This document shows positions 1 through 42,784 of a stretch of DNA of 42,784 nucleotides, in pieces. The translations under genes were made by a program, and so were the position numbers. The stretch is from sequence record HE614281.1, one strand, 5' to 3'. Numbering within the stretch: position 1 is the stretch's first letter; each line of letters starts with the position of its first letter. The notes under the pieces are model-generated. The model had not been told where the DNA came from, ran no database searches, and was given only the letters and a program-made list of their open reading frames with translations. Origin of the DNA: Staphylococcus phage SpaA1.

Positions 1-7
1 ATGAAGG

Positions 8-337
8 ATGGATAATCAAAACTACCAAATGAAAACTGAAATTGTTGAATTAAGAATACAAGTTACTGGATTACAACGAACGATTGAAGGATTAACAAGA
101 AAAGTAACTATGTTCGAAGAGGAATTAGCAACGAAAGCGGATATAACTCATGTTCAATTAATAAATAAACAATCTGAAATAATTAAGAAGAGTAACGATA
201 GTAAATCTATTCCTATGGATTGTAAAGTTGGAGTTTCATTAGATGGAAGAGTTGTAGCGGAATCTATTGTCGAACATACAGCTGATTCAATCAAATGTGG
301 CGTAATTAAAGGGAGTGAGATAAATGAAACTAGATAA
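8..337 (+). CDS. Hypothetical coiled-coil protein; N-terminal paralogue of 40623-40865 (both start MDNQ.Y with the identical upstream ATGAAGGATGG context)
   Basis: ORF with a conserved start context duplicated at 40612; heptad-like charged sequence. Confidence 0.45.
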   Translation: MDNQNYQMKTEIVELRIQVTGLQRTIEGLTRKVTMFEEELATKADITHVQLINKQSEIIKKSNDSKSIPMDCKVGVSLDGRVVAESIVEHTADSIKCGVIKGSEINETR

Positions 338-536
338 ACAAGAACAAGCTGTTGTAATTGGTACATTTATTTCAATGTTAGGACAGGACGTTGTAAATGA
401 ACGCATCGATAAAAAGAAATTAGAAAGTGTACTTCCTATCTTTAATGAAATGCAAGATAATACAACACCAAAGCAAAAGAGAGAAGCGATGATTAGTTTG
501 CTTGGTAAAACGTTGGATGAATTCTTAGAAAAGTAG
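324..536 (+). CDS. Hypothetical small protein
   Basis: 70-aa ORF overlapping the previous stop (ATGA-type coupling); hairpin downstream. Confidence 0.4.
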   Translation: MKLDKQEQAVVIGTFISMLGQDVVNERIDKKKLESVLPIFNEMQDNTTPKQKREAMISLLGKTLDEFLEK

Positions 537-686
537 CCATAAAAAAAGGAAAAGTAACTCGTATTGGGGACGAATTACTTTTCCAGATGACAATGTTAAC
601 TCTATTATAGCAACTTGGACATATTTATAAAAGAGTAATTTGAATCTTTCGTAAAATAAATTAGGGATTACCGCGAGGTGGTGGTT

Positions 687-1601
687 ATGGCTAGACAACG
701 TAGCCCAGATAGAGATAAAGCATTCGAAATATATAAAGCAAGTAAAGGTGAGAAGCCATTAGTTGATATTGCAGCAGAGTTAAATCTCAAACCTTCGCAA
801 ATCAGAAAGTGGAAATCACAAGATAAATGGGATGAGCAAATGAATGGTAACGTTACTATTGCAAAAAGGAGCGTTACCAATGTTAAAAATCCCAAAACGA
901 AAGAAAAATTAAAAGAGATTTTAGAGGATGAAGAGCTGACCGAAAAGGAACGGCTCTTTTGTTTGTATTATGTGAAATACTTCAATGGTACACAAGCTGC
1001 GTTAAAGGCTGGTTACTCCAAAGATGGTGCTCATGTACAAGCTAGCCGATTATTAAGACGTGAACGCGTTGCCTCTTATATAAAAGAACTTAAAGGTGAG
1101 TTAGTCGAGAATGTATTTGTAGAAGCGATGGATGTACTAAAAGAGTACATTAAGATTGCTTTTGCTGACATTACTAACTATGTGACCTTTGGGCAGAAGG
1201 AAGTTCCTGTAATGGGGATGTTCGGCCCTATGAAGGATGAAGCGGGTAATGAAATAACTCGTATTATCAATTATGTAGACTTGCATGAGGCTGATATGGT
1301 TGATGGTTCTATAATAACCGAAGTAAAGCTTGGAAAAGATGGTGTGTCAGTAAAACTTGCTGACAAGATGAAAGCACTGGACAAACTATCACAGTACTTT
1401 GATTTGGTACCTGACAATTTCAAACGGAAAATCGAAGAAGAACGCCACAAAATACAGATGGAAGTGCAAAAAGCTCAAATTGATAAAATTAAAGCAGATA
1501 CTTCTCGCATTAAAGGTGATGAAGGTGAAGAGTATGAAGATGATGGATTTATCGATGCATTAGAAGGTAAAACAGCAGAGGTGTGGGAAGATGAAACTTA
1601 A
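687..1601 (+). CDS. Terminase small subunit (N-terminal HTH DNA-binding domain)
   Basis: Lies immediately upstream of and overlapping the terminase large subunit. N-terminus KAFEIYKASKGEKPLVDIAAELNLKPSQIRKWK is HTH-like. ATG at 687 follows RBS GAGGTGGTGG; the ORF track begins at GTG 678. Confidence 0.65.
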   Translation: MARQRSPDRDKAFEIYKASKGEKPLVDIAAELNLKPSQIRKWKSQDKWDEQMNGNVTIAKRSVTNVKNPKTKEKLKEILEDEELTEKERLFCLYYVKYFNGTQAALKAGYSKDGAHVQASRLLRRERVASYIKELKGELVENVFVEAMDVLKEYIKIAFADITNYVTFGQKEVPVMGMFGPMKDEAGNEITRIINYVDLHEADMVDGSIITEVKLGKDGVSVKLADKMKALDKLSQYFDLVPDNFKRKIEEERHKIQMEVQKAQIDKIKADTSRIKGDEGEEYEDDGFIDALEGKTAEVWEDET

Positions 1602-2865
1602 ACCTGCTCCTTTTAAATTCAGACCATTCTCTAAGAAACAATTACAAGTACTTACTTGGTGGAGAAAAGATTCACCTGTGAAGGAGCATGACGGCATTAT
1701 ATGCGATGGTTCTATTCGTGCTGGCAAAACTGTATCGATGGCTCTTTCTTATGTTATGTGGGGAACAGAAACATTTAATGGAGAGAATTTAGGTATGGCA
1801 GGTAAAACAATTGGATCCCTGCGACGTAACGTAATTACTCCATTAAAGAAAATGTTGAAATCGCGTAAATATAAAGTGAAGGACCATCTATCAGATAATA
1901 TGCTTACTATTAGCAAAGATGGCCACACAAATCATTTCTATATATTCGGTGGTAAGGACGAATCATCACAAGAACTTATCCAAGGTATTACATTAGCTGG
2001 TATGTTTTTTGATGAAGTTGCTCTTATGCCACAGAGCTTTGTAAACCAGGCAACAGGACGATGTTCTATCGAAGGCTCAAAGTATTGGTTTAACTGTAAC
2101 CCTGCCGGTCCGTATCATTGGTTCAAACTCGAATGGATAGATAATAAGGAAGACAAGAACCTGCTACATATTCATTTTACAATGGACGATAATCTTTCTT
2201 TATCTGAAAAAGTGAAGCAAAGATACTATCGCATGTATAGCGGAGTTTTCTTCCAACGATTCATTTTAGGACTGTGGGTGCTTGCAGAAGGCATTGTATA
2301 TGACATGTTTAATAAAGAAAAACATGTTGTAAAAACAAAAGAAAGAGAATACGAGAAGTATTATGTATCTTGTGACTATGGTACACAAAACCCTATGACA
2401 TATGGATTATGGGGCTTATGTGATGGTATATGGTACAAAACAAAAGAATATCATTATGACGGTCGTAAGAACTCGCAACAAAAAACTGATGATGAGTATC
2501 TGGATGATCTAAAAGAATTTGTCGGAGAAATTTCTATTCGTGGGATTATAGTTGACCCTTCAGCGGCTTCATTTATCGCTTTATTAAAGAAGAATCGTTT
2601 CAAAGTTATTAAAGCTAAGAATGAAGTTATAGATGGTATACGTAATGTAGCGAGACTACTGAATGAAGAGAAAATAAAATACAACGACTGCTGTAAAGAA
2701 ACATTTCGTGAATACGCTTCTTATACTTGGGATGAAAAAGCTACAGCTCGTGGTGAAGATAAACCGAATAAAGAAAATGACCACCAGATGGATGGTGATC
2801 GTTATTTTGTAAATACAGTCGTGGTAACTAATAACAAAGCGAAAGCTGTTAAGTCAATCTATTAA
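1591..2865 (+). CDS. Terminase large subunit (PBSX/TIGR01547-like ATPase-nuclease)
   Basis: 424 aa; Walker A-like GSIRAGKT; C-terminal nuclease region with conserved acidic residues; position between terS and portal. Confidence 0.9.
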   Translation: MKLKPAPFKFRPFSKKQLQVLTWWRKDSPVKEHDGIICDGSIRAGKTVSMALSYVMWGTETFNGENLGMAGKTIGSLRRNVITPLKKMLKSRKYKVKDHLSDNMLTISKDGHTNHFYIFGGKDESSQELIQGITLAGMFFDEVALMPQSFVNQATGRCSIEGSKYWFNCNPAGPYHWFKLEWIDNKEDKNLLHIHFTMDDNLSLSEKVKQRYYRMYSGVFFQRFILGLWVLAEGIVYDMFNKEKHVVKTKEREYEKYYVSCDYGTQNPMTYGLWGLCDGIWYKTKEYHYDGRKNSQQKTDDEYLDDLKEFVGEISIRGIIVDPSAASFIALLKKNRFKVIKAKNEVIDGIRNVARLLNEEKIKYNDCCKETFREYASYTWDEKATARGEDKPNKENDHQMDGDRYFVNTVVVTNNKAKAVKSIY

Positions 2866-2877
2866 GGAGGTGAGACG

Positions 2878-4311
2878 ATGTTTGAACACTACATTCCGTT
2901 ACTGGATGAAGAAAATGGTGAACCCACACCTAAGCTACTCAAAAAGATTATTGATGAGTTTGAACCACTAAAACAACGCATGATAAATAGGTATGAGCGT
3001 TACAAAGCAAGTGAGAAAGGCGTACCTATATTCACACGTGAGTTTAAAGGTGATGGGAATAAGGACAAGGTTAACAACAAGCTAAACAATGATTTCTTTT
3101 CTGAAATTATTGATACAAAAATAGGATATATGTTCGGATTGCCTATTTCATACAGTCTAGATCATGAAGACGAGGAAGTATTGAAGCGTATCCAAGACTT
3201 TTTAAAATCGAATCATACCGAAGATGCTGACGCGGAAACAGGAAAGTTTGCTTCTATTTGCGGTTATGGAGCGAGACTGCTTTACCATGACAAAGAAGGA
3301 ATTGAAAAGGTTATGAATATCAAACCTTATGAAGCAATATTTCTTACTAATTCAAGCATTGCAGAGCCTAAATACGCTATCCGCTGCTATCCAATCAAAG
3401 TAATCGATGGTGATGATTTCAAAGACGGATACAAAGTGGAATTTTACAATGATACGCAAATCATTGAGTACACTGGTGAAGATTTAGATAAGTTGAAAGA
3501 AACAAATCGAATTACTAATTTATACAAAGGTGTACCACTTATCGGATTTCCTAACAATGAAGAATTGCAGGGGGATGTCGATAAAGCTATTTCTCTTATT
3601 GAGGGATATGATAGGGCTATCTCTGATGTAAATAGTGAGATTGAGCAGTTCCGTTTGGCTTATATGATTTTCAAAGGTGTGGATATAGATGATGATACCA
3701 TTGAGAAATTAAAACAAACTGGAGCTCTGGATGTAGGCGAGAATGGCGAGGCTAATTTTTTAACTAAGGACCTTAATGACAACATTTTAGAACATCATCT
3801 AGACAGGTTAGAAAAGAATATATGCCGATTCACGAAGCATGTGAACCTTTCTGATGAATCGTTTGGTGGTAACCTTACTGGTGTTGCTATTCGTTATAAG
3901 TTGCTATCGTTAGAAACAAAATCCGGTACATTAGAAATGAAATTCACTAAGTCATTGCGACAACAATTTAAGTTACTATTCGACGCTTGGAATTTACGCT
4001 CAAATAAAGAAGAATTAGATTACCTTTGCATGACGTTCCAATTTACACGTAACCTTCCAGCAAACTTATCTGATGAAGCTGATGTTCAGTCTAAATTACA
4101 GGGTTTAATAAGCGAAGAAACACGATTATCTATGTTATCTGTTATTCCTGATCCAAAGGCAGAATTACAAAAGATGAAGGAAGAAGAGGTTGATTCTATC
4201 GATTTAGACACTGTACATAAAGGCGGTGAAAACGATGGAATGGGACAAGAAGCAGAAACACCTCCAAAAGATAGAGGACGAGCTGGAAAAGGCGATTCTC
4301 TACCTGTATAA
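2878..4311 (+). CDS. Portal protein
   Basis: 477 aa directly after terL; size and composition typical of SPP1-type portal; disordered acidic C-terminus. Confidence 0.85.
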   Translation: MFEHYIPLLDEENGEPTPKLLKKIIDEFEPLKQRMINRYERYKASEKGVPIFTREFKGDGNKDKVNNKLNNDFFSEIIDTKIGYMFGLPISYSLDHEDEEVLKRIQDFLKSNHTEDADAETGKFASICGYGARLLYHDKEGIEKVMNIKPYEAIFLTNSSIAEPKYAIRCYPIKVIDGDDFKDGYKVEFYNDTQIIEYTGEDLDKLKETNRITNLYKGVPLIGFPNNEELQGDVDKAISLIEGYDRAISDVNSEIEQFRLAYMIFKGVDIDDDTIEKLKQTGALDVGENGEANFLTKDLNDNILEHHLDRLEKNICRFTKHVNLSDESFGGNLTGVAIRYKLLSLETKSGTLEMKFTKSLRQQFKLLFDAWNLRSNKEELDYLCMTFQFTRNLPANLSDEADVQSKLQGLISEETRLSMLSVIPDPKAELQKMKEEEVDSIDLDTVHKGGENDGMGQEAETPPKDRGRAGKGDSLPV

Positions 4312-5152
4312 AGATGCTTTGGAAGAAGTCAGAGGAATACTGGCTTTTTATTATGCTAAATATGCGATAAATGAGCAGTTAAGTATGCAGGAAATGCGTC
4401 GATTTAATCGATACAAGAACCTGCAAAGTGAACTACAGCAAGTTATTAATGAAATAACTTATGAGAAAAAGAAAACTCTCAATGAAACACTCTCCACTCA
4501 ATATGGGGAGTCTTTTTATTATACGAGTTATCTTATCGAAAAAGAGGTTGGTGTATCCCTTTCATATGGGCTGATTGACCCGAACGTCATTAAGCGAGCG
4601 GTACAAATGCCTATCGATAAAATGACACTCAATCAAAGGTTAAGTACTCATCGAGCACAGATAATTAGCCGAATACGTAAAGAACTATCCATCGGCCTTA
4701 GAAAAGGTGAAGGGTATGCGGTAATGGCTAATCGTATTAAGCCTATTCTTGATGGGGATGCGAAGAAAGCACAAATGGTTGCATGGACAGAAAGTGCTAG
4801 AGTACAAAACTTAGGTACTTATGACAGTGCCTCGCAAGCTTTTGACGAAGGTGTATCAATGGAGAAGATTTGGATTTCTACATTAGATAAACGTACACGT
4901 CCTACTCACCAAGCAGCAGACCATCAAAAAGTACCGTTTAAAGGATTATTTAAAGTTGGTGGTTATAGTTGTGAATATCCACACGATAGTAATTTACCTG
5001 CTAAAGAGGTTGTACGCTGCCGCTGTACTTTCATTACGGAAGTAGCGGATGTTAGTCCATTTATTGAGAGAAGGGCTAGAAACCCGACAACAGGTAGGAA
5101 TGAAGTTATTACAGCAGTTAGTTATGAAGAATGGAAGGACGGTCTAGAATAA
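4235..5152 (+). CDS. Head morphogenesis / minor capsid protein (SPP1 gp7 / Mu F-like)
   Basis: Follows the portal; about 300 aa; ATG at 4235 after RBS AAAGGCGGTG (the track starts at GTG 4226). Confidence 0.7.
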   Translation: MEWDKKQKHLQKIEDELEKAILYLYKDALEEVRGILAFYYAKYAINEQLSMQEMRRFNRYKNLQSELQQVINEITYEKKKTLNETLSTQYGESFYYTSYLIEKEVGVSLSYGLIDPNVIKRAVQMPIDKMTLNQRLSTHRAQIISRIRKELSIGLRKGEGYAVMANRIKPILDGDAKKAQMVAWTESARVQNLGTYDSASQAFDEGVSMEKIWISTLDKRTRPTHQAADHQKVPFKGLFKVGGYSCEYPHDSNLPAKEVVRCRCTFITEVADVSPFIERRARNPTTGRNEVITAVSYEEWKDGLE

Positions 5153-5424
5153 TGAATTTTGGAAAAGCACTCGAATTAATGAAAAGTGGCAATAAGTTGT
5201 CACGTAAAGGTTGGAACGGTAAGAATATGTTTGCTGTTTATCAAAAAGGATATCCTGATGGAATTCCTTGTAATAAACAAACGGCAGAAGCTTGGGGATT
5301 AAATGAAGGTGATTTATTTAAGGTACGACCTTACTTGCAATTACGTTGTGCTGATGGCACTCATGCGATGTGGGTTCCAAGTGTATCTGATATTTTAGCT
5401 GAAGATTGGATGATTGTTGAATAA
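5152..5424 (+). CDS. DUF2829-family small protein (paralogue 1 of 4), a moron inside the head module
   Basis: N-terminus MNFGKALELMKSGNKLSRKGWNGKNMF and C-terminus ILAEDWMIVE are shared with ORFs 35076, 41263 and 41505. Its start overlaps the upstream stop (TAATG). Confidence 0.6.
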   Translation: MNFGKALELMKSGNKLSRKGWNGKNMFAVYQKGYPDGIPCNKQTAEAWGLNEGDLFKVRPYLQLRCADGTHAMWVPSVSDILAEDWMIVE

Positions 5425-5500
5425 TACAAATAAAAACACTTGAGGGCTTATAGATTATGAACTTAATAGGGCGTATTCATAGGAACTCAAAGGAGGAAAA

Positions 5501-6184
5501 ATGATGAATATTTTACAAAAACATAAGCAGTTACAGTTTTTTAAAGAAAAGGAAGTAACGAAATTACCATTACGTTTATCAAATCTGCAATTCTTTTCTG
5601 ATCCAACACCACCTGCAGATGATACGCCACCAGATGACCAAACACCACCTGTTGATGACACAAAAGAACCACAGTTAGATGAAGCGACAAAAGCGTTTAT
5701 CGAGAAAATGGTTCAATCAGCAGAAGACAAAGTGCGTACCAAGTATACGAAAGAATTGAACGCTACTAAAAAAGAGTTAGAAAGCTTCCGTACTGCTTCT
5801 ATGACCGCTCAAGAAAAAGCGGAATACGAAATGAAACAACTCCAAGAGCAAAATGATGAACGAGAAAAGGTATTACACCAAAAAGAAATGCAGTGGGCTG
5901 CAACTGAGGCGTTATCAGAAGTAGGATTAGACCTCAAATTTGTGGACTTTGTTATCGGTGCTGATGCAGATGACACAAAAAGTCGTGTGGCGAAGCTTAA
6001 TGAGTTATTCAATACTTCATTAGAAGCTAAAGTAGCAGAGAAGTTTAAAGCAGCAGGGCGCGAAGTCTATGCCGGTTCTGGTAGTGGCGCTGTGTTTACT
6101 CGTCAACAAGTAGCAACAATGAACCAGTCTGAAATTAACGAAAACTGGGATCAAATCCAAAAAGATATGAAAACATGGAAATAA
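5501..6184 (+). CDS. Capsid scaffolding protein
   Basis: Precedes the major capsid gene; proline/acidic-rich N-terminal region followed by long coiled coil; strong RBS AAAGGAGGAAAA. Confidence 0.7.
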   Translation: MMNILQKHKQLQFFKEKEVTKLPLRLSNLQFFSDPTPPADDTPPDDQTPPVDDTKEPQLDEATKAFIEKMVQSAEDKVRTKYTKELNATKKELESFRTASMTAQEKAEYEMKQLQEQNDEREKVLHQKEMQWAATEALSEVGLDLKFVDFVIGADADDTKSRVAKLNELFNTSLEAKVAEKFKAAGREVYAGSGSGAVFTRQQVATMNQSEINENWDQIQKDMKTWK

Positions 6185-6201
6185 TGAGGAGGAATTAATA
6201 T

Positions 6202-7044
6202 ATGTCAGTAGCAACTTTTATTCCAACAATTTGGGAAGCGCGTTTAATGGCGAACTTCCACAAGCGTTCTATCGCTGATTTAATCACAACAAAACCAACA
6301 AAAATCGAAGGTAACAAAATTATCTTCAACCGCGTCGGGGCAGTAAATGTAAAAGATTATGAAGGAAAAGTAGAATGGGATGACACGAATCCTTCTAAAG
6401 TAGAACTTAATATGGATCAGAAAAAGTACTTTGCGTTCAAAGTAGATGATGTAGATGCAGTACAAGCAGCAGGTAATTTAATCGATCCGCATACACAAGA
6501 AGCTGGCGCGGTACTTCAGGAAACAGTTGATACCTTTATTTTAGGTAAGTATGCAGAAGCTCTTAAGGAACACTTAATCGGTAGCGATAAATCTCCAATT
6601 GAATTAACACCAAAAAACGCTTACGACTATATCGTTGACTTAAATACAATTTTAAACATTAAAAAAGTACCTAAAACTGAACGCTTCACAATTATTAACT
6701 CTCAAGTTCTTGGATTGTTATCTAAGGATGACCGTTTTACTAAACAACCTGTCGTGTTAGAAAATGGTATTGTTGAAGGTCAAATTATCAACGGTTCACA
6801 AATCGTTGTGTCTGAAGAAGTTCATGGATCTGGTGGTAAATATAAAATTCTTGGACTTCATAAATCCGCTATTGGGTATGGTAAACAATTAGATGAAACA
6901 GAAGCAATGCGTCTACAAGGTGCATTTGCTGATGGTATTCGTGGCCTTATGGTTTATGGTGGAGATATTCTTCGTCAAGAATCACTAGCAGTGCTTACGG
7001 CTACAATCGTACCAACTACACCAACTGCACCACCAGCAGGATGA
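6202..7044 (+). CDS. Major capsid protein
   Basis: 280 aa immediately after the scaffold gene; strong RBS GAGGAGG; N-terminus ATFIPTIWEARL is typical of a capsid family. Confidence 0.7.
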   Translation: MSVATFIPTIWEARLMANFHKRSIADLITTKPTKIEGNKIIFNRVGAVNVKDYEGKVEWDDTNPSKVELNMDQKKYFAFKVDDVDAVQAAGNLIDPHTQEAGAVLQETVDTFILGKYAEALKEHLIGSDKSPIELTPKNAYDYIVDLNTILNIKKVPKTERFTIINSQVLGLLSKDDRFTKQPVVLENGIVEGQIINGSQIVVSEEVHGSGGKYKILGLHKSAIGYGKQLDETEAMRLQGAFADGIRGLMVYGGDILRQESLAVLTATIVPTTPTAPPAG

Positions 7045-7094
7045 GGGGCTTAATAAGCCTTTCATCTTTTTCATTTACACAAGTAGGTGATTAG

Positions 7095-7403
7095 ATGGAT
7101 ATGAAAATAGAAATTTTAAAGCGTGTACAAATAAAGCTGCCTAATGAAAAACCTGAAAATCTATTAGTGGATATTGAAGATACAATGCTTGTGGTTGCTG
7201 AGTATACGAATAGAAAAATACCTGAGTTTCCTCCTGCTTATCCTGGTATTATTTCCAAAATGGTGATTCATCAGTATAAGGAACAGGAGAGAGAAGGGAA
7301 GAAAAGTGAATCATTAGGTAACTACTCTGTTACTTATGATGATATTGGAGATTATCCTGCTAGTATTACGAAAGGGCTGAAAGTGAGGCTACGTGTCTTA
7401 TGA
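7095..7403 (+). CDS. Head-tail connector / adaptor protein (gp6-like)
   Basis: Small ORF in the connector position after the capsid gene; overlapping stop/start with the next gene. Confidence 0.55.
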   Translation: MDMKIEILKRVQIKLPNEKPENLLVDIEDTMLVVAEYTNRKIPEFPPAYPGIISKMVIHQYKEQEREGKKSESLGNYSVTYDDIGDYPASITKGLKVRLRVL

Positions 7404-7744
7404 TTCAATCGATGATTCGTAAGTTTGGTAAAGATGCTTCAGTACTTCGTAATGATGGTTCTGATGATGGACCATATCCTACAGAAGAATGGAGAGTAAT
7501 AAACACTGTAAAAGGTGTACTAGATGCCATTCAAGGGACAAAGGATGCACGTAATAAGAAAGTAGAAGAGGAAAGTACACATTTCTTTTACTGTTTTCCA
7601 TTTGACGTAACTATTCAAGATAGATTAGTTATTGATAATAAAGTATACAGCGTTACTTATCCCGGTGATCCAATGAATGCAGGTAGATTTTTTCAAATAG
7701 AATTGGAGATGTTGCCATATGAGCATGAAATTCCAATCAAATAG
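7400..7744 (+). CDS. Head closure / head-tail joining protein
   Basis: 114-aa ORF in conserved synteny; ATGA overlap with the upstream gene. Confidence 0.5.
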   Translation: MIQSMIRKFGKDASVLRNDGSDDGPYPTEEWRVINTVKGVLDAIQGTKDARNKKVEEESTHFFYCFPFDVTIQDRLVIDNKVYSVTYPGDPMNAGRFFQIELEMLPYEHEIPIK

Positions 7745-8126
7745 AGCTGCTGTTATGGCAAGGCATTTAGCTGCAAAGAAAGCGGCTCATACTGCTGTTG
7801 GTCAATTTGTTAGTTCTAAAGCCAAACTATTAGCTGCTGTAGATACTGGAAATTTAAGAAGCAGTATTAGTTCTAAAGCGGAACTAGAAAAGGTTGTTAT
7901 TGGTACATCCGCTGACTATGGCATATACGTCGAGAAGGGCACAGGAGTCTATGCGGTTGATGGTGACGGGAGGAAAACTCCATGGATGTACCGTGACCCA
8001 AAAACGGGGAAAATGGTTAAAACGCAAGGGCAACATGCTCAACCATTCCTTAGACCTGCAGCGGAGAATAATAAACCGATGATTACGCAAGCTGCAACAC
8101 GAACCTATTCGTCATTAATGAGGTAG
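7719..8126 (+). CDS. HK97 gp10-like tail component / neck protein
   Basis: 135 aa; N-terminal MSMKFQSNRAAVMARHLAAKKAAH resembles the HK97 gp10 family; synteny. Confidence 0.6.
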   Translation: MSMKFQSNRAAVMARHLAAKKAAHTAVGQFVSSKAKLLAAVDTGNLRSSISSKAELEKVVIGTSADYGIYVEKGTGVYAVDGDGRKTPWMYRDPKTGKMVKTQGQHAQPFLRPAAENNKPMITQAATRTYSSLMR

Positions 8127-8131
8127 ATACC

Positions 8132-8494
8132 ATGAATGACTTTATAAATACATTACACAGTGAATTGAAAAAGATTCATAAAGACACGTACTATGAAATC
8201 GCGAAAACAACGGCTGAAATGCCTTATCTGGTGTATACAGTTAACGATGATAAAGAACCATGGGGACGGAAGAATATCATGCTTACAATTGATATTTACG
8301 GTACTTCTGCTCATCTTAGTAAAATAGATGAACTGATTATGAAACTAGAAAACAATCTTCATAGAAAAAGATTAAGCAGCGCTGAATTTGGTGCTGCTAT
8401 TTCTTATCTTTCAAGTCAGAAAGTACCTGATCCAGACCCGAATATTAGACGCAAAGAAGTGCGATTCATTTTACGAACTTATTTTAAACAATAG
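8132..8494 (+). CDS. Tail completion / tail terminator protein
   Basis: 120-aa ORF immediately before the major tail protein. Confidence 0.5.
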   Translation: MNDFINTLHSELKKIHKDTYYEIAKTTAEMPYLVYTVNDDKEPWGRKNIMLTIDIYGTSAHLSKIDELIMKLENNLHRKRLSSAEFGAAISYLSSQKVPDPDPNIRRKEVRFILRTYFKQ

Positions 8495-8508
8495 AAAGGG
8501 TTGATTAT

Positions 8509-9102
8509 ATGGCAGCTCCACAACCAAAACCAGAGAATGTCCTATTCGGAGATTGGGGTGCATTTTTCTTTAATTATGGAGAAAAAGACGAACTTCCTGT
8601 AGGCGCTACACAAGGCGGTGGCTCATTTAAATACGAACCAGAGTTTAAAGAGATTGAATATGATGGTTCTCCAGGTGACACTATGGGGATGAAACGTATT
8701 ACAAAATCAAAAACTCAAATTAGTTTTAAGACACTTGAATTTTTGGATAAAGAAAAAATCAAAAATTTTATTGCGGGTTTAAAAGTATCAGAAGAGACTG
8801 TTACAAAAGACGGGAAAACAATTAAGTACGACGTGATTGAAGCTACAGAACGTCTAACAAAAGATAGCTATCTTAAAAACGTAGCATGGGTTGGCGAAAC
8901 TTTAGGTGGAGATATCGTTGAAATTATCGTATATAACGCATTATCTGACGGTTCATTAGAGCTAGGATTTGAAAACGAAAGTGAAGTTGTTCCAGAAGTG
9001 ACATTCACAGGACATCGTGATCCAGAAAACATTCGAAAAGTACCATGGAAAAAACGTATTTTAACAGCAACAGAAGCAGCTGAATTAATACCAGCAGGTT
9101 AA
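8509..9102 (+). CDS. Major tail protein
   Basis: 197 aa; precedes the chaperone pair and tape measure gene; strong RBS. Confidence 0.7.
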   Translation: MAAPQPKPENVLFGDWGAFFFNYGEKDELPVGATQGGGSFKYEPEFKEIEYDGSPGDTMGMKRITKSKTQISFKTLEFLDKEKIKNFIAGLKVSEETVTKDGKTIKYDVIEATERLTKDSYLKNVAWVGETLGGDIVEIIVYNALSDGSLELGFENESEVVPEVTFTGHRDPENIRKVPWKKRILTATEAAELIPAG

Positions 9103-9148
9103 AGAGTAGGGAAAATCCCTGCTCTTTTTATTTTAAGGAGGAATAAAT

Positions 9149-9577
9149 GTGACTATTGCAATTCAAGAAAAAGAATACAAAGTGAGACAAATTCATGGCG
9201 GAGATTTATTTTCTGTAGTTCGTATTTTGAAGAAATCGAAATTTAAGGTTGATATTAACTTACTTAAAGATTTAATGACGGGCGTACGAAATAAAGAAGG
9301 CGCAACACAAGCTGATGTATTAGCTGCACAAGAGACTTTTGGGTACGACATTATCATGAAGTTTATTTTCGGATTAGAAGAAGCGGAACAAGAATTCTTT
9401 GAATTTGTAGCTGGACTTTTAGTTCATGAAGATGAAAATGATAAAAAAACATCTCCAGATTGGGAAACAATACGAACTTTAAATTTAGAAGAGTTAGTTA
9501 AGTTGTTTACTGCAATTAAAGATTCAGAAGTTGGATTGGTTAAGCTTTTTTCCAATGCGGTGAACTTGATGAAATAG
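9149..9577 (+). CDS. Tail assembly chaperone (gpG-like)
   Basis: 142-aa acidic protein between the major tail and tape measure genes; RBS AAGGAGGAATAAATG. Confidence 0.6.
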   Translation: MTIAIQEKEYKVRQIHGGDLFSVVRILKKSKFKVDINLLKDLMTGVRNKEGATQADVLAAQETFGYDIIMKFIFGLEEAEQEFFEFVAGLLVHEDENDKKTSPDWETIRTLNLEELVKLFTAIKDSEVGLVKLFSNAVNLMK

Positions 9578-9612
9578 ACTTCATCGATACGTTAGCTTCT
9601 CGCTATCCAAAT

Positions 9613-9888
9613 ATGGAGTACATAAAGAGTTTGGATGCAGAAATAGTTATTAATTTGTATCTCACCGCAAAGAAAAAAGAGATGGACCGCATGTTATGGG
9701 AAGAATGGTGCGCCTTACAACCGTACTGTAATGAAACATTCCCTCAATTTAAACATAAGCGCGAAAATCCAACGCAAGAACAGGTAAAACAATACAACGA
9801 TTCAATCGAACAAACACCGAAACAGAAACTCACAAAAGAAGAAGTGTTTGCTCGTGTTGCAAAAATCCGCGGAAAGGCGGGTGAATAA
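9613..9888 (+). CDS. Tail assembly chaperone C-terminal extension (gpT-like), probably made by a -1 frameshift from 9149-9577
   Basis: This reading frame is open from 9544 and lies -1 relative to the upstream chaperone. A T6 tract (CTTTTTTCC, 9545-9553) sits in the 34-nt overlap; the first ATG is 9613. Confidence 0.5.
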   Translation: MEYIKSLDAEIVINLYLTAKKKEMDRMLWEEWCALQPYCNETFPQFKHKRENPTQEQVKQYNDSIEQTPKQKLTKEEVFARVAKIRGKAGE

Positions 9889-12828
9889 ATGGAATTATTT
9901 AAGATGTTTGGGTCAATTTTCTTAAAGGATGATCAGTTACAAAGAGGATTGGCTAATGCAGAAAGAAGCGGGCAAAGGACCACAGGTATCTTAGGTCGTG
10001 GATTTGGTCAAGTTGGTGCTGCGGCAGCTGGTTTAGGTTCTTCTGTTGGTGGAGCTGCTATAGCTATGGGCGGATTAGTCGGCATCGCTGTCGGTGTCGG
10101 TGCCGCAGTTGCTGGTGTAGTTCATGTTGGTTCTGAGTACACAAAACAAATGTCAAAGGTAGAAGCTCTTTCGCGTTCGAACGGACTACAAATGGCTGAG
10201 CTTGGGGCTAACGCTCGTAAACTTGGTGCTGATACCAGATGGTCTGCTACCAACGTAGCCGAGGCCTATGAATATATGGCTCTCGCAGGTTGGGATTCTA
10301 ACCAAATGATTGCAGCTAGTAAACCACTACTTGATTTAGCAACTGCTGGTGCATTAGACCTTGCAAAGGCTTCTGATATCGTAACAGATACAATGACACC
10401 ATTCGGAATGAAGGCTTCTGAAGCAGGAAGAGCGGCCGATGTATTCGCGTTAGCCCAAGCGACTGCCAACTTAAATGTTGAACAACTCGGCGAGACCATG
10501 AAATACGCAGCTCCTGTAGCTGCTACATTCGGTTTAAACATCGAACAAACGGCAGCAATTGCTCAAATATTTGCAAATAACGGTATCAAAGCTTCTATGG
10601 CTGGTACTGCATTACGTGCCGGATTATCTCGTTTAGCTGCCCCGCCGAAAGAAGCAGCTAAATCATTATCAGCATTAAATGTAACTGTAAAGGATTCACA
10701 AGGTAATTTAAAACCAATGAATGAAATTATCGGTCAATTACACGATGGGTTCGGGAAGTTAACTGACGCTCAACAAATCGCTGCTGCAAAAGCAATCTTC
10801 GGTGAAGAAGCGTATGCAGGATGGATTCAAGTTATTAAAGGTGGTAAACCTGCCTTTGATGATATGGTAAATACCCTCGAAACTGCTGAAGGCTCTGCAA
10901 AGGTTATGGCTGAAACAATGGCAAATAACTTATCAGGTGCAGTTGATGGCGTTAAATCACAATTAGAAAATTTAGGACTTGTTGTTTTCTCGCATGTTGA
11001 ACCAGCACTTGTTGCAATGACAAACGGAACAAATAGTGCTGTTAAATCTCTTACTGACTGGCTTGATCCATCTGGTAGAGCTGTTGAAGCAGCTAAGCTA
11101 ATGCAACAAACTGATCAGCAGTTAGCTCAATCTAAAGCCATTCTTGATATGAATCTCAAAAAAGGGAAGATAACGCAAGAAGAGTATAATGAAAAACTTG
11201 CTTTATCTAAGAAGCACGCTGAAGATATGATGAATGCCGATGGTATGTTAGCTCAGAAAAAAGAAGAGTTAAAAATGAAGGTCGAGGAAGGGACCATGAC
11301 TCAAGAAGAAGCCAATAAAATCCTCGACCAATCTGAAGTTGAATACCAGAAACTTCAACAGGGTATTGAGCAAACTCGCCAACGTCAAGAAGCGATGAAT
11401 AAAGTATTCGAACCACTTCGTGATGCAATTGGAATCATCCAACAAGTTGGCGCTGCTATCGAGCAATTCTGGATTGCTGCAACTGGGGATAGGAATGCGC
11501 TAGTTGAAGGTTATGACATCCTTACTAAACTAGGGTTTTCAGCTAATGCAATTCAGTTTATACAAGAAACTACAGCGGCAGTGCAATATGGTGTAGAAAC
11601 TATGAAAGCTCTCGTATCTGGTGATTGGGGAGCTGCTAGTAATTTATTGGATAAGTTAGGGTTTTCTCCAGAACAAAAAGTGGATATTATCATGTTCGTT
11701 CAGGATGTACATGCCCAATTAAGTAGTTTTATAGAAAATGTACAATCTCTAATCTCAGCTGCTGCTCCTGTAATTATGGGAATAATCGGGGCTACTTGGG
11801 ATTTTATTAAAGGTGTATTCAATACAATAGCTCCTTACTTAATGCCTTTATTAACAGATGTGATGTCATTTGTGAACGGGATTATAGCAAAGATTGCGGC
11901 GTTTTGGAAAGAAAACGGGGATCAGATTGTCCAAGCTGTAAAAAATGCATTTGATCTTATAAAAGGCATTATTGAATTTGTAATGCCTGTTGTTCTATTC
12001 ATTATTGAAGATGTATGGGGAAACATAAAAGGCGTTATAAATGGGGCCTTAGATATCATCTTAGGGACAATTAAACTATTTTCTTCCTTGCTGACTGGTG
12101 ATTGGACCGGCGTATGGGATGCCATTAAACAGATTTTATCAGGAGCATGGGAATTCATTTGGAATTTCATTCAAATATGGGGTGTTGGAAAGGTACTTGG
12201 CATCATTGGCAAAATAGGCAGCAAAATGAAAGGGCTGTTTGGAGAAGCTTGGGATGGTGTAAAGAAGGTATTCTCTGACATGTTCGAGGGTATTTTTAAA
12301 AGCTCAGGAGACACCCTTACAGTGATAAAAGAAGTATTCGGAAAAGTGAAAGATGCAATCGCAACCCCATTTAAAAATGCTTGGGAAGGTGTTATGGAGT
12401 GGATTGATAAAATCAAAACAGGCGTTAAGAACATGTTTAGTGGTGTTCATATTCCTGTTCCGAAGATTAATATAAACGGATCATTAAACCCAGCGCGTTG
12501 GGCTGATGAAGGTTTGCCATCTTTCGACGTCAAATGGGCAGCGAATGGCGCTTTAATTAAACCGGGTAATCCGACATTGATTGGTGTTGGTGATGCAAGA
12601 GGATATGATGAAACAGTTTTACCGCTTCGCAAACAAACATTCGACGCGATTGCTAACGGAATAATGGGGTCTCTACCATTAACTCAACAAGCTGGAGCAC
12701 AACAATATGCATCACAAGGTCCAACTATTTTGCAAGTTAATTTAAACGGCAGAGAAATAGCAAAGGAAATCTACTCAGATGTTAGTAAGTTTCAAGAAAG
12801 CGAGAAAGAAAGATTGAAAGTATTTTAG
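9889..12828 (+). CDS. Tail tape measure protein
   Basis: 979 aa; Gly-rich hydrophobic N-terminal segment, long helical regions, W/F-rich repeats; canonical position. Confidence 0.9.
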   Translation: MELFKMFGSIFLKDDQLQRGLANAERSGQRTTGILGRGFGQVGAAAAGLGSSVGGAAIAMGGLVGIAVGVGAAVAGVVHVGSEYTKQMSKVEALSRSNGLQMAELGANARKLGADTRWSATNVAEAYEYMALAGWDSNQMIAASKPLLDLATAGALDLAKASDIVTDTMTPFGMKASEAGRAADVFALAQATANLNVEQLGETMKYAAPVAATFGLNIEQTAAIAQIFANNGIKASMAGTALRAGLSRLAAPPKEAAKSLSALNVTVKDSQGNLKPMNEIIGQLHDGFGKLTDAQQIAAAKAIFGEEAYAGWIQVIKGGKPAFDDMVNTLETAEGSAKVMAETMANNLSGAVDGVKSQLENLGLVVFSHVEPALVAMTNGTNSAVKSLTDWLDPSGRAVEAAKLMQQTDQQLAQSKAILDMNLKKGKITQEEYNEKLALSKKHAEDMMNADGMLAQKKEELKMKVEEGTMTQEEANKILDQSEVEYQKLQQGIEQTRQRQEAMNKVFEPLRDAIGIIQQVGAAIEQFWIAATGDRNALVEGYDILTKLGFSANAIQFIQETTAAVQYGVETMKALVSGDWGAASNLLDKLGFSPEQKVDIIMFVQDVHAQLSSFIENVQSLISAAAPVIMGIIGATWDFIKGVFNTIAPYLMPLLTDVMSFVNGIIAKIAAFWKENGDQIVQAVKNAFDLIKGIIEFVMPVVLFIIEDVWGNIKGVINGALDIILGTIKLFSSLLTGDWTGVWDAIKQILSGAWEFIWNFIQIWGVGKVLGIIGKIGSKMKGLFGEAWDGVKKVFSDMFEGIFKSSGDTLTVIKEVFGKVKDAIATPFKNAWEGVMEWIDKIKTGVKNMFSGVHIPVPKININGSLNPARWADEGLPSFDVKWAANGALIKPGNPTLIGVGDARGYDETVLPLRKQTFDAIANGIMGSLPLTQQAGAQQYASQGPTILQVNLNGREIAKEIYSDVSKFQESEKERLKVF

Positions 12829-12840
12829 GTAGGTGATGAT

Positions 12841-14319
12841 ATGACTGGAATCAGTTTCTTTAGTTTTAACGGGAAAAGAAATTCAAATGTAATCCCATTG
12901 CAGGGTAAAAAACGCCCTGCATGGGCTCCTTTGGAACGTACATTCCTTGAAGTCCCTCACTATCCAGGTGGGCGTTTGATAAGAACACAAACAAAAATGA
13001 GAAAAATAATTATACCGGTTGCATTATTTTATGAATCTATGGAAGAGGCTGAAAAGTTAAAGGAAGAAATAGCTAATTGGCTTATTACAGATCAACCTCA
13101 AGAACTGATCTTTGATGATGAAAAAGATCGCACGTATTTGGCCCTTATTGATGAATCGTTTGACCCACAGCAATTAGTGAATTTAGGAGAAGGAGTCCTT
13201 ACTTTTGTTTGTGAAATGCCATATAAGTTAGGACCTACTAAAACGGTAGAATTTGAAATGGATGGACGTGGGTTAATAGCAAATGTTCAAAATAAAGGTA
13301 CTGTTCATTCTAATCCTATAATTGAGATTGAAATTACGAAACCGAACACTTTTTTAGATGTATGGTTTGGTGGGGTATCTTTAAGTGATCGAGATTATTT
13401 TCGTATTGGGATGCCGCTAAAAACTGTGGAAAAGCCTGTAGAAAGGAATCAAAGGCTTATATGGGATGAAATGGCCACTACGGTCGGATGGAGTAAAGTC
13501 AGCTCAATGGAAGATGGGGAACCGGTTGGTGAAATGAAATCAGATAAATATCAATTTTATTGTTCTGATTTTGGAACGGGAAAAGGATGGCACGGTGCAG
13601 CTGTTAAAAAAAGTATCCCTGGTGGCCCAGTAGAAGATTTTATCATGCAAGCTTACGTTACTTGTAAGAGCAAGAAAATCAATGAAATGGGACGAGTTGA
13701 GATAGCGATACTCGATGAAAACAGTAAAGTTCTTTCAAAAATTGCCATGAACGATCTCTATTGGCAAGCCGAACAAAATTTTGGAACGATGGTTATTGGA
13801 TACGATAACAAACCAGGAAAAACAGGTTTAATTTATGAGAGTGGTGATTATCCAAATACATGGAATCAGTATTATGGTAGGTTGTGGATTGCTAGGACCG
13901 GAAATGTATGGGAGGCTTATATTTCAAAATTTCTTCCTGGAACAGAAAAAGATGGTTCAGAACGCTTTGCGAGATGGACTGATAAAGACAATAAGCATAT
14001 GGAAAAAGCAGCTCAAATCCAGATTAGTATCATGCAGTGGCAAGATGTACCACCAGTAGAAGCGATGACAGTTTCTGATTTGAAATTTTGGAAAGTAAAT
14101 TTAAATAATCAAAATACACCACCTTATATATTCGATGTTGGTGATAAAGTAGTGATCGATACAGAGAACACTCACGTCAGTATTGAAGGGAAAAACGCGA
14201 TTAACATAAAAGAGTTTTTCAGTAATTTTCCTGTTATTAATAAAGGTGCTAATATAATCGAAATTATGCCATCTGATATTGGAACAGCAAAGGTTACATA
14301 TAGGGAGCGTTTTAGATGA
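12841..14319 (+). CDS. Distal tail protein (Dit) with an internal insertion domain
   Basis: 492 aa directly after the tape measure gene and before the Tal gene; its size implies an evolved Dit with an extra domain. Confidence 0.7.
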   Translation: MTGISFFSFNGKRNSNVIPLQGKKRPAWAPLERTFLEVPHYPGGRLIRTQTKMRKIIIPVALFYESMEEAEKLKEEIANWLITDQPQELIFDDEKDRTYLALIDESFDPQQLVNLGEGVLTFVCEMPYKLGPTKTVEFEMDGRGLIANVQNKGTVHSNPIIEIEITKPNTFLDVWFGGVSLSDRDYFRIGMPLKTVEKPVERNQRLIWDEMATTVGWSKVSSMEDGEPVGEMKSDKYQFYCSDFGTGKGWHGAAVKKSIPGGPVEDFIMQAYVTCKSKKINEMGRVEIAILDENSKVLSKIAMNDLYWQAEQNFGTMVIGYDNKPGKTGLIYESGDYPNTWNQYYGRLWIARTGNVWEAYISKFLPGTEKDGSERFARWTDKDNKHMEKAAQIQISIMQWQDVPPVEAMTVSDLKFWKVNLNNQNTPPYIFDVGDKVVIDTENTHVSIEGKNAINIKEFFSNFPVINKGANIIEIMPSDIGTAKVTYRERFR

Positions 14320-17300
14320 GAACACCAAGTGGATTACTTCATGTTGTTGATTTTAAAACAGATCAAATTATATCAGCTATTCAACCAAAAGATTACTGGG
14401 CTGATAACCGTCATTGGGAAATCAAAAATAACATTGATATATTTGATTTTACAACTTTTGACGGCACTCCACATGCAATTACATTACAACAGCAGAACTT
14501 GGTTTTAAAGGAAGTACGAGATGGTCGCATTGTTCCGTATGTTATTAACAATGAAGTAGAAAAAGATTCAAATGATAGATCTTTAACTGTACACTCGTCT
14601 GGTGCTTGGGTTCAAATAGCGAAAGATGGGATTATTAAACCTCAACGTATAGAGAGCGAAACAGTTAATACGTTTATTGATATCGCTCTTGCCGATTCAA
14701 AATGGCAACGTGGAATAACGGATTATTCTTCATTCCACACTATGACTATCGACGAATTTATTGATCCTCTCACTTTTTTAAAGAAAATTGCTTCTTTGTT
14801 TGAGTTAGAAATCCAATATCGCGTCGAAGTAATGGGTTCCAAGATTACCGGCTGGTACGTAGATATGATAAAGAAGCGAGGGCGAGAAACTGGCAAGGAA
14901 GTAACTCTAGGAAAAGATTTAGTTGAGGTTAGAAGAATTGAACATTCTAGAGATATTTGCACAGCACTTGTCGGATTTGTACGAGGTGAAGGTGACAAAC
15001 TTATCACGGTGGAGAGCATAAATAAAGGACTACCTTACATCGTCGATAATGACGCATTTCAGCGATGGAATGCGCATGGTAAACATAAATTTGGTTTCTA
15101 CACTCCAGAAACAGAAGATCAAAATATGACACCAGAGCGGCTTATGACTCTCATGAAAACAGAATTAAGGAAACGAGTCAATACTTCCGTTTCTTATGTA
15201 GTAGAAGCACAATCGATTGGACGTATTTTCGGACTAGCACATGAACTAATTAACGAGGGTGATACAATCCGAATCAAAGATACAGGCTTCACTCCTAAGT
15301 TATACCTAGAAGCACGTGTAATTGCTGGTGATGAATCTTTTACGGATCCTACACAGGATAAATATGTGTTTGGTGATTATCGTGAACTTACTGATCCGAA
15401 CGAGGAATTAAAAAAGATTTACAATCGAATCCTTAGTAAATTCGGTGAGAAACAAGAAATACTGGATCAGTTAGATAAATTAGTGAAAGATGCAAATGAA
15501 ACAGCTAGTGATGCTAAGAAAGAATCCGAAGCAGCGAAAACATTGGCTGAAAAAGTACAAGAGAATCTTAAAAATAACACGGTAGACATCATTGAAGCAA
15601 AGAATCCACCGACAACAGGGCTTAGACCTTATAAGACACTTTGGCGTGATATTAGCAATGGAAAGCCTGGTATTTTGAAAATATGGACAGGCGCAGCTTG
15701 GGAATCGGTCGTACCTGATGTTGATTCAGTTAAGAAAGAAACGTTGGAACAGGTGACAAAAGATATTAATGCTAGTGCGGAAAAGCTAGATGCTAGAGTT
15801 AAAGAAGCTGAAACGAAAGCAGACAATCTACAAAAAGACTTCAATGCTGTTAAAGGAGAACAAGAAAGAGTCAGTCAGGTAACTAAGGCGCTTGAAGAAA
15901 GTGACGAGGCAACTAAAGAAACAATCACACGTATACAAGGTACTCAAGAAGATATGAACAAAACAATCGTTGAGACTACAAAAGGCGTTGAAGGGCTACA
16001 AAGTACTGTATCCGATATTAAAAAAGATCAAAACGGTATTACAGATCGTGTAGTAAAAACAGAACAAAACATTAACGGTATTTCCAGTTCCATTGAACAA
16101 ATCAACAAAACGTCATCACAAACAATTCAAAAGTTAAATAAAGTTGAAGAAGATGCAAATGGAACAAAGCAAACCATCGAACGAATCGAAAAGAATGTAA
16201 ATAACCTTGATGATGATGTTATCAACCTTGTAAGAGGAACTAAGACGTTAACAACTAACGAAGAATTATCTTTAAAAGGTGCTCGCCTATCTGTTATTAA
16301 GGACACGTACAATGGGAATGCTATCGCGCAAACTGATACAGAATGGCAAGGTATAGCCGTTAAACCCAGTGAATTAATCAAGCGAGGGAAAATAAAAATT
16401 GGTGATACTGTAACATTTTCTGTAACAGCTAGAATGATAGGTGGGGAATCTACACAAGTATTCTTTCCTAACAGTGCTGGTAAAACAACAGTTAATGGAG
16501 AATGGAAAAGAGTTTCGGTAACAATTCCAGTCGGATCTGATGCCGCTGATCCAAATGTTGTATATAGATTCGAAGCTGAATCAATACCTAAAGGCGCTTT
16601 ATACCAACAAACTTCACCTATGCTATCGTTAACTAAAAAAGTTTATCCGTGGAGACCTGCACCTGAAGACCAGGCAGACAGTAACGAATTTATCAAAGTT
16701 ACAACTGAAATTAAAGCAGAAGCTGGGAAAATCTCGACAAAGTTAGAACAGGTTGAGGCTCGTACTGTAGGCGTTGAAAACTGGCTAATCAATACAGGCC
16801 CAAACGAAAGACCTCAAACAATCGGGATGATTGGTGGCGCGGTGTTGAATAAAGTTACATCATTTGTTCAGCCTGGCGAATACGTAGCGATTGAATGTCA
16901 AGATCATACAGACGCCTTTTATCAATTCCATCTAGATAATACTAAGATAGGAGACTTTGAAAAAGGGAAAGATATAACAATATCTTTAGACATTCAAAAT
17001 GATGTGCTTTTAGATTTTATTTTATTCCAATACATCAACGGATCGTGGAGTGAGTCAGTACAAAAGCCTGTGCCAGCTAAAGACTGGCGTCGTGAGTCAT
17101 GGACGTTTAAAATCGATGTTCGTGCTACTGGTTGGGGATTTAGAATTCGTTTTGCTAGAAATGAAGCATCTAAAGGGAAAAGGTTTCGTTTCAAGAAAGC
17201 TAAACTAGAAAAGGGTTCTGTTCCAACAGACTTCAGCAAGTCAACATATGAATTAGAGCAAAGTGTGGATGGTGTAAAATCTACTGTAACTAAGGTGCAG

Positions 17301-19025
17301 GATAACCAAGCCGGATTTGATAAGCGTGTTGCTACTGTAGAAAAAGATGCAACTACCATTAAACAAAATGTCTCTTTCATACAAAATACGCAGACAGAAC
17401 AAGGAAGACAATTACAAGAGGCGAAAGCTGGTTGGGAAAATACTGCGAAAGCACTTGAAGGTAAAGTGGAGCTTAAACAAGTAGAGGATTATGTTGCTGG
17501 ATTTAAGATACCTGAGTTGAAGCAAACAGTTAATAAAAATAATCAAGATTTATTGGGCGAATTAGCTAACAAACTTGCAACTGAGCAATTTAATCAAAAA
17601 ATGACTTTGATTGATAACCGCTTTACTATCAATGAACAGGGTATCAATGCTTCGGCTAAAAAGACAGAGGTATATACAAAAGAACAAGCAAATGGGCAAT
17701 TTGCCACATCATCTTATGTAAGAGATATGGAAACCCGTCTTCAGTTAACTGAAAAGGGTGTTAGTATATCAGTAAAAGAAAATGATGTAATCGCAGCATT
17801 CAATATGAGTAAAGAAAACATTACTTTGAATGCGAACAGAATTAACTTAGTAGGTTTTATTACAGCAAATCATATCAAAGGAAAAGTTTTAGAAGGAGTA
17901 ACACTTAAAACGAGTGGAAACAGATTTGTTGAAATAAATAAACAAGACATGAAGATTTTTGATTTAGATAAGCCACGTGGTTATATAGGATTTATGGAAA
18001 CAAATGATGGAAGTATTCAACCTTCATTAGTCCTTGGTTCTGATAATAGAAAATACGCTGGTACAGGATCATTTTATATTTATCAAGTCATGCCGCGAAG
18101 TAATGGAGTCGATCAACCTTCTAAAGCATATGCAAAATTTGGGATTTCTAAAGGAGAAAATGCAGAAGGAACTAATATTTGGTCAAACTATATTCAAATG
18201 CATAATGACGGTGGACATCTGAGCGTATATTCAGATGGACAATTTCGTTTTCAAAACTTGAATAATATTATTTTTGAATCTGAAGGATGGGCTCCAGGAT
18301 ATGGTTACTTCTCTGTAACTACAACTGAGCCGCATATTTTTACAAATAACGCGGGGCAGTTTACTTTCAAAAGAAAAGGCAGTGACTATAAAATACATTT
18401 CATAAACGGCGCCACCGATCATGATTTAATCATGGGTAATGCAATGATAAGATCAAGTTTTGTACAAGGTTATAACAACGGATTACAGATTAAAGATATG
18501 ATGGGCCAAGGATGGAAAGATATAGAATTAAGAACACTGCGAGCTAAAGAAAATATATCTGCTACAGGACGTATGTGGGCGCAAGAATTTATCCCTAATT
18601 CTTCTCGTACGCTTAAAACGGACATAGAAGACCTTCCATTCTCTGCTTTAGATAAAATCAACTCTGTAAACATCAAACAGTATCACTTTATAAGAGATGT
18701 TGAACGCTTCGAGTCAGGGGAATCTATTACACTACCAATTAATTACGGTATGATTGCGGAGGACTCTGACGATGTATTCACCACACCACAAAAAGACGCT
18801 GTAACACTTTATAGCTCGGTTGCAATTTCTATTCAAGCAATACAAGAAGTTGACTTTAAAGTTAAAAATCTTCAATTTGACCACGGTATGTGGAAGCAGG
18901 AAGTTGACACTCTTAAAGAACAACTTGAAGCAGAAAAACTTGAGAAAGTTTCAATGAAAGCTGAAATTGATGAATTAAAGGTATTAGTACAACAATTAAT
19001 AAATGAGAAACCAGAGCAGCCATAA
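14316..19025 (+). CDS. Tail-associated lysin / tail fibre protein (Tal) with central coiled coil and C-terminal S74-type intramolecular chaperone domain
   Basis: 1569 aa; N-terminal approximately 380 aa is prophage tail endopeptidase-like; long heptad region approximately 15400-16250; C-terminal motif SSRTLKTDIEDLPFSALDKINSVNIKQYHF typical of auto-cleaving tail-fibre chaperone domains. Confidence 0.8.
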   Translation: MRTPSGLLHVVDFKTDQIISAIQPKDYWADNRHWEIKNNIDIFDFTTFDGTPHAITLQQQNLVLKEVRDGRIVPYVINNEVEKDSNDRSLTVHSSGAWVQIAKDGIIKPQRIESETVNTFIDIALADSKWQRGITDYSSFHTMTIDEFIDPLTFLKKIASLFELEIQYRVEVMGSKITGWYVDMIKKRGRETGKEVTLGKDLVEVRRIEHSRDICTALVGFVRGEGDKLITVESINKGLPYIVDNDAFQRWNAHGKHKFGFYTPETEDQNMTPERLMTLMKTELRKRVNTSVSYVVEAQSIGRIFGLAHELINEGDTIRIKDTGFTPKLYLEARVIAGDESFTDPTQDKYVFGDYRELTDPNEELKKIYNRILSKFGEKQEILDQLDKLVKDANETASDAKKESEAAKTLAEKVQENLKNNTVDIIEAKNPPTTGLRPYKTLWRDISNGKPGILKIWTGAAWESVVPDVDSVKKETLEQVTKDINASAEKLDARVKEAETKADNLQKDFNAVKGEQERVSQVTKALEESDEATKETITRIQGTQEDMNKTIVETTKGVEGLQSTVSDIKKDQNGITDRVVKTEQNINGISSSIEQINKTSSQTIQKLNKVEEDANGTKQTIERIEKNVNNLDDDVINLVRGTKTLTTNEELSLKGARLSVIKDTYNGNAIAQTDTEWQGIAVKPSELIKRGKIKIGDTVTFSVTARMIGGESTQVFFPNSAGKTTVNGEWKRVSVTIPVGSDAADPNVVYRFEAESIPKGALYQQTSPMLSLTKKVYPWRPAPEDQADSNEFIKVTTEIKAEAGKISTKLEQVEARTVGVENWLINTGPNERPQTIGMIGGAVLNKVTSFVQPGEYVAIECQDHTDAFYQFHLDNTKIGDFEKGKDITISLDIQNDVLLDFILFQYINGSWSESVQKPVPAKDWRRESWTFKIDVRATGWGFRIRFARNEASKGKRFRFKKAKLEKGSVPTDFSKSTYELEQSVDGVKSTVTKVQDNQAGFDKRVATVEKDATTIKQNVSFIQNTQTEQGRQLQEAKAGWENTAKALEGKVELKQVEDYVAGFKIPELKQTVNKNNQDLLGELANKLATEQFNQKMTLIDNRFTINEQGINASAKKTEVYTKEQANGQFATSSYVRDMETRLQLTEKGVSISVKENDVIAAFNMSKENITLNANRINLVGFITANHIKGKVLEGVTLKTSGNRFVEINKQDMKIFDLDKPRGYIGFMETNDGSIQPSLVLGSDNRKYAGTGSFYIYQVMPRSNGVDQPSKAYAKFGISKGENAEGTNIWSNYIQMHNDGGHLSVYSDGQFRFQNLNNIIFESEGWAPGYGYFSVTTTEPHIFTNNAGQFTFKRKGSDYKIHFINGATDHDLIMGNAMIRSSFVQGYNNGLQIKDMMGQGWKDIELRTLRAKENISATGRMWAQEFIPNSSRTLKTDIEDLPFSALDKINSVNIKQYHFIRDVERFESGESITLPINYGMIAEDSDDVFTTPQKDAVTLYSSVAISIQAIQEVDFKVKNLQFDHGMWKQEVDTLKEQLEAEKLEKVSMKAEIDELKVLVQQLINEKPEQP

Positions 19026-19115
19026 GCTGTTTTTTATTTTGCGCAAAGTACGGCTTTGAATAAATTCAAATCATAGATCAAGAGGGGCGATATCGCTTCT
19101 CTTTATTTTGAGGAG

Positions 19116-20084
19116 ATGATTAGTGTGAAACGAATAGTAGACCAAGCAATTTACGAAAAGCATGTTAGCCAAGGAAATAAAAACCTAGTCAAAGATTTTC
19201 TGATTGAAAAGAAAGCACAAGGAAAAGCGGCAAGCACTTTAAAGCAATACGGTTGGGATTTACGAATTATTTTGTTTCTAATACATCAACACTTCGGAAA
19301 TAAAAATCTTATTGATTTAACGCGTAAAGATATTCGAAATTTATCTATTATTTTTCAAGATATGAGGATGTCTAATGCTCGTGTGAACGGATTAATGAGT
19401 GCATTAAGGTCCGCGTTAGAGTTTTGTGCGGATGATGATGACTATGATTATGAATTTAATGTAGGTTCACGGGTACGTGGTTTACCTAAGAATCCAGTTA
19501 GAGAAATCACTTTTATAACAGAAGAACAAATTGAGTGGTTAATCGATGAGCTAATAGCACAAGAAAGATATATGTTAGCAACGTATTTAGCACTTTCTTA
19601 TTACAGTGCAGCTAGAAAGAATGAGGTATACCAGGTTCAAAAAGAAGGGCTGACAGAACAATATTATACAAATGTGGTACGAGGAAAACGGGGTAAGAAG
19701 TTTAGATTATATTACAATCACCGGGTGCAGAAATGCATTCGTTTATATATAAATCAGCGAGGTAAGGATACTATTCCAGATTTGTTTGTGCGTGTGTATA
19801 AGAATGGTGAGAGAAAGAGATTGAACAAGAGTGTATTTAATTATTGGTGCGATATATTTGCTAAGATGCTGAACGAAAAGGAAGGGAAGGAATTTAAAAT
19901 GAATCCTCACTGTTTTCGACATAGCAGATTAGATAACTTGAAAGTACAAGGCGTACCACTTGAAAAACTAAAATCACTCGCCAATCATTCTGACATCTCA
20001 ACTACGGAGTCTTATCTAAAAGATAGAAGCGAAGAAGATATTGCAGAAATATTTGGAATGGATCCAAGTTACTTTGCAGCATAA
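19116..20084 (+). CDS. Tyrosine site-specific recombinase (XerC/XerD-like, no N-terminal arm-binding domain)
   Basis: 322 aa; core-binding region; catalytic ARKNE (Arg), HCFRHSR (His-x-x-Arg), and Tyr nucleophile in TTESYL. Confidence 0.8.
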   Translation: MISVKRIVDQAIYEKHVSQGNKNLVKDFLIEKKAQGKAASTLKQYGWDLRIILFLIHQHFGNKNLIDLTRKDIRNLSIIFQDMRMSNARVNGLMSALRSALEFCADDDDYDYEFNVGSRVRGLPKNPVREITFITEEQIEWLIDELIAQERYMLATYLALSYYSAARKNEVYQVQKEGLTEQYYTNVVRGKRGKKFRLYYNHRVQKCIRLYINQRGKDTIPDLFVRVYKNGERKRLNKSVFNYWCDIFAKMLNEKEGKEFKMNPHCFRHSRLDNLKVQGVPLEKLKSLANHSDISTTESYLKDRSEEDIAEIFGMDPSYFAA

Positions 20085-20097
20085 AAGGAGTGAAGAA

Positions 20098-20379
20098 ATG
20101 ACAATTGAAGTAGGAGTACTTATCGCAATCGCGTCAGCATTGATAGGATATATGTCTTATTCACTGAATCGCTCGAAAGAGATTAAGTCAGATGGTAGAC
20201 AAGGGGCAGAAACAAACGCGAAATTGGAGTACATCAGTAAAGGAGTTGATGATATTCGGATTGATTTAAAGGCAAATGAAAAGCAAATGATTGTACTTGG
20301 AGAGCGTATTACAAGGGTTGAAGAGAGTGCCAAACAAGCGCATAAGCGCTTAGATAATGTAGAAAAGGAGATAGATTAG
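20098..20379 (+). CDS. BhlA/UviB-like holin-associated membrane protein
   Basis: 93 aa; single N-terminal transmembrane segment (IEVGVLIAIASALIGYMSY) followed by charged coiled coil; first gene of lysis cassette; RBS AAAAGGAGTGAAGAAATG. Confidence 0.5.
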   Translation: MTIEVGVLIAIASALIGYMSYSLNRSKEIKSDGRQGAETNAKLEYISKGVDDIRIDLKANEKQMIVLGERITRVEESAKQAHKRLDNVEKEID

Positions 20380-20381
20380 TT

Positions 20382-20594
20382 ATGAATCAATCAAAAGAAA
20401 ATATCAAAAAACGATTCCGCAACTGGAAAACATGGGTTGCGGTTTTTTCTTTGCTTGGATTTTTATTTACGAAATTTGGTGTGCCAGAAGCTAAGAGCTT
20501 TTTGGATGAATTAGCACCTTATTTGTTGACAGTAGGTATCGCATTGGGGATTTGGTCTGATCATGATGTAAATAGCGAAGGAGAGGATAAATAA
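20382..20594 (+). CDS. Holin (phage holin family 4 / SPP1-XhlB-like)
   Basis: 70 aa; two hydrophobic segments; charged C-terminus; immediately upstream of and overlapping the endolysin start (ATAATG). Confidence 0.7.
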
Positions 20595-21412
20595 TGGGTT
20601 ACACTGTAGATATTTCAAAATGGAATGGTGATATTAATTGGCCCGTGGCAAAACAATACATTGATTTCATTATCGCTCGTGTACAAGATGGTTCGAATTA
20701 TGTAGATCCATTATATAAGGGGTATGTACAAGCTATGAAGCAACATGGTATTCCTTTTGGTAACTATGCATTTTGTCGTTTCGTTTCTGAGAATGACGCA
20801 CGTGTAGAAGCTCGAGACTTCTGGAATCGTGGAGACAAGAGTGCAACAGTCTGGGTGGCTGATGTGGAAGTAAAAACAATGGATGATATGAGAGCCGGCA
20901 CGCAAGCGTTTATCGATGAACTACGCCGATTAGGTGCTCAAAAAGTCGGTTTATATGTTGGCCATCATATGTATGCTCCATTCGGAATGGCAAATGTAAA
21001 ATCTGACTTTGTATGGATTCCTCGATATGGCGGGAATAGACCAGCTTATCCATGTGATATTTGGCAATACACTGAAACAGGAAGTGTTCCTGGTATCGGA
21101 AAGTGTGATTTAAACAAATTAATTGGAAGCAAGTCGTTAGATTGGTTTACAAATAAATCGTATAAACAAGAAGGAGTGGAGATTATCGTGAACAAACATA
21201 ATAAGGTGATTACTTATGAATTTGGTGTAAATTTAATTCCAGAAATGATTCAAATGATGGATACGCTTGGATACACTTCAAAAATTGTTTCTCGTGGAGA
21301 TCGTCAGGGGCTTGTTTATTTTGAGTCGGATTATCGTCAAGGTAGCGAGCTAGATAAAGCAACAGCGTGGTTAGATGCTAAAGGACTTAAATACTTTTAT
21401 ACAAAAGAATAG
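20594..21412 (+). CDS. Endolysin: GH25 muramidase catalytic domain plus C-terminal cell-wall-binding domain
   Basis: N-terminus [16 protein letters not shown] and an acidic pattern typical of Glyco_hydro_25; C-terminal ~80 aa form a separate domain; last gene before a strong terminator. Confidence 0.85.
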
Positions 21413-21430
21413 TTTTATGAACAAAAATTA

Positions 21431-21460
21431 GAGCCGTCAAACGACGGCCCTTTTATTTCT
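21431..21460. terminator. Bidirectional rho-independent terminator closing the lysis operon (+) and the converging minus-strand gene
   Basis: GAGCCGTCAAACGACGGCCC hairpin followed by TTTTATTTCTT on plus; A/T-rich on both sides. Confidence 0.65.
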
Positions 21461-21782
21461 TCCATTCAACAAGAGTACGTTTGTTACATCTACGACAAAC
21501 AAATCCCTCAGCTTTATGTACAACAGGTTGTTTTTTGTTGCAGTTTGGGCATTTTACAAGTTGCTTACCTAAAGCTGAATATATAAAGAGCGCAGAAAAG
21601 AATGTTAAACCTAAACCTGGTAAAATTCCAATTATGGTAAAGCATAACACTACTGAAATTAATAAACCGAAAGATCCAATTAAAAAATATATAACTCTCT
21701 TCAACTGATTAGCTGTAGAACTTTTCTTTTCTTCTAATTCAATAATGAATGATTCCCCATCAGCTGTTTTTCGTAACTCCAT
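21453..21782 (-). CDS. Membrane protein with two transmembrane segments and C-terminal CxxC...CxxC zinc ribbon; accessory (moron-like)
   Basis: 109 aa; hydrophobic stretch VIYFLIGSFGLLISVVLCFTIIGILPGLGLTFFSALFIY; CPNC...CRRC motif; opposite strand to flanking phage modules. Confidence 0.5.
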   Translation of the reverse strand: MELRKTADGESFIIELEEKKSSTANQLKRVIYFLIGSFGLLISVVLCFTIIGILPGLGLTFFSALFIYSALGKQLVKCPNCNKKQPVVHKAEGFVCRRCNKRTLVEWKK

Positions 21783-21850
21783 AAAACCGCCCCCTTAAAT
21801 TAATTAAATCATACCAATTTAAGAAGAAAATTGTAAGATTCTTTTTCTAA

Positions 21851-22072
21851 TTACATCCAGAAATCATTTTCATCTATATTTTTTCCTAACTTCTTCAAAC
21901 CTCTAACAATTTGAGATATTGTAGAGTATTTGGGTTTGTATTTTGTATCACTACATAATCTAGATATAGTGCCTGTACTTAATTTTGATTTTTTTTCAAG
22001 TTCAATTTGTTGAATTCCCTGCCTATCTAACCATTTCCCGAATTTACTACGCTTTTTTCCTAAACCGAACAT
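21851..22072 (-). CDS. Small XRE-family HTH DNA-binding protein
   Basis: 73 aa; helix-turn-helix LSTGTISRLCSD...STISQIVRGL; transcribed divergently from the repeat array at 22165-22325. Confidence 0.5.
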   Translation of the reverse strand: MFGLGKKRSKFGKWLDRQGIQQIELEKKSKLSTGTISRLCSDTKYKPKYSTISQIVRGLKKLGKNIDENDFWM

Positions 22073-22164
22073 TTAAACTCACCTCATCAACAGAATGACC
22101 AATTCCTCAAATTTTTAAACTTAGAAAAAATTTTGAGAAATTGTCCGAGCCCACCCTAATATGA

Positions 22165-22325
22165 TGTACCAAGGTAGTTACCACGGTAAGAGAAGTTCCA
22201 GTTACCAAAGTAGCTATCAAGGTAGGAACAGATGATTTTACCATGGTAGGTATCATGGTAAGTTTTAGATTTCTACCACGGTAGCTACCAGGGTTCCTAT
22301 CAAGGTAACGCTACCATGGTAATGA
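22165..22325. repeat. Array of 10 copies of a 10-bp near-palindromic motif TAYCANGGTA arranged as 5 doublets with ~35-37 bp periodicity
   Basis: Motif copies at approximately 22168, 22180, 22203, 22215, 22240, 22252, 22275, 22287, 22299 and 22313: TACCAAGGTA, TACCACGGTA, TACCAAAGTA, TATCAAGGTA, TACCATGGTA, TATCATGGTA, TACCACGGTA, TACCAGGGTT, TATCAAGGTA, TACCATGGTA. The array lies between the divergent HTH gene and the FtsK-like operon. Confidence 0.75.
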
Positions 22326-22383
22326 GTGTGTGAAGCGTTACTTTATCTAGATTTTATATTCTGTTTATAGAGGGGCGAAAGAA

Positions 22384-22515
22384 ATGAACATCAAGATGGC
22401 AGCATCAGAAGAAATTTGTGAGTATTGTAAATGTTTATTATCCGATTGGTTGTTTTGGAGATGGAATGGAAAAAAGTATTGCTCAGAGTCTTGTGCGGAA
22501 TACGATAAAAAATAA
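22384..22515 (+). CDS. Small Cys-rich (zinc-binding?) protein
   Basis: 43-aa ORF MNIKMAASEEICEYCKCLLSD...CSESCAEYDKK with RBS AGAGGGGCGAAAGAAATG; below the ORF-track size cutoff. Confidence 0.35.
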   Translation: MNIKMAASEEICEYCKCLLSDWLFWRWNGKKYCSESCAEYDKK

Positions 22516-22534
22516 ATGACGAGGAGTGGAGTCT

Positions 22535-22855
22535 ATGTTTACAAGAAAGCAAGTCATCCCTTTTCGTTCATTTATGGATGGATCATACAAAATGAAAGAG
22601 CAGAAAATACAAAGATATCATTCATTAAGTCCGTTAGCATTTGTTCATATGTCGGATTCTATTTTAAATACGTATCTGGCATTAGGGATAATGGGAACGG
22701 CTTTAACTGGGGCAGTCATGTTAGAAAGATATCTTGTACGAAATGATTATGTATCAGCGGCTAAATTATTATCCAATGGGATTCATTATGGCGTGAAAAT
22801 TGGTGGAGTGGGATTCATTACCTATGTATTTGTTCGAATTGTAATTATGTTCTAG
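22535..22855 (+). CDS. Small membrane protein (two hydrophobic segments)
   Basis: ATG at 22535 after GAGGAG; hydrophobic segments LALGIMGTALTGAVML and IGGVGFITYVFVRIVIMF; immediately upstream of FtsK-like gene. Confidence 0.45.
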   Translation: MFTRKQVIPFRSFMDGSYKMKEQKIQRYHSLSPLAFVHMSDSILNTYLALGIMGTALTGAVMLERYLVRNDYVSAAKLLSNGIHYGVKIGGVGFITYVFVRIVIMF

Positions 22856-22865
22856 GAGGCTTGTC

Positions 22866-24032
22866 ATGGGAATCATAAAAGAATGGCTTCATAAGAGGTC
22901 TTTAAAGCACCAGATTATTGAGGTGTTCCAAAAGGCAGGTTTATATACGGAACATCAAACACGTGGAGGGAAAATCCCAATTTATCCAAAGGTTCATGCT
23001 GTTTTTTCTTCAAACGAAAGCGTGAAATATGTATTTACTATCCCCAACGGATTAGATCCAAAGACAATTGAAAAGAAATGGTTTTGCTTTCAACAAATAT
23101 TTGGACGGAATGTAGCAATTGAGGGAGATATTAAAAAGTTTGTGCTCAATGTATTTCATTCTGATTGTGGTTTGAAACAATACAACTACAGTTATAAGCA
23201 ATGGCAGCCATTCATAAAAGAATGCCGTCTTCCTATTGTAGTAGGGCGTGACCAGTTTGGAAACATGCTTGTTTATGATATGGTAAACCCCAATACACCC
23301 CATTTACTCATTGCAGGAGAAACAGGTAGCGGAAAAAGTAGCATGGTACGTGTTGTACTATCTACACTCATTCAATGCGTGTCTCCTGATAAATTATATT
23401 TGTACCTAGGCGACTTGAAAAATTCTGAATTTCATTTCTTGCGTAGAGTAAAACATGTGAAAGAAGTGTGCATGGAAGAAATTGAAATGAAAGTCATGCT
23501 TCATAAGGTTTGGAATGAAATCAGGGAACGCAGAAAGCTCATGGAAGAATATGAAGTGGATCACATTGATGAGTACAATAAATTAAATCCTGATAAACAG
23601 AAACCCTATATTCTGTTAGCTATTGATGAAGTAGCGATGCTACAAGATGAAAAAGAATGTATGACGACAATAGAAAAAATATCGGCAGTTGGTCGGGCAC
23701 TAGGCGTATTCCTCATGCTATCTATGCAAAGACCAGATGCAAAGGTGTTAGATGGTAAGTTAAAGCTAAATATGACGGTTAGAATGGGCTTTAAATGCGA
23801 TAACACAATTAATAGTAATATTATGGGTACATCTGGATCAGAACACTTAGAACAATCTGGCCAAATGATTTTAAAGTTAAATGGATTAAAGAAAGTGCAA
23901 GCTCCTTATTTAGAACTTAATAAAGCAAAGCAAATAGTTGAACCTTACCGTTTACTCAAAGAAGATATAACGTTTCAGAATTCGCTACAACAAGAACTTC
24001 CTTTGTTTGGAGTGTTGGAACATGAAGAGTAG
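22866..24032 (+). CDS. FtsK/SpoIIIE-family DNA translocase-like ATPase (TraB/Tra-like single-protein DNA transfer or segregation ATPase)
   Basis: 388 aa; Walker A LLIAGETGSGKSS; Walker B LLAIDEVAML; spacing and size typical of FtsK-like Tra proteins of small Gram-positive integrative elements and plasmids. Confidence 0.8.
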   Translation: MGIIKEWLHKRSLKHQIIEVFQKAGLYTEHQTRGGKIPIYPKVHAVFSSNESVKYVFTIPNGLDPKTIEKKWFCFQQIFGRNVAIEGDIKKFVLNVFHSDCGLKQYNYSYKQWQPFIKECRLPIVVGRDQFGNMLVYDMVNPNTPHLLIAGETGSGKSSMVRVVLSTLIQCVSPDKLYLYLGDLKNSEFHFLRRVKHVKEVCMEEIEMKVMLHKVWNEIRERRKLMEEYEVDHIDEYNKLNPDKQKPYILLAIDEVAMLQDEKECMTTIEKISAVGRALGVFLMLSMQRPDAKVLDGKLKLNMTVRMGFKCDNTINSNIMGTSGSEHLEQSGQMILKLNGLKKVQAPYLELNKAKQIVEPYRLLKEDITFQNSLQQELPLFGVLEHEE

Positions 24033-24630
24033 AGATAAAGCGATTATAAAAGACTTATGCCGCTTTAGATGCCTATCACGAGATGATATTATCGATTTGC
24101 ATTTCCAAGGACTCAAGAAAGCTGTGACCAGTTGCAATACGGTTATGAAACGATTAAGTCGAGATGGGAGTGTGGAAGTAAATGTGTTACAGAAACCATA
24201 TATCTACTTTCCACAACCGAGTCCGATTCGAAAAACAAGTCAAAAGATTCCGCACTTCCTTGCTATTGTGAATGTATATAAGCAACTTCTTCAGTACGAA
24301 AAGCCTAAATTGTTTAAAGTCGAGCCGAAGTATGGTAAAGCATATATGGAGCCAGACATATTTGCAATTTGGCGACAATCTCCATTTTTCATAGAAGTGC
24401 AGAATTCGGTATACAGTAAGAAAGTAATGCAAGAGAAATTAAACCGATATGAATTTTACTTTCATAGTTTGGAATGGCAACAAGAACCATGGCAACCCAA
24501 GAAATCGAAATACTTCCCTTCTCTTCTGGTAATTACCGATAGCCAGTATGACATCTCCTCTTCAAATTTTCGCATATTTCAAGCTAAATCCATTCACGAT
24601 TTCATGAATCAAATGGTTGTTAAGACATAA
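24007..24630 (+). CDS. Replication-relaxation-like family protein (putative winged-helix DNA-binding protein)
   Basis: 207 aa overlapping the FtsK-like gene by 26 nt; positively charged N-terminal region; gene pairing typical of FtsK-like plus replication-relaxation partners; assignment from composition and context only. Confidence 0.35.
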   Translation: MECWNMKSRDKAIIKDLCRFRCLSRDDIIDLHFQGLKKAVTSCNTVMKRLSRDGSVEVNVLQKPYIYFPQPSPIRKTSQKIPHFLAIVNVYKQLLQYEKPKLFKVEPKYGKAYMEPDIFAIWRQSPFFIEVQNSVYSKKVMQEKLNRYEFYFHSLEWQQEPWQPKKSKYFPSLLVITDSQYDISSSNFRIFQAKSIHDFMNQMVVKT

Positions 24631-24634
24631 CAAG

Positions 24635-25516
24635 TTAACCATCAATAAATTCTTTGAAAAAAGCTAGTCCATTATATTTATTTGCCTTACGATTTGCAAG
24701 GTTATGTATCTCTCTAAAGCTATCAATGTAGTTATAGACGATTTTTTTGAACGTTCGAGTAAAGTATCCAATAGGATTTTTCATCGATTTTCCATTATGC
24801 TCGTACTTATGTGTTTTAAAGTACAAAACAGAAGAAGCATTTGCAAGAAGGGTGTGAAATACATCTGTATCTGCTAATAAATTAAATTGTTTTGCAGCCT
24901 TCTTTGCAATGTTTCTGGCATTTTTGAAAGATTCATTAATCACATTGGGTGAAAAAGCAGTTTGTAATTCCATACGCATAGATTGTGGCACACGATAATC
25001 GATGAAGTCTAAATCATGTTGAAAAGATTGCGAAACTTCTTCTTTACGTTTATTTATATCTTTTATCTTTTGTTTTAAGGTTTTTGTAGTTGTTTTCTTG
25101 GTGTGACAAATTTCCACAGTTTTAGTAGGGGCTTCTGTGACAAGTTGTTCTTCCGTAATAATTGGCTGAATAATGATTATATTACTCGTTTGTCTCATGT
25201 CACTCTTACGTTTCATTTCCAGTTGCTTAATAATGCCAAGTGATTCTAAGTAGTGGCATGCACGGATAACAGTTCTACGGCTAATATCAAGATCTTCGGC
25301 AATGTGTTTTTTCGTTCTGAAAGATACACCAAGAAATTTAGAAGAATAATTGTGTAATTTATTTAATACAGCTAATTGATTTTTATTTAATTGGTCAGCA
25401 AATTGCTTTTTATATGCACGTACAGTGTCATTTAATTCCTTGAGAGTTTGAAAAGATACTAAGTTTTCGTATGTTTCTGTACTAGCAAGAATAGTAATTG
25501 CTTGTTTCTTTTTCAT
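24635..25516 (-). CDS. HTH-containing protein, putative plasmid-type replication initiator (Rep-like)
   Basis: 293 aa; HTH KHIAEDLDISRRTVIRACHYLESLGII; K-rich linker; adjacent to integrase and FtsK-like gene as in Rep-Tra-Int modules. Confidence 0.35.
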   Translation of the reverse strand: MKKKQAITILASTETYENLVSFQTLKELNDTVRAYKKQFADQLNKNQLAVLNKLHNYSSKFLGVSFRTKKHIAEDLDISRRTVIRACHYLESLGIIKQLEMKRKSDMRQTSNIIIIQPIITEEQLVTEAPTKTVEICHTKKTTTKTLKQKIKDINKRKEEVSQSFQHDLDFIDYRVPQSMRMELQTAFSPNVINESFKNARNIAKKAAKQFNLLADTDVFHTLLANASSVLYFKTHKYEHNGKSMKNPIGYFTRTFKKIVYNYIDSFREIHNLANRKANKYNGLAFFKEFIDG

Positions 25517-25659
25517 AAGGGCTCGTCTCCTTTAAAAGTAAAAAAGCAACAGTATGCCACAAAATGTAAGCAAACTGTTGCGGAGGAACCCTTATGTACG
25601 ATAAAATAAGGTACATAAAGAGTTACAGCAAGTGTTTGCCTAGTTACGTTAGGCGGACG

Positions 25660-25689
25660 GTTAATAAAGTGTTCCACCACTTTATTAAC
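25660..25689. repeat. Perfect 12-bp inverted repeat with 6-bp spacer (GTTAATAAAGTG-TTCCAC-CACTTTATTAAC) downstream of integrase 3' end; candidate attP core or operator
   Basis: Read directly from the sequence; it sits in the 373-bp non-coding region between the Rep-like and integrase genes. Confidence 0.5.
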
Positions 25690-25889
25690 ACGCTGTGCTC
25701 TTTTATTTTTTTATTAGTTTAATTTCTATTTTTTCGGTAACGAATATGGTCACAAACAACCAGAAAAGTGTTGCCATTTATATTTTTTGATGTAGCGTAA
25801 AACTGCTTAATATAGATGTTTTGTGCGCTTTTTGGAAATTAAAGTTTTATATATCAATGATTACTCTGATCATTGCGAATTGCATGATA

Positions 25890-26990
25890 TCAACTCTTTA
25901 AAGGGCGTAGGTCACGAATTGGTAACGAAAATGATAAATCTTGTTCCATAAATGCAACCACTTCTGCTTGTTTTGACGGATATAAATGACTATATGTATT
26001 TAACGTCGTTGACACATCCGAATGTCCTAGGCGCTGGGCTACCACAAGTGGACTGACACCTCTATTTATTAAATAAGATGCATGGGAATGTCGAAATTCA
26101 TGAAGTAGAATTTTTGGTATTCCAGAAGCAACAACATATTTGGCAAAACGTTTATGAAGGGTAGCTGTCGCTATACTTGTGTAAAATTCACCAAATACAA
26201 TATAATCATTTTTTATCGGTGCTCCTAATGTAGCATGTTCTTTTAATGTTTTCAATAAGTCTATGACAAGAGACGGTAGCATAATAATACGATTTGATGC
26301 TTTGGTTTTGGGTTTTGTAACTTGTCTGTTATAGTTGGTTTTATTAATATTAATTGATTTTTCTTCAAAGTTAATATCTTCCCATGTTAATGCTAGCAAT
26401 TCGCCAGTTCTTGCCCCGCTATAATAAAGAGTCGTAAAAAAGGCTTGATACAGTAAATCATCTACTACATGAATGAATTGTTTAAACTCATCAAACTCCC
26501 AAAAGTTTAATCGTTTATTCGATTCTTTTTCAAAGTTGCCAGCAATTTTTGCTGGATTACTTGTGAGACCAAAAAACTTTATTGCGAAATTAAAAATTGA
26601 GGACAGTACGGTATGAATCTTTTTCAAATAAACAGCTGAATACTTATGAATAATTTCGTTTTGGTAGATCATGATATGCTTAGCAGTTATGTTGTTAATT
26701 TTTGATTTCCCGAATTTTTTTAGTAAATGATTTTCAAGGATGGCTTTAATTGTGTTAATTGAAGACTGTTTTCTTCTCTGGCAATACCAATCAAAATAGC
26801 TATCAGCAACTTGAGCAAAAGTTAAACTTGAAGTTGTTTCTTTTTCCACTAACATTTTGGCTTCCGCTTCACGAGCTTCTTTTTTTGTTTTAAATCCACG
26901 ACGTTTTACTTGTTTTTGAGTGCCATCAAACTGACGGACTCTGACAACGAAGAAATATGTTCCGCGTTCTTTATCTTTGTAGACCACCAT
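25890..26990 (-). CDS. int: Tyrosine integrase (phage integrase family with N-terminal arm-type DNA-binding domain)
   Basis: 366 aa; N-terminal arm-binding-like domain; catalytic region with R, HEFRHSHASYL (His-x-x-Arg), and Tyr in LNTYSHLY. Confidence 0.9.
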   Translation of the reverse strand: MVVYKDKERGTYFFVVRVRQFDGTQKQVKRRGFKTKKEAREAEAKMLVEKETTSSLTFAQVADSYFDWYCQRRKQSSINTIKAILENHLLKKFGKSKINNITAKHIMIYQNEIIHKYSAVYLKKIHTVLSSIFNFAIKFFGLTSNPAKIAGNFEKESNKRLNFWEFDEFKQFIHVVDDLLYQAFFTTLYYSGARTGELLALTWEDINFEEKSININKTNYNRQVTKPKTKASNRIIMLPSLVIDLLKTLKEHATLGAPIKNDYIVFGEFYTSIATATLHKRFAKYVVASGIPKILLHEFRHSHASYLINRGVSPLVVAQRLGHSDVSTTLNTYSHLYPSKQAEVVAFMEQDLSFSLPIRDLRPLKS

Positions 26991-27507
26991 AGAAAATCCT
27001 CCTGCATATATAAAGATTGATAATTCGATTTATTGAGTAGATTATAACTTGTTTGTTACCAAAAGAAAAGATGTCCTAATCAGAACATCTTAAGATTGAT
27101 AAAAAAATAAATTGGCTGGTTAAACATATATTAGAGTGGCTGGTTCTAAATATAACCATATATGTTAGAAAGTTACGAATTCAGAGTTTTGAAAATGATT
27201 GTTGGTTTTTCAGTTAAACAATTGTTGAGAAAGTTTCCTGAATGCTGATTCACATATGTATACGTGTTATAATAATTGTGTATATGTTTCACGATAAACT
27301 CAGTAATACCAAGGGTTTATCAAACTGAAAAATAATAATTGAACATAAATAAAGACCCATAGAAGCGTGTGTAAGAGGTGCGAGCTGAAAATTCCTCTTA
27401 CACCGTTTACCTAACCATCGCTTAGGAAACAACTGCCCCGTATGAGTCAATCTTAGTATATCATGTTTCCAAAATATTACCATTGAGAAAGTTAGGATGG
27501 AGGATTT

Positions 27508-28746
27508 ATGTTTGGAGAAGGGGGAGTTTTTATGTGTTTTCGTAAAAAAATATGTGATTTAATCGAAGACAGGGACGATCTAAACTTTACAGATGTCGCA
27601 AATAAAATGGGTGTTTCAAAACAATATTTACAAAAGTTTAAAAATCAAGGTAACATCAGTTTTCCTAATTTACTGAGATTGGCTTCAGTTGTAAGTACAA
27701 AAAGTGAAGAGCTTTCAATGTTTTTACATGAGTGGTGCGTAGAATTAGATAGTACAGAAGCCATTAAGCATAGTTTTGAATATGCAGCATTGGTTCGTGA
27801 TAAGGTTTTATTGAATAAATTACTAGAAAAACACAAAAATGAATCTGGTACAGTTGCAGAGTATGTAAATGTTTATGGAGTATTATATAAGTATATGAAT
27901 GATGAAATTTCAGGTACTGAAATTATTAAGTGCTTAAAGATGTATAACCGTCCTTCTGATAACATGTTAAATATTTTGATTGATATTATGAAATGTTACG
28001 ATTATTATCATCAAAAGAAATTCAATGCAATGTTTGATTTGGTTGACGAAATTGAGAAAGAGTTAATCTCAATTGATGAGAGTGATCGTAAAATGTTTCT
28101 TAAGGAATGTTATATGTATCGACTTGCAGAAGTGTTTTCCCCGCTTAATCTACAAAGAAAAAATTTAGAGTCTTCAAGATATTATGCCAAGTTATTAATA
28201 GAAGCAAATCTATGTACAAAAACTGTTTCAGATGCTTTATATTTATTGGGGATGTCATATTTAATTGATGATGAGGAACTTTGTTTAGAGTATTTACAGG
28301 AAAGTTATAATTTATCCAAAAAAGTAAATGACGCTTCAATTGAAGCAGCAGCGCGTTATAATTTAGATGTTGTCAAAATGTATTTAAACCTTAGTTTGCC
28401 ATTAGATTCAGATGTACGTTTAATCAATTTTCAAAATAATCCCACAGATGAAGATTCACGAGATGGATTAAAAGAAATTTTAAAGTCAAATGGAGAAAGA
28501 GATTTTTTAAGACTTTTTCTAGCAATCACTGATACAGAGCCTAACAGAATATACGAATGTTTTAAAGAATTTCTTGTTCAATCGAACTACCTCTTTGTAA
28601 GTTTAGTAGCTAAAGAAATAAATAGAAGAGGGGATAATTCCTTGCTAGTACAGCAAATGATTGATTATAATATGGATAAAGGAGTGGATGAAAATGAAAA
28701 AATTTACTTTAGTACTTTGCGCCTTTTCAATGTTAGCTGTGAGTAG
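27508..28746 (+). CDS. RNPP-family HTH plus TPR-like receptor, AimR-like (arbitrium-type) transcriptional regulator
   Basis: 412 aa; N-terminal HTH FTDVANKMGVSKQYLQKFKNQGNISFPNLLRLASVV; remainder helical repeat-rich; immediately followed by overlapping signal-peptide mini-ORF; alternative start ATG 27532 after GAAGGGGGAG. Confidence 0.6.
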   Translation: MFGEGGVFMCFRKKICDLIEDRDDLNFTDVANKMGVSKQYLQKFKNQGNISFPNLLRLASVVSTKSEELSMFLHEWCVELDSTEAIKHSFEYAALVRDKVLLNKLLEKHKNESGTVAEYVNVYGVLYKYMNDEISGTEIIKCLKMYNRPSDNMLNILIDIMKCYDYYHQKKFNAMFDLVDEIEKELISIDESDRKMFLKECYMYRLAEVFSPLNLQRKNLESSRYYAKLLIEANLCTKTVSDALYLLGMSYLIDDEELCLEYLQESYNLSKKVNDASIEAAARYNLDVVKMYLNLSLPLDSDVRLINFQNNPTDEDSRDGLKEILKSNGERDFLRLFLAITDTEPNRIYECFKEFLVQSNYLFVSLVAKEINRRGDNSLLVQQMIDYNMDKGVDENEKIYFSTLRLFNVSCE

Positions 28747-28810
28747 TGTTTCGTATAATATTATAAAAAAAGGTTCATTTCAATCTGTAGAAATTAAACC
28801 AGGTGGCTAA
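28694..28810 (+). CDS. Secreted pro-peptide, AimP-like (MKKFTLVLCAFSMLAVSSVSYNIIKKGSFQSVEIKPGG)
   Basis: 38-aa ORF in +1 frame overlapping the last 53 nt of the receptor gene; RBS GGAG 9 nt upstream; N-terminal Sec signal-like segment; followed directly by a terminator. Confidence 0.5.
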   Translation: MKKFTLVLCAFSMLAVSSVSYNIIKKGSFQSVEIKPGG

Positions 28811-28840
28811 AAAGCGCAGCATATGCTGTGCTTTTTTATT
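28811..28840 (+). terminator. Rho-independent terminator after the AimP-like ORF
   Basis: AGCGCAGCATATGCTGTGCT hairpin followed by TTTTTTATTT. Confidence 0.65.
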
Positions 28841-29019
28841 TGGGGCAGCTCTATTAATGAGACTGAGTTTTATCGGTAAACTAAAAAAAGAAATAAAGAA
28901 TTTGTTTACTCTTCTATTTTTCCTTTCAATATATGATAAAATTTTCGACAAATAGAGCCTAAACTGTTGGAAAAGAGTAAATAAAAATGGGATTAAACGG
29001 ACTTATAGGGGGAATAGAA

Positions 29020-29118
29020 ATGACGAAAGAAGAGATCGTAGAATTATTTTTGAACACAGTAGATGAAGCTAAACCGGAATTAATTGAAGAATATATAGAA
29101 GAAAGTTTTAGAATTTAA
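29020..29118 (+). CDS. Small acidic ORF (32 aa, MTKEEIVELFLNTVDEAKPELIEEYIEESFRI) in the position analogous to aimX
   Basis: Strong RBS TAGGGGGAATAGAAATG; ends at a bidirectional terminator; it could be part of a non-coding transcript. Confidence 0.3.
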   Translation: MTKEEIVELFLNTVDEAKPELIEEYIEESFRI

Positions 29119-29121
29119 AAG

Positions 29122-29156
29122 ATAGCCCGTCTCCAATATGAGGGGCTATTTTTTTT
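29122..29156. terminator. Bidirectional rho-independent terminator shared by the small ORF (+) and the cI-like repressor gene (-)
   Basis: ATAGCCCGTCTC-CAATAT-GAGGGGCTAT hairpin flanked by AAAA upstream and TTTTTTTT downstream. Confidence 0.65.
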
Positions 29157-29502
29157 CGTTATTATGATATTCTTCTAATGTTTTGGTTATCGCCAACATC
29201 TGTTGAAGTACAATTTCCTGTTTTTCCTCAGGGAGCGTATCTAATCGTTCCATAATTTCCTTAAATTTTGTGTGTTTCTTTATATCTAATTCGTTACCAC
29301 GTCCTAGTAGGAAATCAGTTGTTACTTCTAATGTATCAGATAATTTTGCAATGGTATCTGGTGAAGGAAAGCGTTCTTCGGATTCATAATAACCAATTAC
29401 ACGAGACGAAGCTCCTACCTTTTTCCCTAGTATTTCTTGCGTCCAGTTACGTTGTTTTCTAAGTTTTTTTATTCTAGCCCCTATGCCCATCAATTTAATC
29501 AC
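29146..29502 (-). CDS. cI-like phage repressor (XRE-family HTH with C-terminal dimerisation region)
   Basis: 118 aa; HTH IKKLRKQRNWTQEILGKKVGASSRVIGYYES; divergent from cro-like gene across an operator-rich region. Confidence 0.8.
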   Translation of the reverse strand: MIKLMGIGARIKKLRKQRNWTQEILGKKVGASSRVIGYYESEERFPSPDTIAKLSDTLEVTTDFLLGRGNELDIKKHTKFKEIMERLDTLPEEKQEIVLQQMLAITKTLEEYHNNEKK

Positions 29503-29529
29503 CTCATAAAGTTATTCATTTGAACAACT

Positions 29530-29625
29530 TGTTCTCTTTGAGGTTAATCATAGCACATTATGTTCGAAAAGTCATTGACAATGTATAAATTGTTCGATAT
29601 GATTGTAATCGAACAAAACGTTCTT
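29530..29625. promoter_or_regulatory. Lysogeny switch region with a sigma-A-type rightward promoter and operator palindromes built on the half-site TTGTTCG/CGAACAA
   Basis: -35 TTGACA 29575-29580, 17-bp spacer, -10 TATGAT 29598-29603. Palindromes GAACAACTTGTTC (~29534), TTGTTCGAT-9nt-ATCGAACAA (~29591-29617, overlapping the -10) and GAACAAAACGTTC (~29611). Confidence 0.55.
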
Positions 29626-29638
29626 ACAGGAGGTAGAC

Positions 29639-29875
29639 ATGAAACAATCAATTATTTATCATAAAATCGCAGAACATTGTGGAGTTACTGAAAGGTATAT
29701 AAGAATGCTAGATAAAAAAGAGCGTAGCCCATCCATGGAAGTTGCTAAAAAAATAGCTGACTTTTTAGATGAATCAATAGAGGAGATTTTTTTTAACCCC
29801 AATACGAACGAAACGTTCGTTTTTGAACGGTTTTACCCAAAGTTAATTGAAGGAAACGCTTCAATTAGGCGTTGA
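29639..29875 (+). CDS. Cro-like HTH regulator
   Basis: 78 aa; HTH IAEHCGVTERYIRMLDKKERSPSMEVAKKIADFL; RBS CAGGAGGTAGACATG; divergent from the cI-like gene. Confidence 0.6.
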   Translation: MKQSIIYHKIAEHCGVTERYIRMLDKKERSPSMEVAKKIADFLDESIEEIFFNPNTNETFVFERFYPKLIEGNASIRR

Positions 29876-29907
29876 TGTAAATATAACCTATATAGGGAGT
29901 GGTATCC

Positions 29908-30096
29908 ATGCACAAAAACTTATTTATTGCTCGAAAAGAGCAACGCATGACGCAAGAAGCAACTGCAAATTTAATCAATATAGCCCCAAAAACATATTAT
30001 TTAAAAGAGCACGGTAAAAGTGATTTCACTCTAAAAGAAGCTCAGAAACTAGCAAAATACTTCAAAACAACAGTGGATGAGTTGTTTGCAAAATAA
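29908..30096 (+). CDS. Second small XRE-family HTH protein
   Basis: 62 aa from ATG 29908 (RBS TAGGGAGTGG); HTH RMTQEATANLINIAPKTYYLKEHGKS. Confidence 0.6.
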   Translation: MHKNLFIARKEQRMTQEATANLINIAPKTYYLKEHGKSDFTLKEAQKLAKYFKTTVDELFAK

Positions 30097-30120
30097 AGAG
30101 AAAAGGGGAGAGAAATACGC

Positions 30121-30276
30121 ATGAAAAACGGTAAAAGGCCAACTAAACGAGAGAAGATACATATCAATTCATATAATTTAAATCCTGATAATTGGCTAAT
30201 CTTTAAGAAGATAGATGGCGAATTACATTTAGTGCATCGTCATACAAACTCAATACGAGTCATTCCAAGTGCATAG
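30121..30276 (+). CDS. Small conserved phage protein (MKNGKRPTKREK...NPDNWLIFKK...LHLVHRHT)
   Basis: 51-aa ORF with RBS AAAGGGGAGAGAAATACGCATG; composition resembles small proteins found in lysogeny modules of Firmicute phages; below the track cutoff. Confidence 0.4.
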   Translation: MKNGKRPTKREKIHINSYNLNPDNWLIFKKIDGELHLVHRHTNSIRVIPSA

Positions 30277-30321
30277 GGTGGTGGACTGGACAAGCATTAT
30301 TAAAATTTAGGAGGGCTTTAC

Positions 30322-31101
30322 ATGGATGGATTAACAGTAGCAAACGAACTGGTATTTGAAAGTAATGGTGAGGTAGTAACAGATAGTTTGACAATTGCTG
30401 AGATGTTTGGAAAGGAGCACAAAAATATAAAACGAGATATCTTAGAAACAATTTCGAAATTAGCAAGTCTACAACATAATGCTGAAGTGGATGAACTAGG
30501 TATTAATTTTAATACGCTCAAATTTGAGCCCATTGAATATCGAGATAACCGCAATCGAATACAAGAAAAATACATTTTAAACTTCGATGCGTTTATGCTC
30601 GTAACTATGAGTTATACAACGCAAAAAGCAATGTTACTAAAGGTAAAATACATCAATGAGTTTAACCGTATGAAAAACTATATTCAGAGCCAACAACATG
30701 TACCTACAGATCCCATGAGTATTTTAAAGCTTACTTTTGAAGCGCTAGAAGGGCAAAAGCAAGAACTCCAGCACATCAAATCAGATGTCAAAGACTTACG
30801 AGAAAATGCGCCGTTATTTGCTGTAGAATGCGATGAAATATCAAATGCAGTCAAGCGTCATGGCGTTGCGCTATTAGGTGGTAAACAGTCTAATGCGTAC
30901 CAACATGCGGGGATTAGAGGTAAGGTCTACCGTGATATCTATAATCAGTTATATCGTGAATTTGGAGTAACAAGCCATAAAGCAATTAAACGTGGTCATT
31001 TGGCACTCGCAACAAAGATTGTTGGAGCGTATACGTTACCTATTGTGCTGAGTGAGAAAATTAATATAGTAAACTCTCAAATTAAGTTTTCTGAGATGTA
31101 A
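30322..31101 (+). CDS. Phage regulatory protein Rha / antirepressor
   Basis: N-terminus LVFESNGEVVTDSLTIAEMFGKEHKNIKRDI matches the Phage_pRha signature; 259 aa. Confidence 0.75.
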   Translation: MDGLTVANELVFESNGEVVTDSLTIAEMFGKEHKNIKRDILETISKLASLQHNAEVDELGINFNTLKFEPIEYRDNRNRIQEKYILNFDAFMLVTMSYTTQKAMLLKVKYINEFNRMKNYIQSQQHVPTDPMSILKLTFEALEGQKQELQHIKSDVKDLRENAPLFAVECDEISNAVKRHGVALLGGKQSNAYQHAGIRGKVYRDIYNQLYREFGVTSHKAIKRGHLALATKIVGAYTLPIVLSEKINIVNSQIKFSEM

Positions 31102-31125
31102 AAAAGTTGGAAGGAGGAAATAACC

Positions 31126-31242
31126 ATGATGGAAGAAAGTGTTTTTTCAGTATGTATCACTGGGTTTCTGATCTGTGGACTTCTACTTGTTGTTTATGCA
31201 CTAGATAAGCCAATTAAAGAATTTACAAAAGATGTGGAATGA
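31126..31242 (+). CDS. Small single-pass membrane peptide (38 aa)
   Basis: RBS AAGGAGGAAATAACCATG; MMEESVFSVCITGFLICGLLLVVYALDKPIKEFTKDVE. Confidence 0.3.
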   Translation: MMEESVFSVCITGFLICGLLLVVYALDKPIKEFTKDVE

Positions 31243-31262
31243 ATTTGAGGGGAGAAAGCGCT

Positions 31263-31577
31263 ATGACGGTATCAATTTTAAAGAAAGATATACAGAAAAA
31301 ACAAATACTAGATGAATTCTTGGAGCATTGTGAAAAGAAACAAATAGAGGCGATTCAAAAGAATGATCCATTGTTACTTTGTACTTGGATTAAAGAAGCA
31401 AGATTGGCTCGACGGGAGCTTATAGCGCTATACCGTGAGAAAGAAAAATATGATACCCAACTTGAACGGGATCGTAAAAGCATTCTAGGGATTGTGGAAC
31501 ATTTGAAAAGTAGAGGTATCAATGCTTCAGTTGTGAAGAGGGCGCATCATAATACGCTTTCTGAAGAGTGCTGTTAA
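31263..31577 (+). CDS. Hypothetical protein
   Basis: 104 aa from ATG 31263 after GAGGGGAGAAAG; helical, Cys-Cys C-terminus. Confidence 0.4.
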   Translation: MTVSILKKDIQKKQILDEFLEHCEKKQIEAIQKNDPLLLCTWIKEARLARRELIALYREKEKYDTQLERDRKSILGIVEHLKSRGINASVVKRAHHNTLSEECC

Positions 31578-31851
31578 AAGTAAAAAAGCCCTATAAAATA
31601 GGACTTCTTCTGTACATAGGTCATACTACTTGTTTCGTGCACTGACATTCATCATAAACAGTATATCAGATATATTCTGAATTATCTTCATGTAAATGCT
31701 TTAGAATGACGAAAAGACCTAAAATTAGGTCTTCTCATCGGCAATATCAGTCTAGAACAGTATACCTAACAGGAGTGAGTTAAGTAACCGGAATGCTCTT
31801 ATAGTATAGCAAACTATTACATTTAAAAACAAGAAGGGATGGTAAAAGGAA

Positions 31852-32499
31852 ATGACAGCAGAAGAATTATTTGAAGAAAAGAAATATTTAGTGATTGCAG
31901 CAGTTAAGCAACAATTTGGAAGTATCGCAAGAGCTGGACAGATTGCAGAAATAAACAATATGGATTTGGATGATTTAATACAAGTTGGCCATCTGTATTT
32001 ATGGGAGCATTGTATGAATTATGATCCAGAGAGAGTAGATACATTCAATGCATACGTGATGAAAGGCATGAAATGGGCAATGAGTGATGAGCTTCACTTG
32101 AAAGGGACGCCTTTTAAGATAAGCAGACGAGTTGGTCATGAGGAACGGAATAAAATGAATATTCATTCGATTGATTTGCATCGAGATGGAGAAACGGTAA
32201 AAGAATTTTATGCAGTGTCTCCTATCGATGTGGAACAAGAAGCGATATTATCCATTGAATTTGAAGAAATGACGAGTGTACTTGAAGAAAAAGAAAAGTC
32301 AATTATTCTGCACGTCGGTGAAGGGTATACCACAAGAGAAATTGCTGTGAAATTAGAGATGAAGAAATCTACTGTTCAAACAAGAAAGACACGGGCATTT
32401 TTAAAGATGAATCCAGATTATAAGCCAATAAAACAAAAATCCTTTTTCTTGGGGAAAAGAATGATAAAGAGAAACCACCAGTTGGGGCTGGTGATCTAA
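31852..32499 (+). CDS. Sigma-70 family RNA polymerase sigma factor (phage-encoded)
   Basis: 215 aa. The region-2-like stretch is DLIQVGHLYLWEHCMNYDPERVDTFNAYVMKGMKWAMSDEL. The region-4 HTH is GEGYTTREIAVKLEMKKSTVQTRKTRAFLKM. Confidence 0.7.
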   Translation: MTAEELFEEKKYLVIAAVKQQFGSIARAGQIAEINNMDLDDLIQVGHLYLWEHCMNYDPERVDTFNAYVMKGMKWAMSDELHLKGTPFKISRRVGHEERNKMNIHSIDLHRDGETVKEFYAVSPIDVEQEAILSIEFEEMTSVLEEKEKSIILHVGEGYTTREIAVKLEMKKSTVQTRKTRAFLKMNPDYKPIKQKSFFLGKRMIKRNHQLGLVI

Positions 32500-32722
32500 T
32501 AGAAACACATGTTGCGTACGAGATGCAAAAAAAGACCTGTTATAGCAGGTCAAAAGTCAGGGTATTTCGTGAAAGAATATAACTTATTCATCATTCTAAC
32601 AGGAAAAAGTGAAAAATAAAAGATTGAAAATAAAAAATATTAAATCTTTTTGTTGAGAAATATCAAATACCCTAGTAGTAAAGATATATTGAAAAAATGT
32701 TAGATAGAGAAGGGGGACTGGA

Positions 32723-33739
32723 ATGAATACCAATGTAATAAAAGTCGCAAGAATAAACCTGCAAGGTAACACTTTAGACCAGGGCTGGTTTAAGTACCTT
32801 ACTTTAGAAAATGGCAAGCCCTATATGGTTGCGATTACAATACTTAGCGAAATTTTTTATTGGTATAAACCAACTGAAATAAAGGATGAAAGAACAAATG
32901 AAATCCAATATAAACAAAAATTTAAAGCAGACAAACTTCAAAAAAGTTATCAACAATTGGCTGATTCATTTGGTTTTACCAAAAGACAAGTACAAGAAGC
33001 ATGCAAATACTTAGTAAAAAGAGAATTAATTGCAATTGAATTTCGTACGATCATAGTTAACGGAACGAGGCATAACAACGTTATGTATGTGGAACCAATT
33101 GTGAAGAACATCGAAAAAATTTCTATTTTATATCAAGAACCTATCACATCAGAAAGTGACACCCTCCCACATTCTAATGAGAGAGGCTCCCACACTAAAA
33201 CGGAGGAGGCTCCTACATTGAAACGTGGGACAAATACAAAGATTACTACAGAGAATACTACAGAGATTACTACAAATAAAAAGACTTCTTGTCACAAGTT
33301 TGAAACTTGCGACATGGAGCATGCCAAATTGTTATTCCAGTTAATTTTAGAAACCAATCCAGAACATAAAGAGCCGAACTTCGAGAAGTGGGCCAATGAA
33401 TTCCGCTTAATTCGCGAAAGAGACAAGAAAACAAATCAACAAATTGTGTATCTCTTGGAATGGTCTCAGGATCATTCCTTCTGGAAAAAAAATATATTGT
33501 CACCTAGTAAGTTGAGAAAGCAATGGGACAGGTTAGTAATTGAAGCCAAAGAAGAACACGAGGTGAAGAAAAATGAGCAGATTCGCAAGCATAGCGGAAG
33601 TCATGGCAGATTTGCAAAAGAGGGCTATGAAAAATTGCCAGAACCAACAAAAAAGTGGAGAGAACTTACAGACAAGGAACGAGAGGAATCACAACAAGAA
33701 TATGAAAATAACATTGAATGGCTCGGAGAAGACGCTTAA
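32723..33739 (+). CDS. Replication protein (replisome organiser / DnaD-domain protein)
   Basis: 338 aa; C-terminal FEKWANEFRLIRERDKKTNQQIVYLLEWSQDHSFWKKNI resembles DnaD/DnaB_2 domain; directly upstream of DnaC-like gene. Confidence 0.55.
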   Translation: MNTNVIKVARINLQGNTLDQGWFKYLTLENGKPYMVAITILSEIFYWYKPTEIKDERTNEIQYKQKFKADKLQKSYQQLADSFGFTKRQVQEACKYLVKRELIAIEFRTIIVNGTRHNNVMYVEPIVKNIEKISILYQEPITSESDTLPHSNERGSHTKTEEAPTLKRGTNTKITTENTTEITTNKKTSCHKFETCDMEHAKLLFQLILETNPEHKEPNFEKWANEFRLIRERDKKTNQQIVYLLEWSQDHSFWKKNILSPSKLRKQWDRLVIEAKEEHEVKKNEQIRKHSGSHGRFAKEGYEKLPEPTKKWRELTDKEREESQQEYENNIEWLGEDA

Positions 33740-34514
33740 TGATACCTGTCCGTTATGCAGTGGAACGGGAATGATCTTAAATGGATGGACAGGTAGAATG
33801 TGTGATTGCCAAAAGAAACAATCTGAAATAGCAAGGTTGAAAAATGCAATGATACCAGAAGAATTTGAAGAAGCACGTTTTAAAAATTATATTCGTCATA
33901 CCGATATGCAAAAGAAAATGTTTAACAGCATGATGGAATACTTAAAAAAGTTTAATGAAATCAGGGATACGAAGCGCAATAGCTTTGGATATATCGCTAC
34001 ATATGGCGAGGGAAGGTTAAAAGCCTTATCCATCAATGAACGGGTTGAGAAAATGAAACTTCACAACAATTACGGATTAGGTAAAACGCATCTACAAATA
34101 GCAGCTGCTAGGTGGATTATACAAAATGTTCAAACTGTAAATAAAGACATTGTAAATGCACAACCGAGAGGGTGCAGAGTAGTTTGTATAAGTGATGTCA
34201 CTTTTATGACAGAGATTATGTCAGCAAAGCGTGATGATAAAAAGGAGTACTTTGAAAAGCTCCATACAGTCGTAGAGTATGCGGATGTGCTGGTTTGGGA
34301 TGATCTAGGTAAGAGCAAACATACAGAATCTCGTGAAGAAATGTACTACGAAATCATTAATGAGCGATATAAGCGTAAAGCGCCCATCATTTTTAGCTCA
34401 AATGAAGATGAATATACCTTACCTGAAAAAATTGGGTTTGCAGCTGCTGATAGATTGCTAGGGATGGCAAATCACTATTTGATTGAAGTCGAGGGAGAAA
34501 GTTATAGACGGTAA
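33702..34514 (+). CDS. DnaC/IstB-like helicase loader ATPase with N-terminal zinc-ribbon
   Basis: CPLCSGTG...CDCQKK; Walker A GLGKTHL; Walker B VLVWDDLG. The ORF track starts at 33573, a 167-nt overlap whose translation is low-complexity, so ATG 33702 was chosen. Confidence 0.7.
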   Translation: MKITLNGSEKTLNDTCPLCSGTGMILNGWTGRMCDCQKKQSEIARLKNAMIPEEFEEARFKNYIRHTDMQKKMFNSMMEYLKKFNEIRDTKRNSFGYIATYGEGRLKALSINERVEKMKLHNNYGLGKTHLQIAAARWIIQNVQTVNKDIVNAQPRGCRVVCISDVTFMTEIMSAKRDDKKEYFEKLHTVVEYADVLVWDDLGKSKHTESREEMYYEIINERYKRKAPIIFSSNEDEYTLPEKIGFAAADRLLGMANHYLIEVEGESYRR

Positions 34515-34555
34515 AGGGGAGAAATCAATCATTTTGTGGGAATGGAGTTGAGTGT

Positions 34556-34822
34556 ATGGAACAATTAACCTTTGAAGATATCGTAGGAAACATGGATTAT
34601 ACAGCGCATAGTACGGCTGAGAAATTCCTCTCTAATCATTCAGTAACACCTACCTATGCAGTAGAATTTTTTGACCGAGATGAAAAACAGAAGTTACGTT
34701 GGTTTGAAGTGAATACAGAGGCTGAAGCAAAAGAAAAAGCGGTAGAAACATACGGGAGAATTCAAATCATTAAAGTATATGTGTCCAATCGAACATTGAA
34801 AGAAATTATGGAGCTGGACTAA
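34556..34822 (+). CDS. Hypothetical protein
   Basis: 88-aa ORF, RBS-like GGAGTTGAGTGTATG. Confidence 0.4.
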   Translation: MEQLTFEDIVGNMDYTAHSTAEKFLSNHSVTPTYAVEFFDRDEKQKLRWFEVNTEAEAKEKAVETYGRIQIIKVYVSNRTLKEIMELD

Positions 34823-34893
34823 GGGCATTTTTATCAAGAGAGCACATGCATTTCCTAAAATGGACAAGCCAATGCAAAGGAGAACAGGCATAG

Positions 34894-35058
34894 ATGAAAA
34901 GAGAAATAGACATGAAAACAAACGGCATTTACATTGTGGTGGATGGAAAAATCAACTTTGAAGAACCCCCAAAGAGCGGCTACGGACAGCAAGTCTTATA
35001 TTGGGTAAAGGGAAAAGTGTCTCATACACAAACAACGATTACGAAGAAGTTTAAATAA
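34894..35058 (+). CDS. Small hypothetical protein (54 aa)
   Basis: RBS CAAAGGAGAACAGGCATAGATG; MKREIDMKTNGIYIVVDGKINFEEPPKSGYGQQVLYWVKGK... Confidence 0.3.
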   Translation: MKREIDMKTNGIYIVVDGKINFEEPPKSGYGQQVLYWVKGKVSHTQTTITKKFK

Positions 35059-35075
35059 AACGAGGTGGGAAAATA

Positions 35076-35291
35076 ATGAATATACAAGAAGCTACTAAGT
35101 TAGCGATGGAACAAAATAAATTTATTTCACGATTACACTTTATGAAGACCTTTAAGGTCAAGATTAAGCCAACAAATACGTATGAGTTGTGTGGAAATTA
35201 TCCAATTTATCCTAACGAATTTAAACCGCGCAGGGCGTGGAATCCCTGCGCAGATGATTTAATTGCTGATGATTGGATAATTGTTGATTAA
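35076..35291 (+). CDS. DUF2829-family small protein (divergent paralogue 2 of 4)
   Basis: C-terminus LIADDWIIVD and an N-terminal helix pattern are shared with ORFs 5152, 41263 and 41505; RBS GAGGTGGGAAAATAATG. Confidence 0.5.
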   Translation: MNIQEATKLAMEQNKFISRLHFMKTFKVKIKPTNTYELCGNYPIYPNEFKPRRAWNPCADDLIADDWIIVD

Positions 35292-35587
35292 GGTAACCAT
35301 GATCTTGCTTCTTTTGCAAATTTGTATCCGGTTTTAAGAGAATTATTCTCTTCACAATATGCAATCCCTTGTGGAAGTAAGACAGTGTTATAGGCAACAT
35401 TGTCTGCTGCATACACAGAGACTAAATCTTCATCTCGCAAACGATAGAGTGCTTTCGAAATAAAATCATCAGTCTCATTTTGGTACAACTCTTTAAATGT
35501 TTCAAAAGAGAACATATCTGTCCCATGGTTTTTATACTCAGTTACCATGTATTTTAGTAGTTTTTCTGAAAGCTTAGTTATTTTCAT
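35288..35587 (-). CDS. YjcQ-like small winged-helix protein, antisense-oriented within the early region
   Basis: 99 aa; strong RBS GAGGGGAGGTGTAATTAATG on minus strand; pattern L..L.E...YSDD...L..G....EN...AYK..KE..W resembles the Bacillus prophage YjcQ family (recalled, not aligned). Confidence 0.45.
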   Translation of the reverse strand: MKITKLSEKLLKYMVTEYKNHGTDMFSFETFKELYQNETDDFISKALYRLRDEDLVSVYAADNVAYNTVLLPQGIAYCEENNSLKTGYKFAKEARSWLP

Positions 35588-35736
35588 TAATTACACCTCC
35601 CCTCTATAGGGAATTATATCAAGAAAATTACAATAAATGAGAATTTTATGGGGAATTTAGTCGGGAAGCAAGTCAAGCACGTGTAGATGTAAAGTAAGAC
35701 AAAATTTGAATTTTATTAAAAAGGGAGAGATAGGAA

Positions 35737-35991
35737 ATGGGAAAAGTAGAAATCACAGTAGAAGAAAGAATTAAAAGGAAAATATTTTATGATTTTATAT
35801 TGCCAGATCATGTATCGGAAAATCAAATGAACATCATAATTGCCCGTGTAGAAAGTCGTTCGGACTGTGCTGATGATGTTGTACATTTGTTGCAAAAAGA
35901 AATACCTGGGTTAAAAGTGAGAAAAGTAGAAGAAACAGACTTGAATTTTGATGATGCTGAAATAGTTGGTTATGACATAAGAGAAAACTAA
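35737..35991 (+). CDS. Hypothetical small acidic protein
   Basis: 84-aa ORF with RBS AAAGGGAGAGATAGGAAATG. Confidence 0.4.
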   Translation: MGKVEITVEERIKRKIFYDFILPDHVSENQMNIIIARVESRSDCADDVVHLLQKEIPGLKVRKVEETDLNFDDAEIVGYDIREN

Positions 35992-36019
35992 ACCAAAGCG
36001 TTATTTGAGAGAAAAGGAG

Positions 36020-36193
36020 ATGAATACATTGGCCCAACACTGTTTAAATTGTGGGAATAAGTTAGAGACGGTTAATTATGTTGAAACTTGCACTAAATAT
36101 ATTTGTTCTACGTGTAATGTACACTGGTTTCAATCTAGAAGAGTAGTTGTAGAGTGGACTAAACAAAAGATTAAAGCAGACAATACAAAATAG
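36020..36193 (+). CDS. Small zinc-ribbon protein (CLNCGNK...CSTCNVHW)
   Basis: Four Cys in CxxC...CxxC spacing; start uncertain (ATG 36020 or TTG 36005). Confidence 0.4.
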   Translation: MNTLAQHCLNCGNKLETVNYVETCTKYICSTCNVHWFQSRRVVVEWTKQKIKADNTK

Positions 36194-36214
36194 TTATTTG
36201 AATTAGTTTTATTA

Positions 36215-36470
36215 ATAAAAAGAGCACACTTGTATATGTGCTCTCAATAAGGTAGATGAATGTCTCATGAAACAGAAAAATCCCAAAAGTTGTAATCAGA
36301 TTTTCATGAGTAAATTTTTAATATTGTATTCCTTATGTGAATTTATGGAGCCTGTCATTAAAGAAACGATACGAGTTGGAGTTTTAACCCAAACGATATT
36401 TCATAATAAGCGAAAAGGAGCACACATATAAGCATGCTCTTTAATAAGAAAGGTAGATCTCTATGAGCGC
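36215..36470. repeat. Two imperfect ~50-bp direct repeats, each containing a GAGCACA...TGTGCTC-type hairpin, within a 400-bp non-coding gap
   Basis: The first copy spans ~36219-36272 (AAAGAGCACACTTGTATATGTGCTCTCAATAAGGTAGATGAATGTCTCATGA). The second spans ~36414-36466 (AAAGGAGCACACATATAAGCATGCTCTTTAATAAGAAAGGTAGATCTCTATGAG). Confidence 0.45.
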
Positions 36471-36593
36471 AGAGACTACATACAATATCCATATGTTTGT
36501 TTCTTTTAAATGTGAAGAAAAAATCAACAAAAGGTCAATGTAAACTCAATAAAAATTCAACAAAAACGCTATTTTATTAGAAAAGGAGAATGA

Positions 36594-36959
36594 ATGATGA
36601 AAACATTTACTGTAACGTATACGGAAACTAAGGTGTATGAGGGAATTGTAGAAGCGGAAACATTAGAACAAGCAGCTGATCGCGTTCGTGATGGATATGT
36701 CGAAGAAGAGGTGCTAGTTGAAAAAGACATAACTATCGATGAGCTAAAACTGGAACAAACGGAAGAACCGGATAACGTTCGAAGTTTGGTTATAAATTAC
36801 GGAGAACTTAGTTTTACGAATTTTGAACATGCTGTAAATGTTCTTTCAGAGGAGTATGGATTTGAAGGTGAAGCATGGGAAATGGTTGTAGCGAGTGGAG
36901 ACTTAGAAATATTATGTGAGTTTCTAAGCGAAGATGGTATAAGTGCAGAAATCGAATAA
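36594..36959 (+). CDS. Highly acidic small protein (candidate DNA-mimic / host-takeover protein)
   Basis: 121 aa with very high Glu/Asp content (e.g. EAETLEQAADRVRDGYVEEEVLVEKDITIDELKLEQTEEPD); preceded by the repeated leader TTAGAAAAGGAGAATGAATGATG. Confidence 0.5.
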   Translation: MMKTFTVTYTETKVYEGIVEAETLEQAADRVRDGYVEEEVLVEKDITIDELKLEQTEEPDNVRSLVINYGELSFTNFEHAVNVLSEEYGFEGEAWEMVVASGDLEILCEFLSEDGISAEIE

Positions 36960-36992
36960 AAACTTCATTTTAGTAGAAAAGGAGAATGAAAG

Positions 36993-37169
36993 ATGGAAAT
37001 TACGGTTAATGAAACGGGATTTAATGAAGAAAGAATGAGAAAAGGTAAAGTAACGATTGTTACAAAAGCTAATACATTTACGATCCATACAGATTATGTA
37101 GATGATGCTTATTATCTAGCTAGCGTACTAGAAGATGTAGCAGAGGAAATTGAAGTTAAAGAAAACTGA
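36993..37169 (+). CDS. Small acidic hypothetical protein (58 aa)
   Basis: It shares the leader TAGTAGAAAAGGAGAATGAAAGATG with the neighbouring genes and is below the track cutoff. Confidence 0.35.
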   Translation: MEITVNETGFNEERMRKGKVTIVTKANTFTIHTDYVDDAYYLASVLEDVAEEIEVKEN

Positions 37170-37198
37170 ACAAAAATTTCATTTTGTAGAAAAGGAGA

Positions 37199-37402
37199 AT
37201 GGATATGGATATAGGTATGAATGACCAAACTGTAATCGTTAGTATTCCACCAGTAGAAAAGTGGCCGTTAAAACAACTTAAATCAGTTTGTAGACATAAC
37301 AAAATAAAAGGTTACACAAAAATGGATCGTGAAGAGTTAGTGCAACATGTAAAAGAAATAATCAAGAGCATGAAGCCTATTAAAGAGGGGGAATTGATAT
37401 GA
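37199..37402 (+). CDS. Small protein with Rho-N/SAP-like motif
   Basis: LKQLKSVCRHNKIKGYTKMDREELVQHV resembles the Rho termination factor N-terminal (Rho_N) helix-hairpin motif; same repeated leader TGTAGAAAAGGAGAATGGATATG. Confidence 0.45.
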   Translation: MDMDIGMNDQTVIVSIPPVEKWPLKQLKSVCRHNKIKGYTKMDREELVQHVKEIIKSMKPIKEGELI

Positions 37403-37677
37403 AATACTTTGAGTTTGATAAACATGGATATTGGGCAATGGTTGCAGCAGAGGATGAAGATAAAGCTATCGAGGTTTATGTAGAAGAAGTTGCTGGAGAA
37501 AGCATTAAGGAAATAGAAGAAGAGGGAGAACCTACAGAAATAACAAGAGAGCAAGCATTAAACAGATATATTGAATCGTCAATTTCAGTAGCAGGATATT
37601 TAACGATTGAAGAAATAACAAAAGAATTTAATGAGCGTAAGAATACAACATTACTAATTGATTCGTCACTAACATAA
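37399..37677 (+). CDS. Acidic hypothetical protein
   Basis: 92 aa, Glu-rich (AAEDEDKAIEVYVEEVAGESIKEIEEEGEPTEI); ATGA overlap with the upstream gene. Confidence 0.45.
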   Translation: MKYFEFDKHGYWAMVAAEDEDKAIEVYVEEVAGESIKEIEEEGEPTEITREQALNRYIESSISVAGYLTIEEITKEFNERKNTTLLIDSSLT

Positions 37678-37796
37678 AAGAGCAGCTAGCAAAAGCTAAC
37701 TGCTCATCTCCAAGGGGGAACAAGGAGAAAGTAACTTAATGGGTTGTCTACAGTATTGACGGAATATTGAGTTTTATTCAGGGGAGGAACAAGAAA

Positions 37797-38183
37797 ATGA
37801 GAAAAATTAAATGTCGTGGAAGAGATGAAAGAGGGAAGTGGCATTATGGTTATTATGTTGATGGTTATATGTTTGATGGCATGCTAGGTCTTTGGGAGTC
37901 AGTTCCATTTATAGTCCAAAGCCAATTAGAGGGTGATGTTCGAGTTGAAGCTGAAACAGTTGGTCAATATACAGGCGTAGAAGATAAGAACGGCAAGGCA
38001 ATTTACGAAGGTGATATTGTCAAATGTCATAACGATTTAGTCTACAGAGTTGATTGGCACGAAAAGGACGCTATGTTTTACTACAAAGATCCAGATGGAG
38101 ATGAGGATGAAGATTTGAGAATGAGTGCAGTGTCATTCGAAGTAATAGGAAATGTATATGACAATCAAAACTTAATAAAATAA
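37797..38183 (+). CDS. YopX-family phage protein
   Basis: N-terminus MRKIKCRGRDERGKWHYGYYV matches the YopX/TIGR01671 N-terminal signature; ATG 37797 after GGGGAGG (the track starts at 37767). Confidence 0.65.
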   Translation: MRKIKCRGRDERGKWHYGYYVDGYMFDGMLGLWESVPFIVQSQLEGDVRVEAETVGQYTGVEDKNGKAIYEGDIVKCHNDLVYRVDWHEKDAMFYYKDPDGDEDEDLRMSAVSFEVIGNVYDNQNLIK

Positions 38184-38213
38184 TCCTTTTAATAGAAAGT
38201 GAGACTGATATAA

Positions 38214-38744
38214 ATGGCATATAGCGGAGCACATGGACCTGCATTTGAAAATCTAATTAATTGGTCAAACGATATGTATAGAAATAATGAAATTGCATTA
38301 ATTGAAAAACGAGCTACACCCGTTGTAGTTACGAAAAAATATAGGGATGGAAGAATTAAAGAAGGATATTACGAGAAAAAATCTACAGTGGATTATGATG
38401 GGATATATAAAGGTCGATTTATTGCATTTGAGGCCAAGGCTACTATAAAAGAAAAACGCTTTGATTTAAGTAATATAAAGCCTCACCAATACAAATGGTT
38501 ACTACAAGCTGAGCAGATGGGAGCAATTTGTTTCATTTTATTGGAGTTTAGTAAAGAACATTCTATATTCTTAGTTCCATTTGCGCTAATTAAAGAGTAT
38601 ATGAAAGCAGCAGAAAATGGTGGTCCAAAATCAATAAAAAGAGAAGTATTTGATGAGAGAGCATATTTAGTAACACCAACTAATCGTGCGTTAGTAGATT
38701 ACCTATATTATGTTGATAAGTTAGAATGGCCAAGTATTAGTTAA
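38214..38744 (+). CDS. recU: Holliday junction resolvase RecU (PD-(D/E)XK nuclease)
   Basis: STVDYDGIYKGRFIAFEAKATIKEK and GAICFILLEF closely parallel the B. subtilis RecU motifs [24 protein letters not shown] and GICFVIISAF; 176 aa. Confidence 0.85.
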   Translation: MAYSGAHGPAFENLINWSNDMYRNNEIALIEKRATPVVVTKKYRDGRIKEGYYEKKSTVDYDGIYKGRFIAFEAKATIKEKRFDLSNIKPHQYKWLLQAEQMGAICFILLEFSKEHSIFLVPFALIKEYMKAAENGGPKSIKREVFDERAYLVTPTNRALVDYLYYVDKLEWPSIS

Positions 38745-38763
38745 AGTAATAGAGGGTGAAGAT

Positions 38764-39081
38764 ATGAATGCTAAAGAGGCGCGTATCAAAGTTCTAAATA
38801 TGCAGGATAAGTATTGTAAAAATTGTGAGTATAGATATCAGCAATTGGATCATTGTAGTTCAAATTGCACCATAGGGAAAGAAATAATAAAACTAGGCGC
38901 ATTTCTAGGTGGCAAAGAAGAAGTGCAAAAGCGAAAAAGGAAAACGAAAGAAGAATGGGATAGAATTTGTGTGAAAGCTGCAGCTATGAGAGAAGACGGA
39001 ATGACGTATACAGCTATTGCTAGATACTTTGGTATTGCAGATGGTAAAAATGTATCGGAGCAGCTAAAAAAAGAGGATTAA
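38764..39081 (+). CDS. Zinc-finger plus HTH-like small phage protein
   Basis: CKNCEY...CSSNC Cys cluster; C-terminus MTYTAIARYFGIA is HTH-like. Confidence 0.45.
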   Translation: MNAKEARIKVLNMQDKYCKNCEYRYQQLDHCSSNCTIGKEIIKLGAFLGGKEEVQKRKRKTKEEWDRICVKAAAMREDGMTYTAIARYFGIADGKNVSEQLKKED

Positions 39082-39230
39082 ATTAAAATTTCACTTACCG
39101 TATTAAAATGATAAATAAAAAAACAATGAAAGTAATAGTCCGCATTCAGAGGGCGTTTGTGTGTAGGAAAGCAATTTTTCCTGTATACAATTCAGCGTCC
39201 TCTTTTTATATAAAAGGAGGAACCTGGCTG

Positions 39231-39446
39231 ATGAAAAAATTAATGCAGCAGTATATAGAAACAAGAAAAGAATTAGAAAATTCTAAGGTAGGCGCAACAG
39301 AAAAGGATATAAGTATTATCAATGGAATGATCAGTGATATTAATTACGCTCTAGAATGGATGCGTACTGCTAAACAGCCAGGGAAAAAAGAGGAATTGAA
39401 CGTAGGGCGGCATATGAACGTGAGAAACCATGTGACCCATTATTAA
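39231..39446 (+). CDS. Small protein, possibly the N-terminal portion of a split ArpU/RinA-type late regulator
   Basis: 71 aa from ATG 39231 after AAAAGGAGGAACC (the track start 39108 lies in a non-coding-looking leader); stop overlaps the next start (TAATG). Confidence 0.4.
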   Translation: MKKLMQQYIETRKELENSKVGATEKDISIINGMISDINYALEWMRTAKQPGKKEELNVGRHMNVRNHVTHY

Positions 39447-39730
39447 TGCAAAGATATGTGCGTAGTACTGTAATGCCAGTATATGAATGGGATACAGCAG
39501 CAAAAGAAAGTGTTATCTCTGAATGGGACCGTATGCAGTTAGAAGATGCATTATCAACTTTAACGGATAGAGAAAAGGAAATATATGTAATGTCTAGAGG
39601 TCATGGTTTAACGATGGAAAAAATATCTAATTATTTAGGGGTGAAAAAAACTACTATTCAAAACCATTTAGAAAGAGCAGATAAGAAGATTGGAAAAAGA
39701 ATAAATGAAAGTCTCTTCTGCATGTTTTGA
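39446..39730 (+). CDS. ArpU-family / sigma-70 region-4-like phage late transcriptional regulator
   Basis: LTDREKEIYVMSRGHGLTMEKISNYLGVKKTTIQNHLERADKKI is a classic sigma region-4 HTH; last regulator before the non-coding gap. Confidence 0.6.
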   Translation: MQRYVRSTVMPVYEWDTAAKESVISEWDRMQLEDALSTLTDREKEIYVMSRGHGLTMEKISNYLGVKKTTIQNHLERADKKIGKRINESLFCMF

Positions 39731-40267
39731 TTTTAGTTGCGAAAAATGTCGAAATTTGTGGTACAAATGCCCCCTATATATGAAAGGTTACCGAGACCTG
39801 TTCCGATGGTATCTGTTTTGGGTGACCAAGTGTTTGCTCGTATATAGATTCTATAGGGATGTTTTTTTCAATACACAATAAGCGATGGGATATTGCGAGT
39901 CTCATTGCTGCAAATCATTTAATAAAGGGGTTGATTCTCATGTAGTAAAAATTAAAACAAGTACACCACCTATTTAAAAAGACGTCGGAAGAAATACAAA
40001 CGTCTTGATATGAATCCTTTATAATTCGATATCGGTCAACGAAGGCTATGCGACAGCCGAAGTATTGACTATACCTATTCAGAGGGAGGACTATTCTTAG
40101 TCTTCTCTCAGTCACTGAACGTAAAGTGCGTAGCTAAGAATACGGGAATGCAGTGGCTGAGAGAATGTTAAGAGTGATCTTGGCATTCGATTCACATAGA
40201 CATATCCCCTTATGTTCGAACGTGAATTTCTCCCATCCCCTTTAATATTTTTATAAGCCGTAAAAGA

Positions 40268-40302
40268 ACCGTCATTTTAATAGTGGCGGTTTCTTTTTTA
40301 AA
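40268..40302 (+). terminator. Rho-independent terminator at the end of a ~590-bp ORF-free region
   Basis: The sequence ACCGTCA-TTTTAATAG-TGGCGGT forms a 7-bp stem with one G-U pair and is followed by TTCTTTTTTAAAG. Confidence 0.5.
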
Positions 40303-40316
40303 GAAAGGATGAGGAT

Positions 40317-40493
40317 ATGAGTAATAAAGAAAATGTAGAAATAACAATTATAGCGAACAACGAATTGTTAGAGAAACAATTAAGAAATAGCACTTTAAGT
40401 GATGGAGCAGCTGTTAAGGAATTAAGAACAGTCACCATACCATTAAGCAACAATAAAATCATTAGTATTCCTTATTTAAAGAGTGAACTATAG
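40317..40493 (+). CDS. Small hypothetical protein (58 aa)
   Basis: RBS AAAGGATGAGGATATG; MSNKENVEITIIANNELLEKQLRN... Confidence 0.3.
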   Translation: MSNKENVEITIIANNELLEKQLRNSTLSDGAAVKELRTVTIPLSNNKIISIPYLKSEL

Positions 40494-40622
40494 CATCCAT
40501 AATGGGTGCTTTTCTTTGTTATATAAAAATTACACATTAAAGATCGTTTAACTATGTTAGATGGATAACGAATGTATACAGCTATAGTAGACAAATTAGA
40601 CACTTAAAAAGGAGGATGAAGG

Positions 40623-40865
40623 ATGGATAATCAATATCTTGCGGAAAGAATCGATCGATTAGAAAAATTAGTTAATGATTTAGATAGTGTAAATCGAGAT
40701 CAACAAAAAGTAATTAACGACTTATGTATGAGAATTGAAGGTGTAGTCAACACGATTGATCATTTAAAAAAGGAATTAAGCACTAAAATGAGCGTTCTTC
40801 CTAAAGATGCGCAAGAAAAGATAGAGAAGTTAAAGAAAGCTGCGGAGGGAATTGTAGATGGCTAA
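40623..40865 (+). CDS. Hypothetical coiled-coil protein, paralogue of 8-337
   Basis: It shares 24 nt of RBS/start context (GGAGGATGAAGGATGGATAATCAA) and the N-terminal MDNQ.Y with the window-start gene. Confidence 0.45.
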   Translation: MDNQYLAERIDRLEKLVNDLDSVNRDQQKVINDLCMRIEGVVNTIDHLKKELSTKMSVLPKDAQEKIEKLKKAAEGIVDG

Positions 40866-41124
40866 TAACAAATTAAAGATTAACATTGATGTCGATACGA
40901 CAGAAGCGTTAAAACAAATGAAGGAAGTAACTGAAGCTGCCAATGAATGTGTTGCTGCATTAGAGAGATTGGAGAAATTGACTAATAAATTTTCAGGTTT
41001 AGCGCGGGGAGGAATAGTGAGTGCTGGAATGATGAGTGTTCCTGTCACCTTAAATGGGGGGACGATTGCCGAATCCGTTTCTAAAATTCAAGAAAATGAG
41101 AGTATTAGAGTGCGACAGTTTTAA
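40858..41124 (+). CDS. Hypothetical protein
   Basis: 88-aa ORF overlapping upstream gene by 8 nt. Confidence 0.4.
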   Translation: MANNKLKINIDVDTTEALKQMKEVTEAANECVAALERLEKLTNKFSGLARGGIVSAGMMSVPVTLNGGTIAESVSKIQENESIRVRQF

Positions 41125-41262
41125 TTAAACCAATAGCAATTATCGTAGGCGCTTCCGTGATCTGGGGGCGTCTTGTTTGTTGTTAAGGAAAGATAAGCGC
41201 AAACGTGTTGCATTTTAGAAAACAAATGGACACAATGAACGGAAATAGAGGAGGAAATAATA

Positions 41263-41505
41263 ATGAATTTCGGTCAAGCTCTAGAAGCGTTGAAACAAGG
41301 TAAAAAAGTAAAAAGGTCTATTTGGGGTGGATATTGGTTTCTCTCCAAGAATCCAGAGGTAAAAGAAGAACTGAACGCTGGATATGTAAGGGAATTTCAA
41401 ACTCACGATATGATATTCGCTGTATTAAAGGATAATGGTGGGGTTGTACCCGCTCAAGCGTACCAAGCTGATATGTTAGCAGAAGATTGGGAGGTTGTTG
41501 AATAA
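41263..41505 (+). CDS. DUF2829-family small protein (paralogue 3 of 4; tandem with 41505)
   Basis: MNFGQALEALKQGKKVKRSIWGG...MLAEDWEVVE; RBS GAGGAGGAAATAATAATG. Confidence 0.6.
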   Translation: MNFGQALEALKQGKKVKRSIWGGYWFLSKNPEVKEELNAGYVREFQTHDMIFAVLKDNGGVVPAQAYQADMLAEDWEVVE

Positions 41506-41768
41506 TGAGTTTTGGACAAGCGATAGTGGCACTAGTGCAAGGGAAAAACGTAGCTCGTGAAGGATGGAACGGTAAAAATATGTTTTTGTATCTTATTGAA
41601 GGTAATAAATTGTCTAAGGGATTAGGATATGGATACGGCGAGTATGTAGGGGTAGAACCTTCATTTGTTGATACCATTGCAATGAAGACTGCACAAAATA
41701 CAATTGTTGTTGGCTGGCTCGCATCCCAAACGGATATGTTAGCAAATGACTGGGTAATTTTAAATTAA
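41505..41768 (+). CDS. DUF2829-family small protein (paralogue 4 of 4)
   Basis: MSFGQAIVALVQGKNVAREGWNGKNMF...MLANDWVILN; the start overlaps the stop of paralogue 3 (TAATG). Confidence 0.6.
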   Translation: MSFGQAIVALVQGKNVAREGWNGKNMFLYLIEGNKLSKGLGYGYGEYVGVEPSFVDTIAMKTAQNTIVVGWLASQTDMLANDWVILN

Positions 41769-42027
41769 AATACAGATAGTTAACATAGTGAAGTTTATGC
41801 AAGAAATTAGGGTTAACGATTAATAAGAATGCTGTTAAATCAACGATGTATAAAAACTGTATAACGGTATAAAACAAGAATCGCTCAACCATGCGTATTT
41901 CCCATGTTAATGACTGTCATATAATAACTATTATGTAAACTAAAACTGTTAGGTCTATTCATTTCCCTGCATAAATTAGTTTTCGTTATGGATTTTTCAA
42001 AATAAGATTCTTTTTGGAGTGGTTTTT

Positions 42028-42348
42028 ATGAAAAAGAAGCGATATATGAAGAAAAGAAAGAAAATGAATCTTTATTATGTGACGAATGGATATACAGGAT
42101 ATAGCCAAATACATGTGTATGTCATTGCGGAAAACCACGAGAGAGCAGAAGAGCTAGCTTCCAGAAGATTTAGAGAAGACGCTAGAAATAAAGATTATGA
42201 TGAAGTTCTTGCTAGGCATAAAAAAATAGGATGGCCTACAGATCACTTACAAGAATATCGTTATGATGAAAATTATTGGACCGACCTAGATGTCTATTGT
42301 GAAGCAGAAGATGTATCGCAAGAATTTGTTTCTGATGTAAACGATTAA
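42028..42348 (+). CDS. Hypothetical protein with a very basic N-terminus
   Basis: MKKKRYMKKRKKM...; ATG after TTGGAGTGG (the track starts at 42019). Confidence 0.4.
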   Translation: MKKKRYMKKRKKMNLYYVTNGYTGYSQIHVYVIAENHERAEELASRRFREDARNKDYDEVLARHKKIGWPTDHLQEYRYDENYWTDLDVYCEAEDVSQEFVSDVND

Positions 42349-42375
42349 ATACTGCTTTTTATTTTGGAGGGAGTG

Positions 42376-42759
42376 ATGGTAATGGAACAGGATATTAATG
42401 AAATAAGTTTTAAGTATCTTAGTCCTATATGCGAAACATTCAAACTTGATTTTGATGAAATCTCCGATGATGTCAAAAGACATGTGAATGCTAACAATTC
42501 TAAAATCAATGCTTCTAATGCTGTTCTAGGTATGCGTTTTATCTTATCGAGAATATGGTGTACAGATATGCATAAGGAATTAGGTGCGATTGATTGGAAG
42601 ACAGTAAAAGAAAATATTTATAAGGTTTCTAGATCATTAGTTAGTAAACCGGAAGAACAATATCAATTCATTAGAAAAGTCGCTGGTGCACAAGGTTACT
42701 TTATGCTGTGGCTATTATTAGAAGAAATGCACGAGAAAGAAATGTTAGCGCTGGAATAA
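42376..42759 (+). CDS. Hypothetical protein
   Basis: Preceded by the conserved leader TTTTTATTTTGGAGGGAG, also seen at 19095 and 42765; 127 aa. Confidence 0.4.
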   Translation: MVMEQDINEISFKYLSPICETFKLDFDEISDDVKRHVNANNSKINASNAVLGMRFILSRIWCTDMHKELGAIDWKTVKENIYKVSRSLVSKPEEQYQFIRKVAGAQGYFMLWLLLEEMHEKEMLALE

Positions 42760-42784
42760 GTGCTATTTTTTATTTTGGAGGAGG

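Follow-up and report, generated by a model that had tools for sequence, protein, structure and literature searches.

Among the plasmid prophages of the Bacillus cereus group, eight groups encode a resolvase-type enzyme, be it a Xer-like tyrosine recombinase or a small serine resolvase, and these enzymes have been read as agents of dimer resolution (PMC8026635). The closest described counterparts of the locus studied here are the Waukeshavirus plasmid prophages phiS58 (XO29_0018), Waukesha92 (gp52), TP21-T and BMBtp3, whose recombinase is 98-99.7% identical to that of our window (the whole 42,784-nucleotide stretch analysed) and occupies the same position between the Tal and lysis genes. In particular, phiS58, which has been grouped with the plasmid prophages (PMC8026635), has a circular 46.6-kb record with StbA/ParM and RepA and without an integrase, and the recombinase is the sole site-specific recombinase in plasmid prophages of the phiS58/Waukesha92 type. 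Reviews mention the gene as belonging to the Xer family ('Xer family recombinase', PMC8026635). In a second set of phages, namely BtCS33 (ORF15), phi4I1, BtiUFT6.51-F, PfEFR-4/5, MY192 and 11143, the gene is 92-95% identical and again in the same position; BtCS33 also encodes a classical integrase, and 11143 another 'site-specific recombinase' of 445 aa.

Outside these phages, P1 Cre/loxP is similar in that a plasmid prophage has a two-domain enzyme as its only site-specific recombinase; we propose the role of Cre, multimer resolution, here as well. By its description, gp50 of Tyrovirus is likewise a tyrosine recombinase encoded within a structural module, in Bacillus phages with multiple recombinases, and its presence there puzzled the authors; it differs in lying between the neck and tape-measure genes and in having an N-terminal integrase domain. 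Among proteins of solved structure, XerA and XerD are the closest relatives.

The window has the whole structural arm in common with the phiS58-type phages at 99.5%, but where those phages have ParM/RepA and no integrase, it has an integrase/FtsK/AimR arm of the BtCS33 type, and its recombinase is a chimera with a BtCS33-type C-terminus. In other words, the sole-recombinase property of a Cre/lox-type resolvase is found in phiS58 but not in the window, which has a classical integrase too. The BtCS33-group phages, for their part, differ from the window in having other head and packaging modules, of the HK97/P27 type, and no dif-like element.

The recombinase gene and its neighbours

The features discussed below are the following, in window positions:

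14316-19025, plus strand: tail fibre/Tal (antireceptor) gene, one unbroken open reading frame of 1569 aa
19013-19040, plus strand: terminator-like hairpin with T-run, over the fibre stop codon
19080-19115, plus strand: second terminator/attenuator-like hairpin, AAGAGGGGCG-ATAT-CGCTTCTCTT, with T-run and Shine-Dalgarno sequence GAGGAG (the 'leader' of the preliminary description)
19116-20084, plus strand: tyrosine recombinase open reading frame, 322 aa from ATG 19116, with core-binding and catalytic domains
about 19800-19900, no strand: homologous crossover interval between phiS58-type and BtCS33-type parents, inside the recombinase open reading frame
20098-21412, plus strand: lysis cassette directly 3' of the recombinase, comprising a 93-aa membrane/coiled-coil protein (phrog_1863), a holin (20382-20594) and an endolysin with GH25 and PlyG-CBD domains (20594-21412)
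21430-21451, no strand: bidirectional terminator where the late unit ends convergently
25890-26990, minus strand: classical arm-type integrase with Arm-DNA-bind_4, SAM_3 and catalytic domains (Pfam)
41914-41941, plus strand: dif-like motif CTGTCATATAA-TAACTA-TTATGTAAACT, a candidate Xer-type site within a conserved noncoding element (about 41763-42014)

Judged from the sequence, the fold and the active site of the recombinase are unambiguous. Namely, the Pfam family Phage_integrase (PF00589) covers residues 133-304 (E 4.6e-15; 56.2 bits against a cut-off of 27.1), and the catalytic residues R167, K191, H265, R268, H291 and Y300 align to Pyrococcus XerA (4a8e) and are invariant across 22 aligned homologues, which are 34-81% identical to the window protein. 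Both marks of the tyrosine recombinase superfamily, a PF00589 score above the gathering score and an R-K-H-R-H/W-Y active site, are therefore present. The preliminary description had spoken of a 322-aa XerC/D-like recombinase with R, HxxR and Y, lacking an arm-binding domain and adjoining the tail fibre gene on its downstream side. All of these motifs are indeed found (the tyrosine within TESYL), no arm-binding domain was detected by the Pfam search, and the Pfam result and the XerA alignment agree with that description, as does the measured gap of 90 nt to the fibre/Tal gene; on the other side, 13 nt separate the open reading frame from the lysis cassette. This is a real, intact and active-looking 'simple' two-domain tyrosine recombinase, Xer- or Cre-like. 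Its start is probably not the first ATG. Namely, the Shine-Dalgarno sequence GAGGAG (19110-19115) is immediately abutted by ATG 19116, while GTG 19125 lies at a spacing of 9 nt from it, and RefSeq homologues of the recombinase have 319 aa (960 nt); this spacing and these homologues make a 319-aa product starting at GTG 19125 the likelier one.

Within the superfamily, the best NCBIfam and PDB matches are to XerA, XerC and XerD, with the XerD alignment spanning both domains. That said, the scores fall well below those of the XerC/XerD equivalogs (TIGR02224, 71.5 against 335.15; TIGR02225, 49.3 against 329.6) and of the single-recombinase model XerA_Arch (79.8 against 220), while XerS gives no match and no conserved dyad adjoins the gene. 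Unlike the Xer systems, the recombinase is encoded by a phage, with no cognate dif coupled to its gene. It differs from P1 Cre in having no sequence match to it at E<=1e-3, no lox-type site and a gene placed in a late operon; a search of the PDB gave no match to the solved Cre and lambda Int structures at E<=1e-3. A lambda-type integrase would have an arm domain and an att-like sequence nearby, and here there is neither a Pfam arm domain nor an adjoining att-like sequence. Of the traits of Rci-type shufflons, there are no sfx-like repeat sets, and the fibre is a single open reading frame.

Upstream of the recombinase, the two terminator-like hairpins, together with the fact that no promoter was detected in the stretch of the window that separates the fibre gene from the recombinase, make expression of the gene in a lysogen only putative. 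The second hairpin includes what had been taken for an early-gene leader recurring at 42352 and 42765, a claim that did not survive closer counting. Namely, TTTATTTTGAGGAG with up to 2 mismatches has 3 matches against 1.03 expected, with 0 at 42352 or 42765, and a relaxed form of the motif has 3 matches against 1.4 expected, a count reached by 20 of 100 shuffles. What is more, the T-run of the supposed leader is the tail of the terminator-like hairpin at 19080-19103. When the junction was aligned for 11 recombinase carriers and 3 recombinase-less relatives, the stem of this hairpin was found to co-vary among the carriers, with a loop of 3 to 10 nt, and in L007, whose protein is 92% identical, the stem is unrelated. 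In the recombinase-less phages, an equivalent hairpin followed by TTTTTATTTTG and a Shine-Dalgarno sequence precedes XhlA, and in L007-L009 the same hairpin/T-run/Shine-Dalgarno element stands 3' of the recombinase. As equivalents thus occur ahead of XhlA where there is no recombinase, or after the recombinase, we regard the element as a generic terminator and ribosome-binding junction element, a terminator tail and Shine-Dalgarno sequence at module junctions rather than an early-gene leader.

Origin of the window and distribution of the gene

The DNA of the window matches siphoviruses of the B. cereus group. From 38163 to 42784 and on from 1 to 20103 it is 99.5-100% identical to phiS58, and from 17229 to 35722 it matches BtCS33 at 98.3%. 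In mismatch profiles taken over 100-nt bins, those from 18600 to 19799 have 0 mismatches to phiS58, and those from 19900 to 21499 have 0 mismatches to BtCS33, which indicates that the two parental lineages crossed over within the recombinase open reading frame and that the window copy is an intact chimera. At the protein level, it is 99.7% identical to the 'site-specific recombinase' of phiS58, Waukesha92 and TP21-T, and 95% identical to BtCS33 ORF15. The recombinase open reading frame and the fibre 3' end are the main homology common to both parents around the junction. By these profiles, the window is a hybrid of phiS58 and BtCS33 of recent origin: the recombinase came in as part of a structural arm of the phiS58/Waukesha92 plasmid-prophage type, and homologous crossover with a BtCS33-type integrative phage made it a chimera. 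The window thereby offers a clean natural case in which a common recombinase gene was the place of exchange between a plasmid prophage and an integrative phage. The lysogeny arm is of the integrative type and does not occur on the plasmid collection at high identity. The gene at 25890-26990, which belongs to the BtCS33-derived segment, encodes a classical integrase by virtue of its Arm-DNA-bind_4, SAM_3 and catalytic domains, just as had been proposed before, and is likely the true prophage integrase of the window.

According to the databases, dozens of phage and plasmid records already bear an annotation for the recombinase. It appears as 'site-specific recombinase/integrase' in 19 phage records, is found on 19 B. 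cereus-group plasmids and occurs in many B. cereus-group chromosomes, with one protein cluster at 90% identity containing 1989 member sequences. The chromosomal carriers end past the lysin beside the host dus gene, like ordinary prophages. The gene behaves as a presence/absence cassette of approximately 1.04 kb at the fibre-to-lysis junction, consisting of the gene alone. In particular, phBC6A51 (a prophage), phIS3501 and A16R4 have the same fibre 3' end followed by the lysis genes, the recombinase being absent, and phi4J1 combines a phiS58-like head and tail arm with a classical integrase, again without the gene; phi4J1, phIS3501 and A16R4 are all deposited as complete phage genomes. The gene is also missing from IEBH and apparently from more than 50 other prophage-sized Bacillus plasmids. 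Where it is present, the protein is strongly constrained, as shown by a dN/dS of 0.04-0.09 over ten alleles, in integrative and plasmid lineages alike, and by the fact that all ten compared alleles are intact at 969 nt.

More distant homologues widen the picture. In a contractile-tail type prophage of Geobacillus icigianus, a homologue of 64% identity is preceded by a fibre gene, an open reading frame for a membrane protein, a divergent RHH-like open reading frame and a sigma-A promoter with palindromes, and is followed by XhlA, a 98-aa open reading frame and a lysin; the palindrome of its promoter region has no counterpart in the window. A further 72 phage records have homologues of 34-41% identity, chiefly in siphoviruses of 74-104 kb from Staphylococcus, Enterococcus and Lactobacillus, and approximately 43 B. 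subtilis plasmids of 83-86 kb, including pBS32, a member of a recognised phage-plasmid community (PMC7969092), carry a homologue of about 40%. The left-arm recombinases of Staphylococcus cluster D (6ec, SEP9), of the Enterococcus vipetofem-like and Lactobacillus Ldl1/Lenus-like phages and of pBS32 are full-length homologues (34-41%) that end the tail and lysis unit. In the three phages examined, 6ec, vipetofem and Ldl1, the recombinase closes this unit directly 3' of the endolysin, at a convergent junction, and the layout is similar in pBS32, where the homologue lies 3' of a LysM lysin. These enzymes thus follow the endolysin, whereas that of the window precedes the lysis genes, and the genomes of this whole set have 74-104 kb and their own replication machinery, unlike the window. 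The position in the late unit beside the lysis genes is kept in six lineages (B. cereus group, Geobacillus, 6ec, vipetofem, Ldl1 and pBS32), and what stays beside the gene throughout is the lysis cassette rather than any one fibre gene. By homology and gene order, then, the recombinase is part of a Bacillota family of tailed phages and phage-plasmids in which it lies inside the late tail-to-lysis unit.

Candidate DNA sites

We looked for the DNA target of the recombinase in several ways. The best inverted repeats between 14.3 and 21.5 kb have 14-25 nt at 71-94% and are scattered, i.e. at chance level. Inside the open reading frame there is no frozen synonymous patch, with the longest invariant run being 10 nt and 20% of third positions invariant, and no conserved recombination site was found in the flanks among the aligned carriers. 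Similarly, apart from the gene and the fibre end, phiS58, BtCS33, 11143 and PfEFR-4 have in common no k-mers of at least 13 and no dyads (11-bp arms, 6-8-bp spacer). A lox-type site (13+8+13) was not found, the window has no copy of B. subtilis dif at up to 3 mismatches, and no att-like flanking repeats occur at the cassette beyond the generic terminator tail. Two local candidates were also rejected, namely the hairpin at 19080-19103 as a 9+6+9 recombination core, given its variable loop, co-varying stem and equivalents in recombinase-less phages, and the palindrome TTTGAATAAATTCAAA (19055-19070), which is not conserved among the carriers.

In the plasmid pBMB165, a second replicon splits the 46-nt spacer 3' of the recombinase in the BMBtp3 prophage, and a comparison with BMBtp3 in its packaged form might have served as a natural experiment on att. 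The junctions have no common core and transposase fragments lie alongside, which makes an IS-mediated fusion more likely and the comparison uninformative. The prophage of pLUSID2 is an IS110-truncated remnant and is for this reason uninformative, too.

A search for a dif-like site, as suggested in the preliminary description, did lead to the motif at 41914-41941, but its occurrence is independent of the recombinase gene. For reference, B. subtilis dif is ACTTCCTAGAATATATATTATGTAAACT and the predicted dif of the B. cereus group is ACT[G/A]CCTATAATATATATTATGTTAACT (PMC3025954). The right arm of the motif matches the former at 11/11 and the latter at 10/11 positions, and both arms together match B. 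cereus-group dif at 18/22 in the window and phiS58. At the homologous position, the motifs of BMBtp3, HD-771 p05, pBWB404 and p30077_2 reach 21/22 and that of IEBH 20/22, whereas the best matches in BtCS33, 11143 and PfEFR-4 (16, 17 and 16 of 22, respectively) are background. Among 200 simulated genomes, 27 reached 18 or more, with a maximum of 19 (18/22, p~0.14), so that the motif of the window is by itself not significant, while the homologous sites at 20-21/22 are. The conserved noncoding element around the motif, approximately 250 nt long, is present on about 75 Bacillus plasmids and has complementary 5' and 3' blocks; Rfam contains no family matching the window or this element. The element occurs without the recombinase gene in IEBH, pBFI_5, pBMB0229 and phi4J1, and the gene without the element in BtCS33, 11143 and PfEFR-4. 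The motif and the gene are, in other words, uncoupled, and if the motif is a Xer site, its user is more likely the host CodV/RipX.

Role of the recombinase

The explanation that we favour, tentatively and as something short of a probability, is that the recombinase is a Cre/Xer-like multimer resolvase. Like Cre, it would recognise a pair of identical sites on the phage DNA, swap strands between them by way of a Holliday junction and in this way turn multimers of the circular phage genome, be it a plasmid prophage or a replicative circle, into monomers. This reading is the most likely one given the simple two-domain enzyme, its standing as the only recombinase of a plasmid-prophage family, the resolvase-type recombinases in the eight groups mentioned at the outset and the presence of pBS32 in a distant branch. 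We also count in its favour the catalytic hexad, the low dN/dS and the occurrence of the gene on the B. cereus-group and B. subtilis plasmids mentioned above, as well as the contrast between phiS58 and phi4J1: their structural arms are the same, and the gene is found in the former, a plasmid form, but not in the latter, which is integrative. The Geobacillus copy, with its own sigma-A promoter and palindromic sites, resembles a self-contained unit that is expressed apart from the late genes. Our confidence is held low because no site was found, two terminators precede the gene in its late operon, integrative and apparently virulent phages conserve it just as well, and many plasmid prophages are without it. 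In particular, the recombinase is equally conserved in the integrase-bearing BtCS33 and 11143, and it has homologues in Staphylococcus cluster D phages and in BE02, which have been called lytic or virulent; for BE02, lysogens were not obtained (PMC10117716). Dimer resolution of an episomal form had been among the readings first offered for this gene: of these readings it is the one that the genomic context, with the gene standing in plasmid prophages, supports best, while the failure to find a cognate site, the uncoupled dif-like motif and the integrative lysogeny arm of the window speak against it.

The main rival, which we consider unlikely, is that the enzyme processes DNA in the lytic cycle, being co-expressed with the late and lysis genes and acting on phage DNA as it replicates, for instance by interconverting circles and multimers for packaging, with no role in prophage maintenance. 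The late-unit position in six lineages and the lack of a detectable promoter ahead of the window gene speak for it, as do homologues in phages that have no lysogeny genes and for which no lysogens were detected (PMC6507118, PMC10117716), and the Tyrovirus paper argues likewise for gp50. However, the gene is dispensable in phi4J1, phIS3501 and A16R4, which have the same structural arm or fibre end, and here, too, no site was found. What is more, the Geobacillus copy has a sigma-A promoter of its own and a divergent regulator-like open reading frame, and the homologues in virulent phages are just 34-41% identical, so that their function may differ.

According to another reading, which strikes us as improbable, the recombinase is an alternative integrase, directed at a second site on a resident plasmid or the chromosome or switching the phage between plasmid and integrated states. 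Such use of a recombinase is expected of phage-plasmids (PMC7969092), J7W-1 has been reported to integrate into a 69-kb plasmid (PMC4113786), and BMBtp3 is fused to its second replicon exactly in the 46-nt spacer 3' of the gene. Yet the junctions of pBMB165 are coreless and flanked by transposase remains, as befits an IS-mediated fusion, the enzyme has no arm-binding domain and its gene no adjoining attP-like sequence, the chromosomal carriers end after the lysin beside dus, and the window already contains a classical integrase.

Still more improbable, in our view, is a partnership with the host Xer machinery, in which the phage enzyme would act at the motif at 41914-41941, perhaps on its diverged left arm, with host RipX, the XerD homologue, on the right arm. 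Eight elements have the motif at a homologous noncoding position, the spacer being 6 bp throughout and the right arm conserved; five of the eight match the B. cereus-group dif arms at 20-21/22, beyond the null, and the variant of the window and phiS58 keeps the right arm while the left has diverged. Against this, site and gene are uncoupled in both directions, BMBtp3 pairs a 98%-identical enzyme with a host-like left arm, and the motif is part of a larger conserved element ahead of the packaging genes, possibly a late promoter, leader or pac region.

We give little credence to the idea of a selfish single-gene cassette or of the integrase of a nested element. The presence/absence polymorphism of approximately 1.04 kb at the fibre-to-lysis junction would fit it, and in BMBtp3 and L007-L009 the gene is flanked on both sides by a similar terminator and TTTTTATTTTG. 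The flanking motif is generic, however, occurring also at 42352, at 42765 and in recombinase-less phages, and it is absent 3' of the gene in the window, phiS58, BtCS33, 11143 and PfEFR-4; purifying selection and conserved synteny, furthermore, resemble those of a resident phage gene. The nested element of the preliminary description thus finds a cassette made of the gene only, which carries no cargo and, apart from the terminator tail, has no att-like repeats at its flanks. Finally, an Rci-type shufflon invertase diversifying the tail-fibre C-terminus, proposed in the same place and suggested solely by the adjacent fibre gene, is computationally refuted on the very criteria set in that description and retains next to no plausibility, for the inverted repeats around it are at chance level, the 1569-aa fibre frame is unbroken and has no alternative C-terminal or 3' cassettes, the neighbour of the gene in Geobacillus, 6ec, vipetofem, Ldl1 and pBS32 is the lysis cassette and not the fibre, and the gene is absent from relatives with the same arm or fibre end.

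Returning to the multimer resolvase and its main rival, the recombinase as a feature is ordinary, and the interest lies mainly in what this widespread family does. It is conceivable, if rather doubtful, that the family has a pan-Bacillota, late-operon and lysis-linked role other than integration, either in a lytic-cycle step on replicating or packaging DNA, or with 6ec/SEP9, vipetofem and Ldl1, 'virulent' siphoviruses of 75-95 kb, being cryptic episomal phage-plasmids like pBS32. Should a role in multimer resolution or in the lytic cycle be shown, it would explain why a second recombinase stands beside the lysis genes across very different lifestyles, and it would bear on the episomal persistence of therapy phages such as Sextaecvirus and the vipetofem-like phages.

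Hybrid make-up of the genome

The window as a whole forms a closed circular genome, which is also a very recent hybrid: an arm of phiS58, a plasmid prophage, is combined with an arm like that of the integrase-bearing phage BtCS33. Between 19900 and 21499, in particular, there are zero mismatches between the window and BtCS33.

Arms of the hybrid and modules adjoining the classical integrase gene (25890-26990, minus strand)
1-20103 and 38163-42784: structural and late-regulatory arm, 99.5-100% identity to phiS58
20104-38162: lysis, FtsK, integrase, AimR and early arm, BtCS33-like, 98.3% overall
22866-25516: module of FtsK/SpoIIIE, Replic_Relax and HTH (DnaD_N-like), adjoining the integrase
27508-28746: 412-aa regulator, AimR-family arbitrium receptor (NCBIfam NF038310), adjoining the integrase

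The regulator matches NF038310 at E 6.4e-84 and 282 bits, the cut-off being 70; the choice between lysis and lysogeny in this phage is probably governed by peptide signalling. On the other side of the integrase, the FtsK and Replic_Relax pair is carried at approximately 78% DNA identity by more than 100 large Bacillus plasmids, and the whole integrase arm is found at high identity in none of the plasmid records. Approximately 200 bp downstream of the integrase gene, two 12-bp arms separated by 6 bp (25660-25689, GTTAATAAAGTG-TTCCAC-CACTTTATTAAC) form a perfect inverted repeat, which is a candidate for an attP core or for a terminator.

A conserved noncoding element with a dif-like core

Upstream of the DUF2829 and terS genes there is a noncoding element that is conserved on approximately 75 prophage-sized Bacillus plasmids, as well as in phages IEBH, phi4J1, PfNC7401 and LY4, and that has no entry in Rfam.

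41763-42014: conserved noncoding element, approximately 250 nt, with its core at 41914-41941

The 5' block of the element, TTTATGCAGGAAAT, and its 3' block, ATTTCCCTGCATAAA, are complementary to each other. The core has a dif-like 11+6+11 layout, and in five relatives it agrees with the arms of the B. cereus-group dif at 20 or 21 of the 22 positions. The element could be a Xer site with its accessory sequences, or, alternatively, a late promoter, a leader or a pac region.

The recombinase and similar genes in other records

In pBMB165, the BMBtp3 prophage contains approximately 30 kb of a second replicon (junctions at ~5447 and ~53160 of L021/L022), with ParA, a primase, another tyrosine recombinase and many IS elements. 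The insertion lies exactly in the 46-nt spacer from the recombinase to XhlA; the prophage is split within a terminator T-run, and no core common to the two junctions was found.

The 64% homologue of the recombinase in a Geobacillus icigianus prophage has its own sigma-A promoter, TTGACA-17-TATTAT, and is flanked by perfect palindromes, AAGTTATATAACTT and ATATAGTTATA-TAACTTA-TATAACTATAT, which may serve as operators or as a recombination site. The upstream side also has a divergent ORF of 55 aa that is RHH-like (Pfam RHH_1, E 0.004, a score that does not reach the cut-off).

In BtCS33, 11143, PfEFR-4 and the pLUSID2 prophage, a gene of approximately 180 aa annotated 'integrase' directly follows the late regulator of ArpU type, which in BtCS33 carries the annotation 'transcription regulator'. 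It is a third tyrosine-recombinase-like gene, and was not seen in the window.

Promoter region of the homologue, and the ~180-aa 'integrase' genes
L010 9729-10000: promoter region, Geobacillus icigianus
L020 37941-38483: 'integrase', BtCS33
L025 36743-37285: 'integrase', 11143
L026 40499-41041: 'integrase', PfEFR-4
L034 1321-1863: 'integrase', pLUSID2 prophage

The record MW302330.1 ('Stenotrophomonas phage TS-12', 79.8 kb) is probably chimeric or contaminated: it includes, at ~91% identity, the tail fibre, recombinase, holin and amidase of a B. cereus phage. PDB chain 9i5v_14 (401 aa) fits the profile of the recombinase family along almost its entire length (E 1e-8). It is labelled 'Ribosome-associated translation inhibitor RaiA', which may be a wrong description of the chain.

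A repeated motif at module boundaries

Finally, a terminator tail, GCTnnTTTTTATTTTG, followed by a Shine-Dalgarno sequence (SD), is repeated at gene-module boundaries of the window.

19026-19041: GCTnnTTTTTATTTTG with SD
19095-19110: GCTnnTTTTTATTTTG with SD
~42352-42370: GCTnnTTTTTATTTTG with SD
~42765-42781: GCTnnTTTTTATTTTG with SD

Since the fibre-to-lysis junction of related phages is marked by the same motif, it is plausible that this terminator tail provides micro-homology for modular exchange.

Follow-up and report, generated by a model that had tools for sequence, protein, structure and literature searches.

The region analysed here lies in the genome of Staphylococcus phage SpaA1 (HE614281.1), a stretch of 42,784 nucleotides referred to below as the window, and its positions 21400–27500 are 100% identical to Bacillus phage BtCS33. 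The phage is temperate and has Bacillus thuringiensis as its host. A bidirectional intrinsic terminator located after the endolysin gene (21430–21451, both strands; a 9-pair GC-rich stem and then a T-run in the terminator scan) bounds the accessory region on its left side. All genes named in a first-pass annotation of this DNA were found again at the same positions, but the block, which had been described as self-contained, is a composite rather than one element. It consists of an integration system, a separate gene designated ORF24, and a portable, XRE-controlled cassette.

Anatomy of the cassette

The regulator, a small XRE-family protein (21851–22072, minus strand; PF01381 HTH_3, E 4.9e-6), is encoded divergently from the cassette operon and is presumed to be a repressor following a Kor-like logic. 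The position of its gene is matched in Wbeta (wp19), 268TH007, p33, pl41 and pBCXO1, and the gene is absent from phiCM3, where the repeat array is retained. An inverted repeat detected by repeat search (22100–22143; 17-nt arms, 10-nt loop, 88% complementary) overlaps the −35 region of a promoter-like site of the operon (22133–22162, plus strand; TTGAGA, 18 bp, TAATAT in the promoter scan), and is possibly the XRE operator. Its sequence varies between cassette variants; the −10 region and its flanks recur in p33, pR1041, pl41 and pBCXO1.

The predicted promoter places inside a transcribed leader a repeat array (22164–22322) of ten 12-bp-phased palindromic units, TAYCAnnGTA, which are paired with a 36-bp period and spaced by 12 or 24 bp. 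Matches to TAYCANRGTA number 14 in the window (11 of them inside the array) against a chance expectation of 1.26, and none of 100 shuffles reached 14. The array of short palindromic repeats noted earlier is real.

The operon is headed by the gene for a 43-aa zinc-ribbon-like peptide with the pattern CxxC-17-CxxxC (22384–22515, plus strand; phrog_1520, 4e-9), whose matches to YdaE and metallothionein models are below the cut-offs and which is not universal among cassette variants, being absent from p33 and disrupted in pR1041. It is followed by a small membrane protein with two hydrophobic helices (the 2-TM protein; 22535–22855, plus strand; phrog_6470, 5e-32, residues 46–109), the gene of which ends 10 nt before the start of the ATPase gene. 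Across variants a small protein gene always precedes the FtsK gene; the counterparts of the 2-TM protein comprise 64 aa in p33 and 95 aa in 268TH007, and those of Wbeta (wp21) and pBCXO1 are annotated as membrane proteins. The ATPase itself is a single-domain member of the FtsK/SpoIIIE family (22866–24032, plus strand; 388 aa; PF01580, 1.8e-23; phrog_1358, 4.6e-118), the translation of which contains GETGSGKSS and LLAIDEVAML, with no TM segment and no gamma/wHTH domain. Its best solved relatives are roughly equidistant, namely EssC (4nh0, 77.9 bits), the TcpA coupling protein (6o1w-z, 76) and FtsK (2ius, 69). Combined with a separate upstream small protein carrying two hydrophobic helices, the ATPase shows the same topology as a type IV coupling protein, and the 2-TM protein is proposed to be its detached membrane anchor. 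The start of the last gene, encoding a Replic_Relax (MOBC-family) protein (24022–24630, plus strand; PF13814, 43 bits versus a cut-off of 25.3), overlaps the stop of the ATPase gene. The FtsK_SpoIIIE (PF01580) and Replic_Relax (PF13814) assignments, both made earlier from the letters alone, hold in profile searches.

Integration system and ORF24

The full-length tyrosine integrase (25890–26990, minus strand) contains Phage_integrase, SAM-like and Arm-DNA-bind_4 domains. Two lysogen loci (L031 and L038) were used to map attP: the integrase–host junction matches window positions 26190–25852 and the host–ORF24 junction matches 25874–25317, and the overlap of these attL and attR matches defines a 23-bp core at 25852–25874 (AATGATCAGAGTAATCATTGATA on the minus strand). 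The core lies 16 bp downstream of the integrase stop codon, between the integrase and ORF24, and thus splits the integrase from the remaining genes. Many B. thuringiensis chromosomes encode exactly this integrase, followed immediately by host genes; in several of them the junction adjoins a sphingomyelinase gene. The opposite prophage junction, some 41 kb distant, carries the ORF24–FtsK end. The integrase and attP are the phage's ordinary integration system and stand outside the cassette, which in the prophage fills the accessory slot bounded by the lysis genes and attR.

One of two options raised by the first-pass annotation was an integrative element nested within the phage, equipped with an integrase of its own and independently mobile. 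The gene set is superficially IME- or AICE-like, and one remnant (L042) that has lost all virion genes keeps the integrase, the lysogeny switch and the cassette, so that this combination can persist as an island. On the other hand, the attP position and both prophage junctions show that the integrase moves the 41-kb phage in its entirety, the direct repeats expected to bracket such an element were not found around the block, and the arrangement is syntenic across genera, with tyrosine or serine integrases. A nested element is therefore extremely improbable, and prophage junction mapping led to its rejection.

ORF24 (24635–25516, minus strand; HTH_36, 27.8 bits) is composed of a wHTH, a disordered linker and a helical C-terminal domain, of which the AF2 model is confident for the wHTH at residues 25–118 only. 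The label "Rep-like" given to it earlier is weakly supported: DnaD_N stays below the cut-off, and only weak PHROG replication-initiator matches and plasmid homologues speak for it. Its product is 73% identical to that of a pLUSID3 gene adjoining a DnaD-domain gene, and its N-terminus is about 60% identical to the sole Rep candidate of 8-kb Priestia plasmids. ORF24 is a separate gene whose relatives on Bacillus and Priestia plasmids are candidate replication initiators, and, judging from these similarities, it is possibly a plasmid-type replication initiator. Since pLUSID3 has the ORF24 relative and lacks the cassette, the two are separable.

The other option raised earlier was plasmid-type maintenance, in which ORF24 would start low-copy replication, the array would serve as centromere or iteron, and the ATPase would segregate an episomal prophage. 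pLUSID3 is a prophage for which both an integrated and an episomal state have been shown, with the ORF24 relative and the DnaD-domain gene in the same slot; this, the Priestia Rep match and two assemblies (L037 and L043) in which integrase and ORF24 are joined, as a circular form would have them, all favour such a role. The tubC and parC centromeres, furthermore, resemble 12-bp tandem arrays upstream of an operon. However, many chromosomes contain the phage in integrated form, and a search of PLSDB found no full-length plasmid copy of it. The related true phage-plasmid pl41 carries the cassette without integrase and without ORF24 and relies on its own ParM/StbA partition, which makes the cassette independent of integration and partition. 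The separability of ORF24 and cassette, the dispensability of the latter in 268TH002 (see below), and the fact that known partition systems have neither a conserved nuclease active site nor a membrane anchor also argue against maintenance. We regard it as quite unlikely, and for BtCS33 the idea of a plasmid prophage dependent on this module is not supported.

Distribution and dispensability of the cassette

The module is already known in the literature. The cassette recurs in Wbeta-like phages and in B. subtilis phages, and synteny of the arrangement extends to Wbeta, Tavor_SA, phiCM3 and B. subtilis phage 268TH007. The version of the B. cereus group, with its array, is carried by a phage-plasmid as well as by genuine plasmids (pXO1-like, pBtic100 and B. 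mycoides p33), and the Replic_Relax gene occurs in 346 plasmid records, usually beside an FtsK gene. The cassette had been called plasmid-like, and the unit of XRE gene, repeats, small TM protein, FtsK and Replic_Relax is indeed carried by non-phage Bacillus plasmids (p33, pBCXO1 and pBtic100). In seven phage, phage-plasmid and plasmid contexts the array accompanies the cassette. Its motif and 12/24/36 periodicity are common to phiCM3, p33, pR1041 and also pl41; in pBCXO1 and pBtic100, TAYCAARGTA-type units stand ahead of the cassette with a periodicity that is weaker or unmeasured. In the comparison of homologous phages suggested earlier, the synteny speaks against a nested element, and the cassette itself is a clean 2.5-kb indel between the near-identical phages 268TH007 and 268TH002. 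It is missing in 268TH002 and is therefore dispensable.

Close homologues of the cassette were all found in endospore-forming Bacillales (Bacillus, Priestia, Geobacillus, Brevibacillus and Paenibacillus), which is in favour of a function in sporulation. A septum-anchored, SpoIIIE-like pump would either deliver the genome of the phage or plasmid to the forespore or disturb host chromosome translocation, and a similar role has been suggested by the authors describing Wbeta and BtCS33 (PMC3359378, PMC4113786). A membrane anchor, a DNA pump and a loading site would fit, as would the phage sigma factor, termed sigma-F-like by its describers. We consider this suggestion unlikely: the host restriction perhaps reflects only how far BLAST reaches; phages of Mycobacterium, Listeria and Staphylococcus likewise have FtsK-like genes; an integrated prophage enters the spore without a pump; and a site-specific nuclease would be left without a role.

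The distribution also bears on defence or superinfection exclusion, in which an ATPase–nuclease pair, as a moron of prophages and plasmids, would attack or expel incoming foreign DNA. The slot between lysis genes and attR is a classic accessory one, presence or absence differs between near-identical phages, and plasmids and prophages have the cassette in common. Pairs of an FtsK/HerA-family ATPase and a PD-(D/E)XK nuclease are known defence architectures, and the ATPase matches the PADLOC models SspH and mad8. These matches, however, concern the generic ATPase domain only, and neither the Replic_Relax protein nor any of the small proteins has a match among the PADLOC models. The conserved cognate 12-bp array beside the genes argues for action on the carrier's own DNA, and Replic_Relax belongs to a relaxase family; the probability we give to defence is accordingly low.

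A putative mobilisation-type module

PF13814 is assigned to the MobC relaxase superfamily (Coluzzi 2017, PMC5357655 Table 1), and the TraX homologue of pTEF1, typed MOBC, matches it. The Replic_Relax protein has a wHTH-like N-terminal region and a PD-(D/E)XK-type C-terminal half. In an alignment of homologues down to 23% identity, P111-D112, E125, K139 and Y143 are invariant, with R or K before Y143 in 8 of 9 sequences. D112 is paired by hhalign with D152 of TraX (residues checked in pTEF1), and the E-I-D-x-x-x-K of the Wbeta homologue is spaced as E170-I-E172-x-x-x-K176 of TraX. As far as alignment can tell, the protein keeps TraX-like active-site residues, although at profile level it matches TraX only weakly (probability 48.5%, E 1.8e-4, N-terminal half only) and the AF2 model failed (pLDDT 46), leaving the fold unsupported by a model. 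MOB-suite types p33, pl41, pBtoxis and pBCXO1 as non-mobilizable, which implies that standard MOBC profiles miss the Replic_Relax subfamily.

The array, proposed to be an oriT-like or iteron binding site, has a counterpart in the same system. The pAD1-type oriT2 of pTEF1 consists of a 142-bp inverted repeat and then 6–7 repeats of 12 bp; similarly, an inverted repeat and then ten 12-bp-phased repeats precede the BtCS33 operon, and the 12/24/36 periodicity is common to both. A pAD1-type MOBC relaxase with a 12-bp-repeat oriT is a closer homologous model than the AICE/TraB-clt comparison drawn in the first-pass annotation, which remains an analogy only (NCBIfam plasmid_TraB, 38 bits versus a cut-off of 800).

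The family membership, the TraX-like residues, the oriT2-like cis site, the coupling-protein-like pump and the portability, together with the overlap of ATPase and relaxase genes, make a mobilisation-type module, with oriT-like site, split coupling ATPase and relaxase, the best explanation of the cassette, though one we advance tentatively and short of calling it probable. Several observations count against it, in addition to the MOB-suite typing, the weak TraX profile match and the failed AF2 model. Type IV secretion genes were found beside the cassette in none of the contexts examined, and streptococcal IMEs pair MobC relaxases with VirD4, never with FtsK-like TcpA (PMC5357655). Virulent myophages, too, have related FtsK genes, and the FtsK gene of phage Fah is in the delayed class of lytic-growth transcription according to a 2014 review (PMC4113786), an expression that a mobilisation role does not require. 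The array could, moreover, be purely regulatory, as its RNA in the predicted leader would fold strongly (z −4.75).

Nicking at the array by Replic_Relax might instead start phage or plasmid DNA replication, in the manner of rolling-circle replicons. The labels of phrog_2190 and phrog_9381 ("replication initiation protein", "replication initiation by nicking") point this way, and in Firmicutes a relaxase can often stand in for a rolling-circle initiator and vice versa (PMC5357655). Nevertheless, nick-primed replication seems very improbable: the family name is probably the only source of those labels, the phage already encodes an O-like initiator and a DnaC-like loader, cassette-carrying plasmids have their own typed replicons, the cassette is dispensable, and a membrane-anchored ATPase would go unexplained.

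For mobilisation, we infer the following sequence of DNA binding, nicking and transfer. On relief of the XRE repressor, the Replic_Relax protein would bind the array via its wHTH domain and nick nearby through the PD-(D/E)XK site and the conserved tyrosine, in the way that TraX acts on pAD1 oriT2. It would then pass the DNA to the ATPase, tethered to the membrane by the 2-TM partner as a split coupling protein, and the DNA would exit through the conjugative pore of a co-resident plasmid, or possibly unaided. If so, the cassette would render any carrier replicon mobilisable, whether plasmid, phage-plasmid or excised phage genome, and the phage genome might also spread by conjugation. pXO1-type plasmids and pBtoxis, to which to our knowledge no mob gene has been assigned, are mobilisable by helper plasmids, and this counts in favour of mobilisation.

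Gene content of the block and the position of attP

Over window positions 21400-27500, the phage matches Bacillus phage BtCS33 (Camtrevirus) at 100% identity, with phi4I1 and BtiUFT6.51-F as near-identical relatives, and the genes of the block are ORF19-ORF25 in the published annotation of BtCS33. All of the parts that the first-pass annotation had named were recovered in profile searches, including an XRE regulator (21851-22072, minus strand; HTH_3), an FtsK_SpoIIIE ATPase (22866-24032; PF01580, 1.8e-23) with both Walker motifs in its translation, a Replic_Relax protein (24022-24630; PF13814, E 6.8e-11) whose gene start overlaps the ATPase stop, the HTH_36 protein ORF24 (24635-25516, minus strand), and a complete tyrosine integrase with an arm-binding domain (25890-26990, minus strand). 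The part from the XRE gene to the Replic_Relax gene, with a repeat array, a peptide gene (22384-22515) and a small membrane protein gene between them, is referred to here as the cassette; none of the NCBIfam profiles scored above any cut-off against its proteins. The block was already annotated in BtCS33 (ORF20-24) and is described in print as an "additional module" of B. cereus-group phages, its role unassigned, with sporulation control or help for the integrase as the published ideas. Absent from those ideas, and new here, are the reading of the Replic_Relax protein as a putative MOBC relaxase, the repeat array, the plasmid copies and the position of attP.

Between the XRE gene and the endolysin terminator lies ORF19 (21453-21782, minus strand), whose 109-aa product has a stretch of hydrophobic residues and, at its C-terminus, a CxxC...CxxC zinc ribbon. 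Wbeta-like anthrax phages that are otherwise different in this region retain it at 79-87% DNA identity, and some records label it "telomerase-associated protein".

The first-pass annotation had offered two readings of the block, a nested integrative element and a module for a plasmid-prophage state. Exact-sequence look-ups located the integrase sequence in many B. thuringiensis chromosomes, with the host sphingomyelinase and phospholipase C genes directly past the integrase 3' end. In these lysogens ORF24, followed by the Replic_Relax and FtsK genes, is found ~41 kb away at the opposite prophage end, beside an alanine-racemase-like gene. When both prophage junctions were aligned to the window, they proved to have in common a 23-bp core at 25852-25874, 16 bp past the integrase stop codon, giving the lysogen order attL-int-aimR-cI/cro-replication-packaging-tail-lysis-XRE-array-FtsK-Replic_Relax-ORF24-attR. 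The integrase is the phage's own and moves the whole phage, and the cassette is not bounded by att sites; this mapping, in which attP splits the block, is new here. A search for direct repeats bracketing the block returned only short AT-rich chance matches within genes, and the bracketing att repeats expected of a nested element were not found. The block is also syntenic in other phages with either a tyrosine or a serine integrase, namely Wbeta (wp19-wp27), Tavor_SA, phiCM3 (which has lost ORF24 and half of the integrase) and the B. subtilis phage 268TH007. Junction mapping, the lack of bracketing repeats and synteny together refute the nested element, which the gene set of int, rep, FtsK-like tra and clt-type repeats had suggested and to which we now give almost no credence. 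When the integrase was queried against a genome collection, only unrelated recombinases of 25-35% identity, in MAGs, were returned.

Nor is the plasmid-prophage state supported for this phage. Among 72,556 plasmid records, a full-length BtCS33-like genome was absent, so nothing points to a plasmid lifestyle for this phage; a profile search revealed no ParA, ParM or TubZ gene in the block, and both chromosomal junctions are mapped in lysogens.

The attB site falls within the host sphingomyelinase gene, at its 3' end and beside phospholipase C (window 25852-25892; 11040-12086 in the lysogen locus L031). In lysogens the called sph ORF continues into phage DNA, overlapping the integrase 3' end by 62 nt, so that the toxin C-terminus is phage-encoded; the integration of phIS3501 in hlyII is a comparable case. 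Two assemblies join the integrase to ORF24 across attP, like a circular or virion-derived form (host loci L037, 10001-17610, and L043, 6608-15465), one of the joints lying at the end of a 2.9-Mb contig. These joints may have arisen by spontaneous excision or induction in the cultures from which DNA was sequenced, or from prophages in tandem. In another host locus (L042, 8001-16882; GCA_022625225.1), every virion gene is deleted from a prophage remnant, in which ORF24, Replic_Relax, FtsK, the 2-TM protein, the peptide, XRE and ORF19 directly adjoin the genes for the antirepressor, cro, cI, AimR and the integrase. This remnant is in effect a cassette island with an integrase, and akin to it are the truncated prophages at L033-L035.

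Next to the integrase, an arbitrium-type locus occupies 27508-28810, with AimR at 27508-28746 (PF22871, 2.2e-24). A small ORF overlapping the AimR 3' end encodes MKKFTLVLCAFSMLAVSSVSYNIIKKGSFQSVEIKPGG, apparently a secreted precursor of AimP in which a ...KPGG peptide forms the C-terminus.

An accessory cassette common to phages and plasmids

In tblastn, the Replic_Relax protein matched 346 plasmid records, 204 of them from Bacillus and 123 from Priestia, and most of the listed matches have an FtsK gene annotated next to them. The recurring unit is ordered XRE (minus strand), small protein, FtsK and Replic_Relax (plus strand). Annotated flanks without phage genes surround it on the B. mycoides bacteriocin plasmid p33, on the pXO1-like pBCXO1 and on pR1041-bc-183k, from whose gene table the FtsK gene is missing. 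On pBtic100 the cassette sits beside AimR and other prophage-type lysogeny genes, and on pBtoxis Replic_Relax is the sole annotated cassette gene. The 41-kb circular phage-plasmid pl41 carries the cassette followed by ParM/StbA, without integrase or ORF24. Among the plasmid loci, the cassette of pBCXO1, from an anthrax-like B. cereus strain, lies at L051 13003-15624 with TAYCAnnGTA units upstream, and the Replic_Relax gene of pBtoxis, a mosquitocidal toxin plasmid, at L048 7995-8615.

Between the B. subtilis phages 268TH007 and 268TH002, identity is 100% on either side of a 2.5-kb segment, which contains the small protein, FtsK, Replic_Relax and a second XRE gene and whose joint is a 9-bp microhomology. 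This indel, combined with the varied carriers, marks the cassette as an accessory unit. It is unneeded for plaque formation, and independent of whether its carrier integrates or replicates as a plasmid. Both the clean indel and the occurrence on genuine plasmids and a phage-plasmid are new here. The description of the block as a plasmid-like module therefore stands in part, since the cassette does reside on genuine plasmids and a phage-plasmid but does not form one element with the integrase. Nick-primed replication, in which the Replic_Relax protein would nick DNA to start its copying, is very unlikely in our estimate.

FtsK as a helper of the integrase was rejected because pl41 carries the cassette and no integrase. 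A 5.3-kb Priestia record, of interest as a possible minimal replicon, is linear, probably an incomplete contig, and uninformative.

ORF24 is a piece separate from the cassette. On pLUSID3, a 73%-identical ORF24 stands next to a DnaD-domain gene with no cassette. Only HTH_36 passes its cut-off among the profiles matched by ORF24 (DnaD_N, 20.8 vs 27), and PHROG replication-initiator matches range from 2e-9 to 4e-4. The AlphaFold2 model is confident only at the wHTH (residues 25-118), with which Foldseek against the PDB retrieved generic MarR-like wHTH folds and RepA_N 4pql at E 0.03, matches that do not discriminate a Rep role. Episomal maintenance of the phage through this region is, in our judgement, quite unlikely. 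The pLUSID3 prophage has been reported both integrated and episomal, and 8-kb Priestia plasmids have an ORF24 homologue as their one Rep candidate.

Components of the cassette

PF13814 is assigned to the MobC relaxase superfamily (PMC5357655 Table 1) and was placed in the PD-(D/E)XK fold by Steczkiewicz 2012. The Replic_Relax assignment was upheld at 43.0 bits against a curated cut-off of 25.3, and the same profile gave 60.4 bits for the Wbeta homologue, with the full profile covered, and 28.5 bits for the TraX homologue of pTEF1. MOB-suite types the relaxases of pTEF1, which we take to be a pAD1-like plasmid, as MOBC. Francia's TraX study of 2013 reportedly concerns residues E28, D152, E170, E172, K176, R180 and Y181, all of which are present in the pTEF1 homologue sequence. 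P111-D112, E125, K139, Y143 and Y176 are among the positions that do not vary in nine cassette homologues with identities as low as 23%; an E-x-[Q/D] motif is present, and R or K precedes Y143 in eight of the nine. D112 is paired by hhalign with TraX D152, the PD-(D/E)XK catalytic Asp, at a modest score (probability 48.5%, E 1.8e-4). Beyond the end of that alignment, and by eye, E125-V-Q127 with K132/133 resembles TraX E170-I-E172 with K176, R142-Y143 resembles R180-Y181, and the E-I-D-x-x-x-K of the Wbeta homologue has a spacing identical to that of TraX. An AlphaFold2 model of the Replic_Relax protein, built on a shallow alignment, had a mean pLDDT of 46 and was unusable for residue checks, and the homologue profile gave no matches against PDB sequences. 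The link to MOBC relaxases suggested by these sequence comparisons is new here.

The ATPase (388 aa) consists of a single FtsK_SpoIIIE domain without a TM segment, hydrophobic N-terminus or gamma domain, and only about 40 residues follow the domain. Its bit scores to solved relatives are nearly equal (EssC 77.9, TcpA 76.2, FtsK 69.4), with solved TcpA (6o1w-z) matching at 2.3e-20 over residues 109-350. A role in forespore delivery or sporulation interference, which is close to the published idea of sporulation control, we rate as unlikely. Ten nt upstream of the ATPase gene, a 2-TM protein is encoded (22535-22855); such a small protein is always found directly 5' of the FtsK gene, with two hydrophobic helices in BtCS33 and a membrane annotation in Wbeta and pBCXO1. 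A small membrane protein together with a TM-less ATPase has the layout of a coupling protein split in two. In TcpA the TM helices are part of the protein itself, whereas in the cassette the membrane segment is a separate gene, and the 2-TM protein may be a split version of TcpA-type N-terminal TM helices.

The short repeats noticed earlier proved to be ten TAYCAnnGTA units in a 12-bp register (22164-22322), which hold 11 of the 14 window matches to the motif, with 1.26 expected by chance. They are preceded by an inverted repeat with 17-nt arms (22100-22143), and in the pAD1-type oriT2 region of pTEF1 a 142-bp inverted repeat likewise precedes a tandem series of 6-7 repeats of 12 bp. Periods of 12, 24 and 36 bp give autocorrelation peaks in BtCS33, phiCM3, p33, pR1041, pl41 and pTEF1, and TAYCAARGTA-type units lie upstream of the cassette in pBCXO1 and pBtic100; the more distant cassette of 268TH007 is preceded by a different repeat with an 11-bp period. 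Because phiCM3 retains the array after loss of the XRE gene, the array is not merely an XRE operator, and that candidate was rejected. By analogy with pAD1, the array and inverted repeat form a putative oriT-like site, a 12-bp-repeat link that is new here, with the caveat that the array lies downstream of a predicted promoter and that the leader is predicted to fold strongly as RNA (z -4.75).

Likeness to known systems and possible functions

The oriT2-TraW-TraX region of pAD1 and pAM373 resembles the cassette in its PF13814 relaxase, in acidic, lysine and Arg-Tyr residues that apparently correspond between the two relaxases, in an inverted repeat and tandem 12-bp array beside the genes, and in an adjacent ATPase gene. 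The two relaxases are distant, at 261 aa for TraX and 202 aa for the phage protein, with the hhalign probability only 48.5%. The cassette ATPase is soluble and FtsK-type with a separate 2-TM partner, not VirD4/TraG-type, there are no mating-pore genes nearby, and the carrier element is a virus. The TcpA systems of Firmicutes ICEs, IMEs and small plasmids also have a compact module with the ATPase gene directly 5' of the relaxase gene, and the cassette ATPase is as similar to solved TcpA as to FtsK or EssC. A tyrosine integrase follows in those systems, and in the phage one is close by, past ORF24 and attP. However, TcpA in those elements pairs with rolling-circle-initiator-type relaxases and has never been seen with MobC, while MobC relaxases of streptococcal IMEs pair with VirD4 and not with FtsK-like proteins (PMC5357655). 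The MobC element of pTEF1 likewise uses a VirD4/TraG-type coupling protein.

The AICE-like kinship proposed earlier did not survive. Streptomyces TraB-clt systems and AICEs have in common with the block an FtsK-like pump, short repeats in cis, small membrane proteins, a repressor, and an integrase and Rep-like gene nearby, but NCBIfam plasmid_TraB scored 38 bits against a cut-off of 800, and TraB homology does not extend past the ATPase core. The cassette ATPase lacks the C-terminal wHTH with which TraB reads its repeats, and the cassette has a nuclease partner where TraB systems have none. Unlike that of AICEs, the integrase is the phage's, with attP between it and the cassette and no flanking repeats. 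TdtA of the Thermus element ICETh1, which drives DNA out of the donor with no need of a classical type IV secretion system ("transjugation", PMC5365140), and HerA-nuclease defence systems similarly place a hexameric-pump-type ATPase next to a nuclease, on a mobile element. They differ in their HerA-like ATPase clade, in their nucleases (NurA, a type II restriction enzyme) and in having no repeat array. Against PADLOC-DB 2.0, only the generic ATPase domain was matched (SspH, mad8, HerA), with no match for the Replic_Relax protein, 2-TM protein, peptide or XRE regulator; defence or exclusion is in our view an improbable function.

Our tentative reading, held at somewhat less than even confidence, is that the cassette is a mobilisation-type module, comprising an oriT-like array, a MOBC-type nicking protein and a membrane-tethered FtsK-type pump, all controlled by an XRE repressor. 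Any replicon carrying it, the excised phage genome included, would then be mobilisable. Several observations count against mobilisation. Mating-pore genes were found in no cassette context examined, and there are no type IV secretion genes beside the cassette on p33, pR1041, pl41, pBtoxis, pBtic100 or pBCXO1; MOB-suite types p33, pl41, pBtoxis and pBCXO1 as non-mobilizable; and the structural model failed. FtsK-like genes also occur in virulent Bacillus myophages, and the Fah FtsK homologue is a delayed lytic-cycle gene (2014 review, PMC4113786).

The broader proposal, which we consider possible but doubtful, is that a divergent MOBC relaxase, a split FtsK-type coupling ATPase and a 12-bp-iteron oriT constitute a previously unrecognised mobilisation cassette shared by Bacillaceae temperate phages, phage-plasmids and pXO1-, pBtoxis- and p33-type plasmids. 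The module has been present for ~20 years in gamma/Wbeta-type anthrax phages and many B. cereus-group prophages with no role given. If it is a relaxase/coupling-protein/oriT unit, these phages would bring their own means of conjugative transfer and have two routes between cells, virions on the one hand and conjugation or a helper-independent DNA pump on the other, the second of which would free them from a narrow, receptor-limited host range. [quoted passage not shown] According to a 2025 review, there is no known conjugative prophage or phage-plasmid, and ICEs are the only reported means by which prophages are mobilised; a relaxase and coupling-protein unit borne by a phage would be new, if experiments confirm it. 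Even if its function turns out to lie in defence or sporulation, the cassette would remain a widespread system, new and with a defined cis site.

Elsewhere in the window, the tail module (10000-20100) has 99-99.8% identity to circular plasmid records of ~46.6-49.5 kb from B. thuringiensis HD-1 and other strains, which are probably plasmidial prophages. A Xer-like tyrosine recombinase is encoded at 19116-20084, between the tail fibre and the holin; since the circular records have the tail module with this recombinase in common, it may be a plasmid-style multimer resolvase and not an integrase. The tail-fibre gene (14316-19025) encodes 1569 aa in the window vs 1341 aa in the BtCS33 record, which makes the window a BtCS33-type phage with a different receptor-binding region, and both variants occur in lysogens (host loci L038 and L039).

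Follow-up and report, generated by a model that had tools for sequence, protein, structure and literature searches.

The question raised by the stretch between the integrase gene and the cI/cro switch of Staphylococcus phage SpaA1 (HE614281.1; the whole stretch of 42,784 nt that was analysed is referred to here as the window) is whether it encodes an arbitrium system, as proposed in a preliminary description, and, if it does, what signal and what output such a system would use. The carrier is a temperate BtCS33-type (Camtrevirus) phage of Bacillus thuringiensis, and over the arbitrium locus Bacillus phage BtCS33/phi4I1 agrees with the window at ~99.9% identity. The arbitrium reading has held up: both curated AimR models are passed, an AimR fold is matched, and the accompanying mini-ORF is conserved and co-varies with the receptor. 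It is highly probable that what this BtCS33-type phage carries here is an arbitrium system for lysis-lysogeny communication that belongs to the Wbeta-like (xxKPGG) branch. In the literature on arbitrium together with BtCS33, phiCM3, phi4I1 or Camtrevirus, no paper on this particular locus was found.

Locus layout and phage context

The gene order in the window is integrase (− strand), aimR-aimP (+), a small ORF (+), cI (−) and cro (+). The locus is accordingly situated where it had been placed earlier, between int and the cI/cro switch, which is a lysogeny-module location. Its left flank is formed by a tyrosine integrase (nt 25890–26990, − strand) with Pfam Phage_integrase, SAM-like and Arm-DNA-binding domains (phrog_1). 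On the right, a 118-aa cI-like HTH repressor (nt 29146–29502, − strand; BtCS33 gp28) is convergent with the arbitrium output. This protein matches Pfam HTH_3 (E 1.4e-10), carries no peptidase domain, and has as its best NCBIfam match an RstR-type repressor, at 71.5 bits and under the cutoff of 80. Divergent from cI is the gene for a cro-like HTH regulator (nt 29639–29875, + strand; Pfam HTH_3, E 1.1e-6; BtCS33 gp29). An Rfam scan of nt 26900–29900 returned only sub-threshold chance matches. For comparison, 48 related loci were examined, from sources that included a scan of genome contigs (6 loci) and an IMG/VR scan (37 loci).

The AimR receptor

The receptor gene, aimR (nt 27508–28746, + strand), begins with an ATG that has GGAGG upstream, and encodes a 412-aa protein with an N-terminal HTH (residues ~19–62, nt 27562–27693) and a helical, TPR-like body, just as the preliminary description had it. 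Against NCBIfam NF038310 (lysogeny_AimR, equivalog) the protein scores 282 bits (cutoff 70), and against Pfam PF22871 it scores 86.6 bits (cutoff 26.7), with profile positions 4–308 of 309 covered. It matches phrog_1728 with an E-value of 6.6e-104, while the Pfam HTH_3 match is weak (E 8e-4). Close homologues are named 'AimR family lysis-lysogeny pheromone receptor' by NCBI, and the family-invariant residues are all retained in the window protein.

The protein is ~17–22% identical in sequence to AimR proteins of solved structure, and every match at E < 1e-3 in a PDB sequence search is an AimR. The AlphaFold2 model (pLDDT 86.9, pTM 0.85) is all-helical, and when it was compared with the PDB by Foldseek, ranks 1–16 were all occupied by AimR (TM 0.64–0.79, E 4e-9 to 4e-6). 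In the same search Rap, PlcR and PrgX reached only E-values of at least 1e-3 and TM values of at most 0.56, so a better match to host Rap/NprR regulators, the outcome that had been named beforehand as telling against an arbitrium receptor, was not obtained. Models of Rap, NprR and PlcR gave no match to the protein in Pfam, NCBIfam or PDB sequence searches. With AimR models and structures matched far above Rap, PlcR and PrgX, the 412-aa protein is an AimR-family HTH/TPR receptor.

The AimP pro-peptide and its predicted signal

A 38-aa pre-pro-peptide (MKKFTLVLCAFSMLAVSSVSYNIIKKGSFQSVEIKPGG) is encoded by aimP (nt 28694–28810, + strand), which overlaps the last 53 nt of aimR in another frame and is preceded by GGAG 9 nt 5' of its ATG, in agreement with the overlapping, RBS-bearing ORF described before. 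An alternative start at nt 28688 was rejected because it lies only 3 nt from the GGAG. The Sec-signal-like character attributed to the N-terminus is borne out by simple rules: the net charge is +2, the hydrophobic core is 11 residues long (mean Kyte-Doolittle 2.7), and residues 17, 18 and 20 are each followed by a possible cleavage point with small residues at −3/−1. Inside the 3' end of aimR there is a weak candidate for an internal aimP promoter, TTGCTA-18-TATAAT (nt 28642–28671, + strand), which agrees with the consensus at 10 of 12 positions; promoter-like matches in the region are not above shuffle expectation, and it is given as a lead only.

The codons for the predicted mature signal, EIKPGG, were read directly from the sequence (nt 28790–28807, + strand), and the hexapeptide equals the C-terminus of Wbeta AimP. 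For phage Wbeta, EIKPGG is described as the arbitrium peptide that is active in experiments (PMC8878798 and PMC11945551, both citing Stokar-Avihail 2019), and in these two sources its activity is reported for Wbeta only. Because the Wbeta peptide minus its leading E is reported to be inactive (PMC8878798, citing Stokar-Avihail 2019), the full hexapeptide is, by analogy, the most likely mature form here as well. The earlier proposal of a mature peptide drawn from the C-terminal ~6 residues can be retained in this form. Its corollary, that the IKPGG motif might define a specificity class of its own, has to be given up, as EIKPGG (Wbeta) and TIKPGG (J5a group) were both on record already (PMC8878798 and PMC11945551, both citing Stokar-Avihail 2019).

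A small ORF of like layout is found at the 3' end of AimR in every related locus examined (48/48), a recurrence that goes beyond chance, and the C-terminal hexapeptides (EIKPGG, TIKPGG, DIKPGG, DVRPGG, GT/SKPGG and xKVGG) follow the receptor clade on the AimR tree. Both the conservation of the mini-ORF in related phages and the co-variation of its last six residues with the receptor, which had been put forward as points to be checked, are therefore seen. Within the clade of the window EIKPGG is invariant and the pro-region is variable, and 10 alignment columns set the EIKPGG receptors apart from the TIKPGG receptors.

Terminator, candidate operator and promoter

Directly 3' of aimP is an intrinsic terminator (nt 28809–28841, + strand), which had been noted after the small ORF in the preliminary description. 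It consists of a hairpin (nt 28809–28836) with a 14-bp stem, followed by a T-run, and its RNA fold has a dG of −20.9 kcal/mol (z −3.3). A hairpin occurs at the equivalent place after aimP in Wbeta and z1a.

Further downstream lies an inverted repeat with an AT-rich spacer, GTAAAC-N22-GTTTAC (nt 28876–28909, + strand), which is a candidate AimR operator. It has a single occurrence in the window, where 0.05 would be expected by chance, and it is conserved amid an otherwise diverging intergenic region. The repeat is exact in 13 loci and the variants found elsewhere keep the 22-nt spacer, which is invariant across loci whose receptors go down to 35% identity. Changes that preserve the palindrome are seen in L028 (GTACAC/GTGTAC) and L029 (GTATCT/AGATAC). 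In the DIKPGG, DVRPGG and GT/SKPGG clades a search for a GTAAAC-type operator gave just partial or different inverted repeats, so conservation of the operator is not universal.

An extended −10, TGaTAAAAT (nt 28934–28942, + strand), belongs to a candidate promoter of the aimX type whose −35 is poor; this −10 is located 27 nt downstream of the candidate operator and is conserved in the clade of the window. The gap between the right operator box and the −10 is 27–28 nt in three clades, with TATAAT in Wbeta and TGtTATTAT in z1a at this position. An ORF of 32 aa that runs across the operator (nt 28857–28955) was not accepted as a gene, since in close relatives it is interrupted by indels and substitutions.

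The small ORF facing cI

The aimX position is occupied by a small ORF (nt 29020–29118, + strand) that specifies 32 aa (MTKEEIVELFLNTVDEAKPELIEEYIEESFRI) and has an RBS, AGGGGGA, 6 nt upstream. It ends at a bidirectional terminator (nt 29117–29154) common to its transcript and the convergent cI gene; this element folds at −20.0 kcal/mol (z −4.9) as + strand RNA and at −13.5 kcal/mol (z −3.1) as − strand RNA. Standing between the small ORF and cI, so strong a terminator would restrict any true antisense overlap. The earlier recognition of a tiny ORF that ends at a bidirectional terminator in an aimX-like position was correct, apart from its start. The annotated form of the ORF has 43 aa and starts at nt 28987, and this start was rejected in favour of the ATG at nt 29020, which is the conserved one; the stretch from nt 28987 to 29019 is missing in close relatives.

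The evidence points to a conserved gene for a 32-aa protein. The ORF matches phrog_20324 with an E-value of 1.5e-32, its homologues occur in the EIKPGG, TIKPGG and GT/SKPGG clades, and the proteins of these three clades have a motif in common, KE-I[LV]--F[LF]...[YFL]IE--F-[IV]. In close pairs the dN/dS ratio is 0.12–0.14, an estimate made on only ~32 codons. A comparison of the small protein with the PDB gave no meaningful match to any solved structure, and MY192, which represents a more distant clade, carries an unrelated small ORF.

Two loci, L030 and L034, carry a different aimR-aimP-operator cassette (GTKPGG), but from a junction at ~nt 29005 onwards they have the small ORF, cI and cro of the window, with 93% nucleotide identity. 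Judging from this junction, it is a natural cassette swap with its breakpoint near nt 29005.

Proposed mechanism

By analogy with SPbeta, phi3T and Wbeta, AimP would be secreted, processed to EIKPGG, and taken up again through the Opp permease of the host. When peptide is scarce, dimers of apo-AimR on GTAAAC-N22-GTTTAC would switch on the downstream transcript, and this could occur by either of two routes: AimR may activate the promoter with the weak −35 and extended −10 that lies 27 nt downstream, or it may override the aimP terminator, as shown for phi3T. The downstream transcript would favour lysis; it may do so by way of the 32-aa protein, by convergent/antisense interference with cI, or by the two together. 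An aimX antisense to the cI-like repressor is reported for non-SPbeta clades (PMC11945551). At high peptide concentration EIKPGG would lock AimR in such a way that the two half-sites are no longer spanned, and output would then fall and cI prevail, giving lysogeny. The functional evidence comes from Wbeta, whose AimR is just 48% identical to that of the window.

Alternative explanations

Rap-Phr systems are known on phages, and AimR falls in the wider RRNPP fold class, with Rap, PlcR and PrgX appearing as weak Foldseek matches, so the locus could be imagined as a host-type RRNPP quorum-sensing system (Rap-Phr, NprR-NprX, PlcR-PapR) that is carried on a prophage and governs host traits. However, no Rap, NprR or PlcR model was matched in Pfam or NCBIfam, AimR structures are ahead of Rap, PlcR and PrgX by at least three orders of magnitude in E-value, and two further points against it are the location, with int on one side and cI/cro on the other, and the long-spacer operator of AimR type. 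The family-model and fold results effectively refute a host-type system, which must be rated extremely improbable. It is also very unlikely that the system is decaying in this lineage of phages to a remnant which no longer controls the decision. Such a view could draw on the GenBank records of BtCS33 and phi4I1, where homopolymer indels in aimR (around nt 27543, 27774 and 27813) shift or split the annotation and aimP is unannotated, but the indels are in A/T runs and compensate within 39 nt in phi4I1, a pattern typically produced by sequencing error. Neither ORF is disrupted in the window, the family-invariant AimR residues are kept, and the operator, terminators and small ORF are conserved.

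Given an arbitrium system, the manner in which AimR acts and the nature of the output both have to be weighed. In phi3T and SPbeta AimR has been demonstrated to be an antiterminator, and were it one here instead of a promoter activator, a transcript would start 5' of aimP and stop at nt 28809–28841, and its read-through to the small ORF would need apo-AimR at nt 28876–28909. The order of aimP, terminator, AimR site and small ORF matches the descriptions of phi3T and SPbeta, and the aimP terminator is strong and is conserved in Wbeta and z1a. On the other hand, a conserved extended −10/TATAAT stands at a fixed 27–28 nt from the right box in three clades, as an activator-dependent promoter would predict, and the gap between aimP terminator and operator varies (~35 nt here against ~8 nt in Wbeta). 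In phi3T the distance from terminator to AimR site is critical for antitermination, and changes of neither −8 nor +69 bp are tolerated. Antitermination is considered possible but on balance doubtful. As to the output, it is a substantial possibility, somewhat short of an even one, that the effector is the 32-aa protein (nt 29020–29118), acting on the repressor or a host factor, and not a cI-antisense RNA. Three receptor clades retain the ORF and have a motif of it in common, its RBS is good, and it has a PHROG family of its own. The low dN/dS in close pairs (0.12–0.14) and the strong terminator that separates the ORF from cI point the same way, and in phi3T AimX proved to be a peptide, which acts on MazF. 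Against this, the literature (PMC11945551) ascribes to these clades an antisense action in cis on the cI-like repressor, the protein is similar to no solved structure, and distant clades such as MY192 have an unrelated small ORF; moreover, the selection statistics are weak because the ORF is very short.

Novelty and significance

[quoted passage not shown] Added here are the candidate operator, the extended −10, the evidence for a small-protein gene, and the cassette swap near nt 29005. The results are also of value for annotation, as aimP is absent from the GenBank records of BtCS33 and phi4I1, and aimR is mis-started in the former record and split in the latter. For a less-studied branch in the B. 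cereus group, testable predictions are provided on the operator/promoter, the small output protein, the cassette swap and the shared peptide.

The phrog_20324 protein, and not merely a cI-antisense RNA, may be the real effector in Wbeta/BtCS33-type phages, and its gene may be driven by an AimR-dependent promoter, with GTAAAC-N22-GTTTAC common to receptors as little as 35% identical. EIKPGG is identical in phages whose receptors share 48% identity, and Camtrevirus and Wbeta-type phages could therefore eavesdrop on each other. If true, B. cereus-group phages of different genera read each other's lysogeny signals. That both propositions hold jointly, namely the conserved 32–43-aa protein as effector (under an AimR-dependent promoter) and cross-genus eavesdropping through EIKPGG, is rather unlikely. 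No description of the protein-effector or eavesdropping readings was found in the literature searched.

Comparison with known systems

The closest known system is that of Wbeta (Wbetavirus), the clade of which is the sister of the window clade on the AimR tree. The two have the identical hexapeptide, and aimP overlaps the 3' end of aimR in both. In each, aimP is followed by a terminator, a 6-N22-6 inverted repeat, a −10, the homologous small ORF, a bidirectional terminator, the convergent cI and then cro. They differ in phage genus, the window type being Camtrevirus, and receptor identity is only 48%. The right operator box is GTTTAC in the window but ATTTAC in Wbeta, the distance from aimP terminator to operator is ~35 nt rather than ~8 nt, and the module is flanked by an opposite-strand tyrosine integrase, where Wbeta has a serine recombinase.

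SPbeta and phi3T (peptides GMPRGA and SAIRGA) have a receptor of the same family and fold, and a secreted pro-peptide with a C-terminal hexapeptide signal. Their operators, too, lie 3' of aimP and are built from a pair of 6-bp inverted boxes held apart by an unusually long AT-rich spacer; a terminator likewise separates aimP from the output gene, which is a small ORF. Unlike these phages, the window has a spacer of 22 bp (25 bp in SPbeta/phi3T), GTAAAC boxes (ATCACT or ATGTTC), a peptide of the xxKPGG class (xxxRGA), and an output convergent with a cI-like repressor, whereas theirs acts in trans via MazF and YopR-type components.

In phi106-type phages (clade 1, B. subtilis group) the aimX locus is likewise transcribed towards an opposite-strand CI-like repressor. 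The peptide class (DPPVGM) differs from that of the window, and the phi106 aimX locus contains a LexA box, whereas a search for one in the window locus gave nothing, and across the whole window such matches are no more numerous than expected by chance. The general logic, in which an adjacent small gene supplies an oligopeptide that is exported, re-imported and paired with a TPR receptor, is shared with Rap-Phr, NprR-NprX and PlcR-PapR, but these systems differ in their family models, their much weaker fold matches, their genomic role and their operator architecture.

Location and gene content

The preliminary description placed an arbitrium-like locus between the integrase and cI of SpaA1, and this is confirmed, as every defining feature of arbitrium that can be tested computationally is present there. 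Over nt 27300–29200, the Bacillus phages BtCS33, phi4I1 and BtiUFT6.51-F match SpaA1 at 99.9% identity and phiCM3 does so at 98%; the four belong to the genus Camtrevirus and are temperate siphoviruses of B. thuringiensis. The gene order agrees with the BtCS33 annotation: tyrosine integrase (nt 25890–26990, minus strand), large 'transcriptional regulator', small hypothetical ORF, cI-like, cro-like, second HTH, anti-repressor and sigma factor.

Three small HTH regulators are consecutive at nt 29146–30096, these being the cI-like repressor (nt 29146–29502, minus strand), the cro-like protein (nt 29639–29875, plus strand) and the second HTH protein (nt 29899–30096, plus strand); they are followed by the anti-repressor (nt 30322–31101). 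The cI-like protein carries no peptidase domain, so prophage induction probably proceeds via the anti-repressor instead of RecA-mediated cleavage. Downstream of the switch lies the phage-encoded RNA polymerase sigma factor (nt 31852–32499), as in BtCS33. The interval separating the lysis region from the integrase (nt 22866–25516) holds a 388-aa ORF (nt 22866–24032), an HTH DNA-binding gene and a gene resembling replication initiators. A 72-nt block just upstream of the integrase gene (nt 27000–27071) is 94–97% conserved even where the adjoining phage sequences diverge; it overlaps a minus-strand terminator-like hairpin (nt 27091–27068), and may belong to attP or help to regulate the integrase.

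The AimR receptor

The 412-aa ORF at nt 27508–28746 (plus strand) is present exactly as first described, and both sequence and modelled fold identify its product as AimR, not a host-type RRNPP regulator. It passes far above the cutoffs of Pfam PF22871 (AimR; 86.6 bits, cutoff 26.7, profile positions 4–308 of 309 covered) and the NCBIfam equivalog NF038310, 'AimR family lysis-lysogeny pheromone receptor' (282 bits, cutoff 70), and matches PHROG 1728 (E 6.6e-104). In a PDB sequence search, all six matches at E < 1e-3 were AimR proteins, the remaining three were weak TPR matches to GPSM2/Pins (E 0.009–0.13), and Rap, NprR and PlcR were not matched. With an AlphaFold2 model from 22 homologues (pLDDT 86.9, pTM 0.85) as query, a Foldseek search of the PDB returned AimR structures at ranks 1–16 (E 4e-9 to 4e-6, TM 0.64–0.79), while Rap, PlcR and PrgX appeared from E 1e-3 (TM at most 0.56); a better match to host Rap/NprR regulators, which would have spoken against the original assignment, was not seen. 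All database homologues carry PF22871, several are named AimR by NCBI, and the HTH recognition region is strongly conserved across the receptors compared.

Relative to SpaA1, the A-run at nt 27543 differs in length by one base in BtCS33, which shifts the N-terminus of its annotated AimR, and phi4I1 has two compensating homopolymer indels (nt 27774 and 27813, 39 nt apart) that break AimR into two annotated ORFs. The probable cause is sequencing error in the two records, and SpaA1 holds the intact copy.

AimP and its predicted signal peptide

The putative aimP (nt 28694–28810, plus strand) overlaps the 3' end of aimR by 53 nt in another frame, with GGAG 9 nt before its ATG. Its 38-aa product, MKKFTLVLCAFSMLAVSSVSYNIIKKGSFQSVEIKPGG, has the predicted layout of a Sec signal peptide: an N-region of charge +2, a hydrophobic core of 11 residues whose Kyte-Doolittle mean is 2.7, and positions -3 and -1 occupied by small residues for sites after residues 17, 18 and 20. 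The frame, ribosome-binding site and signal-like N-terminus noted previously are all borne out. A candidate with a good match to sigma-A promoters, TTGCTA-18-TATAAT (nt 28642–28671), lies within the 3' end of aimR just upstream of the aimP RBS. It might serve aimP independently, as has been described for phi3T, but the predicted leader would have only about 3 nt before the SD.

Across the 48 loci compared (37 drawn from IMG/VR, 6 from genomes, and annotated phages), a small ORF lies at or overlaps the AimR 3' end in every case; it begins with MKK, contains a hydrophobic stretch and closes with a characteristic C-terminus. The C-terminus is EIKPGG in the SpaA1 clade (AimR at least 78% identical to that of SpaA1) and the Wbeta clade (about 48%); TIKPGG in the J5a/z1a clade and one further collected locus, L029 (about 45–50%); GIKPGG in loci L028 and L010 (37–45%); GTKPGG or GSKPGG in L030–L032 and L034 (42–45%); DIKPGG in MY192 and L035–L037 (38–42%); DVRPGG in L038–L043, L048 and L049 (about 37%); and KVGG (EKVGG, DKVGG or NKVGG) in Peribacillus/Neobacillus-type loci (35–41%). 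In a neighbour-joining AimR tree, where the Wbeta and SpaA1 clades are sisters, the peptides are coherent by clade. Both the conservation of the small ORF and the co-variation of its last six residues with the receptor, raised as checks at the outset, were observed. Within the SpaA1 clade (V/I)EIKPGG is invariant while the pro-region varies. Ten AimR alignment columns distinguish all EIKPGG from all TIKPGG receptors; at one of them, Q216 of SpaA1 is replaced by H in TIKPGG receptors and by R in those of the DIKPGG/DVRPGG clades. These columns are leads for peptide specificity, confounded by phylogeny.

Peribacillus/Neobacillus-type AimP homologues (L011 nt 4139–4276, L012 nt 4166–4303, L044, L046 and L047) have two putative mature-peptide copies per pro-peptide, such as ...SEKVGGIVTYSEKVGG and ...SDKVGGFILFSDKVGG.

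Predicted operator and promoter, and the proposed regulated output

The terminators recognised in the preliminary description stand: a 14-bp hairpin with a T-run follows aimP (nt 28809–28841; dG -20.9, z -3.3), and the tiny ORF in the aimX position, ending at nt 29118, runs into a bidirectional terminator (nt 29117–29154; dG -20.0 on the plus and -13.5 on the minus strand) that overlaps the stop codon of the convergent cI. Between them lie a predicted operator and promoter, both new in this analysis. When the intergenic regions of six loci of the SpaA1 clade are aligned, GTAAAC-N22-GTTTAC (nt 28876–28909) is kept while its flanks diverge; the window (42.8 kb) has a single copy where 0.05 would be expected, and the motif is exact in 13 loci, some with receptors only 35–41% identical. 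Variants in other clades keep the offset and, in every case, the 22-nt spacer (GTAAAC/ATTTAC in Wbeta, GTCAAC/ATGTAC in z1a), and in L028 (GTACAC/GTGTAC) and L029 (GTATCT/AGATAC) the palindrome is perfectly preserved. The footprinted AimR operators of SPbeta and phi3T, likewise downstream of aimP, are two 6-bp inverted boxes around an AT-rich spacer (PMC6458997); the architecture is the same, with a spacer of 25 bp there and 22 nt here. A candidate extended -10, TGaTAAAAT (nt 28934–28942), sits at a conserved position 27 nt past the right box with no good -35; in Wbeta (TATAAT) and z1a (TGtTATTAT) such an element follows at the same distance, 27–28 nt. Neither a LexA box nor an Rfam family was found in the locus.

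By analogy with SPbeta, phi3T and Wbeta, AimP would be secreted, processed and re-imported; apo-AimR on the operator would switch the output on, and peptide-bound AimR would be unable to span the half-sites (PMC6458997). Because the -10 is conserved at fixed spacing from the operator, the comparison favours promoter activation as the output step. AimR could instead act as an antiterminator at the terminator between aimP and aimX, as in phi3T/SPbeta (PMC10769878), whose element order also exists here. We regard this as somewhat less likely, since the fixed -10 spacing speaks for promoter activation, and the terminator-to-operator distance is inconstant between clades (about 35 nt in SpaA1, about 8 nt in Wbeta). 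In the SpaA1, Wbeta and z1a clades alike, aimP is followed by a terminator and the candidate operator, then by the -10, the RBS and the small ORF, and finally by the bidirectional terminator and convergent cI.

By either route the output would be the small-ORF transcript. According to secondary sources (including PMC11945551), aimX of non-SPbeta clades is antisense to a cI-like repressor and lowers its transcript. However, a strong terminator separates the small ORF from cI and the ORF shows protein-level conservation, so that a peptide effector of the phi3T AimX kind deserves serious consideration in place of antisense RNA or alongside it, even if we lean slightly away from it. The ORF is probably a real gene: the conserved product, read from ATG 29020 (RBS AGGGGGA, 6-nt spacing), is MTKEEIVELFLNTVDEAKPELIEEYIEESFRI, the Wbeta and J5a clades carry homologues with a common motif, and dN/dS in close pairs is 0.12–0.14, a noisy estimate from only about 32 codons. 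The annotated 43-aa form (nt 28987–29118) matches phrog_20324 (function unknown; E 1.5e-32), and no similarity of the protein to solved structures was found. The start at nt 28987 was rejected, as the extension (nt 28987–29019) is deleted in close relatives.

Exchange of the signalling cassette

In L030 and L034, whose AimR is 42–45% identical to that of SpaA1 and whose peptide is GTKPGG, the sequence from about nt 29005 rightwards (small-ORF RBS, small ORF, cI, cro and beyond) is 93% identical to SpaA1; L031 and L032 (GSKPGG) have the same breakpoint at about 85% identity. Across nt ~27675–29004 all four are unrelated or only patchily similar to SpaA1. The breakpoint is sharp (about nt 29005, corresponding to 3932 in L030 and 3330 in L034), and the left side falls at nt 27071–27483; the GTKPGG phages also share the 72-nt block by the integrase. 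These boundaries indicate that aimR (mainly its TPR part), aimP, terminator, operator and promoter move as one unit, which can be joined to the same immunity module (small ORF, cI and cro). Such a swap fits the small-ORF transcript as the regulated output.

Relationship to known arbitrium systems

This type of arbitrium system is already known. The sequence comparison places the locus in the published B. cereus-group branch, with a signal identical to that of Wbeta, whose AimP-like ORF (MKK...VEIKPGG) shares its last seven residues with AimP of SpaA1. As cited in PMC8878798 from Stokar-Avihail et al. 2019, the C-terminal hexapeptides of Wbeta-group AimP, EIKPGG or TIKPGG, correspond to the mature pheromone, and the Wbeta peptide lacking its leading E is reported there to be inactive; a 2025 review (PMC11945551) states that EIKPGG is active at 1 uM. 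The suggestion that the IKPGG-type motif defines its own specificity class therefore falls. In the literature searched there was no mention of arbitrium in BtCS33-type phages specifically, and aimP carries no annotation in the BtCS33 and phi4I1 records; the latter is an annotation gap, not a discovery. What remains of interest is the operator and promoter predicted here, the conservation of the small output protein, the exchange of the cassette, and the possibility of cross-talk: SpaA1 and Wbeta, of different phage genera and with receptors only 48% identical, carry the same EIKPGG peptide.

Follow-up and report, generated by a model that had tools for sequence, protein, structure and literature searches.

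Four deeply diverged DUF2829 (Tad2-like) proteins of the temperate phage SpaA1 are candidate sponges for different immune signals

The stretch of DNA analysed here (the window; 42,784 nt, record HE614281.1) is the complete published genome of SpaA1, a temperate siphovirus of the Bacillus cereus group, and carries four small DUF2829 genes on its plus strand, referred to below as paralogues A to D. Paralogue A (5152..5424; 90 aa, ORF7) is a candidate sponge of the ModTad2 type encoded in the head-morphogenesis operon, and paralogue B (35076..35291; 71 aa, ORF45) is a short and divergent member of the family. Paralogue C (41263..41505; 80 aa, ORF60) belongs to a minority 'WGGYW' subfamily in which the pocket is altered but conserved, and paralogue D (41505..41768; 87 aa, ORF61) is a candidate sponge of the canonical SPO1 Tad2 type. 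A previous reading of the letters alone (the sequence-only reading) had placed the four ORFs at these positions and assigned them to DUF2829/Tad2, and both points were borne out. All four proteins match the Pfam profile PF11195 ('Tad2-like') over its full length and above its gathering score of 25 bits, A with 91.3 bits (E 5.7e-26), D with 85.7 bits (E 3.1e-24), C with 69.2 bits (E 4.6e-19) and B with 40.7 bits (E 3.4e-10), a similarity far beyond chance, and the relationships of D to SPO1 Tad2 and of A to ModTad2 are described below. When all stop-to-stop frames of 45 codons or more were scanned with an HMM, exactly these four genes and no fifth DUF2829 copy were returned. The motifs said to unite them are less uniform than had been claimed: the N-terminal pattern M(N/S)FG.A...GW.G is present in A, C and D only, B starting instead with MNIQEATKLAMEQNKFISRLHF and having no GW.G, while at the other end of the protein B finishes with DDLIADDWIIVD, which fits the C-terminal pattern only loosely. 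The elements that characterise the Tad2 fold, an N-terminal helix, an antiparallel β-sheet and a short C-terminal helix with (E/D)DW, are found in all four, the assignment being based for A, C and D on end-to-end alignment with solved Tad2 chains. The DUF2829 identity of three of the four genes is not new, as the 2012 SpaA1 paper had labelled them DUF2829 or SPO1 gp34.65 homologues, with B called an XRE regulator, and DUF2829 labels are likewise present in the RefSeq records of SpaA1 relatives.

Paralogues C and D lie in tandem. The stop/start overlap attributed to them is real, since the TAA stop of C (41503-41505) and the ATG of D (41505-41507) share one base within a plus-strand TAATG (41503..41507), an arrangement that implies translational coupling. 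Direct reading of the plus strand also places a GAGGAGG ribosome-binding site at 41248..41254, 8 nt 5' of the ATG of C, and a GGAGG site at 41490-41494, 10 nt before the ATG of D. Just 5' of the pair there is a plus-strand hairpin followed by a T-run (41147..41173), terminator-like by consensus scan only, and the next such site in that scan is at 42746-42765, so that C, D, ORF62 and ORF63 may form one transcription unit; the consensus scan found no sigma-70-like promoter between the upstream hairpin and C. Among the neighbours of C/D and of B, the only Pfam family is DUF3954, in ORF44, which adjoins B, the PHROGs being of unknown function, and neither Pfam nor PHROGs identified another known sponge next to these genes.

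The Tad2 proteins characterised so far form homotetramers, the ligand pockets of which lie between protomers. The founding Thoeris anti-defence 2 sponge, SPO1 Tad2 (Gp34.65; PDB 8SME/8SMF/8SMG), has 3'cADPR as ligand, with published contacts at W25, N26, I63, T65, D67, H71, W73, S76, T78 and D79. The ten corresponding residues are W N M T Q V W S T D in D, W N L C D A W S S D in A, W G A L D V A Y A D in C and F - P R - - W C D D in B. When only the positions diagnostic of a canonical pocket are considered (W25, N26, W73, S76, T78 or Ser, D79), D (W N W S T D) and A (W N W S S D) are canonical, whereas C (W G A Y A D) and B (F - W C D D) are not. D is 54% identical to SPO1 Tad2 over its full length (E 6.3e-23 to 8sme), has the same short β2-β3 insert with a G-x-G-x-G-x-GEY motif and keeps every direct contact (W25, N26, W73, S76, T78, D79); it differs in two water-mediating positions (D67->Q and H71->V), and also in being encoded by a temperate siphovirus beside a second, non-canonical DUF2829 gene. 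The nearest solved relative of A is ModTad2 (MoTad2; PDB 8V3E, 9EIB) from a Myroides odoratus prophage (55% identity, E 7.5e-23), a sponge for His-ADPR of type II Thoeris and for cUMP/cCMP of Pycsar. A and ModTad2 have PSVSDILAEDW at the C-terminus in common, in which T78 is replaced by Ser, and in both the insert that follows β2 is extended; the contact string of ModTad2 is W N L T D A W S S D, from which A departs by a Cys at T65, and A further differs in an insert about five residues longer and in its location in a head operon. Overall similarity, together with the shared positions that could be mapped, suggests that A belongs to the ModTad2 clade.

The substitutions of C are constant across the C clade, and those of B across the B clade. 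In comparison with the SPO1 Tad2 contacts, C shows N26->G, W73->A, S76->Y and T78->A, and its best match among solved structures is SPO1 Tad2, at only E 8e-8. Residues W21, G22, G23, W25 ... G60, Y67, Q68 and D70 are invariant in its clade, a minority type within the family, given that 135 of 2,028 clusters (50% identity) reach E<=1e-10 with the C profile. C-type genes adjoin or neighbour canonical Tad2 genes in several phage loci (L002, L010, L019, L021, L042/43), and an abundant family of two-domain fusions has an N-domain with the WGGYW motif ahead of a canonical domain, these N-domains being more distant relatives that resemble C only over the first ~25 residues. In another protein (P0279) a C-type DUF2829 domain is fused to Tad5 (PF25190), a direct inhibitor acting on the ThsB TIR active site, which ties the C type to anti-Thoeris activity through a fusion in another genome only, SpaA1 itself having no Tad5; searched for further partners, C-type fusions contained no other Pfam domain above threshold. 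A further protein (P0018) combines a C body with the 'VILN' tail of D, which hints at C/D exchange, and its contigs have a D-type gene upstream.

For B, a sequence search gave no match to solved structures at E<=10. Its AlphaFold model (pLDDT 81.7, pTM 0.69) was compared with the PDB by Foldseek, and the best 13 matches are all Tad2 structures (TM 0.49-0.70); as modelled, B has a Tad2 fold that lacks W25/N26. B corresponds to phrog_643, and its clade, in which N2, I3, Q4, E5 ... P32, N34, W55, P57, A64, D65, D66 and W67 are invariant, is common in temperate phages of Staphylococcus. The 3' end of B is overlapped by the convergent, YjcQ-like ORF46 (35288..35587, minus strand; phrog_3675 and phrog_750). 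In Staphylococcus phage phiNM3, too, the B-type gene has a convergent partner, which is related to ORF46 (gp09, phrog_750; 33% identity over 61 aa, E 2e-4), and in that phage the B-type gene is immediate-early and lies directly after cro. The description of B as an XRE transcriptional regulator in the 2012 annotation and in PHROGs is unsupported, because Pfam detects no HTH family in B at E<=1, no HTH protein occurs among the structural matches of its model, and the model has Tad2 topology.

A to D most likely form a set of sponges, each specific for a different signal; this is a familiar kind of protein, of which C and B would be variants. The Tad2 family has proved experimentally very plastic in its choice of ligand, and its members inhibit Thoeris I, II and IV, Pycsar and CBASS. 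By analogy with the characterised homotetramers, each of these small, soluble proteins would assemble into its own homo-oligomer and take a different nucleotide-derived immune signal out of circulation; effectors of Thoeris-type (TIR) systems, and possibly those of Pycsar or CBASS, would then never be activated. D would be an SPO1-Tad2-type sponge for 3'cADPR, counteracting type I Thoeris, and A a ModTad2-type sponge with His-ADPR of type II Thoeris, and possibly cUMP/cCMP, as predicted ligands. C, in which the pocket is rebuilt yet conserved, would probably take a TIR-derived ligand other than, or bound differently from, 3'cADPR, and its translational coupling to D would make of the two genes a two-sponge cassette. 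B may be an early-region sponge without the W25/N26 loop, and is the copy for which the ligand, and even sponge activity, is least certain. The assignment of C and B as putative sponges is based on the fold and, for C, also on clade conservation and fusion partners. The sequence-only reading had likewise suggested that the diverged copies differ in ligand; we infer the same from the fact that A and D are nearest to two different proven classes, and the pockets of C and B are changed. The proposal as a whole, in which four homo-oligomeric proteins would each sequester a different immune signal and the set was assembled by mosaic recombination, is considered probable.

C and B lack several of the residues that directly hold 3'cADPR in SPO1 Tad2, an observation that was counted against the sponge reading. 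It is possible, though unlikely, that at least one paralogue, especially B or C, has the Tad2 fold but is no sponge, and maybe binds a protein or has another role in early regulation. The missing residues, W25/N26 in B and N26, W73 and T78 in C, would be consistent with this, as would the lack of a sequence-level match between B and any solved Tad2, the retention of the convergent YjcQ-like partner with the B clade in both Bacillus and Staphylococcus phages, and the positional association of B with cro and an anti-repressor. However, Pfam gives neither an HTH nor another domain for B, the topology of its model and the top structural matches point to Tad2 only, and W73, D79 and the C-terminal DDW helix are kept, while in the C clade an alternative pocket, acidic and rich in aromatic residues, is retained and a fusion to the anti-Thoeris protein Tad5 occurs; the experimental plasticity of the family in ligands also argues for sponge activity in both.

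The tandem arrangement raises a second alternative, that C and D combine in a single hetero-oligomeric sponge, such as a C2D2 tetramer whose pockets would be hybrid, which we regard as quite unlikely. The Tad2 pocket is formed by two protomers, both contributing W25/N26 and W73/D79, so a mixed C-D interface would make a new pocket; such an assembly would agree with the one-base overlap and coupled ribosome-binding sites, with the finding of C-type and canonical genes together in at least four independent arrangements, and with the large natural fusion family, in which a WGGYW-type domain precedes a canonical one in the same order as C and D. C-type genes nevertheless occur mostly alone, a second copy being present in only ~4 of ~21 C-clade IMG/VR loci, and canonical Tad2 genes nearly always occur as one copy (350 places in 343 records). 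Five loci (L003-L007) share only the C-type gene with SpaA1, as a single-gene cassette; a derivation of these C-only loci by loss of D was rejected, since nothing but the C gene is common to them and SpaA1 and their context is a head module. In a model of one natural WGGYW+canonical fusion (P0138), which stood in for the C-D pair, the two domains folded (pLDDT 79.6), and the pTM of 0.55 gave no confident inter-domain packing; moreover, the similarity of the fused N-domains to C is confined to the N-terminal stretch mentioned above. Sponge-sponge fusion is a documented strategy, and the Tad2-Acb4 and Tad2-Sequestin fusions reported by the Sorek laboratory likewise pair two signal-binding modules, a logic seen in SpaA1 in the form of coupled genes (C-D) and elsewhere in the WGGYW-type plus canonical fusions, which differ in that both modules are from one fold family; known sponge fusions have been interpreted as independent oligomers, which speaks against hybrid pockets. 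No description of heterotypic Tad2-Tad2 fusions, tandems or heterotetramers was found in the literature searched. Two separate homo-oligomers are preferred for C and D.

The surroundings of A bear on a third alternative. A MuF-like minor head protein gene (4226..5152, plus strand; SpaA1 ORF table, 'head morphogenesis' in Waukesha92) lies directly 5' of A, its stop overlapping the start of A in a TAATG at 5150-5154, which couples the translation of A to that of the minor head gene, and A precedes the scaffold and capsid genes. This placement is conserved in the clade: among 80 IMG/VR loci with close A relatives, a MuF-like gene ends <=600 nt upstream in 41, and other head genes are found at 15 more. 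Location in a late operon is not usual for anti-defence genes; it might suggest a role in head assembly, and it was counted against the sponge reading on that ground. It is nonetheless improbable that A serves in head assembly or as a virion accessory and is no anti-defence factor, because it is 55% identical to a proven sponge with which nine of the ten mapped pocket positions are common. Furthermore, the slot in other phages holds different DUF2829 subtypes or two tandem copies, content that is typical of an accessory cargo slot and unlike that of an essential structural gene, and many related head modules, such as that of BtCS33, are without a DUF2829 gene. A C-type gene was seen in this same head-module slot in one locus (L003). 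For one staphylococcal Thoeris system the trigger has been reported to be the major head protein; as a ModTad2-type sponge, A would thus be made along with the head proteins, which in that system are what the Thoeris TIR protein senses.

The family also includes HgmTad2 (AcrIIA7), with which D has the same domain and a common C-terminus, GWLASQTDMLANDWVI. HgmTad2/AcrIIA7 and SptTad2 (PDB 8KBI-8KBM, 8WJC, 8WJD) are dual sponges for gcADPR and cyclic dinucleotides. None of A to D has the ~40-residue insertion of HgmTad2 (residues 32-72) that forms the cGG/cGAMP pocket, so that they are not expected to bind cyclic dinucleotides in this way. Activity against Cas9 was the first function proposed for a DUF2829 protein, and that A to D are AcrIIA7-like anti-CRISPRs is very improbable in spite of the matches of 8kbi to D (E 2e-18) and A (E 1e-14) and of 9kzr to D (E 1e-17) and A (E 5e-13), and of the name 'anti-CRISPR protein' given to homologues in some phage records. 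The B. cereus group is not known as a typical carrier of type II CRISPR-Cas. The paper describing the discovery of Tad2 states that Cas9 binding was never shown and argues that the family is anti-Thoeris, and HgmTad2/AcrIIA7 itself binds gcADPR and cGG.

With regard to their origin, A to D come from four anciently separated subfamilies. Their pairwise identities are 23-41%, that of C and D being 41%, so that D is nearer SPO1 Tad2 (54%) than the adjoining C, and A is nearer ModTad2 than any of its SpaA1 siblings. Gene-wide dN/dS is 0.07-0.17 for A, C and D (0.07-0.12 for C, 0.11-0.12 for D), and these three genes are under purifying selection. Waukesha-like phages hold A, C and D and BtCS33-like phages hold B alone, from which it follows that the four-copy state arose by mosaic recombination and not by expansion within one genome: a Waukesha-like backbone with A, C and D was joined to a BtCS33-like replication module with B. 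The 'arms-race expansion' contemplated by the sequence-only reading is, as an event within SpaA1, not supported by these identities, dN/dS values and donor lineages. A recent duplication followed by diversifying selection is extremely improbable, even though C and D are in tandem and P0018 hints at exchange between them, given the low identity of the copies, the closer affinity of D and A to proteins of other genomes, the low dN/dS and the tracing of the modules to different donors. Next to no credence attaches to the view that A to D are 'MW1434 family type I toxin-antitoxin toxins', or B an XRE regulator, since these are database names only (some NCBI records of C-homologues, the 2012 annotation, PHROGs), MW1434 was only listed as a predicted toxin in its source paper and never assayed there, a scan of A to D with NCBIfam release 20 gave zero matches, none of the four has a hydrophobic segment (maximum 19-residue Kyte-Doolittle value <=0.89), GRAVY is negative for A, B and C, and B, without an HTH domain, has the predicted Tad2 fold instead.

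Publications on Tad2 have considered a single homologue in each phage. With four deeply diverged copies in 43 kb, of which A and D map to different proven specificity classes, SpaA1 constitutes a compact natural test-bed in which the partitioning of specificity among paralogues, and the timing of sponge expression relative to the trigger, can be addressed. It may tentatively be proposed, as a possibility that we would not yet favour, that C-type proteins form a separate class of sponge whose ligand, TIR-derived or otherwise, is an immune signal so far not attributed to Tad2, or that they remodel the pocket of a canonical partner. In either case phages would deliberately deploy them with canonical Tad2, in the form of coupled genes in SpaA1 or, where the related WGGYW-motif domains are concerned, of fusions, and B-type proteins would be a further, immediate-early class. 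If this were true, SpaA1 would be a natural four-sponge phage covering at least three or four signals, with its sponges timed to early expression (B) and to late, capsid-triggered expression (A). Three leads emerge from the comparison: a conserved 'WGGYW' pocket variant, uncharacterised and without a solved structure; a clade widespread in Staphylococcus phages and mislabelled as transcriptional regulators; and a recurrent slot for sponge cargo between MuF and scaffold genes. The four-copy case of SpaA1 is informative but not surprising, and it leaves the current picture of anti-defence unchanged, while refining the annotation of these genes and proposing targets for ligand discovery.

The four genes put forward by the sequence-only reading, ORF7 (A, 5152-5424, 90 aa), ORF45 (B, 35076-35291, 71 aa), ORF60 (C, 41263-41505, 80 aa) and ORF61 (D, 41505-41768, 87 aa), are all real, and the Pfam profile PF11195 ('Tad2-like', cutoff 25 bits) aligned with them end-to-end at 91.3, 40.7, 69.2 and 85.7 bits, respectively. 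An HMM built from our own alignments, run over all six frames, found exactly these four copies in SpaA1. The N-terminal motif that had been ascribed to all four does not apply to B. C and D do overlap as described, sharing a TAATG stop/start, and each is preceded by a GGAGG site; A overlaps the upstream MuF-like minor head gene by TAATG too. Membership in the Tad2/DUF2829 family is solid and largely annotated already: ORF7, ORF60 and ORF61 were labelled DUF2829/SPO1 gp34.65 homologues in 2012 (PMC3398947), the Waukesha92 and phi4J1 counterparts of A, C and D are labelled DUF2829 in RefSeq, and 'Thoeris anti-defense Tad2 family protein' is the current NCBI name of B and C homologues.

The four proteins share 23-41% identity pairwise. 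SPO1 Tad2 is 54% identical to D, and ModTad2 55% identical to A; the closest characterised protein reaches at most 41% for C and at most 27% for B. In the SPO1 Tad2-3'cADPR structure paper, W25 and W73 make van der Waals contacts, N26 and D79 are polar contacts, T78, I63 and T65 contact the adenine, and D67, H71 and S76 act via water. Transferred through alignment A1, these ten positions read W N M T Q V W S T D in D, which keeps every direct contact and also has SPO1's short insert; a role for D as a sponge, sequestering a bacterial immune signal, is predicted with high confidence. A (W N L C D A W S S D) differs from ModTad2 (W N L T D A W S S D) at a single mapped position and is probably a sponge as well, with slightly less assurance than D; the canonical site of ModTad2 itself binds His-ADPR, and a second interface binds cUMP. 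C reads W G A L D V A Y A D, and B reads F - P R - - W C D D. Unlike HgmTad2 and SptTad2, in which an insertion of ~40 residues forms a cyclic-dinucleotide pocket, A-D all lack such an insertion. Compared with relatives, A, C and D have gene-wide dN/dS values of 0.07-0.17; they are constrained and functional, with no gene-wide diversifying signal.

The altered pocket of C is conserved, not decayed, since its signature, R-x2-W-G-G-(Y)-W ... I-x-A-x-L-(K-D)-x2-G ... Y-Q-x-D ... D-W, is invariant across 38 relatives of 54-92% identity. A C-type profile searched against 1.84 billion representatives retrieved 2,028 50%-identity clusters at E<=1e-3 and 135 at E<=1e-10, and the C-type is, on such profile evidence, a minority branch; none is found among solved structures, where the best PDB match is SPO1 Tad2 (E 8e-8). 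For C, a sponge role is somewhat favoured. C-type genes repeatedly adjoin other DUF2829 genes in IMG/VR: the order is C then D in BMBtp3 (L002), canonical then C-type in L010, and C-type then canonical in Lactobacillus phage Nyseid (L021), and in L019 (2946-3627) three genes run head-to-tail, overlapping from stop to start: a WGGYW-type gene of 78 aa, a 71-aa copy that is very divergent, and an A-type copy sharing 90% identity with A. In two B. cereus-group contigs (L042/L043) a D-type gene lies ~500 nt upstream of the C-type gene, not downstream; the protein concerned, P0018, combines the body of C with D's 'WVILN' tail, which suggests C/D exchange at the shared C-terminal motif. In an abundant fusion family a WGGYW-type domain precedes a canonical one (>120 clusters with at least 72% identity, full or near-full length), and in one cluster (P0279) Tad5, a ThsB-TIR inhibitor (PF25190, E 7e-31), is fused to a C-type domain. 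Fusing different sponge families is a documented phage strategy that has served to discover sponges. C-type domains are also fused to several recurring N-terminal domains of ~75-180 aa (P0262-P0264, P0270/P0286, P0274, P0288, P0295, P0298) that have no Pfam match and include at least two recognisably related groups; following the fusion logic of the literature, these partners are candidate new anti-defence domains.

It could be proposed that C and D form an obligate hetero-oligomer. Two independent sponges carried as a cassette are favoured instead, because most C-type genes stand alone, loci L003-L007 share with the window the C-type gene only, and an AlphaFold model of a natural WGGYW+canonical fusion reached a pTM of 0.55 (pLDDT 79.6).

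B matches PF11195 only in Pfam and no PDB sequence, and it was named 'XRE family transcriptional regulator' in 2012 and 'transcriptional regulator' in PHROGs and RefSeq. In phiNM3 the B-type gene lies directly 3' of cro, and the 'regulator' label probably derives from that position. An MSA-based model of B (pLDDT 81.7, pTM 0.69) has the topology helix-strand-strand-strand-helix-strand, and its best 13 Foldseek hits in the PDB are all Tad2 (TM 0.49-0.70, probability up to 0.99). Staphylococcus temperate phages account for 94 of the 104 records matching B, and the clade keeps NIQEA ... P-T-N ... W-x-P ... ADDW. Both in the window (35288-35587, minus strand) and in phiNM3 (L123, 3705-4034, minus strand), a convergent YjcQ-like ORF (phrog_3675/phrog_750) runs into the B-type gene at its 3' end, with overlap; the two ORFs are distantly related, at 33% identity over 61 aa (E 2e-4). 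A sponge function for B can be offered tentatively.

Different ligand specificities among the four, as the sequence-only reading suggested, are plausible; its other proposal, an arms-race expansion within the genome, is not supported. SpaA1 is a temperate siphovirus with B. cereus, B. thuringiensis and, reportedly, Staphylococcus pasteuri as hosts (Swanson et al. 2012, PMC3398947). Its genome is a mosaic in three parts, built from modules that resemble Waukesha, BtCS33 and MZTP02: at the right end, 38.2-42.8 kb match the Waukeshavirus phages Waukesha92, phi4J1, phiS58 and TP21T at 99.9-100% identity, and 20.0-35.7 kb is 100% identical to BtCS33, phi4I1 and BtiUFT6.51-F. HMM scans of donor genomes found A+C+D in Waukesha92 and TP21T and B only in BtCS33, so that the four-copy set is the sum of recombined modules. 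SpaA1 also has two ORFs that match integrase annotations in SpaA1 and BtCS33, at 19116-20084 between tail and lysis genes and at 25890-26990 (minus strand) in the lysogeny region, two sigma-factor-like genes (31852-32499 and ~39446-39730) and, at opposite ends of its linear genome, two small distant paralogues, ORF1 (8-337) and ORF58 (40623-40865), related by reciprocal cross-hits to phrog_8488 and phrog_7303.

Among 50,697 phage records, tblastn, which undercounts cross-subfamily hits, matched D in 343, A in 393, C in 82 and B in 104, with only 7, 7, 14 and 2 places beyond one per record, respectively; multi-copy carriage is therefore uncommon, and among the matches listed it is confined to SpaA1's Bacillus lineage and two Lactobacillus phages. 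In TP21T (L040, MK843319.1) the terminase-proximal end including the C/D pair is repeated and inverted (46135-46640 and ~47568-51949), giving four tblastn places; this could reflect a real inverted duplication or an error of assembly. A-type genes mostly lie in a head module: in 41 of 80 IMG/VR loci (at least 72% identity) a MuF-like gene ends no more than 600 nt upstream, and a further 15 have other head genes, counts that are lower bounds as the head-gene probes came from two lineages only. Eight A-type loci hold a second DUF2829 gene in the same slot, and in L003 it is taken by a gene with 94% identity to C. As the major head protein triggers a staphylococcal Thoeris (PMC12578639), co-expression of a sponge with head proteins would be sensible.

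Two further labels can be set aside: 'MW1434 type I toxin' stems from a computational list and was never assayed, and the proteins have no hydrophobic segment and no NCBIfam match, while the AcrIIA7 anti-Cas9 activity is doubted in the field, HgmTad2/AcrIIA7 itself being a sponge.

Most likely, A-D would each work as a homo-oligomeric signal sponge, with specificities divided among the four and expression at different times. The SpaA1 set is a new combination within the known Tad2 family, from which the pocket of the C-type proteins, a corrected annotation for B and the slot in the head module emerge as modestly novel leads.
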